The position numbers were made by a program, and so were the translations under genes. From positions 3,472,001 through 3,536,000 of the forward strand of contig OZ210885.1 in NCBI GenBank assembly GCA_964658305.1: a stretch of 64,000 nt of DNA, in the 5' to 3' direction. The stretch comes from Leptogorgia sarmentosa (lineage: Eukaryota). Below the pieces are notes generated by a model that saw only the letters and a list, made by a program, of their open reading frames with translations, was not told the origin of the DNA and ran no database searches. Shown piece by piece: positions 1-64,000 of the stretch (position 1 is its first letter; each line of letters opens with the position of its first letter).

Positions 1-1236
1 CTAGCCCAAACTCGCCTAAACTCGCAGCATATTGAAATTATCTTTTACCCTTAACTCGCCTCAACTCGCACCAGCTACATAGCATGATTTTCCCTTAACT
101 CGCTTTTCCTGCCTAAACTCGCGGCGAGTTTAGACCCCAGAGTAGGCCTTTTTTACCCTGTATATTGTACAACAAAAAAACAGGCGATATTTTCCATGAA
201 TAAAAAGGAATAAGCCGCCATATTGGTGTAATTTCATTAGTAAATATTGGTTTTTAAGCTTTTGATTGGTTGCTTGACTGTTCCGCATTGTTACATTCAA
301 TCCAGGGTGAACTATAATATTGTTCAAGGTTGTTTAAAACAGGATTAAACAATGTTTTGGAGCCCACAATCTTCATACTGTCAACAATATGTTGTTCCGC
401 ATTTTTACAGCAGATCGAGACAACTATATGCAGAGTGTGGGTAACAAAACAGGAAATAGCAAACCTACGAAGCGAAACCATATGTTATAATTCACCAAGC
501 TATAAGAAATACATTCACTCATTCAATCAAGACGAGAATGAAAAAAAAAACAAGAATCAAATAGTCTCAGAATCGGGAATTTTACAACATTTCCACTAAT
601 TTCAAGACGCCCTTTTCAACTGTATATAGACTGTATTCACGGACTGGCCAATAAATTATTAAACAAATTTTAGTTTTTAATCTCGCCTTTGAATGTATAT
701 CTGATGTATATTCGGTAATCTAGACCAACTGAAGTACGTAATGATAAATTTATATTGTTCAGCCAAGGCATATTTTAACATATATACACTGGAGTGGGGG
801 CTATATATTCCTTTCTACAAATGAAGCATTCATTTCTGTATAGTATTCAGAAATTCACTAAAATTGCCTCTCGAAACGCATGAAATAGCAATTTCAAGGA
901 CTGCAGATTTCAAATTTTCTGAGGGAGATTTCCTCTAGACCCGCTGCTGCGTTCAGATATTTTTTGTTTTGCCCTTCCCCCACTCCTAAATATTCAAAAA
1001 AATGCATGCCTCAAATAATTATTCACCATGCATTACCAGAGAAAACATTAGATTTCTACAACATTATTGACGACAAGTTACAGCGTCGTTGGGAAAGATA
1101 GGCCCGTTTCATACGTCGAATTTTGGGCGCGCCGAATGCAATTCAAACAATGGATAAAGAGAAGACTTACTTCATTACCCTTTTTGAATTGCGTTCGATA
1201 CGACCAAAACTAGATGTGCCATACTCGGCAATATAG

Positions 1237-1399
1237 ACAAAATATTTTTAATGGTTAGTGATTTAGAATATTACAAATATAATTAACTATTAATTGAATT
1301 TTTCAAGTGTTTACTATTTCTCAATTGCTTACTGCTAAGTAAACTTTGCCCTATAGTTAAATATATTTAATTGCATATTAAGCGTACCCTGCTATAAAA
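1237..1399 (+). promoter_or_regulatory. Proximal promoter of peptide paralog 1 (TATA box 1393-1399)
   Basis: GCTATAAAA about 70 nt upstream of the ATG. Upstream blocks AATATTTT..ATGGT, AAGTGTTTA and TTGCATATTAAG recur before paralogs 2 and 3. Confidence 0.7.
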
Positions 1400-1464
1400 A
1401 CGACAGCTAGCTAGGCAGTAAACATCAGAATTTACTGTTCTTATACTCAAGAAGGAAGAAAAAA

Positions 1465-2751
1465 ATGGAGAAAACTATTCTTTTGTTTGCGTTTGTGCTG
1501 ATCATCTCAGCAACACTGATCGTTGGCGAAGAAGATGTCTTGAAGAAGTGAGTGTAAAATTGTTGATTTTTGTTCCTCGGGGTAAGGTAGTGAAAACAGA
1601 ACTCACCAGATTTTTTAATTGCAATTTAAGAATTTGAAACAATATTGTAATGAGGCTAATTGAGTACTGTAATAATGATAGTAACTTCGGTGTTTCTCCA
1701 AACGACATCGCAAAGTTTTCAGTTGAATCTACAACTTTTGTAACTTTTTTCCGGGTTGGCTTGATCGTGCATCGATCAAATGTGAAAATATTTTTTTATG
1801 AATAGAAAGAGTATTTATTAACTTATTAACCACTATTCGATTTACTGGAAATTGTGTTTCACATACTGAAATTTAAGTCATTCAGGGGCGTAGCCAGCCC
1901 TACAAAAGTGAGGGGGTCCATTCATCCAGTAGATCATATAGAGCTATACTGCGCATACAAATATGTCCAAACGTATTTCATGTATTTTAGGCGGGGATGT
2001 TATGAACTTGAAAATAATAAATGTTTCACAAGTGCACCATAAACAAAACAGCCTATAATGTGTGTGTATTAATCAAATAATATATTAATCAACTGTTGGG
2101 AATGCAATGGTGATTAGCCTATGAGGAGGCGTACCCGATATTCCTTATATCCGCTTTTTTACTTGATTTTGAAGGAATTGAAAGACATGTTTTGAATAAA
2201 AGTGGGGGGGTCCGGACCCCCCCCCCCATTCCCCCCCGTGGCTACGCCCCTGAAGTCATTGTTTCCCAAGCCACAATTATATAAAATTATAGATACTCAA
2301 CAGATTTACAAGACGATAAAATCGTCGATTTCCGAAAAAAAATAGAAGACAATTTTGTCATGCCTGTTGAATAATTTATTGATAAATTATTGATGTTTCA
2401 TGAGCAATGAAGTGGATCTAATGAAAAGAAAATGCTCCGTCCGTTACGGTGCGTTTAAGTAGAAAACGGCCTTAAAGCAGCACTGAACTTTACATTAAGT
2501 TTTTCAACTTTTTATTTTTTAGATCAGCTTTAAACGAAGTATTTGCTGATCTAAGATATCTGCCCAGTCGTCGACCCAGCCGAACTCCTTACTACAGAGG
2601 AGGGAGTCATGGACCCAGCCACCGTCCCAGTCGAAGGCCTCATCATCGTAGCCGTAGTCATAGCAAAGGAAGTCGTAGCCCGAGCAAAGGGTCTAAATAT
2701 GGTGGCTATCGCGGTGAATATGATGGATATCATCGTGGTGGCTACTACTAA
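1465..2751 (+). CDS. Secreted cationic Arg/Ser/His/Gly/Tyr-rich peptide precursor, paralog 1 (103 aa, 2 exons)
   Basis: Exon 1 1465-1547 (donor AA|GTGAGT) and exon 2 2523-2751 (polypyrimidine+AG acceptor) join in phase 2: MEKTILLFAFVLIISATLIVG-EEDVLKKSALNEVFAD-LRYLPSRRPSRTPYYRGGSHGPSHRPSRRPHHRSRSHSKGSRSPSKGSKYGGYRGEYDGYHRGGYY*. Hydrophobic signal peptide, TATAAAA at 1393, AATAAA at 2974, and two paralogs with the same intron position. Confidence 0.88.
1883..2252. mobile_element. hAT-like MITE in the intron of peptide paralog 1
   Basis: TIRs CAGGGGCGTAGCCA / TGGCTACGCCCCTG with a perfect 8-bp TSD AAGTCATT. Confidence 0.9.
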
Positions 2752-4191
2752 ATGTAAAGTTATATGCTGAATATATTCAACATATGGAACCTAAAATATA
2801 GTATAGTATAAATTACGTTTGGGATTTTTTTATTTATAATATATAATTGTTAGAATTCAAAGGGTATAAATGAATAGTTTCAAAGGTGCATGAATTAGTA
2901 TTGGCAATTACACGGTTCGAGAAGAATTAAGGAAAAATTGCAAGCAGTATTGATATTATTGGAGTATAAACTCAATAAACATTCATTCATAGTTAGAAAA
3001 ATTTAGTTTGTTTCAATATTGGTTATATATTCATCGTGGACTCGGAACCGTGCAATTAATTCATGATTAATTCAATCGTTTTTACCCAATCAGGGCCAAG
3101 GATATTGACAACAATGATCATGATATTAAAAAAATACCATCGTACTACTTTTCTCAATTTTTCTAGTTCCATGTTGAAGACCGCCTTTTTGCACCAAAAA
3201 TATTGATTTCATATTTATTCGCTTTCACTTCTTATAAAAAACGTTTTCAACAGAAAATATTTAGATGGGTGGCGAGGGGTGTGTGTTATTTTTAGCCTTA
3301 TCCATGCATCTGGATTATTTGACGAATTTTCCAAAATATGGAAGTCTTTCGTTTACTGATTTGTAAACTAAATTTGAAGCTATGTTTTCGTATGAAAATT
3401 TTAATAGCTAGATAAATTTCAATAATTATATTTAGTCCTATGCACCAGCCCCTACTATAGAAAAAATTACTTTTCAGTTTTCAGAAATTCACTCCTTTAC
3501 TAGTTTTTATTATTAATCATCATAATATTTTTTTCGTTTCTTTTAATGTAGGACTGAATACTCTGTGTTGCAAACGGACAAAGATATTGAGCAATGTTAG
3601 AAAAAGGACAAGTAAAAGCGTAGTAACTTCTTCTAGATAAAATAGATAAAATAGACACTGTATAACTGTGATTTTTGAACTGCTAATAAAATACAACTAA
3701 ATGTTTTCAAAAGGCATTGAATTGAGCGGGCGTTTTATTTTCTACATTAACACATTCAAAATTAACACATCGGTAATAACCACAATCATACGCTGGCGCT
3801 GTTGCATTGAGGAATTTCAGGGAATTTGCTTCAACAACTTTATTGAACAATATTCAAGCTGTGGAAACGCACCAATGATGGGAAGTGTGTGTGTTGCAAT
3901 GTTATTGCCTGAAAATAGCACTAGCATGGAAAATTACCTGAAATGATTCCTACAGGCACCTCTCCCCCTCTGTCTATTCTTTGGCCACGGCGTAGAAGAC
4001 AGTAGCAGTCGGTAGCATTTTTGAGAATTTGAGTTCTCTGGATCATCAGAAATATAGCATGCATTTTTAGGGTCTTCTTTCTATTCCGCTTTTGTTAGGT
4101 ATATTTTACCAATATTAATAAGAAACAGATTCAATGATGCAGCACTTAATCCTCTAGCAATTCATTTTTTTGACCCAATTTATGCAGCAAA

Positions 4192-5920
4192 ATAAAAGTT
4201 ATTGTCATATTGAAATGTTAAAAGCTTGATAAACATAGGAGGTCGTTTCTTGCCAGATTCCATCATATCGTTGGCGCCAGTCGAAAAAAATAATTGAAAT
4301 GATGGATTTAATTAACCCCTGAAGGTGGAATTTTTATTGTGCTAGGTAAATGTTCCACAACAAATTATAATTTGGAAAACTGAAATAATCGCTGCAATTT
4401 CTTTCAACTTCCCTGTCTTGGTTCCATCTATTCCTAAACATGAAAGATAATTATAAAGTAATTGGGTTGTAAACACACAATCGCTTCAAATTTTTGGCAA
4501 GTGAAACCTAGAATCTTACTGCATGCATCGTTTAGGTTAACCAGAAAAATTCTCCCCATACATTTAAACACTACGATGATAAAAAAGTTCAAAACGCGAG
4601 AGGATTAAATCCCCCCCTGCCTTCAGTCATATACTTAGGAAAATGTCGAAAACTAATATTAGGAGTTTAAATTTCCTGTCGTGACCAAAAGTGTTGCACA
4701 TTTATTAGAGCGCGTGCTGTACTTAACAAGGCTTCCTCTCAAAAGACTCAGGGTCTCAAACTTCAATATCAGACCAGTGTCAGTAGCAGCTTTCAACTTT
4801 GTAAGGTTTTGGTAGAAACGTTGCATAGTTAGTAAAACATGCTATTTGTGGGTTGATACTGTGGTGTGTTCGATAAGCTACAGGTAACGTTTTATGAAAT
4901 CTTGAAGAAAGCTTAATTCTGTGTCTTATTTTTAGGGTTGTATTGGCTATTTTGTTTCCTAATAATGACAATTAAAAAAGCAAGGACAATTTAAATGTGA
5001 TGTAGCTACATGCCAATACATATACACCTAAATCGGAATCGTTTCCATTCACCACCATGACATGTTGCGCTTATTACTGGACGCTGTGTTTCGTAGCCTA
5101 ATCAGGAAAGGGCGATACATATATTGTGCTAAAGCAGTTCCAGATATATAGCATAAAAAATTGAAAGATATTCGGAGTCTCCAGAAGGTTTAAAATAACA
5201 TTTTAATTGTCTTCAGGATTTTTTAAATATATCTTTATTACGATTTTAAACACCGTAATTTCTGAATTAAAATGTTTCGCAACAATTTATTTTTTAAAAT
5301 TCAATGATTGTTGTTGAGACATTGTTAGTCCGCCCTCCTGTTCATAATTTCCTGCAGTTCGAATCAAGAAAAGCTAAAATAAAAGTTGCATGGTCTCCAA
5401 AAACCTCAAACCTTGAACTCTAAGTGCGCATGGGATCTTCGGTAACTTCCTTTCAGAGCCTAAATCTCGGACATTTTACATTGCAATAATGCAAGAAAAT
5501 ATTATAACAATTGATAATAAAAGTTGTCATGAAATGTTAAAAGCGTGATAAACACAGGGGGTCGTTTCTTGCCAGATTCCATCATATCGTTGGCGCCAGT
5601 CGAAAAAAAATAATTGAAATGATGGATTTAATTAATCCCTGAAGGTGGATTTTTTATTATGCTAGGTAATTGTTCGACAACAATTTATAATTTGGAAAAC
5701 TGAAATAATCGCTGCAATTTTTTCTACTTTCCTGACTTGTTTTGCCGGGAAACAACGAATTCTATAATCTTAATAAACTGTAGAGCTTGTCTGCTGAAAG
5801 GGTTCTATCGAATTGAATTGCGGCAGTTTTTACGGTAATACAAAATGAGGTGAAATATTTTCTTAAGATTATTTTACTGTTAAGACATAAACAATAATGT
5901 CTATTCCTAAACATGAAAGC
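4192..5920. repeat. Local direct duplication (~4192-4447 vs ~5516-5920)
   Basis: Near-identical block GGTCGTTTCTTGCCAGATTCCATCATATCGTTGGCGCCAGTCGAAAAAAA...GAAATAATCGCTGCAATTT. The second copy has ~160 extra bp before the shared TCTATTCCTAAACATGAAAG. Confidence 0.85.
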
Positions 5921-6146
5921 TAGTTATAGACTAAGGAGGTCGTACAATTTTTTGCCAGGTGAAACCGGGAATCTTACCGTATCGTCTACAGTTCTTCAGG
6001 ACACAATTTATCAGATAAAAAGTATTTAGCTTTCCTGCCAAAGCTTCTTTTAATAATTCCGCACGGCTATTTACACCCGGATAAGGGACAGCAAAGCGGA
6101 GTCTGAAACCCTGGGCTCTATATCGTCTAAGGGCAATGAACTCTAA

Positions 6147-6544
6147 AGGCCCGTTCACACGGGCGATTTTTGCTGCGATTTACGGTGCGATTTCGGTCGC
6201 TCTTGGATTGCGAAGTAAAATCGCTCGTGTGAGCAGTCGACAATTTTGCTGCGATTTGCAGTTTCTAAATCGCATTGCATCGCAACCATTTCGAGTTTGC
6301 TCGAAATATTTCATGGCGATTTCAATCGAAAAACCCGTGGCATCCTGACATGTATCGCATAATGATTTTCGCGCCATTCACCGGCAAAAATAAAATCCAC
6401 GTTGTATAAAAATCGCCGGATTCGACGCTTCAAATTGCCTCGCCAGTCGCAGTGAAATCGTCAGCTGTTCACACGAGCGTTTTGAAATCGCAGCCCGTAC
6501 CCGACAATGAAATTGCACGAAAAATCGCCCGTGTGAACGGGCCT
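6147..6544. mobile_element. PIF/Harbinger-like MITE
   Basis: Perfect TIR AGGCCCGTTCACACGGGCGATTTTT, 3-bp TAA TSD and internal GCGATTT/AAATCGC repeats. Confidence 0.88.
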
Positions 6545-6588
6545 TAAAAGACCTGGAACGAGAGCTCGGCCGTCACGTTTGAAGGGAG

Positions 6589-6765
6589 AGCACATAATAA
6601 CATAGGGTCAGGCTACCTCAGGAGGTTCGTAAACTTCCGAACATGCGGCGATTGTCCCCCGATGACCCTCGACATTACCTAATGTATTAAGTATTGTATT
6701 TCCGAAGATTATTACCGAAGAACACCCGACCGTCAAGGTAGCCTGACCCTATGTTATTAAGTGCT
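6589..6765. mobile_element. Small foldback/MITE
   Basis: ~30-bp inverted termini AGCAC(A/T)TAATAACATAGGGTCAGGCTACCT. Confidence 0.7.
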
Positions 6766-7570
6766 TACCTGTTTGAAGTCGTTCATGATGGCTGTCAAGG
6801 TCGGCAGGCTTTGAATCAGCCCGCACTCAGGTGTAACAATGCTGATTGCTGAACAACATTGTTGACAACATTGAACAACGTTGGCAGCAAAACATTGTTT
6901 ATTCCTGTTTTTATCAACCCTGAACAGGTTGATCATTTTTTACCGTGCATGTTAAGAAACGTGCTACGTTGAGAACATTCCAATTCATGATTGTATATTG
7001 TCATCTAACATTTATTTGTTGGAGTGATACAGACAATACTCGATTATTTTCATCATTTATTATCTTTCGAAGAATAAAATCAGGCATTACAACGGCACTA
7101 ACGAATATTACACACTAATACTACGTACTTATAACTTCAAGATATCATGTAGATAAACTGAACTCCAGAGATATTTTGAACCAGCCTTGCCTATAAAACT
7201 GAACAATAAAAATGTTTGATTGTTAAGATGATCGTTTCACGATTATGTCTGTAATTTTTTTAAAAATGTATCATCTTTTTTTTAAAAAATATATCATTGT
7301 ATTATATTTTTTCTGTTAACAAATGTGTAGGTGAATACACTCACGCTAATGGAAACAAGTATTGCATGTCTTCCTACAAAACGCCTTTGCCGATTGCAAC
7401 ACGTAACAAAACTTGGAATGAGCAACACAGAATGCAGGTGAGCTGTCTCCACAAGCTAAAACAAACATTAAAAACGACAAATGAGTCAACTACGTACTTT
7501 GAGGTTGTTGTAGCAAATTATGTTTTAATAAATTATAATAATTTGTGTTTTAATTTACTCAACCTGATTG

Positions 7571-10500
7571 TTACGCCTTACCCAAATAAGCTCCTTTCTG
7601 TATGGATGCTGAGTTTATCCAGCGATGGTAAGCCAGATCAACTGCGCCATCTCCATTCAGTTCCACAAACCTGGCTCCAAGATCTCTGTGCCCGTCAGCA
7701 GCGATATGGAACGGTGGCGTCCACTGAGGCACAGATCTCCAACCACTGCCTGTGTTCACGTAAGCGCCCTTCTGCTGATTATGAGAGTTGATCCATCGAT
7801 GGTAAACGAAGTCAATTAATCCATCACCAGTGACATCAGCAAACCGGGCTCCCAAATCGCCATGTCCGTCAGCAGCAATATGGAAAGGAGGTATGTAGGA
7901 TGGCGTCCACGTCCAACCGTTGCCATTGTTGATGTATGCTCCCTTTTGCTGGAGATTACTGTTTATCCAACGATGATAAACCATGTCAATTCTTCGGTCA
8001 CCATTAAGATCAACGAACCGCGCTCCTAAATCACCGTGACGATCTGCAGCAATATGAAATGGTGGTGTGAATTGGGGAGCCCAGACCCATTTGTGTCCGT
8101 TATTCAGATATGCTCCCTTCTGCTGTACATGAGAGTTTATCCAACGATGATACACCATGTCCATTCGGCCGTCGCCATTCAGATCTACAAATCTGAGAGA
8201 AACAAAAAGAAGAATGACTGAGTATTTGTATGGAAAGTGAAATTGCCACATATTGATTTGTCACATGAAAATAATATACTGGATCCTAAAATTTGTTGCG
8301 ACAAACATATCAATGTCCACTACTTTAAATTGAGTCATTATACGGACTCAGATACACAAGGAAGCCGAAGGTTGGAAATCATCTCTCTTCAAAAAGGCAA
8401 ATATCGTCTTCCTGTACAGTTTAAATTTTGCTTTTTAATTTTAAGTCATTGACAAGCTCGAATTTTCAGTCTTTTTGCCTCTTAGAATTTTCTAAATTAC
8501 CTCGCTCCCAAATCGCCATGACCGTCAGCTGCAATGTGAAATGGTGGAGTAAAGAGCGGGACCGACGTCCAGCCATTTCCCGTATTAAGATAAGCGCCTT
8601 TCTGCTGTGTGTTGGAGTTTATCCAGCGGTGGAACACGAAATCAACTTTCCCGTCACCGTTCAATTCGATAAATCTTGCGCCCAAATCGCCATGCCCATC
8701 CGCTGCAATATGAAAAGGTGGTGTAAACTGGGGAGCCGATTGCCAACCATTCCCGGAATTCAAGAAAGCCCCTTTTTGTTGAGTTTTGCCGTTGATCCAT
8801 CGATGAAAGACAAAATCGATCTTTCCGTCTCCATTGAGCTCGACGAATCGTGCACCCAAGTCTCCGTGGTTATCGGCGGCGATGTGGAATGGAGGAGTGT
8901 ACTGAGGTGCTGAGACGAAGCCCACATTCGCAACATTCAGGTAGGCGCCCTTTTGGATATTGTGGTGATTAATCCATCGATGGAAAACTTGGTCCATTCT
9001 GCCATCGCCATTCAAGTCCACAAAGCGCGCCCCCAGATCCCCATGGCGATCAGCGGCAATGTGAAAGGGAGGAGTGAACTTATTAACGAACTTCCAGTTC
9101 CCTGAAAAACATTGAAATTCTGATTTTTTAGCAAAATTTAATGTGAATATATTACTCCCGCCGAATTGCACTGAGATCATCTGTCGATGTTACGAAAGCT
9201 TCCCAATGTATCTAGAAACACGCAAATATATCAAACCCCTCACCTTCTACTATAGTGGGTGTATAGTTATAGCAAGTTATCATATTAAAATGGTAACATA
9301 CTATAAATAGTATGCTTTAACCCTGATAAAGCAAAATCATATTCATTAAAACATTATTAAACAAAATTATTAGCAACTAAGAATTTACTTAAACCATTAT
9401 AAATTATTTCAGTGCATTGAAAAAATAAGTACTATTGTTATTATTATTTATTAAAAATAATTCAAGAGCCTTTTAAACGTTTTTAAACCACTGGCAGAAT
9501 CAGCGGTAATTTATCATGATTTTTGCTGGTTTTTGCAAAATCTATCATCTATGCAGAATTAAATTAATGCAGTCCCACTGAATACTTTTAATTATAAAAA
9601 CCGGACTGCTTTAGGCTGGTGTGGTACTCCAATCATTTTACTCAAAAATTCGCGTCGATATTCGTGTTCAAAATCGGTAGCATATTTTTGGACGTTTCTA
9701 AAATCTGCAAAAAACGCGATATAAAAACTGATCAAGCTTTGCTCAACGTGAGGAAATATTAAGCTAATTTATATGGTGGTCTTGAAGGCGGGTTCTTGTG
9801 TGTCCAAGAGCAGAAATCCCATGGTCTAAGTTGGCCTGCTCAAATCGTAATCCCATTTCCTATTGTTTTATTGCTGATGAATCCCAGTCCCAGTGCATGC
9901 ATGAAATCCCATTTTCCCAGCCAAAAATAAGGAAATTCCCATTTAATTTTTACCCCTCTTCAGGACCCTGATTTCACTGAGGTATCAGGTATCATTATGG
10001 TTTGAAAGTGATATAAGCGTAGATTTGGCGTATTTTTTCAAATAAACATTACTGCAGTATCTGGACAATTATCTGTTTTACCTTCTGTTCCAAAACTGTT
10101 GGATGTCGGTGGGATTATTTGTCTTATAGAGTTAGTAATGAGTATAATACACGCGACAATACAACATTCAGATCTTACAATAGCAAGATTTTTTATCGAA
10201 TTATTTATTAGGCCAATTAAACTTTTCACATTTTGGCTTTTTTTAAATAAGTCGTATAGGAGCTGAAACAGAAGGGCAGGGTGTTTCTTGACTATGGAAG
10301 AGAAAGGCGCTTAGCTTTTTAAGTGAAGGAAAACTGAAGGAGATTACGGTCTTGATGGTGCTATATCATCCCATATTCAAGGTGCATCATTGACCCACAT
10401 TCATGGTTGTATAGCGGTTGGTACCAATTTTTATGCTTCTACATACTGGCCTATGTTTAGTGTGCTATAAATCGCCCATGTTTATAGTGCTATATATTGG

Positions 10501-11556
10501 CAAACTTTTATGCGCACATATTTCTAGAACCATCTGGGCTCCCTTTTTCTTGGTATTACGTTTGTTTCTTAGTGAAGGACACAGTGGGTTTATAAGTCTT
10601 TGAGGGAGAATGTGGTGAAGGTGGAAAAATTTTAAAAATGAAAATGCGAAATACTAACCGCTCTTCGAAATTCTCTCGGACTTGCCTCGGATTAGCTTAG
10701 GCTTGCATCGGTCGGAAAGTGAGCCGGAAAAAGTAAATGAAAGTCTTTATCTGAGATGGTATGTGTTGTTTATTTATATAGGTATATTAAATTTTTGCCC
10801 ATTTTTTGTATTGGTGTAAAACTCGAGTAACATTATATTTCATCCCCAATTCTTAAGAATTCATAAATAATATGAAGATCTGCTATGAGCAATTTAAGCT
10901 ACCAGAGAAGGCATATTTTATGAGCATGCTTTGATGTAAGAAATATTAATATTCATGTTTTTGATTCAAATGGTGGTAAATATAAAACAATGTATTACGC
11001 ATTGTAAATTGCAATTTGAGTCTTTATTATCCTAAATCGTGCAGGAAATACCAAGTGAATACCAAATTTGGCACAATTCTATATACATGCAAGTGGGCAA
11101 AAATGGTTTGAGATAGCAGCGCAAATAATTATAAATCATTAGTAATTCATAGTCTGCATAATTTTTTAACAAATGTAAGCATCTCTTTATCCGCGAATTA
11201 TGATATTATCGGAAATTGGTAATAAATATTATCAGGTTTACTGGAAATATTTTCTGACGCTGGAGAAAACAGATAATTGAAAACTGAGAACAAATAGTTC
11301 GAGAAAATGTTGCAATTAATCTGCAACGTCATTGGTTCATGGACGTGCAACAGAACGCTAGTGGTCTTTGCGTCAAAATTCTGTATTCGAAAAAGCAAAA
11401 ACTTTACTAAAATTTCAGGGCGATACAGATTTACTTATAAAGGTAGATTTGGTCTTCCTGCGATGTAATAATTGTATTGTACATAATTATGAACTCACCA
11501 AGTACAAGATGCGGAACAAGGACCAAGACAAGGCACCAGCTGAAATGGAAAAACAT
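7571..11556 (-). CDS. Secreted FG-GAP/VCBS-type 7-bladed beta-propeller protein (PVL-like lectin candidate, ~426 aa)
   Basis: Exons 11556-11499 (signal peptide MFFHFSWCLVLVLVPHLVLG, G|GTGAGT), 9101-8501 (AG|GTAATT) and 8192-7571 total 1281 nt in frame. Seven ~58-aa repeats F(V)[D/E]LNGDGxxDxVxHRWINxxxQQKGAYLNxGxGW...FTPPFHIAADGHGDLGAR carry integrin-type Ca-binding DxNGDG loops. A possible extra 66-nt exon lies at 10724-10659. Confidence 0.88.
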
Positions 11557-12092
11557 CTTGAGATCAGAAGCGTGTTGTCTGCACGAGAAGCAGGACGACT
11601 ATGAAGGATTAGCCCAGAAGCTTGTTATTTTCATCAATCTAACGATTGTTTGTTCGGCTCAAGGGGGTGGGAGTTAGCATAACGACACAAACGGATGCAG
11701 ACTTTTAGTCAGTTGTGTAAGCTTCTTTCAGATTGTTCACAATTCAAATGCAAATCATGCTATTTTACTTATAATAGAGGAAACTATGAAGACATACGGC
11801 GCCAAACTGAATAAAGCAAAACTAATTAAAAAAAGTTCATAGTTATTGATTGTAAGTACTTATCAGTGATTGAGGGTCAGCCAGATAAACTGACAAATTT
11901 GATATTCCAATTAGCGGCATAGCGCCTGTAATTCGACAGAATTAGGGTCCTTAAATATTTCACGTCGAAAATGTTGGAATCTGCTCAGTAAAACAACAAT
12001 AACAAAGTCTTTTAGTTTGAAAAAAAATTACTCTGGCCAAAGAAAAAGTGAAGTAAAGGACGAGAAAATCGTTTTGAAAAAGGTTCTTTGTT

Positions 12093-14396
12093 CACAGCAA
12101 AAAATCATTTTCTCATTAAGAAAATTTTTCTTAAATTAAGAAAATGTTTTCTTAAAATAAGAAAACTATTTTCTTGATAAGAAATGTTTTTCTCAATTTG
12201 AGAAATATTTGATTTTCAAGAAAATATTTTCTTAAAATAAGGACGATTTTCTTACCAAGTTTACATTTTCTTAAAATAAGAAAATGTTTTCTTATGATTT
12301 CTCAGTCGTAAAAGTTGACTGAGAAAGATTTTTCTTAAAATAAGAAAGTTATAATTTTCTTAAGAAGAAATTATATTGCACAATATAACTGAAACATTCG
12401 AATTTCGAGAAATTTTTTTCTTTATAAAATAAGAACAATTTTCTAAATTCTAACCAAGTTTACATTGGAAAGTGAAAATTTCTTGGACGTAAAAATTGAC
12501 GAAGAAATATTTTTCTTAAAATGAGTAATCGTGTTCCTGATAAATCAGGCCTTATATTCCAGCGTAAAATGAGGAAATAAATGTTTCCATGTAATAGTAA
12601 CGATCAAGTTGTGGTATTTTTATTACCATATGATATAATAGGGCCAAAACAGAAAATTGGGGCATTTTGCCTTTTGGTTACATGCAAGAGCTATTTAGGC
12701 TTATATCTGGCCATTGATACACTGGGAAGAACATTACAAGATATGTTACTTGTAAAATCTATTTGCGTTACGGTTCGAAGTTACTATTCATGTGAAATAT
12801 ATCGAACGTCATACTGCCTTCAAAATATTAATCCTTCATTAATTGAGATCAGTAGCTATGATTTACCATATTTGGAGTGCCCATGAACCTTTGCGCACTT
12901 AATGTGAGCGCGTCCTTTTTAAATTTTGGAAATTAACGCTGTTTTGGATGTGATTATTGATACAAAATTCGACGAAAATAAAGAAGAAACTGCGGCAATT
13001 GTTCCGTATTTACACGAACTTTTGTTAGGTAAGTATTATACAATCTCAATGCTCAAATGTTATTCGAATTTACGCAGTAATAAAGCGTCTATTCACATGC
13101 ACATTGATGGCATATATGCAAAGTGTAAACATTCAATGATAAATATCAGCTGCGAAGTTTAGGCAAATTTTAGCACACTATGTTACATGATTTAACCATA
13201 TTTATACTGATTTGTGTTTTATTGTATTTACAGGCTGTTTGTGTTGAGGGGTTCTGAAGGAAAATGGTCTTTTCATGTGATATATAGTATGGCAATGTAA
13301 TATACAGTATATATTATAATGGACATTGTGGACTTCAGGAGTTGTAGTAGAATGAATCACAGGTAAATCGTTATTTTGTTTATAGATCATTATTAGTTGG
13401 CCATGTATTTGTAGAGAGATTGTAGAATAATGACAATTAATAGCTTCTAATAGTAAATAAATGACACTGACAGACCAAATATGAACCATGAGTATTTCAT
13501 GGCATTTCAATATATTAAATGCATAGCTTGATATACTAAGCCCTAAGGTGTTCAACCAAAGTCTTGCAACTGCTATTAGAAATGTTAAATTGCATAGTCA
13601 ACATCCTACTTTGCACTTTTTGATACCGATACGGTACAGGATGACTTACTTATAATTAGAACCCATGCAAATATGAACCCATGTAGGACATCATGGGTGA
13701 ACTTCTACAGTCTACTCCATGTTGTAATGTAGCTATTTTTAAAATACTGTAATGTCTTTTCATCTTAGAATGTTGCTTAACTTCATGAAGACATAAAGAA
13801 ACAAATCCTGTCCTGCCTTATAGTTGTAGCCCTTTCAAGTCGTAGCTTATGTCATACAAGAAATTCAAAACCGAAGCCATGGAATAAGTTGAACATTATT
13901 GTAGTATACTGAACTGTGTCCATTGCACAACTTAATTTAAGAAATGTATTGACATCTGAGAATTTATTACAATTTCTTGTTTCAAGGATTTTTATGTTGA
14001 AAATAATTTTCTTACTGCATGTATATTGTATATACTGATTTGTGTTGATCACTGAGAATGTATTTATTTAGCATTTCTTGTTTCAAGTATTTTTTTCTTG
14101 AAAATCATTTTCTTACTGGAAAAATCTTGTTTTAAGAAAATTTTCTTGAAATAAGAAAACTTTTTCTTGGGAGAATAACAAGAAAAAATTCTTAATAAGA
14201 AAATCTTTTCAAGAAAATTTTTTCTTATTTTGAGAATATTTTCTTAATTTTCTTATTAAGAAAATTTTCTTAAAACAGTTTTCTTATCAAGAAAATTTTC
14301 TTGTTATTCTCCCAAGAAAAAATTTTCTTATTTCAAGAAAATTTTCTTAAAACAAGTTTTTTTTTTCTTAAAATAAGAAAATTATTTTTTGCTGTG
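12093..14396. mobile_element. Non-autonomous EnSpm/CMC-like DNA transposon, 2.3 kb
   Basis: Termini CACAGCAAAAAAT / ATTTTTTGCTGTG, 2-bp TT flanks, and dense subterminal arrays of near-palindromic TTTTCTTAAAATAAGAAAA at both ends (~12110-12520, ~14075-14385). No transposase ORF. Confidence 0.8.
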
Positions 14397-14523
14397 TTGT
14401 CCACGGAGTTGCTATTTGCAAGTTGTTATATATATAATAACTTGCTTTCAGGCCCAAATCTGTTTTAATCAAAATCTTTTTTATCGTTTAAAATACACTA
14501 CATTCTCAACCTGAAAAAGATAA

Positions 14524-16411
14524 AACGGAAGGACGCTATTGGGATGCTGCGCTACTTGAATTTAACGAGAAACTTCCCTCATTGGACAAAAACAACGTTG
14601 CTGGGGAAATATGGGCAAAGATCCCCAATATCAACGCACGAGCTAATATTTTAGGGAAAATAAAGATCGTTTAAAAGATTCTTTGTCCTTGTGTTATGAT
14701 CGGAGCACGTACAGGGCCGGGTGTGCCAAAAAACATGAAATAAGCTGAAGGTATAGAGTGCAAAATATTGATAAAGTGCACATATTAATTAAGAAATTAA
14801 AATACCTTACCATAAAGAGCATCATCGATTTTTTGCCCTTGCCTTGGAAAGGAGCTTTGTAAATTCTAAAAAAGAATATTTTGTCGATACTTTATGCACT
14901 CGTTAGTCCAACTTCCTGCTGGGCAAAGAAATTCTGATTATAGATTATTTTCAGTGGTAGCTACATTCTGCAATTACCTTCACCTGGAGGTTATGCAATC
15001 ATCTTTGTATCTGTGTGTGTCTTGATCTTTGAACATGACAATCATTTTGGACCCAAAGACCGCTCCATATAAAATAAATGCTAAATTTGTAATGCAATAT
15101 AGTACTAAATTTGGATCCTTTCAAAGGGCAATTTTGGCCCCAAAATTTTAGCCAAATAAAATTTGACCAATATAACGTTGCTGAAAAAAAATATTTTAGG
15201 AAAAACAACTTTAGTGATCAACTTAATTACAGCTTTAGATATTATCATTTAAACATGGATTCTTAAATTCAAAATTATTTAACGGAAGGACGCTTTAGAG
15301 ATGCTGCTCTATTTGATTTAATCAAGACCATTTCAGACGGAGGCGGAGAAAATACATAAACAATAACAAATGAATATAGAATACAGTAAAAAAAATGAAT
15401 TTCATTTCTTTATATCGCATAAATAACATGGTTTTGCATGCATATTAGCATTAATTCCATTTATAAAACGATTCTTCGAAAACGAAATCTGTTCTTCATT
15501 CTTTTCACAAAAAATATTCTAGATTCTCAAATGAGCATCGTTGATTCTTCTACTCACTTGTCATTGCTTAAATGTAAGGTTATCTAAGGTCATTCAAAAT
15601 CTTACATTCACAAAGCCTGAAATTCTAGTATAACTTTGGAACTGTAGAAGTTTGCTTATATAGTAAAGCAACAATAACAGCATAAGTGTTTTTGTTTGAG
15701 AAACATTTACACAGGTCAAAGAGAAATAAGGTAAAGCAACGAAAAAATCGTGACCGGGGAAGTTTGACAAACGTGTTTTAAGCCATATAATAAGGGGGAG
15801 CGGATATGCCGAAGTAGCGGTCTGAGATTGTTCCGACGACGAATTTTTTTTTGAGGTCAGTTGTGTTAAATTAATCTCAAAAGAGATCCAGTGGACGGAA
15901 CACAAATATATGAACATCAATTCACTCCCCCCCCCCCCGTCCCCCCTCCCACAATAACCGCTCTAGTTTCACTCCTGCATGTCTTGTCTGAATTCGTATT
16001 TTGAAGAAAATGAGATGGCGCACAGCAAACAGAACTAAAAATTCTTGTAAAGGTTCGTTTCTTTTGATTCTGTTAATCTCGGCATTACTGCAGCTGATGC
16101 GCCTGAACTAAACAAGGTCAAACATTGATTTTTAAGAACGTAGAGCAATACATATATAGTTGTTAGGCCAAGTTAATCATAACTTTAATGATGCACTTTT
16201 TAATTAGTGATTATCATTTTAATATACATTCTTATGTTCAAAATATATAACGGGAGACGCTCTTGAAAGGTGCGCTACTTCAAAGTAATTAGAAACTTCC
16301 CTCATTGGACAAAAACAACGTTGCTGGGGAAATATGGGCAAAGATTCCCACTATAGATAAAGATCGTAAGATAAAGATCGTTTAAAAGATTCTTTGTCCT
16401 TGTGTTATGAT
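14524..16411. repeat. Direct repeat (~14524-14700 vs ~16249-16411; partial third copy ~15281-15320)
   Basis: Shared AGAAACTTCCCTCATTGGACAAAAACAACGTTGCTGGGGAAATATGGGCAAAGAT and ATAAAGATCGTTTAAAAGATTCTTTGTCCTTGTGTTATGAT. Confidence 0.8.
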
Positions 16412-17332
16412 TGGAGGATGTAATTCCTGTTGTTTTCAATTAAGATCGACTTGCCCTATCGTTTTCGCGCAAATCGGTTAATCTCACTTATTTCTTAAAA
16501 CTTAAAACTTAGATAGAAAGATATAGTAACATTCATTTCTCTTATTCATTTCAAACGCCGTAGTGTCGTCTATACTTACATCCACATGGCGCCATGCACC
16601 ACGACGTTCCAAACATTTCGTCGTCTGCTGAAGCCTGGAGCAATACTATAATTTTCGTCACTCTGTAAAGGTTATTCAACACTATTTGATACCAGCCTCC
16701 ATGTTGGATGGCTTGGATGTCCTTATTCTGTTTCTATTTAATGCCAAACTTAAACTTGATACAAATTATTTTTCCGTGCAGGATTGCGTCATCGATGCAC
16801 GCGTGATGTGGCGAATACTATTTAATACTTCGAAAATCAAGTCTCGTGGAAATTTTATCCCGATATCAGTTTATTGAACATCGCATTTCATTTATCGGAA
16901 TTAACACAAACCTCTTCCATCCTCATATCCTAGCCCACCTCATTCAATGATTGTTTAATAACAGTAATTAAAGCTCGACTGAGGCCCATGGCCAGAGTAC
17001 TAAATATGTATGGTTTTAAAACCAATTTTGCAACCAATTTGATTTTTAATTTGAATCATACGTATTTGAAATGTTTATCGACTTTTTATTCACTCTCGGC
17101 TTCCTATGATTCGGCAGCAACAAACGTATTTATATTTACACTTGTAATCACACTGCGCTAGATTAGCTAGGGGCTGTCAGTGAGAATGATGGCCAATCAA
17201 ACCTATGGATTATAAATAATTCAGTGTAATATATTTTTGGCAGTTTCTTACGGCACAGTACGTTTATACAATTTCAATCATCTATGTACAGGGTTTCTCA
17301 AAAATAAGCAAACGATGGAAACAAACTATTGT

Positions 17333-17604
17333 CAGGGCCTCTTTTACTAGAAATGGCTGGGGGGAGATGTCCCTCCCAGCCTTCTTATTGTCCCCCCCAG
17401 TGCTAGGTCCCCTTTTAAAGTGTCTTTCTGAATAAACAATTCATAGTAGAAGTTACTGTAGACTGTAGTTGTTTTGACTGTATTATGGTATCATGTGCTT
17501 TGTTAGTTAAACCAGGTGTATATCTGTCTAGGTCCCTCTCCAACCTTTCCAGGTCCCCCTTAAAATATATCCCCCCAAGTAGCGGATCCTTAAAAGAGGC
17601 CATG
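17333..17604. mobile_element. hAT-like MITE
   Basis: Termini CAGGGCCTCTTTTA / TAAAAGAGGCCATG with an 8-bp TSD ACTATTGT/ACTGTTGT (one mismatch). Confidence 0.75.
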
Positions 17605-19542
17605 ACTGTTGTCGCATTTGTATGAAAGTGAACGCAAAGACGCATAATATCTTTATGGAAGCGCATATATTAAATATTGGCTGATTAAAATTTCTTTGTA
17701 AAGCTAGCCCAAGCGATTATTCGTCGCTCTTGGGAATTAATTTAAAGCGGCTTTTTACATTTAAATAAAGCAATTTTTGCATAAATGATTAACTCATCAC
17801 ATTCAAATTCGAGCAATAGCTTATTTCATTCGTTTGCCCATTTGATGGCGAGGGGGAGGGGTGATGGTGGGCGCATTCACACACTCGTGTTCTGCACAAT
17901 AAATTTCTAATAATTTAACTGAAATCTATAGTTTTTATGCTTTGTGAACGCAGATATATGAATATGTCCCCCATAATCATCGACAGTGGAAGAAATCCAA
18001 TGGCTGAGTAGGCTAAAGCCTACAGAGCCGGGCTTTTGAAAGGCCCGTGATTTTGTGCGGAATGAATTGATTTTTCCTTAGTTTTCTCTAGTTTTACTAA
18101 ATAAGCTATGAGACGAGACCTTAGCTAATTCAGTAGTGTTGTTCTCGCCTTCTTTGGTTCATGAATATTGAACTCTTGAAAGTCACAGAACAGGGTTTTA
18201 TGCTCTGAACTCTTCCTGTTTTGAGATGTGGCACCGTCTATAACGAAGAGAATACCATCTCCATCCCCCCGAATTTTAAACTTAGCCTGCACGCCTCGCA
18301 ACCATTAAACCGTCACTATTTATCGAGCTTGACCACGCCACTGGATGTTGCTATCCTGCTAGCTAAAACCTGTTATACACATGCAACACACATGCAGTCT
18401 CTTGCCAAGTTTAATTAAATTAAATTTTATTTGCGGCCCAGATCATAGGCCTATCGCGTGTCAGACATTGAACTAATTTATAAATATATTTGCGTGGATG
18501 CAGCTGAATTATTCGAAAGACCTAGCCAAATATTTTTACCGGCTCATGCAGCTTTAAGAAGTTCAATTTTGTCTTGGAAACTGAGGTACATACTTTTTTT
18601 ATTCCATTCCTGGCTGTATATCACGAGTAATTTAAGGGTTTTCACAAAAAATCCAAAATTTAATTTTCCTGAACGTCGCGATATAATTAATACATAATGA
18701 AACTTTAGGTCGTCACTTATCGCATAATTGAAATATACTGCAAGTATTGAACGCTTTAAGATTAAATGCTTTGGGTATGACACCCTGGAAGTACAGCCTT
18801 GAAGTTGATGTTCTTTTGCGAATTAATGGGGAAATTCGTCTGCTATGGATAATTCCCGTTTAACATGATTCTCTTTCAACATTAACTAGTTATGAATTAT
18901 TAAGAAGTCTCAATACTAATCAGTCAAATTTTCCAAGGATATGCAATATGGATAATTACTTCCGGTTTTAGGCCTATCACTACTTTTTCTTACTATGAAA
19001 GTAATTTATTGATGTTATATAATCATCTAAAACTTAGCATATGAATATATATATATGTATGTTATATGGCTACTTGAAGGCACGAAATTATTAATGACAA
19101 ATTTTAGGCTTATAAACGGCTTAAAAATCATAATCCTTAATTGGACCCATTAATTTTTAATTCTGTTAATTTCAAACGCTTTGGTCACAATTGTCATCAT
19201 TTATGATTTAAAAGATGCAAAGAAAATCACCGATGAATTCATGATCGATATTTTTCAAATAAAGACGGAATGTAAGCACAAAGGCCAAGAAACTATACTT
19301 AGGCTATATCTACATCAGGAAATACAAAGAGAACGGACCATTTCCCTATTAGACAAACTTAAGAATTAGACAAATTCATTAACACAGCTGGAAAGAACAC
19401 CATATAAAGACACTAAAATTGTGATGTTTGGTTATGCGAAATATCGTAAACTTTGTGAAATACAGTTTGTGAATATGTATTTTCTGTATTAACAGCTTTG
19501 TCGGGTTATAGAACAAAGGACAAGCGTATCATTAGAAAAGAA

Positions 19543-22500
19543 ATGGAAGACAAGAACAAGTCATTTCGCGGTGTAATGACTCAGTTTATGGGATATACGA
19601 CTGGCCATGGTTTCGGCAGGCTTATTGCGGCCACATCAGTTGTATGGAGGATATTCTGGATTGTCGCAATCTGCTTGGCTTTCGGAATGTTTGTCGTAGA
19701 AGTCATGAACCTGTTACAGCTGTTTTTATCAAGACCAGTGCAAACATCTGTGTCGGTTATGTTTGAAAAGGTATGATTCAAAGATTTCTGTTTATTCGCA
19801 CAATACTTTCGCTTAAATATTTCCAGTTTATAAACTAGCTGTTCTGAAAGAGAATCATGTTAAACGAGAATTATCTATAGCAGACGAATTTCCTCAGTAA
19901 TTCGCAAAGGTAAATCAAATTGAAGTTTAAGGGTGTAATACCCAAAGTATTTAATCTTAATTAAAGGGAAATCGGCAAAAAACTATTCTTCGCTCATTTA
20001 AAAGAACTTTTAAAATCGTTGAGTAAGTTATTTTACAGTTTCAACATATCCCGTTTAGTTTCCGAGATATTTCGTCTTGAAAAAGCGAGGAGCCCGCCAT
20101 CTTGGATATTCATGGATATGCATGCTTTATCGTATCATAATCCAAAGTCTTTGTCTGACATCGCAAAGAGCTCACATGTTCTTCATTTTCAAATTAATTT
20201 CAGCAATTGGAGTTCCCTGCTGTCACCGTTTGCAACTTGAACATGATAAAGAGAAGCTCAATGTCTTACTTGCCAAATCAAGTGTTGGGAAGTTTGCATT
20301 ATAAAGATGTCGGAGATAAGAAAAACGTCACCAACAGTACAAAAACGCCGGCAGGTCTCAATACCTCCGGGAAATCGACTGCATCCGCCAAAGTCGCCAC
20401 AGGACAGACAGGTTCTCATGTTGCGACAAAGCCAACTACAGTTCAGAGTAAAGCTAAAATTATTCAAGGGACGACGGATAATGCAGACCCTAGTCCAACG
20501 CCAAAGCGTAAGTAGCCTACAATGTGAATTGAAAATTTGCGTTTGAAATGATTATTCCATCTCGCTACAACCACTCTGATACTGAGAAAAATCGTTTGGA
20601 AGTTGTTCAATCACCTGTGATTGCAAACAAGAATACGATAAACTGCTATTTTGAAAAATGTTATGTTGCCACTGTAGCGGCGTGAGAGACGGCCTTTCAC
20701 CCAATCAATGAATCACAAGACAAGAAATATTCTAGCAGCTTAAAAATTTATGCTAACATGTGATATAACTTAGTCAAATCATAATCGCTGTTTATTACAT
20801 GTTGGTACTTTTACTACTTTAGTTTTCAACACCTCCGAAAACTCGACTGCACCTGCCAAAAATGACACAGGACAGACAACAACAGGCTTTCACGTTGTTA
20901 CAAAGCCAACTACAGGTCAAAGTACAGCTAAAATTATTCAAGGGACGACGGATAGTGCAGATTTTAGTCCAATGCCAAAGCGTAAGTACAATATGAATTG
21001 AAAATTTGGCGTTTGAAATGATTATTCCAAAGAAACACATGTCCCTTCCAGTGACTGAAATTTCGGTGGAGCGGGGGTTATCTCGCTACAACCACTTTGA
21101 TACTGAGAAAAATCGTATAGAAGTAGTTCAATTGCCTGTGATTGCAAACAAGCATACGATAAACTGCCATTAAGAAAAATGTTATATATCCGCTGTAGCG
21201 GAATATCGCCTGAGAGACGGCTTTTAATTTCAACCAATCAGAAGACAAGAAATGTTCTAGCGGCTTAAAAACTTATGCTAACAAGTGATATAAGTTGGTC
21301 AAATCATAATTGTTGTTTATTACATGTTGTACTTTAGTTTTCAATACCTCCGAGAACTCGACTGCATCTGCCAAAAACGACACAGGACAGACAACAACAG
21401 GTTTTCACGTTGTTACAAAGCCAACTACGGGTCAAAGTACAGCTAAAATTATTCAAGGCACAACGGATAATGCAGATCTTAGTTCAACGCAAAAGCGTAA
21501 GTACAATATGAATTGAAAATTTGCTTTTGAAATGATGATTCCATAGAAACACATGTCCCTTCAGTGGCTGAAATTTCGGTGGAGTGGGGGTTAGGTAATA
21601 ATAGCCTACCTCAACCTTGCGAAAATGTAATACATTTTTTTTGAACGGAATAACGTTTTTCCGTGCGTAATTACTAAAATATACAAAAATTGTCAACTTC
21701 ACAAGATCAATTACATGTTGTACTTTAGTTTTCAATACCTCCGAGAACTCGACTGCATCTGCCAAAAACGACACAGGACAGACAACAACAGGTTTTCACG
21801 TTGTTACAAAGCCAACTACAGGCCAAAGTACAGATAAAATTATTCAAGAGACAACGAACAAGGCTGATTCTACACTGCTGAAGCGTAAGTGTAAATTAAA
21901 AAATTAAATGCTTAGTCCATAGAAAACATGCCGCTCCCAGACGAGACTAGAGCGTTAGTTGGGGGTTGTAGTGGGGAATATTCATATATTTGTGTTCTGC
22001 CTGAAGGATTTCTTCCGAAATGAATTAAAAAATCAGTCATTAATGCTCTGTAGTTTCGCTTCGGATGCTTTCGCTTTCTGTAAAAGGAGCCCCGGCCCTC
22101 GTTGCAGTACTATCGCAAAACATTACTTTCCTATGTCACATTCTGCGATCAATGGCAATGCAAACTTTCAATCGTTGCTGAAATTTTACAGTCGCGTAGG
22201 CAGAATGTTAATTGGGGGCGGGCCATATTCATATATTCGAGTTCGCATGCTACTAATGAAACAGAACATGAATATGTGAATATGCTTCCCTCCCCTTCAG
22301 GGAATGTCCAAATAATCTTGGACATTAGCATTAGCGCATTAACATTAGCTTCGGCACGTAAAAATTTCGACTTCTTTCAACTATACGCCATTTCAATTGT
22401 ATCGCCATTAAGGCAATATGGCGCTATGCCGAAATATTTCCGTCATCATTGCACGTATGCAATTCACGTGTAGCCACTTCAAGTGAGAGCGTTGCAATGA

Positions 22501-25500
22501 CTATCCTCCACCTCGAACTATAAAATTCACAATTTATCACAGCCAAAAAAAGACGAAAGAGAGAAGACTGGGGAAAAGTAGACAAGAACACTGGTACGAG
22601 TCCGGACGGTAAAGATCAATATGGAAATACTCCAACCTCGCTGGTCGATAAGGAGAAGGATGGAAAATATGACAGTGGGGAACATGACGGAAAAAAAATT
22701 GACGTTCGGTTTGGTACTGGGTAAATATGTATCTCTATGTCCAAATTGTTAAATCCATGTAACGTCATATAATATTAATAGTAGTATCATATAATAGTAA
22801 ATGTGCGACGACTTCTAACCCTAATATTGAATTTAATTTTTCCAAATTCAAAATCAAAAGCCTTATTCTATATATACCCGCGCCCAGTTTTCAAGTGGTG
22901 CTTCTTAGGAGCGTCGCCAATGCAAAAAAAACAGAGGCCTGATATTTAACAGTACAGACCGAAAGAGCGAGGTCTATAATCCGCTTATTATATGGCTGAA
23001 TTCTAGTGAATTGAGTCTTTGAGCATAGGCTTTTCGCGCGAATTAAATCGGCTATCATCAGTTTCACTGGGTAACAGTACTGTAGACATACATGCTCAAT
23101 AAAAAACAATTTGGTTGTTTGAAAATTTTATCTGTAAATTTTAAATTGGAAAATTGAAAAAGCAAAAATCTTTTCTATTTGCAAAACGAAATTTCCTGCC
23201 AGATAAATGACATCCGGGACACAGGTGCAGATACGGAAAAACGGACCACGGTCCGGATATGGGTTTTTACGGACCGCTTGTCAACCAATCAGATTAGAGA
23301 ATTTTGAAAAGCGATATTATAACAATATTTTATATTTAAGGCTTGAAGATGAGTGGAAAAAAGATGACGATTACTACGATATATCTGATGAATATCCCGA
23401 TGCAGGAAAGATTGACAAAGAAACCAAGTTGAGAATGACGATCGAGTCTTTAATTGGTGGCGAACCTCCAGAGCATTTATCGTTGCTGGGGCATCAACAA
23501 TTTGATTTGATCAGAAACTGCACATGGAAAGGGGTAGATTGCAACACAGGGTAAGATGCATGACCTCGCGTATATCGCTATATGAGGTGGATATTACATT
23601 ATAATTAACAGTAATAACCCGGCTTGATACTAGTGATAAATGATACTAGTGATAAATAACTGTATAAACTATTGTAGTACCTTTATCGGATGGCATTCTG
23701 ATTTTTGTGCAGAAATTTAAGCCAGTTTTGGACATGGAGTTGGAATTACAGGTATGGCAATTGCTACACATTCAACAATGGTGTGGATAACAAGAAGAAT
23801 CCCATTCGGATTTTAAAATCATCGAAGCCGGGACCATCACAAGGTACTTTTCTAAATTCGAATATAATGTTTCTTAAGTATATATACAAACTCACCTTTT
23901 AATAATGGGAATTGCCATAAGATTGTTCCAAGAAACTGATATCGAGTTGTGTTTGCGCTGCTTGTTCCAGGCTTCTTGACAAGTTGTTGCAAAACTACAG
24001 TAGACTTGCTACAAGCGTGTTCTATATAAACAACTTATTTATTATTGTCTTGCAATTCAGCAACTTGTTGACAATACAGGGTTGCTGCAAGCTTGTTGCG
24101 GACACATATTGTTGACAAGTTGGGAGGATTTTTACCTGTGTAGTTCTATGGTTAAACGGTACTATAATATGTAAATAGGCACTTGTGTTAAAGTGTTTAT
24201 GACACGAAATTTTTTATTATCTTGTTTGAGAGAACTTTTAAAAGTATAATGTAAGTTCTTTTCCACTTTTTCATTTGTTTTCCTGCGACTTGAGTTATTT
24301 TAGTTTGTTTGCATTTTTCTTTGCACTCGAAGTGACGTAACGGAAGGATAACGAGCTCTCGTTTAACCTAGTTATCTTTGGCATTTCAAGCAAAAAAACA
24401 CACCAAAATCATCGCTTGACCTTTACTGTGTTGCAGTCGAACATAAACTTAATTCTAGCCGATTTAATTGGTTAAAGACAGACCTATTTGAATTTTCGAG
24501 AAATCATTATGCATACGTGACGTCACTTCGATGCAAAGAAAAATGCAAACAAACTAAAATAACTCAAGTCGCAGGAAAGAAAATGATCACTTTAATCTGA
24601 AGATATGATCTCTGTATACAGGCTTGGTTCTGCAATTCAACATTGAAGATGATGAATATATAGGTCAGCTGAGTGAAGAAGCAGGCGTGCGCGTTGTATT
24701 ACATGAACCGGGATCCACCCCTTTCCCTTTCGAAGAAGGATTCAGTATCACGCCAGGCATGGCTACGTCTGTTGGTTTGAGAAAGGTGCGAACTGCCAGT
24801 TGCAACTCTTGTTTTGCTTACACGAACTTCGAGCGACGAGTTTTTATCTGAATAATCTTGTCGACAAACGTTAGATTATCCTTGGATTGCTTACACGCTG
24901 ATCGGGCTTCGCGCATTTGGAAAACATTTCAGCAGGCAATTCGAAAAATATTGTGCGTTTTTAAGAGGATAATTTTTTCTATGTCGCGTATTTTCGATGA
25001 AATGTGTTCAAAACCCGAAATCTTTTTGGCGTCCCTCTCAAAATCAAATTATTCTATGATTATTGTCTCGACAAAACTGTTCCCTATCTTCGAAACTATG
25101 TCTGGGTATTGAGAAACTAAAAGGAATATGAAAATTATGAACATCAATGGTCGTATATAACCAGCACAACATGAATGAAGCCTTGATTTCAACAATAAAA
25201 GCCAGATTTCAAACGTAATTTTCCCTTTGGCGTACACTCCAAAATCTTTTTATTTTCGCTTTATGTCATTAATTATGAATCTATCAAGCTTTTTAAGTGA
25301 GTCTGCCGACTGAGAAACCTCAAAATTCTAAATTTATATTTCGACGAATTTGAGTTCTGAGCGCGAGATACGTGACATACAGAAAATCTTCGTCTTAAAA
25401 TATCATGTACACTTTAGATGACTGTTGACTACAAAGGCTTTAAAAGAGTTTCCCAGACTATGTTTCGACTCACTGTAATATAAAAGAAATGATTTGCTTT

Positions 25501-28493
25501 CTTGTTTGTAGACCTTGATCAAAAGATTGGATACATTTGACAACGGTAGTTGTTTCGAGGAAGGCGTCCAACTATCCGAGGATAACCTGTACAGGAAATA
25601 TAGGAACGCGACACGTTATTCTTCACAGGTTGTTGGCCAAAATGTTCCTTCCGTATATTATATGTTACCCTTATACTCGTGTTCTACTGATTTCGGTTGA
25701 AATGAACTTAAAAAGCAACTGTTTTCAAAAGAATTTTGTCGGGCAGAATTGCATAAATCTCTTGACCTCTAACACCTAATAGTCGATATCGACCTTTGGC
25801 TATATTGGACGTATCTCTTGTTTTTACGCAGCCAACAAGAAAAAAAGTACTCCCATTCTATATTAAGCATCATTAACACGTGTTTATGTTTATGGCTCAG
25901 TTAAGAAGCACATGCAGTTAAGGCACGGATAAGGAAATTGTCAAAGAGCAAGGTTGAGTAACATGGTTGAGTAACATGGTAGTAGAAAATGGTGGAGGAG
26001 CGTGGTTAAAGAGCATGGTTAAGGAGCATGGTTGGGGAGCATGACACGGTAAAGCCATGGTTGAGGCAAAGTTAAGGCATGGCTGAGGTAAACGCTGAAT
26101 AGAATGGAAGTATTTATATTCTTGTTGGGTGCGTAAAACTAGAGATACATCAAAGGTCAATGTCGACCTACAGTGGCGGATTACTGGGTGTCACATCTGA
26201 ATCATAGACCGTGCATCTCGTAGCAGGAAGAGTTTGGAGCATAAAACCCTGTTGTGTGACTTTCAAGAGGTCAATATTCAATGTCCCCCCAGTTGACAAC
26301 CATGAACGATGGATAATGATGCACATTTTCCAATCCTGTTTCAAAATTGCCACAAGTTGACGATTTTCCATGTAATGAGTCAAAAGGTGTCAAGAAATCC
26401 TGTGTTTTCACGATCCCTTACATTTTTCTCCCTTCAACAGGCATGTCTGAACTCTTGTTTGGGGGAGAGTCAGTTGGCTGTGTGCAAATGTGCTGAGGTT
26501 GCCTACCCCTCTGAATCAAGAGCGTGTGACATTTTTAACAACGAAGAAAGTAAGATTTGAAAAGTACTATGGAAATACAAAATCACACAGTTCAGCTGAT
26601 TGATTACGCAGCGTCAAAACGTTTTGTGTCTCAGTGCGAATCCAGATATAATGCTATCGCTAGCTTGCCCGTGCCACTGGCCATTCAGCGACGAGTTTAA
26701 ATCTTACTTGTGTAAGCCAATTAAGGCCCTCTCACACGACCAAATTATCTTTGATAAATTTCATGTGTCAAATGTTTTTTTGACCGTGTATATTACGAAT
26801 TTTCGTCAAATTTATTTTGGCAAATGCATGTGTTCAAAAACTGGTTGGTTAAATTTGGTCGTGGAAACGACGGGGCTTTAGCGTTTAGCATCAGTCGCAC
26901 ATCATAGCTTTCTTTTCTTTCTTTAGTTGAATTATTGTTTGGCAAAAAACTTACCGTGTTCACATATTTTAACTGAATAGTAGAATTTTCTCAGTTTCGG
27001 TATACATCGCAGCTGCAGCTATCCACACTGTTGGTTTCCAACGGTTTAGGAACCAATCAGAACGCTACATTTTGGCAGACGAATCGCCCTGAAATAATAG
27101 CCATGTATATAGCCATCGACAAGGTTACGCAATTGGACATTGATAATTTTTTTTGTATTTTTAGGACGTTGTTTACAGAGTGTGAAATTCCTCTTTAGCA
27201 AAGATCAACTTCCATGTATTGGAGAATGTAAGCGAGCTTGCAGGCAAGTTTTGCTTTACCTTTTATACTTTGCCATATTATACCAGAGAAGATCAAATGT
27301 GCAGTAACTGGTAGTGATATTGAACCTTTGATGTCACAACACCATAGAACTTTTTCAACAACAAGCAATTCTCTGGGATAATTTCCACCATTAAAAACCA
27401 AAAAACTCTCTAGCAAACATTACAGTCCTCTACATATATTTCGCCGCAATTACAGCTCTAATTCTTTTTTATTTTTATGAAAACCTTATAGAGAGGAGAT
27501 TTATGAAAAGACAATAAGTTCGTCTCAATGGCCATCTCCAGCGTTTAGGGTGTGTAAACGAAAGTCCAGTTAGATAAGTCAAGTCCAGTTAAAACATATC
27601 TTCCAGTATAGTTCTCGCTACAGAGATGCTTTATTATTCGTTCGTTATGCTACTGACAGACAAATTGAAAAGCCTGTTTGTGCTAATCGTTATAAACTCG
27701 ACATTTTTGCTTGTTATTGTTTCAGGAATATAGGATAGCTCAGGGTTTGAGTGTCCCTAATATAAGGTAATATATTATTATGCATCGCTTCAATTTTAAC
27801 CGCTATTGCAGACCCTAAACATAATGTGAACCCCTAAACAAATGGCTTGCACGAAACCACTGATCTTAAATAACACTGGGTAGAGGAACCTATTGCTTAG
27901 TGGTGCAGAAAATAAAACCAAATAACCATTTTCACGCTATGCGACCAGGCCTCCACCCCGTCATTTTTGGGAACCAGAACAGTTGAATTCGATAAAAGCA
28001 AAATTGTGGTTTTTGAAAGCAAAATTTAATCAAAATTCATACTATGAAAACCAGATTGGCAAGATTAAAATCAAACTGATGGGATCATCCCCTTTGATAC
28101 GATGATGAACGAGTTGGCATCCGGGGCATAGAGTTTTTATGTTCTATTCTTTGCTGTAGTAATGGACTGTTGTTGAACATATTCTACAACCAACTTAACT
28201 ATGAGGTGATAGAAGAAACATTTTCGTATGGGGTGAGGATTGCTGATTTTTTTCTTCCTCACATAACAACGAAGTTGTAATCAGCTAAATTTCCTAAGTT
28301 AAGATTTTCTACACTTCAGACGACAAAGCTTCTCGCGGACATTGGAGGTCAGCTTGGGTTATGGATTGGTATTTCAGTCCTAACCTGTGGCGAGATAGTG
28401 GAATTAATCGTCCAACTCCTTGCTCTCATCTGCACAAGATTAAAAAATGGCAAACAGAATCGAGTGGTAGTGATTGGGCAGACTACTGGATGA
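19543..28493 (+). CDS. DEG/ENaC (ASIC/HyNaC-family) amiloride-sensitive sodium channel subunit, 16 coding exons, ~779 aa
   Basis: Exons 19543-19770, 20204-20507, 20823-20981, 21338-21496, 21729-21884, 22543-22720, 23341-23550, 23713-23843, 24622-24785, 25512-25628, 26441-26549, 27165-27243, 27492-27549, 27726-27766, 28160-28232 and 28320-28493 total 2340 nt with all phases consistent. Motifs: TTGHG, TM1, FPAVTVCNLN, YGNCYTFN, GVRVVLH, Cys-rich thumb, SQWPS, and TM2 LLADIGGQLGLWIGISVLT. AATAAA at 28709. Confidence 0.95.
20355..21890 (+). repeat. Tandem exon+intron duplications within the DEG/ENaC gene
   Basis: Four copies of a ~52-aa unit (3' part of exon 2, then exons 3-5). Introns 20508-20822 and 20982-21337 are also highly similar. 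Confidence 0.92.
24192..24591. mobile_element. TTAA-flanked (Kolobok-like) non-autonomous element
   Basis: TTAA|AGTG...CACT|TTAA termini and a long internal inverted repeat (TTTCCTGCGACTTGAGTTATTTTAGTTTGTTTGCATTTTTCTTTGCA at ~24279-24325 vs ~24531-24577). Confidence 0.7.
25004..25397. repeat. Dispersed repeat, second copy at ~44428-44824
   Basis: Near-identical 3' block CTCCAAAATCTTTTTATTTTCG...TACGTGACATACAGAAAATC..CGTCTTA in a DEG/ENaC intron and an RPTP intron. Confidence 0.85.
25781..26168. mobile_element. TIR element with an internal CATGGTT-type minisatellite
   Basis: Imperfect inverted ends (GTCGATATCGACCTTTG..GTATCTC..TTTTACGCAGCCAACAAGA vs TCTTGTTGGGTGCGTAAAACTAGAGATAC..CAAAGGTCAATGTCGAC) enclosing degenerate AGCATGGTT repeats. 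Confidence 0.65.
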
Positions 28494-28893
28494 ACAACTT
28501 CAACTATTTTTGAACATATGCCCACACAGGAGGCTGTAGGAGGGGGGTGCTTCGTCTGATTTTAAGGGGAAACGTGCTTCCCCCAAAAGAGAAGATGAAC
28601 TTTGCACACTGCACGTAATATTATCGTTGTATAAATTTGTCTTGGATATACTGGGATTGCTATCCTATAGTATTAGCTAGTCTTACTCTACGCGAAACTT
28701 AGTTTTTAAATAAACCTATGTTTCTGTCTTTCATTGCACTAAAATTTATATTTAGTTCTCTAAAGTTCGCTTGGGTTACGGTTGACCGCAATTGAGGTCG
28801 ATTGTATTAACGCAAATGTCGATGATCTCAAAGTGACCACTACCGGTAAATGTCTACTGCTAAAGCAATGGGCTGGCAAACCAATCAACTGCC

Positions 28894-28959
28894 CAACCTC
28901 GTACCCAGGGTCTAGCCTACGCTGACTCAGCGAAATTACCCTGGCTTAATGCGAGGTGG
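28894..28959. mobile_element. 66-bp MITE with 9-bp TSD (Mutator-like)
   Basis: CAACCTCGTACCCAGGGT...ACCCTGG..CGAGGTGG flanked by the perfect direct repeat TCAACTGCC. Confidence 0.75.
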
Positions 28960-31900
28960 TCAACTGCCGTGCAACTTCATTCATTTTTCAATGAATAGTA
29001 GAAACGTTAAAATTGGCATCGATAACTGCAGTAAAATGTCCAGACAGCCAATCAGAAACTTCTGGTGGCAGCTGCTTTCCTATATCGTTAGCTAAAATAT
29101 TGCCTTTCCATAGAAAGTACTCACTAGGAATACTGACAGGGATTACCTGGGAATCAAAGGACAATTATCGAGGCCAATAGAACTTGAATGTTCAAGTAAT
29201 TATATCTATTACTGACATTATTCAAGGCACGTTTTCAAAAATTGACTAATCGTATTGAAGGATAAATTTTTCAGGCAATCAATTGAAGTAAAAAGTTTCA
29301 TTTAGTGCCGAAATTGAAGTGTAGAATGAACAATAAATGTATGCATGCAACGCCATTTCATGGATAAGGGTGATATTTGAACAACGTCAACGTAGCTACT
29401 TTTTCAAACTACAATGATTTCCATTAGGCGATAAATATCCCGCGATCGATTTCTTGCGCTAATTTTCTTTCCAATTGAGTCAACTGATCTGAATCTAATT
29501 ACTTCAATTCAAAAGAACGTGAGAGGAAAACGTCGATGGCAGTATAGCTGGATTATTTGTGAACGAGGTGAAATTTTTGAATGCGAACAAACTCGTTTCT
29601 TCGAAACTAATTTGCTTTGGCGTCACTAAACTTTAGCCGAAAGTGGAAAAGAAAAAGAAGCTTTGAAAGTCGCAAGCACATATGCACTTAAAAAAATTAG
29701 ATGATTGTCATGATATTGTCAGTAATGACAAAATCGATATTTCAGCTTTAAAGATACTCTAAACCGATTCAAAAGAAATTTTTCAAGCATCTGTTGCAAA
29801 AAATTAAAAGGTTCTTTAATTAGAACCTAATAACTATAACCATCGTAAAAAATGGAAACCATATTTCTCACTCGGGAATCACTATGAGACAGAGTTAGCT
29901 ACTAAGAATAGAAATAAGCGAGCAGTTATTGAAGCGAACAAATAACGTCATATTCTGTTAAACACAAGACAAAATTTTATTTCCAAGCACCCATGTTACA
30001 TGACTACATGCATGTATTTTGGAAACAATCAGAAAATTAAAATTTTTCATGCATACAGAGTAGATCAAATCAAACGAACGATATTGTATTGGGGCCGGTT
30101 GTATCAAAGGCGTTTAGCTTGAACGGTGGATAAGTAGAAAATATCAATCAAGTTTATGAACTATTGACTTCAAGGAAACTAAACTTTCTGTCCAAACATA
30201 ACAACTATGTATAGAACTACACATTTATCTGATAATATATGTTTCAATTATATATGTACAAGATGTATAGGAAGGTTTTTAAATTTTTGCCAATCTATAC
30301 CGTTTAAGCTACTTTAATGCTTTTACAAAACCATCCCTGAAAAATTGATATCTTCACATGCAAAAAATATTGAATTTTTGCATGTTTAAATGACTGTATT
30401 AAATACGATTTTTTTCCTGCAGCAAGAACTTCGTTCCTCAATAAAGTTTGTGAACTATAAAGCGATTGAATTTTTCGAATGTTTTTGTTAATGTTGTCGT
30501 GATTATATAAGAGATTGCATGCTGACAAGAAATAAATATTTATTGAGTTATACAAAATGTGCTGTTCGTGTTTTTTTATCCATGGCCATACTTGCATGAT
30601 TCTGAGTGAATTCGGATAGATTTAGGGTGCCACGATAGTCTAGTTGGCTGGCTGCTGCAATAATGTCTAAAAATGTTGAAAAATGATAATTTCATGTTTT
30701 GATCTAACATGCGACTGTTCAGAATTTTTGCTCATATAAAGACATATACTTACACAATGAATTAGAAGTGACTTGGAAAACCAACTCCAAACAGAAGTTT
30801 CATTTTGAAACTTGTAATTTAAAGCAAAGCAAATGGACACAATAAACTGTGATTATTCGAATTTATAACAAATTTGTATACCATGAATCAAAATACATAT
30901 TGGCACAAACAGGACGGAAACGTGGTAAGGATCAAGGTCTATGAGGATCGCTTCCATTACTCGTAGCAAACGTTTTTTGTTTAATCTTGAATGGAGGAAA
31001 GGCTTTTGTAATTCAGTTCAAGTGCAAGGTCGCCCACGTTGAAAGGGGTTGTTATGTATACCTGTACAGTTTTGAGTTCTATTTACAATGCTTTGTCGGT
31101 CTTTAAATCGTAAAAAAGGCTGAGTCACTGGTCTCATATTGTGTGGCATATTCGTTGAGTCATGTCTTTCCTAAGGCATCTTTATTTCTTCCCAATATAG
31201 GACTAGCTTATATCTTCTTTTGCTCTACCTTCTTAAGCTTCAAGTTTTTCTTATTCATTGACAATATTACTCTCGATTCGCTAATAAATTCATAAAGTTA
31301 TAGTAGATTGTCTATAACAACCAAAACAGAAGTTCAAAAGCTATTATTAGAGTTTAACGATTGCATATTTAAGTATGGAGAGCTAGAGCATGCAGCTATT
31401 GAATGTTTCATTTTCTTAAGATCGTTCTTATATCAAAACAACAAAAAATTATCCAAAATGTGCAAATTGATTGAATCAATTGGTCATTTCTAGTTGTTAT
31501 GATCTGGAAAGGTAAATTTAAATAACTGCTTTTACTGCTATATAAGAATTACACCGTTTAACTAAATATAGCTATCGTGCATAACAAGTCGGTTGAATTT
31601 ATGTTTCGATTTTTTTCAACACCCTTTTATTTATCATGGTAGCTACTTTAATAGAAGATCCTGGGTGGGGTGTAATGAGGGTTCGGATTCGCATTTTTTA
31701 GGCATAAAAAGTGAGACTTCTGGACCTAAAAATGAGCAAATAACAGAACAAGAGTATAGAAACAACATACTGTGCAATATGAAAAATAAACTGAACTGCA
31801 TTGGTATGTGCCTACGCCATGATTAAGTGCTACTCGGGCTCACATTGATGTGCAATATTTTGCCTACCTAAACCAATAAAGCATTGTCGTGTGAAATGAA

Positions 31901-32852
31901 GATATTATGTAATGAAATTAAGATATTATATAGATATTTAGACAAGAAAGAAAATCGTGAAAATTTGTCAAAGAAATTATATTGTCTTTTTGTAAGGAGG
32001 CCTTGGACAAAGGAAATATTGTTTCCAACTTTTAGTTTTCTCGTTTTTCGTATTAGATAGTGTTTAGCTGAAAAATCTTCCAGTTGTTGTTGTCATAGAT
32101 ACGAGTCCCTGTTGGTTAAAAAATTTGATTTGCGTGGGAAACGATTGGAACGGTGGGTGTTTGTAACATTAAAACTGCCTTGTCATTGATCCAGGTCAAG
32201 AGCGAGCAAAAAGAACAACACCAAAAGCTGTGGAACCTCAATTGTTTACCTTGTTTACAGGACTATATATATAAATGTAAAAAAGAACTTATCGAAAATA
32301 TATTCTACATTATATACATGTGCATATAAGAAAACAGCTCTGAAGTTTTTGCATACATGTAACTTATATTGAGCAATACAACAACAATACTATTGAAAGT
32401 AAGAGTAATGGAATCAACACATCAATTAACCAAGACTAATGCATAATATAGTTTCATAGACACTCAATGCTTAGTATTTTTGCATGTATCATGCTTTTGT
32501 GGGGAAAATGTCCCCTATTGCTGCAGAGCTTTCGATCAGACAAGCAATTGTAATGGTAATAATGTGATAAAGATCTGGGAAATGAAGGGTTCTGTAGAAA
32601 TGGTTTTTAGATTTAGATTAAATGAACACTATACATTGCTGACAGCTTGATACAAAGTACAGTGTAGCTCAGGGTTGTTAGTATTGGTGAATAAATAGGC
32701 CAAACCGTCATTAGGACCATCAAGAATAGGAAACAAAAAGGAAACAGAAGGATAAAATATAAAAATAAACAAAGAACATTGTTAAAAGTTTGGCCTGGTT
32801 ATTCACGAATACTAACATCCCTGGTGTAGCTAGAAGTAGGTTGCTCAGATAT

Positions 32853-32986
32853 GAATATTTTTTATGGTTTTTAGTGCTTTTGAATATTGTAATTATAAAT
32901 AGTCATAGCTTAAGTGTTCAGTACAAAATATTTCCACCCAGAAGCATATTATTTGCATGTCAAGTGTTCTTTCGTTTGCTATAAAA
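32853..32986 (+). promoter_or_regulatory. Proximal promoter of peptide paralog 2 (TATA box 32980-32986)
   Basis: GCTATAAAA, a perfect ATTTGCAT octamer at 32951 and a TTAAGTGTT block, in the same order as in the paralogs. Confidence 0.7.
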
Positions 32987-33046
32987 GCTGCCCCAAAAGG
33001 GCCGTAAACATCACAGTCTTCTGATACTTGAGGAAAAAGAAGAAAA

Positions 33047-34891
33047 ATGGAGAGAACGATCCTTTTGTTTGCGTTTCTATTCATCATATCAGCAACTCTG
33101 ATCTTTGGCGAAGATGATAAAACTTTGGTAAAAAATGTCTTGAAAAAGTGAGTGTCAAATTGGTTTTTTCCGGTTAGGCAATGTTATTGAAAACAATATA
33201 GCTACAAGTTTTTTAATGTAAAAACACAACCAGACAAGATAGAGATAAAAGTTCCCGGCTGTTGACTATTGAGAAATAAAAATTCATAGAATTTCGTTAG
33301 GAGCCGTACGTACAGTCTCATCTATCAGTTCGTACGTGTATATAACTGGAAATACATACATCCGATTGATAGCGCTATTCGCCTTTTGTACAACCGGCCC
33401 AGATAATCCTCATCACGTGATTCGGTCGATTCGATATGCTCAATTCGGTCAATCGGTAATCGCTATTGGATATTCCAGTGTTTTTCAGGTCAGTGAGTGG
33501 TCCAGGCATAACACGACTTTCAATAAACTTGGCTTGGTCACAGAATAATGACGTACTGAGGTCTTTCTGTCGTACCCACTTTTTTGTGCGCATGCTCGTC
33601 AAGTTACTAGACGCGTAGATGACGACCTGATGACGACTAAATTTAAACTTACCGAGCATGCGTAGTTGATCATTTTTTGCAAGGCTGCATTAAAAAACGT
33701 GGGTACATGAAAATATCACTTTTTAATATTGAGTTAGACCTCTGCCTGATATACGCACGTGAGATGGTTTCGTCCTATCGGAAAACAAGAAAATTGAGTT
33801 TTGGCGCTTGCTATTTAACAATTCGACAACGAGGCCGAGTTGTCTAATTGTTTTAGTATACACTCTATGCCCAGAATTGTTTATATCAAGAAAATTCTTT
33901 TGAAACCTCAAGCAAAATGCTTGCGTTTTGAGTTTCTGCAGTAGCCATATTGTTTTCGGCTTTGCTTTTTCGCGAACCGTGGTCTATCACGGAATAGACA
34001 ACGGCTGAGTAGCCAATCAGAATGTAGCATTTGTAATAGACGATGGTTGGGTGTGTATTAATACATGATAGCCATATTCACCGTAACCCTAATAATCACA
34101 ATTTCTATTGCGTGGGTTTCTTTTAATTGGATTCTCTTTGTGATGTGGACGTTATCGTGGGTGGTAAAGACAAAGAGATATTTTCGGAAGCCATGGGAAC
34201 GATCGAATGGGAATACGTGGTAAAGAAAAAAAGCAATTCGTTGGGGCAAAACAACTTTACTACATGCATGCTTTGTATAAATTTGAGTTTATTCTTATGT
34301 ATATATTCGAGGTTTTAATCGTGCTTTTTATTTTCAAATGCAAAAAAAACGAGTGTTTCCTCGAAGTGTTACGTTCAATTACGAAACCTACACGACAATT
34401 TTGTAATGCTGCGTGAAAATCGTTATCGGAATTTATTTTGAAATTGATTGTTTTTTCGGTCTAGGAGCACAGAAACATTTGCACAGCATGGCCAGGGGCG
34501 CCGGAGCGACTGAAAAGCGGCGTGGGCAGGATCGTGGAAAAGGGCACTTCAGTGTCGGAGTCGAAACCCCGGGGGGAACCTCCTCCGAGACATTAAAAAA
34601 GCACTAAAACTTTACGTCTCTGAATTTTTCTATAGGTCAGCTTTGAGCAAGATATTTGCTGATTTAAAATCTTCGCCTAGTCCTCGACCCAGCAAAAGAC
34701 CGACCCACAGAAGACGAAGCCATTGCCGTTCTGAAAGTAGTTCCAGTCGTAGTCGCAGCCGTAGCCGCAGTCATAGTCGTAGCAGGCCCACTAGCAAAGA
34801 AGATAGTGAAAGTAGGAGTCGAAGCCGTAGCAAAGGACATCATGGAAACAGAACTCGTAGCCATAGCAGAGAAAATGGTGAACATGAATAG
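33047..34891 (+). CDS. Secreted RS-repeat cationic peptide precursor, paralog 2 (118 aa, 2 exons)
   Basis: Exon 1 33047-33147 (AA|GTGAGT) plus exon 2 34636-34891: MERTILLFAFLFIISATLIFG-EDDKTLVKNVLKKSALSKIFAD-LKSSPSPRPSKRPTHRRRSHCRSESSSSRSRSRSRSHSRSRPTSKEDSESRSRSRSKGHHGNRTRSHSRENGEHE*. TATAAAA at 32980. Confidence 0.88.
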
Positions 34892-36394
34892 AAGATATAG
34901 CGATGGATATAGTCACTAGTATACCAAATGTAAATGAATTATGAAAAATGAAATATAGTATTACATGCATTACAATCAATATTGGCAATGTAATGGTATA
35001 TGTAAATTACACAATAGTACTTCTCGAGTTGAAGATGCGCCGTCCGGGCGTTAGCCAGGGGCGAGGGGGCAGGATACTATTTCCGCACGGCTAGTTGCAC
35101 CATTGTGGTAAAAGGGGAGGCTATATCAGTAATTATGCACTGTTAGCTATCGTAAACCTCGCTCTAAACCATAAACAAAAAGCAAAACCTAACCCTAACC
35201 GTGACGGCATGAGCCCACCATTAACATTGAACTGAAGTCTGAACTGTACTCTGACTTTAAATAATGAACTCAGTCTTTAAATAATTTCGATAGCCGTGCA
35301 GGATCAGACAATCCTGCACACTATCCTGCACGGAAAATTCTGAAACTTCTTTCTCATCTTTACCTTAACGACACGTCGACTGCTGAAACTATTATGGCAA
35401 AGGAAGTGTTAAATTATGACGGAATTGTCCAGACATTCCATCTATTTTCATGCACCGAAATACAAATTATACACGACGACAAATCGTAGCGTGTAAACAA
35501 ACCTTGACGAGTCATGCTAATGTAATTTCCTTGGTAACTTTGTCTCATGTGAATCTAGTTTATAAGATTCTTCATTATTCCGTCTTTTTCATAACTTTCA
35601 TAAATAGATAGTACTTCATCTCAATAACTGGCCAGTCTGCCATCTGGATTCACCTTTTAATCGTTAATACAGAAGTATACAAAAATTGCCAACTTCGCAG
35701 GACCAAATTTTCCTTCACAACATTTCGCAACCAAACTTTGCAAGGATGCTTTTTCGAGCTGTGATGATAAAAATTATTATTTCCAATTGCTTTAAAATTT
35801 GGTCTAAAAAGTTAAAAATCCATTGACTAAAACAGGGTCTAAAACAAGTATATATACCATGAGGGCAAAAAGACCAGCCAATCAAAATGCAGATTCGACT
35901 GTTCATGAAATGTGAAAAAAAATGCCCGACCAATTATTACGTACAAATAGGAGGATACGGTAACCGTTTTCTTTCTCTCATCTTCTGCATGGACGACTAT
36001 GCTGAATATAAAAAAAAATATCTAAACTACAAGGACTTGTATTTATTGAATTTTTGAATGCGAGTAAGATCGTCTCTTGGAAACAAATTTTTATGTCGTC
36101 ACTGAACTTTAACCGAAAGTGCAAAAGGAAAGGTCTTTCAAAAAGCACAAGAAGATCTACTTGATTAGTTGTTGTGGAAAATCGATATTTCCGTTTTAAG
36201 AAGGAGAATCCCCCAGGGAGATTTATAACAATCAATTTTCGATGGGTGAAGCATTTCTCAAAAATCCCGATTTATCTCGTTTAACGTATAAAGCTGTTTG
36301 TGACGCGAATGAAATTTTTGATACTAGAACCTACGGTAACTGTACCTCGAATAATAAACTGAAGCTATATGAATCATTGCCTAACAAGACGTTC

Positions 36395-36693
36395 TATTTA
36401 ACAATTAGATTACGAGCTCGAGATTTCTATGAGGTGATAGTTGATGAGGGCGAAGCCCGAATCAACTATCATCTCGTAGAAATCGAGAGCGAATAATCTA
36501 ATTGTTTTAGTAGAATCAGAGATCAAACATGAAAATATTGCAAAAAATAATTTAAAACCCCGTCTCAGAAGAGATTTTCTTGAACGAAAATTCACATATT
36601 TTGCTACTCGCTATCTATCGAGGAATAGATAGCGAGTAGAGTAGCCAATCAAATTACAGCATTTGCAATAGTATACGAGTATGATTCTACTAA
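36395..36693. repeat. Unclassified hairpin-terminated interspersed repeat family (related copies ~33812-34062, ~46228-46570, ~50825-51050, ~23280-23325)
   Basis: TATTTAACAATT terminus followed by a long stem-loop (36402-36503) and a GCCAATCA(G/A)ATT motif, recurring in both orientations. Confidence 0.65.
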
Positions 36694-37586
36694 TAAGCGT
36701 TAGTCGCTGGGGCGGATAGATTTACAGTAACTAAAACTATAAGCACAGTTGACGTTGGTGACTACAGCCTACATCAGTAATTTATAGACTCACTAGTAAA
36801 CGACAGTCGTATTTAAAACGTTGACTCAAATATAGCAAAGAATAAGACTTTAATTATTCTTCAAAACATCATATTAAAACAGACTGTCCAAATTTTGTTT
36901 CATCTCATTTAATATAATCCTTGTTTATTGATTCGAGTAAATATTCGCCGAATATTTAGTACGTACGTTACTCTCTAGCTAGTGAGTCAGAAATCCATCG
37001 AATTTAGTATTTTCGTCCCCCATTTAATATACCGCAATATTAAATTCAACAAAATAACAAATTCCTGTTTTTCAAATAATAGATGTCTAATTATGGGCCG
37101 CGAGACAGCAAAAGAAGCCTGGCAAAACTCGTGAATTTTTGTTCGGAATTTGAAGAATCTAATAAGTATCTCAACCTTTATGCAAAGTGAGCTGCGAAAT
37201 AACTATAGCATAATAGAAGCACTTGACAGCACTTCCACTGCGTTGGTAATTCGAGTAAAACGTCTGACATACGAACCGAAAACTTAAGTCGCTGCCGCCC
37301 CACTGCCCCAGCGACTAATTACGGGAAACACGGAGTTATATATTGTAAACAATACTACACTATGGAGCTAAATTAAGCTCCTAAAGATTTGTAAATATTT
37401 AGCAAGTCGTATTATATTTCTTCACATCATCATTCGTTGCCTGATCATGACTATCACTGAAGCAAACGAATAGGAAATGAATGAAAATTTATTAGAATTA
37501 AGAATTAAAAGTTGTAGTGCAAACGTAGCGAAGGGCCGAAAAAACGATAAGAAAATCAGCAGAATAGATTATTGGCGATTTTAGGG

Positions 37587-37746
37587 CAGTGGCGTAGCCA
37601 GAACGTTAATTGGGGGGCCCATATTTATATATTCATGTTCACATACCATAAAAACAATGGATTTGAAAAGAAATTAATAACGCAGAACATGAATATGAAT
37701 ATGGCCCCCCCCCCCCCCCCCAATTAACGTTCTGGCTACGCCACTG
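37587..37746. mobile_element. hAT-like MITE
   Basis: Perfect TIR CAGTGGCGTAGCCAGAACGTTAATTGGGGGG with an 8-bp TSD TTTTAGGG. Confidence 0.92.
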
Positions 37747-39635
37747 TTTTAGGGCCAAGATTTTGACTGACTGCTATGAGTCTTTTCGACTTTTATGACA
37801 ACTACAACTTTTACGATGATTGTTATTTGATGGCCGCCAGATTTTATGCTCGAAATCAACCTTTAGCCCTTCAAATAAAATTTTGAAATGGGAACAGCCT
37901 TTCTATTAACTGTGTATTTTCAAAATACATAAAATTCGCCAAGATGCGAGGCCAAATTTACTGTAGTTCATATTCGTTTAAGGCTGATTGATTTGCAATT
38001 TTGCCTGATCATTCAGGAAAGAATGTTTCCCTTTCTTGAAGTCGCGATGTGATGACAATTATTGTATTAGTTCCACTGTATTTGCATATAAAATAAAGTT
38101 AACTATCTAGACAAGAAAAACAGTCGTCCTATCAAAGAACTTATATTTTCGTTTTAGGGTATCCTGATTTACGTCAAAAAATAAATCGTCGTCTTCTGGA
38201 ACTAAATAAAAAGAAAGGGTTAAGCTGACTAAAATGACAGAATTGGTCACATTTATAATTTTTGTTGTCATAGTGACAAAATAAGATACCACTCTTTCTT
38301 GAGTAAAATATTGGGTTGGCATGGGAACAATGTGTAATAACTGCCTCGTCATTAATAACTCTCATGACCCTCAAAAATACGCATCTAAAGCCATGGAATC
38401 TAAATAGTCTGCCTTGTTTATAGAAACAGTAAAGAGAACTACATAGATCCAGGTATTGGAATGCGGAAAACCTTTAGGCATGATTCCTAAGGTTCATGAC
38501 ATTGCTATTTCACTAATATTTTTAAGCGAAATTAGTAAGCACTCTTAATTGTTCAGGCGTTGTTATTATTTTTTGCCATAAAGTTCGAAAATGCGTACAT
38601 AAAAACACAGCTCTGAAGTTTTAACAATCATTAGAATACAACAGTGCAATGCCATTGAAAAAGAGAGCAATACAGGGTGATTCAGGAAAGAACTGATATC
38701 TGAAATTCAATTTGCTGCATTCCATATTTAATCGCACCGACGTTGCTTGAATATTCATAGGTTCAAAGCATGTCAATTATAAACAGACGATATCAGTTCC
38801 TTCCCTGTGGGAGTTTCAAGTCATTCTAATTGCACCACGAAAAACTTACTCAGATATACAATTTTCCTTGGAATCTGAAATGGCCATAGAAAGGAATATG
38901 TTTGTGAATTATTAAATTGCAGCAACAGCATCTCGGCTAATATGAGTTTTTAATGTGTCAGTTTTTTCTGACTCAGCCTCTACAATCAGGGACACGTACT
39001 GTAACCAGGGAGTCAATCTGGGGGTGTTGTATTTTCATATATTCATGTTCTGCCCGCATTTGTTTTGAAATTAATTCATTTAAAAAGAAATCAGTCTGGT
39101 AGAATACGAAAAAATGAATACGGCCCTCATTAAAGTCCTTGAAAACAATTATCAACAGACTTGTCGAAGAACAATGCAAGATATCGCTTTAACACGCAAG
39201 GCTTAATTTTTTATGAGGTATCAGGTTTCCATATATCATTTATCAGTTTTTTAAACAAGAAAAACACAGGCAAAAATATTACTTCAGAGCTTTAGGCATG
39301 GAGGCTCATAGTACTCAACGGTGGTAATAATAAGATCTGGCAAATGAAGAACTTTGCACTTTGCACTGACGGACGGTATTCACGTGAAAAGAGTGTGACT
39401 GACATTTGCGACAAAATGAAACTGTATGTTATTATTCAGCTGGAAAATTTCGAAAGACTGAAAGTAGAGAACAAAACAGATAGGCATTTTATCGGAGTAT
39501 TTGCTAAGTGAAATGTAAAATTCTACTTTTGTGTTTTGATATTATTATCCATTACCTATATATATACTAGCGTCATCATTCAAAATGATAAATCGATCAA
39601 ACGTACAGTACAACTGCGTTGCTTAGATGTAAGCA

Positions 39636-39780
39636 CAAAATATTTTGAATGGTCTTTTTGATATTGTGCATGTATTATGATACTTATGGCGGCTTAAGTG
39701 TTTAGTACAAAGTTATTTTTGACCCAGCAAAGCATAATATAATTATTTACATATTAAGTGTTCATGCTTTGGCTATAAAA
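39636..39780 (+). promoter_or_regulatory. Proximal promoter of peptide paralog 3 (TATA box 39774-39780)
   Basis: GCTATAAAA, plus ATTTACATATTAAGTGTT and TTAAGTGTTTAGTACAAA blocks shared with the paralogs. Confidence 0.7.
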
Positions 39781-39839
39781 TCAACGGCAAGAGAAGTAAC
39801 CATCACAGTCTGCTGTTACTCCAGGAAAGAAGAGTAAAA

Positions 39840-41009
39840 ATGGAGAAAACTATCTTTTTGTTTGCGTTTCTGCTGATAATCTCGGCGACCTTAATCTTTG
39901 GCGAAGATGATGAAACTTTGGTGAGAGATATCCTGGAAAAGTGAGTAGAAAATGGTCCTTTTTCGCTTAGGCGTTGAAGTCAGAATATAGCTACGACATG
40001 TTTTTCAATGTGAAAACACGACCAGGCAAAAAAAACAAAGAAATTTCTCCTGTTCATTCAATTAAAAACGAAAATATTTCAATGCAATCTTTGTTAGGAA
40101 CCGCGTTGTCTCATCCATCGGTAGTTTGTTTATATTTATAGGACGATAAAACAGTCTAAAATTAATATAAAAGTTCATGTTGGTCACCGCTGTTCTCGTA
40201 TATTAGCCATTTCTTTTGAAATCGATTCTCTTTGTGACGCGAACGCTTGAAAGAGAGAAAAAGATATTTTTGCCCAAGACAAGTGGGATTATTAAATAAC
40301 TTGAGTTTTAAGAAAAAACTATATTGCTGGTGACAACAAGTTTTCTAAAGGGTTCTCTCTCTTTTTGCTACGCATAATGGTTTCCACTACAAAATTCGTT
40401 CAAATTTGAGGGGTTCGGGATTTTTTGCCATAAAGCCAATAGAGAAACTCAATGGGGTAACAATAATTGGGGAAGGGGCATATTCATACAGGGTGTACCA
40501 AAAAACCCACGAACTATTGAAAATGACCTATTGTCATAAATTCAATGGCCTATTTCTGAGCCGAATGTAAAGAGTGTAAAATTGATTCTAAAAAGCAATA
40601 TTTTGTCAATAATCCATGCACTCACGTGTTTTTGCTAGGCATTGAAAGTCTAACAATAGATCATTTTCAATGGTTGTGTTTTTTTTGGAACACCCTGTAT
40701 ATTTGTGTTCAAATACCATGAAAACATTTGATTTCAAAGAAATTATCATATTAATCTCTTAACTTAAGGCAAGTGCATAACTATAATTACTTAAAAACAA
40801 CGACGAACAGACCTTTTATGAACTTTTTTAGGGCAACTTCAAACGAAGTCTTTGCTGATCCAATGGCTCTGCTTGGTCATCGTCGATCCAGCCGAAAACC
40901 TTACGGCAAGCGACGAAGGCGTCGCAGTTGGAGCCGTAGTCGTAGCCGTAGCTATAGCAACGGTCGAAGCAGAAGTCGTAGCCATAGCAGACATGGATGG
41001 TGGTATTGA
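39840..41009 (+). CDS. Secreted RS-repeat cationic peptide precursor, paralog 3 (92 aa, 2 exons)
   Basis: Exon 1 39840-39940 (AA|GTGAGT) plus exon 2 40832-41009: MEKTIFLFAFLLIISATLIFG-EDDETLVRDILEKATSNEVFADP-MALLGHRRSSRKPYGKRRRRRSWSRSRSRSYSNGRSRSRSHSRHGWWY*. TATAAAA at 39774, AATAAA at 41051. Confidence 0.88.
40489..40697. mobile_element. Tc1/mariner-like MITE nested in an older repeat, in the intron of peptide paralog 3
   Basis: TA|CAGGGTGTACCAAAAAAA...TTTTTTTGGAACACCCTG|TA. It interrupts the GGGGCATATTCATA|TATTTGTGTTC motif of the hAT-MITE family seen at 37587. Confidence 0.85.
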
Positions 41010-41253
41010 TGAATATGATAATGTAGCTACTGAATGTAAAATGAATTGTCAATAAAATATGTAGAACATAAAATACGTGTTAATATGAATTGTCATAAAA
41101 TGTATATTTATATACTAATTAAACGACAACTTTTAAGTGTTATTGGGTAGAGTCTAAAGAGACAGTCACAGCTATTATTGTGTTGGGGCAATTTGCGAAA
41201 TGAAATATTGTCAGCGTTGTTGCTGTATTCAATACAACCACATTACACATAAC

Positions 41254-41317
41254 CTTTAAACAGCATTAAGGAAATACCATGCAAAAAAAGAAGACATCGA
41301 TGAAGAAGCCACGACAT
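41254..41317 (-). pseudogene. Orphan paralog of the RPTP signal-peptide exon
   Basis: Encodes MSWLLHRCLLFLHGISLMLFK with a phase-1 G|GTTATG donor, versus MSWLFHRWLSYFSISLLVFE G|GTAATG at 62525-62465. Flanks are also homologous (41186-41345 vs 62396-62555). No matching downstream RPTP exons were found in the window. Confidence 0.7.
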
Positions 41318-42139
41318 TTTTAGGTTGATTTTGAATACTGAAAGAGCAGAAGCGATTTTTCGATGTGTAACTTTGCGTTCGGTGTTTTTCATACTTCCAC
41401 ATGATGGCATCCAAATAATTGGTGCAAGCAGTTTATTGAGCATGCGCATTTAGTTCGAAACTACTCAGCTTCAAAAAATAGTTTGCTCATGCGCAGTTGA
41501 CTTCATAATTTCCGTCCGATTATTGGATTAGATAAACGCGGCTCATTTTGCAGAATATTTTACGAATGAGTTTCCCTCTCTTCCACACGAAAAAGACGGC
41601 GTAAACATCAAGAAAGCAACCAGTGTTTCAATACACTGTTCGAGTTCTCATGTATGCATGCACCAGAACAAAAAGTCAACAACATCCTGTACTAAACTTT
41701 TATTATCGAAGATTTACAATTAAAAATAATTGAAAATTACATTTATTACAGTTGTAAAATTATTAGCACAACTTTTATGTTGACTGATCCCTAAACTCAA
41801 AATTTCTAATCCCAATCAACTTTGTTAAACAAAAGTGATTACTGTCTTGTGTAACATATTATGTCTAATCATAACATGTCTAATTACCAACTTGTATTTA
41901 ATACGGTGGTGTAGCAGAACTGAGTCGTGCACTTTTCTAATCATGCGTTTGACTTCAGACCAAATTTCACTCCACTTAGTGCAATTACCATTATTAAAGA
42001 AATGAAAGAATTGAACATCGGATTTTCGACTACTTTGTTAAACTGGTATATAGAACGAAAATTATTATTGTCTACAAAATAATCAATGATTACTGTCTTG
42101 TGCAACGTATTATTGTCTAATTAAAAATTGGTATTTAAT

Positions 42140-45100
42140 TCATTCGAAGTTTGCGTACTCGCTGAAGGTATCAAGATATGCCAATACGGTGGTGTAGCAG
42201 AACTGATACTGTTCCTAAATGGGAAAAAATCACGTTTCATTTATACAGGTGTGTAATTAAAAAACCCGGCAATCCAGCTTTGGCATATGTCACTGTATGT
42301 TGTTAATTACAGGGTATATAAGGGAGTTATTTTCCAAATGCAAATATTAGTTTAATTGTTCTCGGTTTTATTATTATGTTCTATTATAATTATTCAGTCG
42401 CGAGCGCAACCGGTTTGACGATAAAGAGCTCCTGCTCTAACAGGTTAGCTGATTACACTGGATGTATATTTACGGAATGAAGTGCCTGGTGTACATTTCA
42501 GATCAGGGGCGGATTTAAGGGGGGTGGATTGGGTGGCTAGCCACCCCCCTCTTTGGTCTAGAAAAATATTAATAAATGACGCACAATGGCGACCTCCCGG
42601 CTTTCCGATATGGCTGTTATCGCCATGCACAGCCACACGACAATTCCCATCGACACTCGACAGAAGGCAGATATGTGAACGTTTTATGGCATTGCATCCT
42701 AGAAGGATGAATGCATCCTCACTTTTCGTAGACAATTGAATGAATTTATTCTCAACTGTCTGTTGACGTTTCTGAGTTACTATTACTCTTTCGTTAAGGA
42801 CAGCTCTAGTTGACCGTCTAGTTTTCATTTGTTTTTTCAAGTGTTTTTCTTTAAAGTACAAGTAACCCAAATATATATAACCTTTTCTCTACTGCTCAGT
42901 GCTCAAACGTGCCTCGAAACATGCCTCTCAAGATGCTGGAAATGCCATTTCAGAGACCCAAGAACTGAAAAATTCCCCCTCGGCCACCCCCCTTTAAACA
43001 ATCCTAGATCCGCCCCTGCAGATCACGCGTTGCATGTAACAGGTCACGCGCCCTATATAAATGGTATTTTACATTACGCCTGCGTCGCCCGCGAAACGGA
43101 CATTCGAAATGTGCACACGCGTGCGTGACGATTGAAATATTTGCACATGTCATGAAATCGCCATTGATTTTAAGTGAACATTGGACATCTCGCAAAGTCT
43201 TCTTATTGAAGTCATCATTCAAGTCACAAAGGGAGTAAATTTTCCATAAGTTAGTTTCAATCATCAACAGTAAAAATTTGCGATTTCGACCAGCAATTTT
43301 TAATAGGCTTGTGCTCAAAATGGCACAGAAAACATTGCATGACATTCAATACCTGAGACCCTCATCTTTACGCAAAAATGACGTTTATACACCCAGCAAC
43401 TGTCGCACAATGACATGGCATTGTTGAATGGATACCCATTTTTTAGACACCCTTGCCGTGCTTGGTATAGAAGGCATACACGATTTACATATCATTTCAG
43501 ATGCAACGATCACATCTTTGATAAGAACAGGGCCCGTGCCTTTTAAGACCCCAAGTTTCAAATTTCAATGACGAACCAGTTACAATTTTTTGGATTAAAT
43601 AACATCCAAAAGGACGTCGCGCATCCCTTGGAAGTCGAGAGGGCATTTGAATGAATTATAATTCTTGTACTCACAGCATTTTCAACAAATTGCGGTCGTG
43701 TTCCTCGGATCATTTTTATCGACTGGAAGACATCCATTGCTTGTTCAATTTTCATTCTTTCAAGAAGGTTTGAAATGGTAATGTATGTCCCAGTACGTCC
43801 TGCTCCGTCGCTGAAATACAACATGGATATAATTACGTGTGCAATTTCGAGTACATCATAATTATAAACAAGTTTACTTCCAGAGGAAGTTAAAACTTTG
43901 CAGGTTTTAGAATAAAATTATAATTATTTGGTGTTAAAAAGACCCTATTTCACACAACCCACTGCGCGCTACGTCTATTATTTTCAAGAATTTTGGACTT
44001 AAAACAAGTCATACATGAATCTAAAGTATGCTGGTGCTATTTGTGGCTAAAAAACTTTTTTTAAAGAAGGCTGCTGTTGATCTTCAGAATGCAAACACCT
44101 AGGAAAACACGAACGAGAAATTCCTGGAAAAACACGTCAGAAAATTAATATTACCTGCAAGCTACAATGATTGGTCCTTGGCCGTGAGCTTTTCTCGATT
44201 TCTCGACCAATGACGTGAGCTTGATGACGCTACTTGCATCAGATGGTACACGATGGTCTGGCCATTTCGTGTAGTGGAAAATGTTAACAACTTCACCATC
44301 AGACAAATCCTACGCCAATCAAAATTATAATTCAAAAATTAGAGATACATATTGATGTGAGTTAAATAACATTAAATGATAAATTGAGAGAATAATTTTT
44401 TCTATGCCGCGTATTTTTGACGGACTCTGTTCAAAACCTTAAATCTTTTTGCGCTCCTCTCAAAATTAAATTGCTCTATTATTATTGTCTGAAGAAAACT
44501 GTTTTGCTGTCTTCGGAACTGTTTATAGGAGCATTGAGAAACCAAAAGGAACATAAAAATTATGAACATCAATGTTCGTATAACAAGCGCAACTTGGATG
44601 AAGCCTTCAATGGTTTCAACAATAAATGCAAGATAAATTATATATTATTCTTATGAGCTTACCCTCCAAAATCTTTTTATTTTCGTTTTATATCATTAAT
44701 TATGAATCCATCAAGCTTTTTAAGTGAGTCTGCCGACTGAAAAACCTCAAAATTCTAAATTTATATTTCGACGAATTTGAGTTTTGAGCGCGAAATACGT
44801 GACATACAGAAAATCCTCGTCTTACTCAAATCCAGGCCAGTGTTTACATTATACTTGAAAAGATTATCTAAGACGCGTTTCTTTTCGATTCATCAGATGG
44901 CGCTGTTCTAACTGCAAAAACGTTTTTATAACTGAATGCATACTTTACTTACAGGATAGGGTGATAAGATAAACTTCCTAGTCCATATTCCATCTGATTC
45001 TTTCTCGAACTCCAACTGCACTGTCAACCTGTCATATTGTGTTGGTTGGCCTCTGTTTGTCGGCCAGAATTTCGGGAACGACTGAAAGCAAACCAAAAAA

Positions 45101-48100
45101 ACAAAAGGTTTATCATACGAAAAAAAAATAACGGTGTTTGACATCATGGGTCAGTTACCTGCAACATTGGGTTTATACTGATGTAACTAACCGTTATGTT
45201 GTTTTATAATATTAGGTTTATACTAATGTAACTTAATTACTTAATAATATTAGGTTTATACTAATGTAAATTTAATTACTTAATACGTACCGTTCCATCT
45301 TTGACGTTATTCAACAAGACAATCGCGGTCGATTTTTGCGAATGAACAAGTCGCCAAAAGTCGTTGATGGTATTTGGCAGAGGACTTTGTGTAGCGATAA
45401 AATAGTTCCTTCCAAGGTAGCCCTAGAATATAAAGAATTGAACAACAAACTTTTTTTGTTTATATCGAAACTACATCTAAGAAAGTGCAAATACTCTAAA
45501 AAACAAAGTGAGAAATATTATAGCTTCTTGAATTTCTAAAGGATTTGATTAGAATACACATTGATACATCGAACACGATATCCCATGCTCCGTGATTTAT
45601 GATTTTTCCTGACAATTTTTGCTTGCCTTCGTTCATAGAAACAGAGTGCTTAACAAGTATATGATGCATGTATTTCTTTAGCGCATAATTTTAAAAGGAT
45701 GTGCCTACATTCACGAACACAGCGTTGATGTAATCAGAATCTTCTACTCCAGCAACGTATTTAAGAGAGGCACGATTTCTCTCCGCTAAAATAGAAGTAA
45801 AGAAACAATTCTTGATATAACACCAAATCGATGATCGCAATTGCGAAATATCGGCTCATGAAAGCGTTTAACCTATGGATATCTGTATGGTTCAAGTGAC
45901 TTGTAAACCTGTTAACTCATTGAATAAAATGAGTGAACCAAGTACAACATGAAAGATGTTCTGATTTTTTTCTCAAGTGATTTACAGTACCTGGTAAAAC
46001 ATTCTTATTGCGATTCTTGCTGTGATTCCCCTCAAGTAATCCTGCAGTGCATTCGTCTGGGGAAAGTTTTGGCGAGACCTCACCAAGCCTCTATAAAATG
46101 AAAATGCCATACGATGTAATTTATAGTAGCTACATGTCTGTTAGCAGCGCCGTTCTTTTCAAATTAATTCAGAAACAGCAGATTTCAAAGGAAATCCGTC
46201 GGACAGAACACGAATATATGAATTTATTATATACACATGCGCTGGATATGAGCTATTCTGCAATCTGATTGGTTCTCTACTAGCAGGATATTAGCTCATA
46301 TCCTGCTAGTACAGAAATGTAAACAAAATGGCTGAAAGAGCGAAGCTGGAATTGAAGTTTTCAACAGTTAAAAACGTCTTTGTGACCGATTAAAAGAATA
46401 AAATTCAAGAAGTTTAGTTGTAAATGTTTATTGTGCAGTTTTGAATCTGGAAAACCGGACTCGACGCTGTAATATTCATCGCTTGACTGAGTTGGATCGC
46501 TTGATCGGCGCTACGCGCCTCGTCGACTATCAGCGCATATACGGCTCGAGTTCGCAGAATAACTGTTAAATACACCCCCAATAAACGCTCTAGTTACGCC
46601 CCTTTCTGTTGGTAAGCTGCTAACTAATTACAAGAAATGTCAGACATGGTTGCCTCAATTTTTGAATAAATTAACTGTACAAGTCAATATGGTACGGTAA
46701 AAGTTATCATAATTTACAATGGCGGAGACGTTCAAAAGTTAGAATTTCTCACCAATTACTTTCACGGCTAATTATTGACTTTTACAGTTAATTTATCAAA
46801 ACTTGAGGGTAACCATGTCTGAAGTTTGTGGTAATTTTACATAATTAACATGTGTAGTAAAAAATGACACTTTAAAATTCAACCTTAAACTTCTCTTCAA
46901 ATCCAGTCATTCCACTGGCTTTAGTTTTGGTGAGCTGTTTAATCTCCTGCTGGATTTTACTGCAATCCACTTCATTCATACCGCATAAAATAGTTTCCAA
47001 AATGGCTTCGTGAATGAAAATGTATTGCTCCTGAAAATAAAATATACAAATTAAGTATTTCAAAAAATGGAGACATCATATTATATGAAATTAACAATGC
47101 ACTTTATCAACGCGGATTTCGAAATTTCGCGCACATTTAATTATTACCGGCCTTTGCATGCTAATATAAATTTAGCCAATTTCCTTGACGCTGATTGGCT
47201 AAAAAGGGTTCAGAACTGTACGAATTAAACTTTAATTACACATTTGGATAGGTGTTAATTAGATTACACGTTAATTCATGCCTCGTTAATATAGTGCACG
47301 TGAATTTCCTATAAAAAGGTACTTGTAACTAGAATGTAGAATGTGTAAAAAGAATTAAACAAGGATGAAAAATTTGTATCCATACCAAAGTTTGCACCAT
47401 ATTCATTCTTCGTTCTCGCATCGCACATACTTCACCAAAAACATCAATAGAGTTGATGACGCCTCTCTCGAATTTATCCAGGATCATGTCAATGGCAAGA
47501 AAGACGCCAGTTCTGCCAACACCAGCACTGCAAATTAAAAGAAAAATTTCGCTGAGATAACGTAGCTGATACTATTAACGAACGTGGTGCGTAATATTAG
47601 AGATAAATATAGCCATGACTAAACTTAAAACCGGGGTTGTGACTTGCGAGGTCATGCATCTGCAAAACATTTTGTTGTCTAAAGTCTCTGAAGTGGCATT
47701 TCCTACAAATGCAATATTTATGTAGAATTCTAAAAATCATAGACCGTTTACATCAAAGTTACTCCCATCTTGCAAGTTCATAAGAAATCTTATCACATTT
47801 TACTGTTTATTACTGCACATTTTTCTTTTATCACTAAACAAATTAATGAACATTACACAAAGATTAGGTATCGAGCCTACACGAATCGTACCTGCAGTGA
47901 ACGACAACAGGTCCAGACTGTTCCAAGTGTTGAGTTTTGAACTGTCTTCTGAAAGCCAGAAGTTGGGTGGGATATTTAGGAACACCATGATCAGGCCAAG
48001 ATTGAAAGTAGTAATGTTTCACTTCGCGCTCTTCACCATCCTAAATTGTTGATTTTAGGGAGAGAAATCTCTTAATTTTTAGCCTGTCTTCTTCGTTGTG

Positions 48101-51100
48101 CGCTACAACGAATGTATTCTTTCTCGTTCAACGCAACTTTGGACTGAAATCAAGCGTGTTCAAAACACACCACCGAGGAAAAGAAAAATATTCGACCTAC
48201 AATATCTGTTGGACTCACACTTATATATAAGTGTTCGGGGTGGTGGTTGTATAAAGTTTCGAGAACATTACTACTGAGAAGAGGGAGCTTATTATAAACT
48301 ACAACGTGCAGGGATTGATTACCTTTTTAAGTTGCAGGGTGTGTGTCACATAATAAGCAAACTCTTGAATCTTCACCAAAGTCACTTCAATATCTCCATA
48401 CTTTTCAGTTCCGTTGTCCGGCCAGTACTTTTCACATTTGGGCTGGGAAAGAACATGATGTGAAAACTAAATGTAATGATAACGGTCTGGTCGTGGTGGC
48501 GGTGGCCTACTGACCTTGGCAAGTTCAAGGAGAGCAGTAACCATTATGATGGAATAACTCCGTTGTTCCCAAACCATTCTCCACATATCGTCAACAGTGA
48601 GCTTATTAGGGCCTTCAATGTATACGAACCAAAATTAAACGCAAATTCTCGTCACATTTTAATTGTTACATGCAGTCTCCTTTATCCGAAATCCGCACCA
48701 TTGCTCACCTTGACAGGCAATGTAAGAATTTTCCTTCACTCCCTTAATGCACAAGAAATTCGTGTCAGAATTAAACATCTATACTATATACAACGTACAG
48801 TATATAGCAACGTTCTTGCAAGTGCCAATAGAGTTAAATATAGCTATTTTTATTATCGGAGCTATACTTGATGTGTTATTCTCAGTAATTGATGTTGGTT
48901 TCAAACAGAACAAAACTCTCTTTTAGTGCAGTTTATTACTATGCATAGTCAAGTCAATATAAGAATTAACACTTACGTCCATATAGCTAGCGTTGATGTA
49001 ATCCTTACGTTCATCTCCTGAAAGGACGACGCGACAGAAATCATCTGCAACAATTGAAAATACATAATAAAATATCTATACTTGATATGTAAACATGCAG
49101 TTTTTACAATAGGCATACCGTATACAAAGAAAACGCCCTTTGGCAAGCATGCGAAAACGAGGCTGAATCGCTAGACCTTGTTAGTACAGCACGAAGGACT
49201 CCAGCAACGCCACAATTGCCTTATAAAATTTGACAAAATTGACATTATCAGCCAACTTTGTGGAAAATTTTGTTAAAATGGAAAATGAATTGCAATTGTT
49301 AATACGGCTCAGCGATTCATTCAGCCTCGCTTTCGAGTTTATTGACTTTATATGCTTTCTGAAAGGGGTGAATTGAAAATATAAATTTAACTGCTGTACA
49401 TGTTACGATATTCCCATATCTGTTTTTCTTCTTATTAAACGCTTTCTTGGCCACTTCCCAGGATGTTTTCATGTCTTTTGGCAAATCCTAACAAATAAGA
49501 TAAACTATAGATAAACTACCGGGTGTCTCAAAAAGAAGTATCGGTGTTTGATTTGTTCTACCAGTCAAACTGGGCAGGTACTGTAGTCTCTGTAAAATGC
49601 CCTTTATCGAATTCAGAAAGGCCTAACTTAAATTTTGATATATGACACGAGGATGTTTGAGAAATATTCAATGAGATATTAACGATTTCATTTCTGAGAC
49701 ACCCGGTATATATATATGTAATAACGTATGATCGGGGCCTTTTTGAAGTTTTCAACTACAAAATGGGACTTCAGAGAAGTAAGTTACAATGTTATTTAAA
49801 GCGTAATTATTATGATTTAGTAATGTTCCAGGTTTTTATTCTTGTATTTATGTGTCAAATTTGTTTACGATCGTCACTTACTTTAAATTGTTTCTTGAAT
49901 TCACGGTTGTCGTTTGCTTTCAGTTCGTTGACATAATGTGAAAATTCTTCAACTGGCACAGGTGGATGTGCTTTTACTCCAATGTCGCCTTAAAATTGAA
50001 ATAGTTAAATCAGGGACCGCGGAGCGTTTTGGGGATTGGTGGGGCTTACGCGAACGCGGAAGGTCTGACAGAGCCATAAGGCTGTCTGGCGGCATGCCCC
50101 CCGGGACAATGTTGAAATTTTAGGCCTGTGAAATGGCTGTGAATGCTTCTAAATTTAACGCTGATTGGGAAATAGTAGACGCTTTTTTGTTGAGCATACT
50201 AAATTGCGAAGTAATGCACCGTAGTCCCAAGTATTGCACCTAAAACTAAAGCAAATATCTACTGTATAGTTCGTTTATTCTAGATTGAAAAATTTTTTAA
50301 CATTATCTTACTCGATTCATTTGAATAGATGTCTTTATTATTTCCATTGGCAGTTGGAACATTTGCCTCCCCGGCGTCTTCTTCATTATTTTCGTTTTCC
50401 AATCCGTTCATCACTTCATCATTGCGACTGTCATTACCATTTTCATTGGCAACAGAATCCTCTGATTGGCTGTATCTGTTTTCGAACGTGTTTATCTCTT
50501 GATCATTGCTCTCTTTTCTTTTCTTGCCATGCTGTTTGTACGTATTCCTACGGACATAGGAATAGAGAAGTCCATAGCTATATACCAGGGGCGCCGGAAG
50601 CACAGGGTCATCGGGGGCAGCGGGGGCAGTGCGGGGGGAACTCGTTGCCCTTTTTCCACAAGAACTGTATTTTGTTTTTCTTAATCATTCATTATATATT
50701 AGCGTTAACAGATGTTGTTTCTTAAACATAATTCAGTGTAAAGTAATGTAATGTAGGTGGCTTCCGGCGCCCCTGCTATATACTCTGCGTCAACTAAGGC
50801 ATCAGTTCAATATAGGCTTGTAATCACCGAGCCTGAGGCGACTAATTGTTAAATAGACGACGGTTCGCGAAAAATGGAAAGGAATATGGCTACTGCAGAA
50901 AACTCGCGTTTTGCTGAGGTTTCTGAAGAATTTTCTTGATATAAATAATTCTGGGCAGAGAGTGTATACTACCCGCTCGTGTATACTACTACTACTCACA
51001 TACTATTCGCTCATAGACAACTCGGCCTTGTTGTCTAATTGTTAAATAGAAACACTGTTTTTTTCCGACCAATCAACACCCGTGTTTTAAGAGGCTATTT

Positions 51101-54100
51101 TATAAACCGGAATAGAAAATTTACCTTCTCCTGAAGTAGATAACAGCAAGAACCAAAGCGACAACAATAAGAACGGCGGCAGCAACTGCGATGCCTGCAA
51201 CAACAGCAACACCTGGACCTCCACCACTACTTTCTTCATCTTCTTTACCTTCATTACTGACTATAAAAAATATTTTTTGAAAAATTTCAAGAAAATTAAT
51301 TTTGAATAAACATTGTTTTTAAAATACTTTTCCCTTGCGGCGTATCCGCCCAGGATCGGTAGTAGAACGTTAATTGAGGAGTGGGGGAGGGAGGGGGGGG
51401 GGGGGGGGGAGATTCATATTTTGGCGTTCTGGCGACTGATTTCTGTTGAAAATATAATTCATAAACAACTGATGCAAACTGTCGGCAGAACGCCAGTTAA
51501 GGTTCTAGCGCCGGGCCTGTATCTGCCATCTATTTTTTAAAATATCTGGGACTACATAATATTCACACGATTCCTGTACGAAATTGTGCGATACCGTCAC
51601 TTTTCCCGTCACAAAACAATGCCAGTTCGTATTTCTTATAATTATAGCCTTCTTTGAACTAGCTGTAGCTACATGTAGCCTACCTCCAATGAAAGTGAAA
51701 GGTTCAGTCCAATATGACCAACGTTCATTCTAAAAGACACATGTAAGTTATAATGTCCAAGTTTCAGTTAAGCAAATATCACTATGAAGCTATCCTTCAT
51801 TGCGAAAAACAAGGTCTTGTAAGCCCGCAAGTCGTCACCAATACTAATAGCAATGATATGTTATTTTATCCTGTTTTGAACCCATGTGATAATTAAAAAT
51901 AAATGGTTATTTATCGACGTCAGATGACCATCTCGGCCATTTTAACAGGGGGAATTAAAAACTCTCACAACAATTTGAAAAACGATTAGGCTATAATTAT
52001 TATGCAGTGTCATTAAAAGGGATATTGTCGCTCCTGGGAGGGAACTCTGTCAGCCCCCAGTTTTAATCGGGAGAGCTCTCTGACTTTACCTCAATTGATG
52101 TTAACATTGGCAATGCCGCGATTTCTCAATTGAAAATTTCTGACTTGAGTGCGTTTTAAAAGACGTTTTTTGCATGAATCTTTCCTGCGCAAAGAAGTTA
52201 TTTTAACCTACCTCAGACTCGTCAGTGTTTAATTGGGCAGCTCTGTAGGTTGACATAGGTGACAATGCCTCAACTACAACTGCATTTCTCTTTCTTCGTC
52301 GTTTGTCTGGAATCTGTTGAAGTGATATTTCTATTGTATCTTCTTGAAAGTCCGTTATATCAAATACTTTAGCTTTAAAGGCGATATCGTTCTCTTCATC
52401 TGAAGGAGGCGACGACCGCAACTCAACTTCTTCTGGTGCCAGGAGATTTTGTGATTTGAGTAACACAAGGGCGACTTGCCTAAGAAAAGAAAGTATCTGC
52501 GTGTAGGTATTTCGTTATCTGGAACCTTGTTTCTTCTTGGAATTCGCAATATTGCAGTTTGGTTACAACTTTTACCTATAGTTTCGTCTGACTAAACTTT
52601 CGCACTTTAAGCGCGGTCTAAAACGTCAACTATCTCAAGGTAAGTAACTCAGAAAAGTTTACAAGATTTCAAAGTTAAGAAAACAAAGACATGTTTTACA
52701 ACAAAATGATTCTATTATAGTCAAATTATTAACTATTTCATGTCAACTTACGTAATATTTTGCTCTTTTGTTGGTTTTATCAGTGTAACCGTGAAACTGT
52801 CGTTCAATTTAGTCGGCATTTTCAAGGGCGCTACATATAGAAGGGATAAAAAACAAATAAAATTGAATAATCAATTGGGAAAACAACCAAATTGTTTTGA
52901 TCGCCTACGCTTTAACTATATGCCAGAATTTTGAGATGTACTAAGGCAGGTTGAGAAGTTTCTTCAAACATTGTTTTAAAAGTACTTTTGAATGAGCGAT
53001 GCAGAACTTTATATACTAAAGTACACCCCCCCCCCCCTTCCAAGAAAACGTTTGGCGCAGATAAATTTCCCAGTTCCATAGACTAAACCGTTCCTACTGC
53101 ATGTCAGATTGTAGAAAAACATTTCATGTATTTTTTACCTGAATGAGAGAACCAGGTTCTTGACGTCACATTACTTATTCCCGGCTCGGTCACAACTTGT
53201 ATTTCAAAAATGTATTGTTTCTCATATTCAACATCAATAGCAATAGATGTCATATCCTTTGATACATTTTTAGAATTATTGGATCCATTGAGAACTCCGT
53301 AGTTTATAATGTACTTCAGGACGGTTTGTCCAGCAGGCAGTGTTGGTTGAACCCAGAAGATAGTGTACGTTTTAGAGGCAGTTGATACGATCCTTGAAAT
53401 GACTGCGGGAGGTGCTACGACAAAAAAACAATGGAAGATCAATCACATATTTTTAGAGAGGAAAAGTTGTTGTTTTTAATAGATAGATTCGAACAATGTG
53501 TTGCTACAAAATACAGTGTTTTAATACCAAGGTGATGTTCACCTTGATGAAATAAATTTGTCCTCATTTTTAGCAGATTATAAAGGTGATTGCACAAACA
53601 GCACCCTACGACACCTTAACCCGATGTGAATAAATTCTCTAAGCATTTTAACCCGACGAGTACAAACTTTACTCGTACGCGATTTTAATGACGGAAAATA
53701 GAAAAAGGGATACAGTTTTTCCTGAGAATCATTAATTTTATACTATTATTTAAACTTCAACTTAAATATTTAAACAACTTTTCAAGCAAGGCAGAACCAC
53801 AACAAATTTTATAGGGTACTTTGAAGCAGCCCATAATGTTTTTTTTATTCACATGAAACTCATTCGACATATGAAGATTTTAGAAATTGCTCTTCTAGGG
53901 GAAGTTCTTCTGTACCGATAACTACGTTCGCTATTTCAACCTTCTCCAACATGTGATTGATCGTATTTGTAAAAACATTATTAAATTGTTTAAATACGAG
54001 GGTATTCAATTTCGCGTGTGTAAATTTGTGCGGAATTTTTATCCACGCGACTTTAATTTGCGATTTTTTTCCAAGCGCGAAATTAAAGTCACGTGAAATT

Positions 54101-57100
54101 AAGTACGAATACATACCGATTCCTCTTGTCATGAAAAGTTTGGTAACTATTTGACTCTTTTGTGATGAACCATCCTGAGTTTGAATTCCCACAGAATACG
54201 AAGTATACGGTAAAAGTCCCTCTATAGTTACTTGAGTCCCCCGAGATACAGTCTTGTGTACTTGGCCGTCGAGGTATATGATGATCTCTGTTATATAGCT
54301 GGAGTGCTGAATTGATGTAGATATTTCCCACATTACGGTTGCAGAGAATTTCGACGGTGAAACTGTGATATTGGATGCTTCATCTGGCATTTGAACTAAA
54401 AGCAAAGTATGGACGATTAAACGTTTTACAGCTTTAACCAGGGGCATAGCTAAGTTCATTTCTTGCGGGTTGAGATGCGAGGTACTCAGGTACTGTCCGG
54501 GGGCGAGTGCTTGCTCCACTAGAACAGGTTGAAATGTAGACTGCATTTTCCGGGTGAGAGTTCAGAATAAATCATAAATACTCTATTCCTCAACAACAAC
54601 ATTATTGGATCTTCTCACCCCCCCCCCCCCCCCCCCCTTCCCCCTTATCACATCTACACAATTTTAGACCTTTTGTGAGAATGGTCCTAACAGAAATTTG
54701 AGGGGGCAGAAAACGCTCTAATTTAAGTCGTTAAACATCTTGAATACCTTCATATCTTGAGTATTGAGTAATACGATTTACCATGCTAACTACTAATTAT
54801 AATTACTATTTGATATTACAATACGACAAAAACTTTGAAGTCGACTAACTATCATGTTTTTTGGCGAATTGACATTGTCCGCATTGATGTATGTTATTCA
54901 CTGCTCGTTAATTTCTTACCCTCTCCACAAAGTTCTATACGTAGACAAAAGCTTCTGTTTCCAGTGGACTCTATTTTCATGTGTCTAACATTATAAATAT
55001 CAAGGCTTGTTCTTGATGCTTGGTAGCCGTTTTGGTTTCCAAATTCCTGAAAATTAGGAAGAACTCGTGATCTCAAACAATTACGTTAACAAATATGTAC
55101 ATCATTAGCTATTATTTATTACTGTATTCGCAAGCGCACGCAGGAAGACAAGGAAATGCTTTTTCCAAAACTCGTTCAATTCCTTCAATTGTTAAGTTAA
55201 ATATGTGCAGTCTTAGATAGTTAGATTTAAAATCTCCTCTCTTTTTCGACGCTTTATACTTGTCTAAAAATACACTATTGTATACCATTAGTTAGATTAG
55301 GTACTAAATCACGTTTCTGTTTTATATTACAAGGGGATAGGAGTCAATCCTAGATACGTTAATTAGCAAGGTCTTGTTTCATCAAGTCTTCTGTACCAAC
55401 TTCTCTTTTAATTCTACCATTCATTTTCAGGAAAGCATTTATTTCATTACACTAATAACTGTACCTCTGCGCTGTTTTTATAAGAAATGTCGTGACTGTA
55501 CTTCATAGAATATGAGCCACTCCATTTTGTTTGTTCTTCATCAGCCATAACTACAACTTGAGTTATGTGATATTCTTTCTGAAGGTCAAGCAAGAGGTAC
55601 GTGCTGTCGGACGCCAATGGACACCAGCCACTTTTAGTGATTCTCGCATCTTTGTAGTTCCCACTTGGATCACCACTGCCGGAAAAAACAGAGTCTGGAA
55701 AAGTATTTTCATCTTGGAGAAGTGGGTTCTTACATATATTGCCTGCAACGAAAATTGAAAAATTAATTTAAATTCATCGGTGCAGGAATACAATATTACT
55801 TTTTGTGGCAGGAACAATTATATCTCAGACTGAATTATGTACATTTTCAAAACATTGATTCAGCCATATTCGCATGTTGAAATTACGTCATTCATTTAGG
55901 TAGGTGCTTACTCTGAACAAAAACACAATCATCGCAGTGAGTTAAATGTTTCCTGCATTTTTCGGCATTGTTCACATGCTTAGAAATCCATTCTAGTATA
56001 GCAGAAATGTATTCGTGCAGCACCAAAATTAATTTAATGCAATATGGCGGCTCTGTATAGAACTGATAAGTGGAAAATTATTTTTCAGAATTTTCGTTTC
56101 ACATGCAGGCTTTGAAATTCACATGTATAACGTGATAACACAAACATTAATTTCTTTCGCCCAATAGATTCTTATCTCTTATTCTCTATATAGGTACTCC
56201 CTGTTAAATCCCAATAAATGGCCGAACTATGCCTTATTTTTGCAATAATCAGATGGGCCTGACTGCCATATGCACGTCTGAATGCACACGACAATTTTCA
56301 ATCTATGTTTTGTGAAGCTTTTTAGAATATATATCATGCACATCCTAATGAGTATGTAGGTTACCAAACACCATAAAAAATATAATTGCATGATGTGCAG
56401 CAGACTCATTGATGCCAAATAATTAATTGTAAATCTACAATTTGAGTCTGGTAAAAGCGGATGCTGTAATAATGTATTGGATTTGCCCCCTTTGCCGTGG
56501 GTTATGTTTTATTTTATAGTACCTATAATTGCACAATTGTATATCTTCCCAAATTAAGAAATGTACAACGCCTTTCACGCCTCAGCAACTTTCTCTTTCT
56601 TGCTACACGCAGAGCGTACTTACATCTCACATCTGGAATCGCAGTACTTGTATTGGTTGTTAAAGGATTAAGATGGACACAACAGGATGTTCTGTTTGAT
56701 TGTGTGTTATAACATATCAAATCCCCAGTTTCAACCTCTTCTCCACTCGCTAATTGTGTAGTTTCAATATTATTGCCATCAATCTCTTCAAATCCTAAAT
56801 ACTGGCACAGCATTTTTTGACGGTTTTTATCCCAGTTTTCTTCAACAACTTTCTTCCATATTGAACCATTTTTTATTTCAATATACCCTTCGTTTCGGTT
56901 TGACAATCTAATATTGGGAGCTGAAACATTGATAATATTATCAAATTACGAACACTCCTAATAAAATAATTCTTAGTGCTTTATTATCATTCGGAAAGAT
57001 CTGTTTCTGAAGTCATGAAACAGTTGGGCAGTACTGGTTTTAACATTTTGAACACATTTAATAAAAAACAAAAGAAAAATATATTTTCTTGAAAAAATTG

Positions 57101-60100
57101 CTGCTGAGATTTGCGTTTCATCGCTTATTATGGTTATGAAATACTTCGCATTCAAAGAAACGTCGTACGCAAAGTGCATCGTTCTTGAAGAGAAGAAAAA
57201 AATTTAAAAAAGAAAAATAATATAAAAACAACATTTCAATAAATTTTACCTGCAGTTATAGCGGAGGAGCTGTTGGTATCCACACAAGTGTACTTGGTAT
57301 ATATTTGTTTTGAAATATCAGAACAATATTGCGATGGTAGCAAATTACTGTCGAGTACCAGTTCACACGATGTCTCTCCGCTACAACGAGATTTCACTTG
57401 GCAAGTGGTAAGCTTGCTGCATTGTGTATCAATGTTTGGCTTGGGATTAAATGTACCACTATCATTAAAATCTCCATAATCAGCACTCTTTACCATCATA
57501 TGCTGTTCTGAAGAGCAGTGGAGATTTTTCATTTCAGCGTTATAGGCTGTCACTGAACCTATAAAACAGAGTTGATATTAGACTAATTTTCCCAATCGTG
57601 GAATGCATTTAAAAAAATTTCCAATTATATGAATTTTCCTCTGGTCATAGAGAAATCTGGCATTCTGGCATCGCAATAAGTAAGAGATAAACTAAGTGTG
57701 AAAAGCGATTTGACACAGCGACCAAATAGTTAACATTTTGTACTGTATTAGCTTTCGCAATTTCAAATTCCGCAATGCAAAAGACCGTTGGCTATATACA
57801 AACAGTGAAATTTTCATATCAACTCAAATCAATGGCTAACCAAATATGAATTTTTCACATTCATATCAGGAAAATGACGTCAAAGAGTGAATATGAAAAA
57901 TATTTTGACTCGCTGACGCCATAATGACGACGACGAGGAAAATAAAGATTCGTTGAATACAAGAAGATCAACAAAAGCTCCTGCAGACCTGCTTTCATTG
58001 TTTTTGAAGATTAGATAAAAACGAGTATGAAGTTTGTACAAAATAGCGAAGAACTTGGTTTGAATTTTTACAGTTTTTCAAAGTACCTTTCCCAAGTTTG
58101 TTTTGAATATTCCCAATTACTGAAAAAATTGAAGAAGTGCGGCCAGGATTAATTTTCGGATTTGTATTTCATTTATTATTTTCCCGTTGAAGGCTGCAGT
58201 CTGGTAGCCGAAAGCTCGAACAATAAAATTCATTTTGGTCAGAGAACGTGTCTATAATTTGTTCCCAAATCACATTACCAAATTTGGAGTGTTGCGTGAA
58301 AACTTACGAATCCAAAGTTGCATGTTGGTGAGTTGAGTACTGAAGTTCCCGACTAAAGTACTGAAGTAGCGAACTAAACTACTGAAGTAGCGAACTAAAG
58401 CTGGTTTTGCACTAACGGATGTTTTTGCTCGAAGAAACTTTTCTCTTTTATCTAAGCTCAATTAGTTCCAACCGGTTGCAGCTGCAAGCTCAAGGGCGCT
58501 CGCTTTATTTCAGTACTTCAGTACTTGAATTGAGATTTGAGAACTTCAGTACTGAATTCACCAACACCACAACTTCGCTTTGCAAGTTTTCACGCAAAAT
58601 TCCAAATTTGGTAATGTAATTCGCAAAATTCGAAACAAACACGGGAACCGCGCTTTAAAAAGGGACCTGAAATCCACTGTAAATAAATAATAGACCAATT
58701 AAATTCAGTTTTCGCACAATATGAAGAATTATCAAGCCCAATGTTTGCCCTCATTTGACGAATTTCAAAAGAAATCTGTCGGGGAGAACACGAATTGAAT
58801 TTGTAATCAGTTTTATTCTTTCGACATAGTTGTGCGCGGTGTCCAGTATAATTCTCACTTACCGAAGGTAAACTTTTGCTCTGCTGTGTTACCACACGTT
58901 GCATGTAATATATAATTTGATGAACTGGACTGAGCACATACACCCCGATTGTACAAGAATAAAGACCCTGCAGCTGTTTGTTTTAAATAATTGGAACTGC
59001 TGATTTCGTTCCTAACTCTACTGGGATGTATGCCATTGTAAACCCACCAACGAGACATATAGCCGCCGGGAGACCACAGCGTTCCTAGCTTCTCAATATT
59101 GAATAACAGCGGCTTGTCAAGATAACGGAATTGTGCTGTATCGTTCAAGCAGTTGTCAGTCAATACAACAAAGTAAGGAATAGCGTCCTTTGGAGCATCG
59201 TACACGAGATCTTCCGATGGCGTAATACACTTTCCAGTCTGGGTATGCCTGAGGAAAAGGCCTCGACAATCTGAACATAGAAGGATAAAAATTGAATGAT
59301 AATGATGCAATTATCAATGACACTGATAACAAAGAAAGTATCAATAAAATAATTTCCGCGCGAATATACTCAGGCTATACATGTAAAGTTCTGATCCCGC
59401 GACACATTGATATTGCTTTCTCTCCCCAATCTTTTTCGACATGAATGTATATTTTAGCTGTACCGATTTTTTTTTATCAATTTGTCACATACATGGTGTA
59501 TACATGTCGCAAAAAAATACACTCTATAGTTGTTGATCTAAATCACTCTTTTGTTGTTGATCTTGGGTTATTACACCTCTGGAAACCGATTAGCTTCTAA
59601 CGAGCAGTAACACAAACACGTGTTGTTATAAATACTTCTGTCGTTCATGTACCTATCAATTCAATTTTCAAAGGTGTAACAACGCGCGTTTAACAAATAA
59701 AAAAAGCTGATTTCTACATAGGGGACTTTTTGGGGGACACCCTGTATACGAGGAAGCTACCAAAAATCGAAAACCATTGAAAATAATCCATTGTTAGAGT
59801 TTCAATGCCTTGATGAAGTTGAACCCACGAGTGCATAAATTAGGTCTTGAAAAAATATTATTTTTTAGAATTTACGAAGTTCCTTTGAATTCCCAAAACA
59901 GAAAATCGATTGTGTGCGTTTTAAAACGATATTTTAAACTCTCCCCCCCCCCCCCCGCGAAGTAACGTGCTAGCTACGGCCCTAACAGTATTTGATTCAT
60001 ATATAGAATTCAACTTGTCTTCAAGGACTGATATAAATCAATGAATGTTCCTCATTCCTGAAAAGGTAATGAACTGCGTACTTTGTCAATAATTTTGCTG

Positions 60101-62525
60101 TTTGAAGTCGATTTGGTGATCGTTTGACTATAAGCATGGTAGGCGATGTTATAGCCAGCTTTATGTTGCTTTACGTTTCTCATGTGTTCCGTTCTTCCGG
60201 TTTTAATTAGCTCTGCCAATCTCTACGATCGATGTAGCTCCAAGAACAGTCCGAGCAGTCCAAACAACATTAGTTTGTTCTTCAAGATCTATGATAAGCC
60301 TTTATAGGAGTCTTTTATAACATAAAAACCACCACAAGATCGGTCCGCACATTACAACAAAATGTTTCCTTCGGTCGAAGACAGAGTCCCAATTGAAGAA
60401 CAGGTTTGACAATGACTTTGAAATAGAGTCGAAATATCACCTTGAATATTGTGTAAGAGTTTGTTTTCTCTTATAAGACCAAACTAGCTACTGTTGTTTA
60501 AAGAATTAACTGCTCTGACTGTTCTTGGAGCTACATCTTCGATCGCAGAGACTGGCAGCGCTAATTAAAACCAGAAGAACGGAACACATGAGAAACGTGA
60601 AGCAACATAAAGCTGGCTCTAACATCGCCTATCATGCTTGGTCAAACGATCACCAAATCGACTTCAAGAACAGCAAAATTATCGACAAAGGCAATTACAG
60701 ACCAGAACCGCGATTTTTTTTGAAATTTATTCGGCATAGGGACTCACATAAAACGAAGCTTACTTTTAAAAACCATTTAAACCAGTCGCATAAGAACCGC
60801 GTTTGTATAAGAACCCTCAATGCTGTTTTCCATTTACGCGTTTCTGATACGTACGCGTCACGCACGTAAAAATTGAGATTTAAACGTATAATTAGTTTCT
60901 ATACAATCACATGAATATAATATGTGAAGCATCTCGTATTTTGGATGATGCAGTATGTATTTCTGAAGGTATTTTTTCAATTAAATGAAATACAAAGGAT
61001 TTAGACTTATAGCTACGAACTGAATGTAGTGTTAACGTTTGTTTGTCGTTTCGAGTGTATAGGCTATGTTTTGACAAAGAACTTCTGTTCATGTTTAAAC
61101 GGCATAACAATGACTAAAGACGATGGTTATCGTGAATATATGCATGATTTTGAACATTGCCATAAATAGACATATAATTATATATATATATGTATATATT
61201 ATTGATAACTCGATCGTGTTCGTTTCGTTTTTATTCGTTAATAAACCACTATAAATATATATTCATTCGAATACTAATAACTATAAGGTTTGAGTGTAAT
61301 TTATAAACCTTTTACCCGGAGATATACAACATTCAACAGGCACTTAACTATAATATGATTATCACAACTTCCTGAACAATGCAAATATTACCTTCCTGTC
61401 AATACGTTGTCAATAATGTTTAAACATGCAATGTATATAAGATAAACTCAGCCAATATAGCTTTGACCGTTAATGCCACCACACATACTGTATAATTTGT
61501 CGTAAGCAAACATTTGTAAAACTGATATAACATATACATTTTCATTTTCAAACTATCATATTTTCAAAGAGTTTAAGCTTCGGTGAACAGGGAACGGCAG
61601 GGTCTAACTCTTGCTGCGGAATATTGGTTTAACCATTTTCTTTCTCATGTCAAAAGAACAAATAAACAATGAAGTTTTGAAACAACAACTCACTTTACAT
61701 CTGACTGCCTACGGTTGAAACTTATTCGTGAATATATGCATGATATTGTTTTTCAGCAGTGCATAGCTATATACCAAACGATATATATAACTCGTGTTCG
61801 TTTCGTTTTTATACGTTAATAAACCACTAGCTAGTTATATGTATATATACAATTATCAGGGTACTAATAATAACTATATATAGGTTTGAGTGTAATTTAC
61901 AAACCTTCTACCCAGAGATATACAACAGTTAACGGGCACTTAACTATAATATCACAACTTCCTGAACCAAGTTGTTGTTCCTAAACCAACTTCCAGAAGC
62001 TAAGTTGTCAATGATGTTTATGGAATGTATATACAGTATAAACTCTAATATAGTCTTGATCACCACGCATACTGTATAATTTATCGTAAGCAAAACATTT
62101 GTAAGACTGATGAGACATACATTTTGATTTTAAACTCATATTATCAGAGAGTTTAAGCTTCGGTCAACGGCGAACGGAAGGTCTAACTTTTGCTGCAGAA
62201 TGTTGGTTTTACCACTTCATTTCAAATTTTCTTTCTCATGTTAAAAGAATAATTAAACATTGAAGTTTTGAAACAACAAGTCCATTGACATTCTACTGCT
62301 TACGGTTGAAACTTTGTCAGTTTGTGTCTGCTGTTTGACGTTTGACACTTGAAAGCGAATCTTGAAGCCTTAAACTTTCTATGATCGATATTGGTGGGCA
62401 ATTGGCGTAAAAAAATATTGTCAATACTGTTGGTGTACTGACCTACAACCGTATCACACATTACCTTCAAACACCAGCAAGGATATGCTGAAATAAGAAA
62501 GCCAACGATGAAAAAGCCACGACAT
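42140..62525 (-). CDS. Receptor-type protein tyrosine phosphatase with tandem D1/D2 domains and a lectin-rich ectodomain, 29 exons, ~1518 aa
   Basis: Exons 62525-62465 (signal), 59270-58863, 57558-57250, 56920-56624, 55742-55465, 55046-54920, 54395-54117, 53414-53139, 52830-52752, 52479-52212, 51729-51684, 51260-51125 (TM), 50547-50312, 49988-49882, 49487-49400, 49044-48977, 48742-48709, 48612-48515, 48442-48323, 48040-47892, 47527-47386, 47030-46884, 46090-45991, 45785-45709, 45422-45291, 45081-44953, 44309-44155, 43810-43675 and 42214-42140 total 4557 nt in frame. D1: KNRY, DYINA, YIACQGP, KCEKYWP, WPDHGVP, VHCSAGVGRTG, MVQT..QY. D2: DYINA, WPD, ACSDGAGRTG. C-terminus YANFE. Confidence 0.95.
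42504..43018. mobile_element. TIR element (CAGGGGCGGAT termini) in the last RPTP intron
   Basis: CAGGGGCGGATTTA / TAGATCCGCCCCTG, flanked by CAGAT on both sides. Confidence 0.8.
49519..49706. mobile_element. Tc1/mariner-like MITE
   Basis: TA|CCGGGTGTCTCA...TGAGACACCCGG|TA. Confidence 0.85.
50586..50775. mobile_element. hAT-like MITE
   Basis: CAGGGGCGCCGGAAGC / GCTTCCGGCGCCCCTG with a perfect 8-bp TSD CTATATAC. Confidence 0.9.
58271..58618. mobile_element. Foldback MITE (EnSpm-like CAC terminus, 2-bp AT flanks)
   Basis: CACATTACCAAATTTGGA...TCCAAATTTGGTAATGTA with ~80-bp imperfect arms and internal AGTACTGAAGT repeats. Confidence 0.75.
60079..60700. mobile_element. Degenerate Penelope-like retroelement fragment (GIY-YIG endonuclease region) with an inverted duplicate
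   Basis: The + strand at 60508-60700 encodes NCSDCSWSYI / KTRRTEHMRNVKQHKAGSNIAYHAWSNDHQIDFKNSKIIDKG (frameshifted CxxC-YIG...TRxxEH pattern). 60079-60259 is its reverse complement. Confidence 0.75.
61127..62314. repeat. Tandem duplication of a ~595-bp unit in RPTP intron 1
   Basis: Units start TTAT(T)CGTGAATATATGCATGAT (61127, 61722) and end TACGGTTGAAACTT (61723, 62314), colinear throughout. Confidence 0.9.
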
Positions 62526-64000
62526 CTTTTCGTAGATTTTCAATACTGAAAGAGTAAGAGCATGTACTTCCGCATCACATTATTTCTCAATAATCAACGA
62601 AATGAAAAATATATGCACCAATTATTAACAATTAAATTATCCCCGCGAGGCAAGCCGTTCGGTCGTTAGCCCGGGCTGAGGGTAATAATTCCGCACGGCT
62701 ATTTACACCAGGGTAAAGGAAAGCATAGCGGAGTCTGAAACATTGAACTAAAAAATAACTAGAACGATAAGTCAGGGGGGAAATTGAAGCCGTGCTTGAA
62801 GATGTTTTTGTATGCAGACCCAGTTTTTTTCGAATATTATATGTAGCATGATAATTAAATTGTAAGGCGTGCGTTCATAGTCTTAGTTCTTAAAAGTTTG
62901 AGACAAAACAGAGACAAAACTAAGACGTCAAACCTCAGGAATTATTTAACCCTATGTAAAATACATCAGTATGCGAAGCTTCGTGAAGATTGGACGCATG
63001 AAAGTCGAAAGAAATGCGTTTGATTTTAATGTTGACAAAAACACTCATTACCAGAAATCTTAAGCGTCGCGCCCGCTGTCATGTGTCAGCGGCAACAATC
63101 ATGAATTAAAATTATTCAATGAGCAGGCGATGAAGCGAGTCAGAATCACTATGTAGCACAAGACGTATATTATATTTACCACAGAGAAAAGTGAGGCAAA
63201 TTTATTTATTCGCGGCTCAAAACTACTTGATTCTTAAACCTGTAATATTCTTTTTTGCTAACCTTTTCGTTTTAACGCTTCGTTTTTGTTCATTTGACCA
63301 CGTTTGTAGCCTAACCGCGTGGGATTATGTAGGAATTATTACAAATATCAAATGTAAGGAGCATGAAATGCGATAATCGTAGAAGTAATGTTAATTTTAT
63401 TCATTTTGAGCTAACTTTTTTCCATACTTTCCTTTCATGCTTAATATGCTTAACCAAAATTCCCATTTTTAATTTTTGGTGTAAAAATACTAAAAAAGCT
63501 GCATTAACCAGTATACTCCTATGGCTTCCAATAAATAATAAATGATTCACGACTTTGAATTGTGAAGGCCTGGGGAGAGCGCATCATTTTAGGAATGGTT
63601 AAGTTGTCTGGTGATTATTTATTCGGAGTACTCGGATTGCCCACGAGAAGTGCGAAGTCAAAAATAGCAACATTTGCAAAAGTCGATTTATTAAAAGACT
63701 CATAGCGACAATGAAATGGTTAAAATGACAGTTTCATTATTTTTGTTGGTTGAAGCTAGAGCAAACATTTGTCATTTTTTTGAAATATAAAACTAAAAAT
63801 CCTCACTATTTGCCGTGTACTCCTTGGCAATTTTTGCTCAAAAACAAACTTGTGAGAAAAAATCCTCACTCGATCCTCCGAACTCTCTCAGTCCTTTTGT
63901 ATATTAATTTTACTGCGGGCCGGGTTCTGCCAATCATAGGACCAAATCATAGAAGTTATCATCCCAAATGCTTCAGACAGAAGATCCATCTTGAAATTCT

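What the first reader, a model, noticed from the sequence alone, without database searches (positions are those of the whole stretch)
7571..11556. Stand-alone secreted, highly symmetric 7-bladed FG-GAP propeller resembling fungal PVL lectin or bacterial toxin-associated repeats
Seen: a signal peptide plus seven ~58-aa repeats with invariant HRWIN, QKGA and PPFHIAAD.H.DLGAR. The N-terminal half-repeat complements the truncated last repeat (velcro-type closure). There are no Cys in the repeats and only one intron inside the array, at a repeat boundary. Coding DNA is visibly more GC-rich than its flanks. Established: DxNGDGxxD loops bind Ca in integrin-alpha and Psathyrella velutina lectin propellers, and similar repeats occur in bacterial VCBS/Tc-toxin/RHS proteins. 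Animal integrin blades are far more divergent from each other. Inference: a multivalent lectin or His-rich metal-binding protein built by recent amplification of one blade, possibly of horizontal origin.
Basis: partly seen in the sequence, partly recalled or inferred. Interest (0 to 1): 0.75.

Follow-up and report, generated by a model that had tools for sequence, protein, structure and literature searches.

The report
Animal seven-blade propeller of bacterial type
A spliced, transcribed animal gene encodes a signal-like peptide, seven very similar FG-GAP/VCBS propeller blades and a small six-cysteine ShK-like tail; it likely acts as a secreted many-sited binder (probably of sugars) and was probably acquired from bacteria, where near-identical blades sit inside large Tc/RHS-type toxins.

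Summary
The repeats are real, but the gene model is incomplete. The gene is on the minus strand. Spliced contigs from four sequencing runs show four coding exons: 11556-11499, 9101-8501, 8192-7582 and 7455-7346. A 3'UTR exon starts at 7198. The true C-terminus is a six-cysteine ShK-like domain, below Pfam's threshold.

The 459-aa product has a signal-like peptide, seven 58-aa FG-GAP_3 blades and this tail. AlphaFold of an 82%-identical homologue gives a confident seven-bladed propeller. Its best structural matches are the fungal GlcNAc lectins PVL, AAL2 and PAL (Z 22-23), followed by the TcB toxin propeller (Z 15).

The blades are 70-87% identical in protein, but their synonymous sites are saturated. 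Several blades match their positional counterparts in homologues. This points to selection, not recent amplification.

Relatives at 60% identity or more are rare. Among named organisms they occur in one ctenophore, one octocoral (51%), myxobacteria and gammaproteobacteria. They are fused to SpvB-RHS toxins, metalloproteases and beta-helix glycan enzymes.

The tree and this distribution favour transfer from bacteria to animals. Function is inferred: a multivalent, lectin-like binder.

The parts
11499..11578 (-). Exon 1. The 5'UTR reaches at least 11578. The ATG is at 11556-11554. It encodes the signal-like peptide MFFHFSWCLVLVLVPHLVL plus one further base. The donor is GTGAGT and the intron is phase 1.
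   Evidence: Sequence. Spliced contigs reach 11575-11578 and join 11498/9 to 9100/1. Splice check.
9102..11498 (-). Intron 1 (2397 nt, GT..AG, GC 0.334). It holds a short repeat-family segment near 9850-9940.
   Evidence: Joint in 4 of 4 runs; composition.
8501..9101 (-). Exon 2. It encodes the end of the signal peptide, the N-terminal 'velcro' strand (9099-9073), repeats 1-3 (9072-8548) and the start of repeat 4.
   Evidence: Pfam FG-GAP_3 38.1 bits against a cutoff of 26.9.
8193..8500 (-). Intron 2 (308 nt, phase 2). It lies between GDLGA-R and FVDLNGDG, at the start of strand 1 of blade 4.
   Evidence: Joint 8192|8501 in 4 of 4 runs.
7582..8192 (-). Exon 3. It encodes the rest of repeat 4, repeats 5-6 and the truncated repeat 7 (7717-7583). 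It ends ...QKGAYL plus one base, with donor G|GTAAGG, phase 1.
   Evidence: Pfam FG-GAP_3 54.4 bits.
7456..7581 (-). Intron 3 (126 nt).
   Evidence: Joint 7455|7582 in 4 of 4 runs.
7345..7455 (-). Exon 4. It encodes a six-cysteine ShK-like domain (residues 425-459, 7453-7349) with spacing C-x7-C-x6-C-x9-C-x3-C-x2-C. The stop TAG is at 7348-7346.
   Evidence: The Pfam ShK match is the only hit (E 0.21, 12.6 bits, below the 20.9 cutoff). The PDB hits are all ShK-type toxins. Homologues P0004 and P0018 have the same tail.
7199..7344 (-). Intron 4, in the 3'UTR (146 nt). Its donor GTGAGT lies one base after the stop codon.
   Evidence: Contigs leave the window sequence at 7345. Their next 30 nt match 7169-7198.
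7021..7198 (-). Exon 5, 3'UTR only. Its extent is estimated from the 155-178 nt of contig sequence beyond exon 4.

Best explanation
This is a spliced, transcribed minus-strand gene whose 459-residue product has a signal-like peptide, seven 58-residue FG-GAP_3/VCBS blades predicted to close into a PVL-like seven-bladed beta-propeller, and a six-cysteine ShK-like tail; it likely works as a secreted multivalent binding protein, probably a lectin.

Shown:
- The exon structure.
- The repeats and their invariant motifs.
- The Pfam family.
- The confident propeller model of an 82%-identical homologue.
- The structural ranking: PVL/AAL2/PAL first, TcB second.
- Saturated synonymous divergence between blades.

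Inferred mechanism:
- In each blade the invariant PPFHIAAD.H lies in the strand 4-to-1 connecting segment. HRWIN....QKG spans the strand 2-3 loop.
- These are the two elements that form the sugar pocket on the 'entrance' face of AAL2 and PVL.
- The protein would therefore offer seven near-equivalent pockets on one face.
- The Dx[DN]xDG-type loops between strands 1 and 2 on the other face would bind Ca and stiffen the ring.
- Strong purifying selection on every blade fits a need for all sites to work, that is, avidity for a repeated ligand.
- The ShK-like tail would add a second, unknown contact. The channel-blocking Lys-Tyr dyad of ShK is not conserved.

Inferred origin:
- The propeller block came from bacteria, where the same blade subtype sits in SpvB-TcdB-RHS toxins, metalloproteases and beta-helix glycan enzymes.
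- In the animal it is flanked on both sides by phase-1 introns, between a signal-peptide exon and a ShK-like exon.
For: Gene model:
- Joints 7455|7582, 8192|8501 and 9100/1|11498/9 are seen in 4 of 4 runs laid, from 3 studies. All are GT..AG on the minus strand, and there is no intron cover.
- Translation gives 459 aa.

Family: FG-GAP_3 is above the gathering score in both repeat exons.

Fold, using proxy P0004:
- pLDDT 85.3, pTM 0.81, seven four-stranded blades.
- Foldseek top hits are AAL2 and PVL at E 6e-12 to 6e-11.
- VIA Z is 22.3-22.9 for PVL/AAL2/PAL, 14.3-15.2 for TcB, and 14 or less for the rest.

Pocket logic:
- DSSP of the model maps PPFHIAAD and HRWIN..QK to those elements.

Selection:
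- Blade core identity is 70-87% in protein but 63-79% in DNA.
- dS is saturated in 18 of 21 pairs.
- Blades show positional orthology with homologues.

Module use elsewhere:
- M57 protease fusion P0016, and beta-helix/GH141 fusions P0007, P0014, P0015 and P0021.
- Astacin plus seven blades plus the same Cys tail in P0018.
- SpvB-propeller-TcdB_midN-RHS-CHAP in P0205, at 71% identity.

Origin:
- Only 2 named animal species appear among the 120 rows listed (of 224 hits) and the 45.
- Identity to Myxococcus P0013 is 66%.
- The window row sits in a 97* clade of 15 rows. Myxococcus is sister to it, and SpvB/RHS proteins lie deeper under a midpoint root.
- Holding the 14 putative animal rows as one clade is not rejected (p-AU 0.60).
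Against: - No binding data exist.
- The PVL/AAL2 sugar-contact residues (Asn/Asp, Gly-Gly-Trp, His) are not recognisably present, and a profile search of PDB sequences did not find PVL. Ligand type is therefore a guess.
- The fold was computed on a homologue, not on the window's own spliced protein.
- I had no model coordinates, so pocket geometry rests on strand topology alone.
- Only 2 of 7 Ca loops are strictly canonical.
- In Tc toxins the homologous propeller docks on a protein (TcA), not a glycan.
- The tree is unrooted, and one Polyangiaceae protein (P0028, long branch) falls inside the 'animal' clade.
- The AU group was named after the tree had been seen.
- The ShK assignment is below Pfam's cutoff. 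Two fold attempts on the tail were uninformative.
- The signal peptide was judged by eye, with no predictor.
Confidence: 0.55

Rival explanations
1. The propeller is a protein-docking module, as in Tc toxins where the TcB propeller seats on TcA. In the animal it would be a venom or toxin accessory that binds a protein target or partner, with the ShK-like tail aimed at an ion channel.
For: - The nearest sequence-level solved relatives are YenB (TcB; E 0.037) and CRTAC1.
- The TcB propeller is the second-best fold class (Z about 15).
- The closest bacterial holders are SpvB-TcdB_midN-RHS toxins: P0205 at 71% identity, the L001 giant ORF, and P0010.
- 86 of the best 150 representatives are 1500 aa or longer.
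- The only family matched by the tail is ShK toxins.
Against: - No SpvB, TcdB_midN or RHS part is present in the 459-aa protein.
- Seven equally conserved blades fit a repeated small ligand better than a single asymmetric protein interface.
- The same blades are appended to glycan-active beta-helix/GH141 enzymes and to proteases, like a binding module.
- The ShK Lys-Tyr dyad aligns to Gln-Ser. The dyad's role is recalled, not tested.
- PVL-type lectins are a far better fold match (Z 22-23 against 15).
Confidence: 0.2
2. It is a His-rich metal-binding or metal-dependent protein. The three invariant His per blade (PPFH, D.H, HRW) would chelate Zn, Cu or Ni at seven sites, for storage, sequestration or catalysis.
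For: - His makes up 28 of 439 mature residues (6.4%), with three invariant His per blade.
- VCBS loops can bind other cations (PMC8023676, passages read).
- Copper radical oxidases appear among the fold hits (Z about 14).
Against: - No geometry is available to show that the three His converge.
- A seven-fold repeated catalytic site is not known for this fold class.
- His is also a pocket-lining residue in AAL2/PVL sugar sites.
- The galactose-oxidase hits share only the generic seven-blade ring (8-12% identity).
Confidence: 0.08
3. The gene is ancient and vertically inherited in animals, with wide loss. Under this view the myxobacterial and gammaproteobacterial copies were acquired from animals, or are convergent.
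For: - Both ctenophore and cnidarian lineages have the gene.
- The putative animal rows can form one clade.
- The tree is unrooted.
- The gene has four introns and host-like flanking exons.
Against: - The bacterial and archaeal side is far more diverse in sequence (15-110 bits per blade) and in architecture.
- Bacterial and archaeal relatives make up most of the 2687 representatives at E<=1e-3.
- Named animals number only 2 species.
- 62-66% identity across domains is too high for descent from a common cellular ancestor.
Confidence: 0.1
4. The symmetry reflects a recent amplification of one blade, or ongoing gene conversion.
For: - High blade identity: 74% over full blades 2-6, 78% over the core.
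- Relatives P0001, P0002, P0003 and L001 do have 92-96% identical blades.
- Pereira and Lupas describe such amplifications as common (PMC9218822, passages read).
Against: - In the window gene, dS is undefined or at least 1.8 in all 21 blade pairs.
- Only 37% of conserved degenerate residues share the same codon.
- DNA repeat identity is 66-74%.
- Blades 1, 6 and 7 pair best with the same-numbered blades of P0004, P0005 and P0006, and blade 4 with those of P0005 and P0006.
Confidence: 0.03
5. The locus is bacterial contamination or an assembly artefact.
For: High identity to bacterial proteins; exons richer in GC than the surroundings.
Against: - Four GT..AG introns are confirmed by spliced contigs in four runs.
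- The signal-peptide and Cys-rich exons are of eukaryote type.
- The gene is embedded in 64 kb of AT-rich DNA that carries other intron-split ORFs.
Confidence: 0.01

Closest known systems
Fungal PVL-type lectins (Psathyrella velutina PVL, Agrocybe aegerita AAL2, P. asperospora PAL)
   Same: - A single-domain propeller of about 400 aa with seven blades of about 56-58 aa.
- The sequence repeat is shifted by one strand relative to the blade, giving velcro closure.
- A Dx[DN]xDG Ca loop lies between strands 1 and 2.
- These are the best structural matches (Z 22-23, rmsd 3.5-3.7 A, 335-339 residues).
[quoted passage not shown]
   Different: - Only 16-18% identity, and not found by a profile search of PDB sequences.
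- The sugar-contact residues differ.
- PVL and AAL2 are cytoplasmic fungal proteins without a signal peptide or a Cys-rich tail (recalled).
- The blades here are much more alike (74-78%) and belong to a subtype shared with bacterial toxins.
Beta-propeller of the TcB subunit of ABC (Tc) toxins and related SpvB-RHS polymorphic toxins
   Same: - Same Pfam family (FG-GAP_3/VCBS), with sub-threshold TcdB_toxin_midN hits in the pieces.
- YenB is the closest toxin sequence in the PDB (E 0.037).
- Fold Z is 14-15.
- Bacterial SpvB-propeller-TcdB_midN-RHS proteins carry seven blades 63-71% identical to the window's (L001, P0205, P0010).
   Different: - The window protein has no SpvB, TcdB_midN, RHS shell or toxic payload.
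- It is a small secreted protein with introns and a ShK-like tail.
- The solved TcB propellers are divergent and asymmetric, and they dock on TcA.
Tachylectin-2-like symmetric propeller lectins (arthropods, cnidarians)
   Same: They are VCBS-related, highly symmetric, multivalent GlcNAc-binding propellers used in invertebrate innate immunity. Highly repetitive members are reported from Cnidaria and Actinobacteria (PMC9218822 and PMC8023676; passages read).
   Different: Tachylectin-2 is five-bladed with a different blade motif. It did not appear among the listed fold matches.
ShKT (ShK toxin-like) domains appended to secreted cnidarian proteins such as astacins
   Same: - A C-terminal module of about 35 aa with six Cys, ending FCRKTCxTC like ShK.
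- ShK, BgK, Aer3a and aurelin fill the top 8 of 10 PDB sequence hits at E<=10.
- Homologue P0018 is an astacin plus seven blades plus the same tail.
   Different: - The Pfam ShK score is 12.6 bits, below the 20.9 cutoff.
- The Lys-Tyr dyad is not conserved.
- The fold is not confirmed.
- That astacin-ShKT combinations are typical of cnidarians is recalled, not tested.
Integrin alpha and CRTAC1 FG-GAP propellers
   Same: Seven-bladed FG-GAP/VCBS-type ring with Ca loops. CRTAC1 is the best PDB sequence hit (E 0.016). Integrin alpha chains appear among Foldseek hits at E 1e-7 to 1e-6.
   Different: Pfam FG-GAP (PF01839) is below its cutoff in both pieces, reported only for the second (14.6 bits against 22.1). 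There are no thigh/calf, EGF or TM parts. The animal blades of integrins are highly divergent from each other.

Membership tests
VCBS / FG-GAP_3 beta-propellers (Pfam PF13517) | Pfam model match at or above the gathering score | tested here: met
   38.1 bits (exon 2 piece) and 54.4 bits (exon 3 piece) against a cutoff of 26.9.
VCBS / FG-GAP_3 beta-propellers (Pfam PF13517) | Seven four-stranded blades closing into a ring | tested here: met
   AlphaFold model of homologue P0004 (82% identical): pLDDT 85.3, pTM 0.81, seven blades by DSSP. All top fold hits are seven-bladed VCBS propellers. This was not run on the window's own spliced protein.
VCBS / FG-GAP_3 beta-propellers (Pfam PF13517) | Dx[DN]xDG cation-binding loop between strands 1 and 2 | tested here: met
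   Strictly canonical in blades 1 and 4. Blades 2, 3, 5, 6 and 7 each have one deviation (E at position 1, R at position 6, or T at position 3). Ca binding itself is untested.
PVL-type fungal GlcNAc lectins | Overall structural similarity to PVL/AAL2/PAL | tested here: met
   Z 22.3-22.9, rmsd 3.5-3.7 A, 335-339 residues. The next class scores Z 15.
PVL-type fungal GlcNAc lectins | Detectable sequence homology to PVL/AAL2 | tested here: not met
   A profile of alignment A1 against all PDB sequences at E<=1 returned 4 sequences (CRTAC1 and three YenB entries). PVL and AAL2 were not among them.
PVL-type fungal GlcNAc lectins | Sugar-contact residues: Asn/Asp at the start of the connecting segment, Gly-Gly-Trp, His, and the 2-3 loop backbone (PMC4483166) | tested here: inconclusive
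   The connecting segment here reads APQ[FY]TPPFHIAAD.H, and the 2-3 loop is flanked by HRW and QKG. The same structural elements are involved, but no residue-level superposition was available.
PVL-type fungal GlcNAc lectins | Binding of terminal GlcNAc or sialic acid | not testable with these tools
   Needs a glycan array or ITC.
TcB / SpvB-RHS (ABC toxin B-C) proteins | N-terminal SpvB domain | tested here: not met
   No SpvB hit in either repeat piece. The whole product is 459 aa with a signal peptide directly before the blades.
TcB / SpvB-RHS (ABC toxin B-C) proteins | TcdB middle region and RHS/YD shell | tested here: not met
   TcdB_toxin_midN scores only 14.7-15.5 bits against a cutoff of 24.8, on blade loops. 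There is no RHS.
TcB / SpvB-RHS (ABC toxin B-C) proteins | Propeller homologous to the TcB propeller | tested here: met
   YenB E 0.037. Z 14.3-15.2 to TcdB chains, covering residues 377-703. SpvB-RHS proteins P0205 (71% identity) and L001 hold the same blades.
ShKT domain (Pfam PF01549) | Six cysteines in ShK-like spacing, with a C-terminal CxxxCxxC | tested here: met
   Spacing is C-x7-C-x6-C-x9-C-x3-C-x2-C, ending FCRKTCNTC. It is conserved in P0004 and P0018.
ShKT domain (Pfam PF01549) | Pfam score at or above the gathering score | tested here: not met
   12.6 bits, E 0.21, against a cutoff of 20.9. It was the only family reported at E<=10. I therefore call the domain 'ShK-like', not a member.
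ShKT domain (Pfam PF01549) | ShK fold (short helices held by three disulfides) | tested here: inconclusive
   The tail has pLDDT 30-38 in the full model. A single-sequence model gave beta-strands at pLDDT 78, with no PDB match at E<=0.001.
Integrin-alpha type FG-GAP repeat (Pfam PF01839) | Pfam score at or above the gathering score | tested here: not met
   14.6 bits against a cutoff of 22.1 in the exon 3 piece. Nothing was reported in the exon 2 piece.

The most novel reading that the evidence does not exclude
An early-branching marine animal lineage captured the seven-bladed propeller of a bacterial Tc/RHS-type toxin. It wired the propeller between a host signal-peptide exon and a ShK-like exon, and in a paralogous lineage behind an astacin protease. 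It has since kept all seven blades near-identical by selection alone, long enough to saturate synonymous sites. The result would be a new class of animal pattern-recognition or venom lectin with seven working sites. This would show that extreme propeller symmetry can be maintained by function rather than by recent amplification.
Probability: 0.35. Interest if true: 0.75.

Novelty: new variant of a known kind. Interest (0 to 1): 0.55.

Why it matters
First, highly symmetric propellers are usually read as freshly amplified. In the 2022 survey by Pereira and Lupas, the highly repetitive VCBS and FG-GAP propellers came only from bacteria and archaea (PMC9218822, passages read). This gene is an animal example with 74-78% blade identity whose synonymous sites are saturated. 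The symmetry is therefore held by purifying selection, which implies that every blade carries a working site.

Second, the gene links a module of bacterial Tc/RHS toxins, proteases and glycan enzymes to secreted proteins of ctenophores and cnidarian-like animals. It looks like domain capture by horizontal transfer followed by exon shuffling with ShK-like and astacin parts.

Third, it offers a compact, probably seven-valent binding scaffold of unknown specificity that can be tested directly by expression and glycan arrays.

I found no description of this animal family in five full-text searches. The proteins carry a precomputed Pfam accession, PF27309, which is not in the local Pfam copy and whose name I could not see. 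No paper mentions it. The repeat may therefore already be curated.

Tried and rejected
- The window's own genome is not held, so paralogues could not be counted.
- Earlier findings of this scan returned nothing by place, sequence or words.
- The look-up of sequencing runs listed no RNA holder. The four runs laid are of unrecorded or guessed kind, and X12 is guessed to be 'DNA?'. They cover only exons and carry the spliced form, so I read them as RNA-derived. A processed DNA copy is not formally excluded for X12.
- An attempt to place the organism using an unrelated ORF (23207-23551) gave a single 204-aa hit with no name. The taxon stays inferred.
- ESM Atlas scores were 0.78-0.81, below the 0.9 lead level. 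One Cnidaria-labelled and one Myxococcota-labelled FG-GAP cluster appeared, as leads only.
- Folding the ShK-like tail alone gave a beta-strand model with no PDB match, which is uninformative.
- A profile of three tails against the PDB gave E-values of 1.2-4.5, not significant singly.
- Rfam found nothing in 4000-13000.
- tblastn of the protein against the window found no second copy.
- The roughly 250-aa N-terminal domain of the ctenophore-type relatives had no PDB sequence match and only a weak DivIC hit in Pfam.
The bacterial census is therefore not exhaustive.
- I considered and rejected an integrin-alpha relationship (no Pfam FG-GAP score above cutoff), contamination, and recent amplification.

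Full report
**Observation**

The repeats are real and lie on the minus strand.
- Two long stop-to-stop frames (8497-9189 and 7571-8260) carry the motif series.
- DNA repeat finding shows a 174-nt period at 66-74% identity.
- Both repeat pieces match Pfam FG-GAP_3 (PF13517) above the gathering score: 38.1 and 54.4 bits against 26.9.
- An ATG at 11556 opens a short hydrophobic exon that ends in GTGAGT.

**Gene model**

- The codons ...QKGAYL are followed by G|GTAAGG.
- A homologue from a transcript-sized contig (P0004, 467 aa) continues after QKGAYL with a six-cysteine tail.
- Contigs of four public runs from three studies were laid on 7200-11700. They join 7455 to 7582, 8192 to 8501 and 9100/1 to 11498/9. 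Every joint is GT..AG on the minus strand, and none of these contigs covers the introns.
- The contigs leave the sequence at 7345. Their next 30 nt match 7169-7198, so a fourth intron sits in the 3'UTR one base after the TAG.
- The run kinds are unrecorded or guessed. I read them as RNA-derived because only exons are covered.
- Spliced in a script, the CDS is 1380 nt including the stop, giving 459 aa.
- The introns flanking the propeller block (exons 2 and 3) are both phase 1. The internal intron is phase 2.

**The protein**

- Residues 1-20 are signal-like. This was judged by eye, as no predictor was available.
- Residues 21-29 (NWKFVNKFT) correspond to the last strand of a blade.
- Seven repeats start at residues 30, 89, 147, 205, 263, 321 and 379, with a 58-aa period (59 for the first). 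The seventh stops after strand 3.
- A 35-residue module with spacing C-x7-C-x6-C-x9-C-x3-C-x2-C follows.
- 27 of 46 core columns are invariant across the seven blades.
- His makes up 6.4% of the mature chain.
- The only Cys outside the tail is in the signal peptide.
- Ca-type loops are strictly canonical in 2 of 7 blades and one residue off in the other 5.
- No second copy lies in the window.

**Age of the blades**

- On the 46-aa core, the 21 blade pairs are 70-87% identical in protein (mean 78%) but 63-79% in DNA (mean 69%).
- Only 37% of conserved degenerate residues use the same codon.
- Nei-Gojobori dS is undefined (saturated) in 18 pairs and 1.8-2.2 in the other 3. dN is 0.08-0.26.
- Window blades 1, 6 and 7 are most similar to the same-numbered blades of the close homologues P0004, P0005 and P0006 (85-96%), and blade 4 to those of P0005 and P0006. 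The best match is positional for 4, 5 and 5 of the 7 blades respectively.
- The seven-blade array is therefore older than these gene splits and is held similar by purifying selection.
- Ctenophore-type relatives (P0001, P0003), P0002 and a gammaproteobacterial protein (L001) differ. Their blades are 92-96% identical, so amplification or homogenisation does happen elsewhere in the family.

**Fold**

Spliced sequences cannot be handed to the folding tool, so I folded P0004 with a 14-row alignment (A1). P0004 is 82% identical over exon 3.
- The model has pLDDT 85.3 and pTM 0.81, with seven four-stranded blades. An N-terminal strand precedes the first blade, and the last blade has three strands. 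The tail is unresolved, with pLDDT 30-38.
- Foldseek ranks AAL2, PVL and PAL first (E 6e-12 to 8e-10). TcdB chains, CRTAC1, UmbA4 and integrin alpha follow.
- VIA-align gives Z 22.3-22.9 (rmsd 3.5-3.7 A, 335-339 residues, 16-18% identity) for the PVL group.
- The same run gives Z 14.3-15.2 for TcB propellers and 14 or less for galactose oxidases, Photorhabdus lectins and others.
- At the sequence level, a profile search of the PDB finds only CRTAC1 (E 0.016) and YenB (E 0.037-0.038), not PVL.
- Pereira and Lupas group PVL, TcB and aldos-2-ulose dehydratase propellers in the VCBS family (PMC8023676, passages read). That grouping matches the hit list.

**Where the invariant motifs sit**

This part is inferred.
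- I mapped the DSSP strings of the model onto the P0004 sequence.
- Strand 1 is ARFV. The Ca loop follows. Strand 2 is D-x-V-[FY]-HRW. Strand 3 is QKGAYLN. Strand 4 is GW-x-x.
- Hence HRWIN....QKG brackets the 2-3 loop, and APQ[FY]TPPFHIAAD.HGDLG is the 4-to-1 connecting segment.
[quoted passage not shown] They use Asn/Asp, Gly-Gly-Trp and His from the connecting segment and the backbone of the 2-3 loop (PMC4483166, passages read).
- The same two elements are the invariant parts here, but with different residues.
- I therefore predict seven equivalent pockets on one face. I cannot name the ligand.

**The tail**

- Pfam reports only ShK, below threshold (E 0.21, 12.6 bits against 20.9).
- phmmer against the PDB finds only ShK-type toxins (E 0.36-0.82), sharing FCRKTCxTC.
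- A three-sequence profile of the tails of the window protein, P0004 and P0018 lists ShK, BgK, Hui1, Aer3a and aurelin as 8 of its 10 hits at E<=10. None is significant alone.
- The ShK Lys-Tyr pair aligns to Gln-Ser. The importance of that pair is recalled, not tested.
- A single-sequence fold gave beta-strands and no PDB match.
- I therefore call the tail 'ShK-like'.

**Relatives and architecture**

*Database searches*
- With exon 3 as query against longer proteins, 224 proteins pass E<=0.001 and 120 are listed.
- The rows with animal names are Mnemiopsis leidyi (75%) and Dendronephthya gigantea (51%). A further Mnemiopsis member appears.
- Named bacteria include Myxococcus landrumensis (a 443-aa stand-alone protein with seven blades, 66%) and Cystobacter fuscus (M57 protease plus blades, 62%). 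They also include a Bathymodiolus gill symbiont (SpvB plus blades, 66%), Limnobacter, and many TcdB/RHS proteins at 30-45%.
- In the 110-350 aa range, 45 proteins pass. Four carry organism names (Archangium, Cystobacter, Hyalangium and an uncultured gammaproteobacterium), and none is an animal.

*Genome and representative scans*
- Among one genome per prokaryote species, 2 of the 80 kept loci reach 60% or more: a gammaproteobacterial MAG at 63% and Archangium at 70%. The next best is 38%.
- An exhaustive HMMER scan of 1.84 billion representatives gives 2687, 1202 and 329 proteins at E<=1e-3, 1e-10 and 1e-30.
- Of the best 150, 8 are 60% or more identical. By length, 86 are 1500 aa or longer, and 9 carry three or more PPFH or HRW motifs.

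*Architectures*
- The best hit, P0205 (71%, 2358 aa), is SpvB, seven blades, TcdB_midN, RHS repeats and CHAP.
- L001 is a giant open frame with seven near-identical blades.
- Other fusions are beta-helix/GH141 (P0007, P0014, P0015, P0021) and astacin plus seven blades plus the same Cys tail (P0018).
- A blade HMM scores 110-126 bits per blade in the animal-type proteins. It scores about 100 in Myxococcus and the symbiont, and falls steadily to 15-30 in ordinary TcB/RHS proteins.

**Tree**

- From the 123 proteins scanned, I chose 35 with exactly seven detected blades, spanning the score range and the architectures. All others were left out.
- IQ-TREE was run in quick mode on 403 columns.
- It puts the window row in a starred clade (97) of 15 rows. 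These are the window group, P0018, Dendronephthya, the ctenophore-type proteins, P0002, and one Polyangiaceae protein on a long branch.
- Myxococcus is sister to this clade (support 94). The gammaproteobacterial, Limnobacter and beta-helix proteins come next.
- SpvB/RHS proteins lie on the far side of a midpoint root.
- Holding the 14 putative animal rows together, without the Polyangiaceae row, gives a slightly better likelihood (+3.06) and is not rejected (p-AU 0.60). That group was named after I had seen the tree.
- The root is not inferred, and most 'animal' labels rest on architecture, not on names.

Three things favour transfer from bacteria into animals, possibly once: the tree, 62-66% identity across domains, and only two named animal species. 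Composition adds weak support. The CDS has GC3 0.478, against 0.28-0.42 in seven other putative coding ORFs of the window, which include some intron sequence.

**Organism**

- GT..AG introns and the other intron-split ORFs in the window indicate a eukaryote. Those ORFs resemble receptor tyrosine phosphatase, FN3, SRCR and SUEL-lectin exons, but I recognised them by eye and did not test them.
- The ShK-like tail, the astacin paralogue and the nearest named relatives suggest a cnidarian or another non-bilaterian marine animal. This is inference.

**Literature**

- Five full-text searches found no description of this animal family.
- Pereira and Lupas (2022) report that, among highly repetitive propellers, VCBS members occur only in bacteria and FG-GAP members only in archaea and bacteria. 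Tachylectin-like members occur in Actinobacteria and Cnidaria (PMC9218822, passages read).
- The proteins carry a precomputed accession, PF27309, that is absent from the local Pfam copy. No paper cites it, and I could not see what it describes.

**Verdict**

The PVL-like fold and a foreign origin are supported. Recent amplification is not. Function remains inferred, and the most likely role is a secreted, Ca-stabilised, seven-site lectin-like binder with a ShK-like appendage.

Noticed in passing
window 5900-6950: A GC-rich stretch (0.43-0.49) without long ORFs. It holds nested inverted repeats: 6141-6181/6510-6550 (88%), 6209-6259/6442-6492 (76%) and 6589-6618/6736-6765 (97%). It looks like foldback or MITE-type elements just downstream of the gene's 3' end.
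   Followed up: no
window 12078-12366: An AT-rich array of units about 20 nt long (AAGAAAAT.TTTTCTTAAAATAAG-like, partly palindromic), about 500 bp upstream of the gene's first exon.
   Followed up: no
window 9850-9940 (intron 1): A short segment covered by many unrelated contigs with loose ends on both sides in all four runs. It is probably a dispersed repeat family.
   Followed up: no
window 43558-59310, minus strand: A run of intron-split ORFs that by eye resemble one large receptor-type gene: tyrosine phosphatase catalytic (43558-43917), FN3-like (53104-54561), SRCR-like (56523-56945), SUEL/Gal-lectin-like (57236-57577) and a Cys-rich lectin-like exon (58855-59310). No tool was run on them.
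   Followed up: no
window 2476-2751 and 34514-34891, plus strand: Two ORFs about 32 kb apart share a start motif (..FADL[RK]..P S.RPS.RP..) followed by Arg/Ser/His-rich low-complexity tails. They may be paralogous exons.
   Followed up: no
proteins P0001, P0003, P0008, P0009, P0012, P0022 (relatives, not in the window): Ctenophore-type relatives carry an unknown N-terminal domain of about 250 aa (a hydrophobic stretch plus a coiled-coil-like QKLAELKKINKKLDKLQ segment) before seven blades, and a C-terminal ...ETC/..C end. The domain has no Pfam or PDB match. Their blades are 92-96% identical, unlike the window gene.
   Followed up: partly
L003 2830-3348 (Archangium sp. MAG): A 172-aa ORF with a signal-like start and only two blades of the same subtype, next to a contig end. 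It is either a fragment or a short protein that would have to oligomerise to form a ring.
   Followed up: no
protein P0018 (718 aa): A signal peptide, an astacin protease (191.5 bits), seven blades of this subtype and the same six-Cys tail. It groups with the window protein in the tree, which suggests the propeller-plus-tail cassette is reused as a targeting module.
   Followed up: partly
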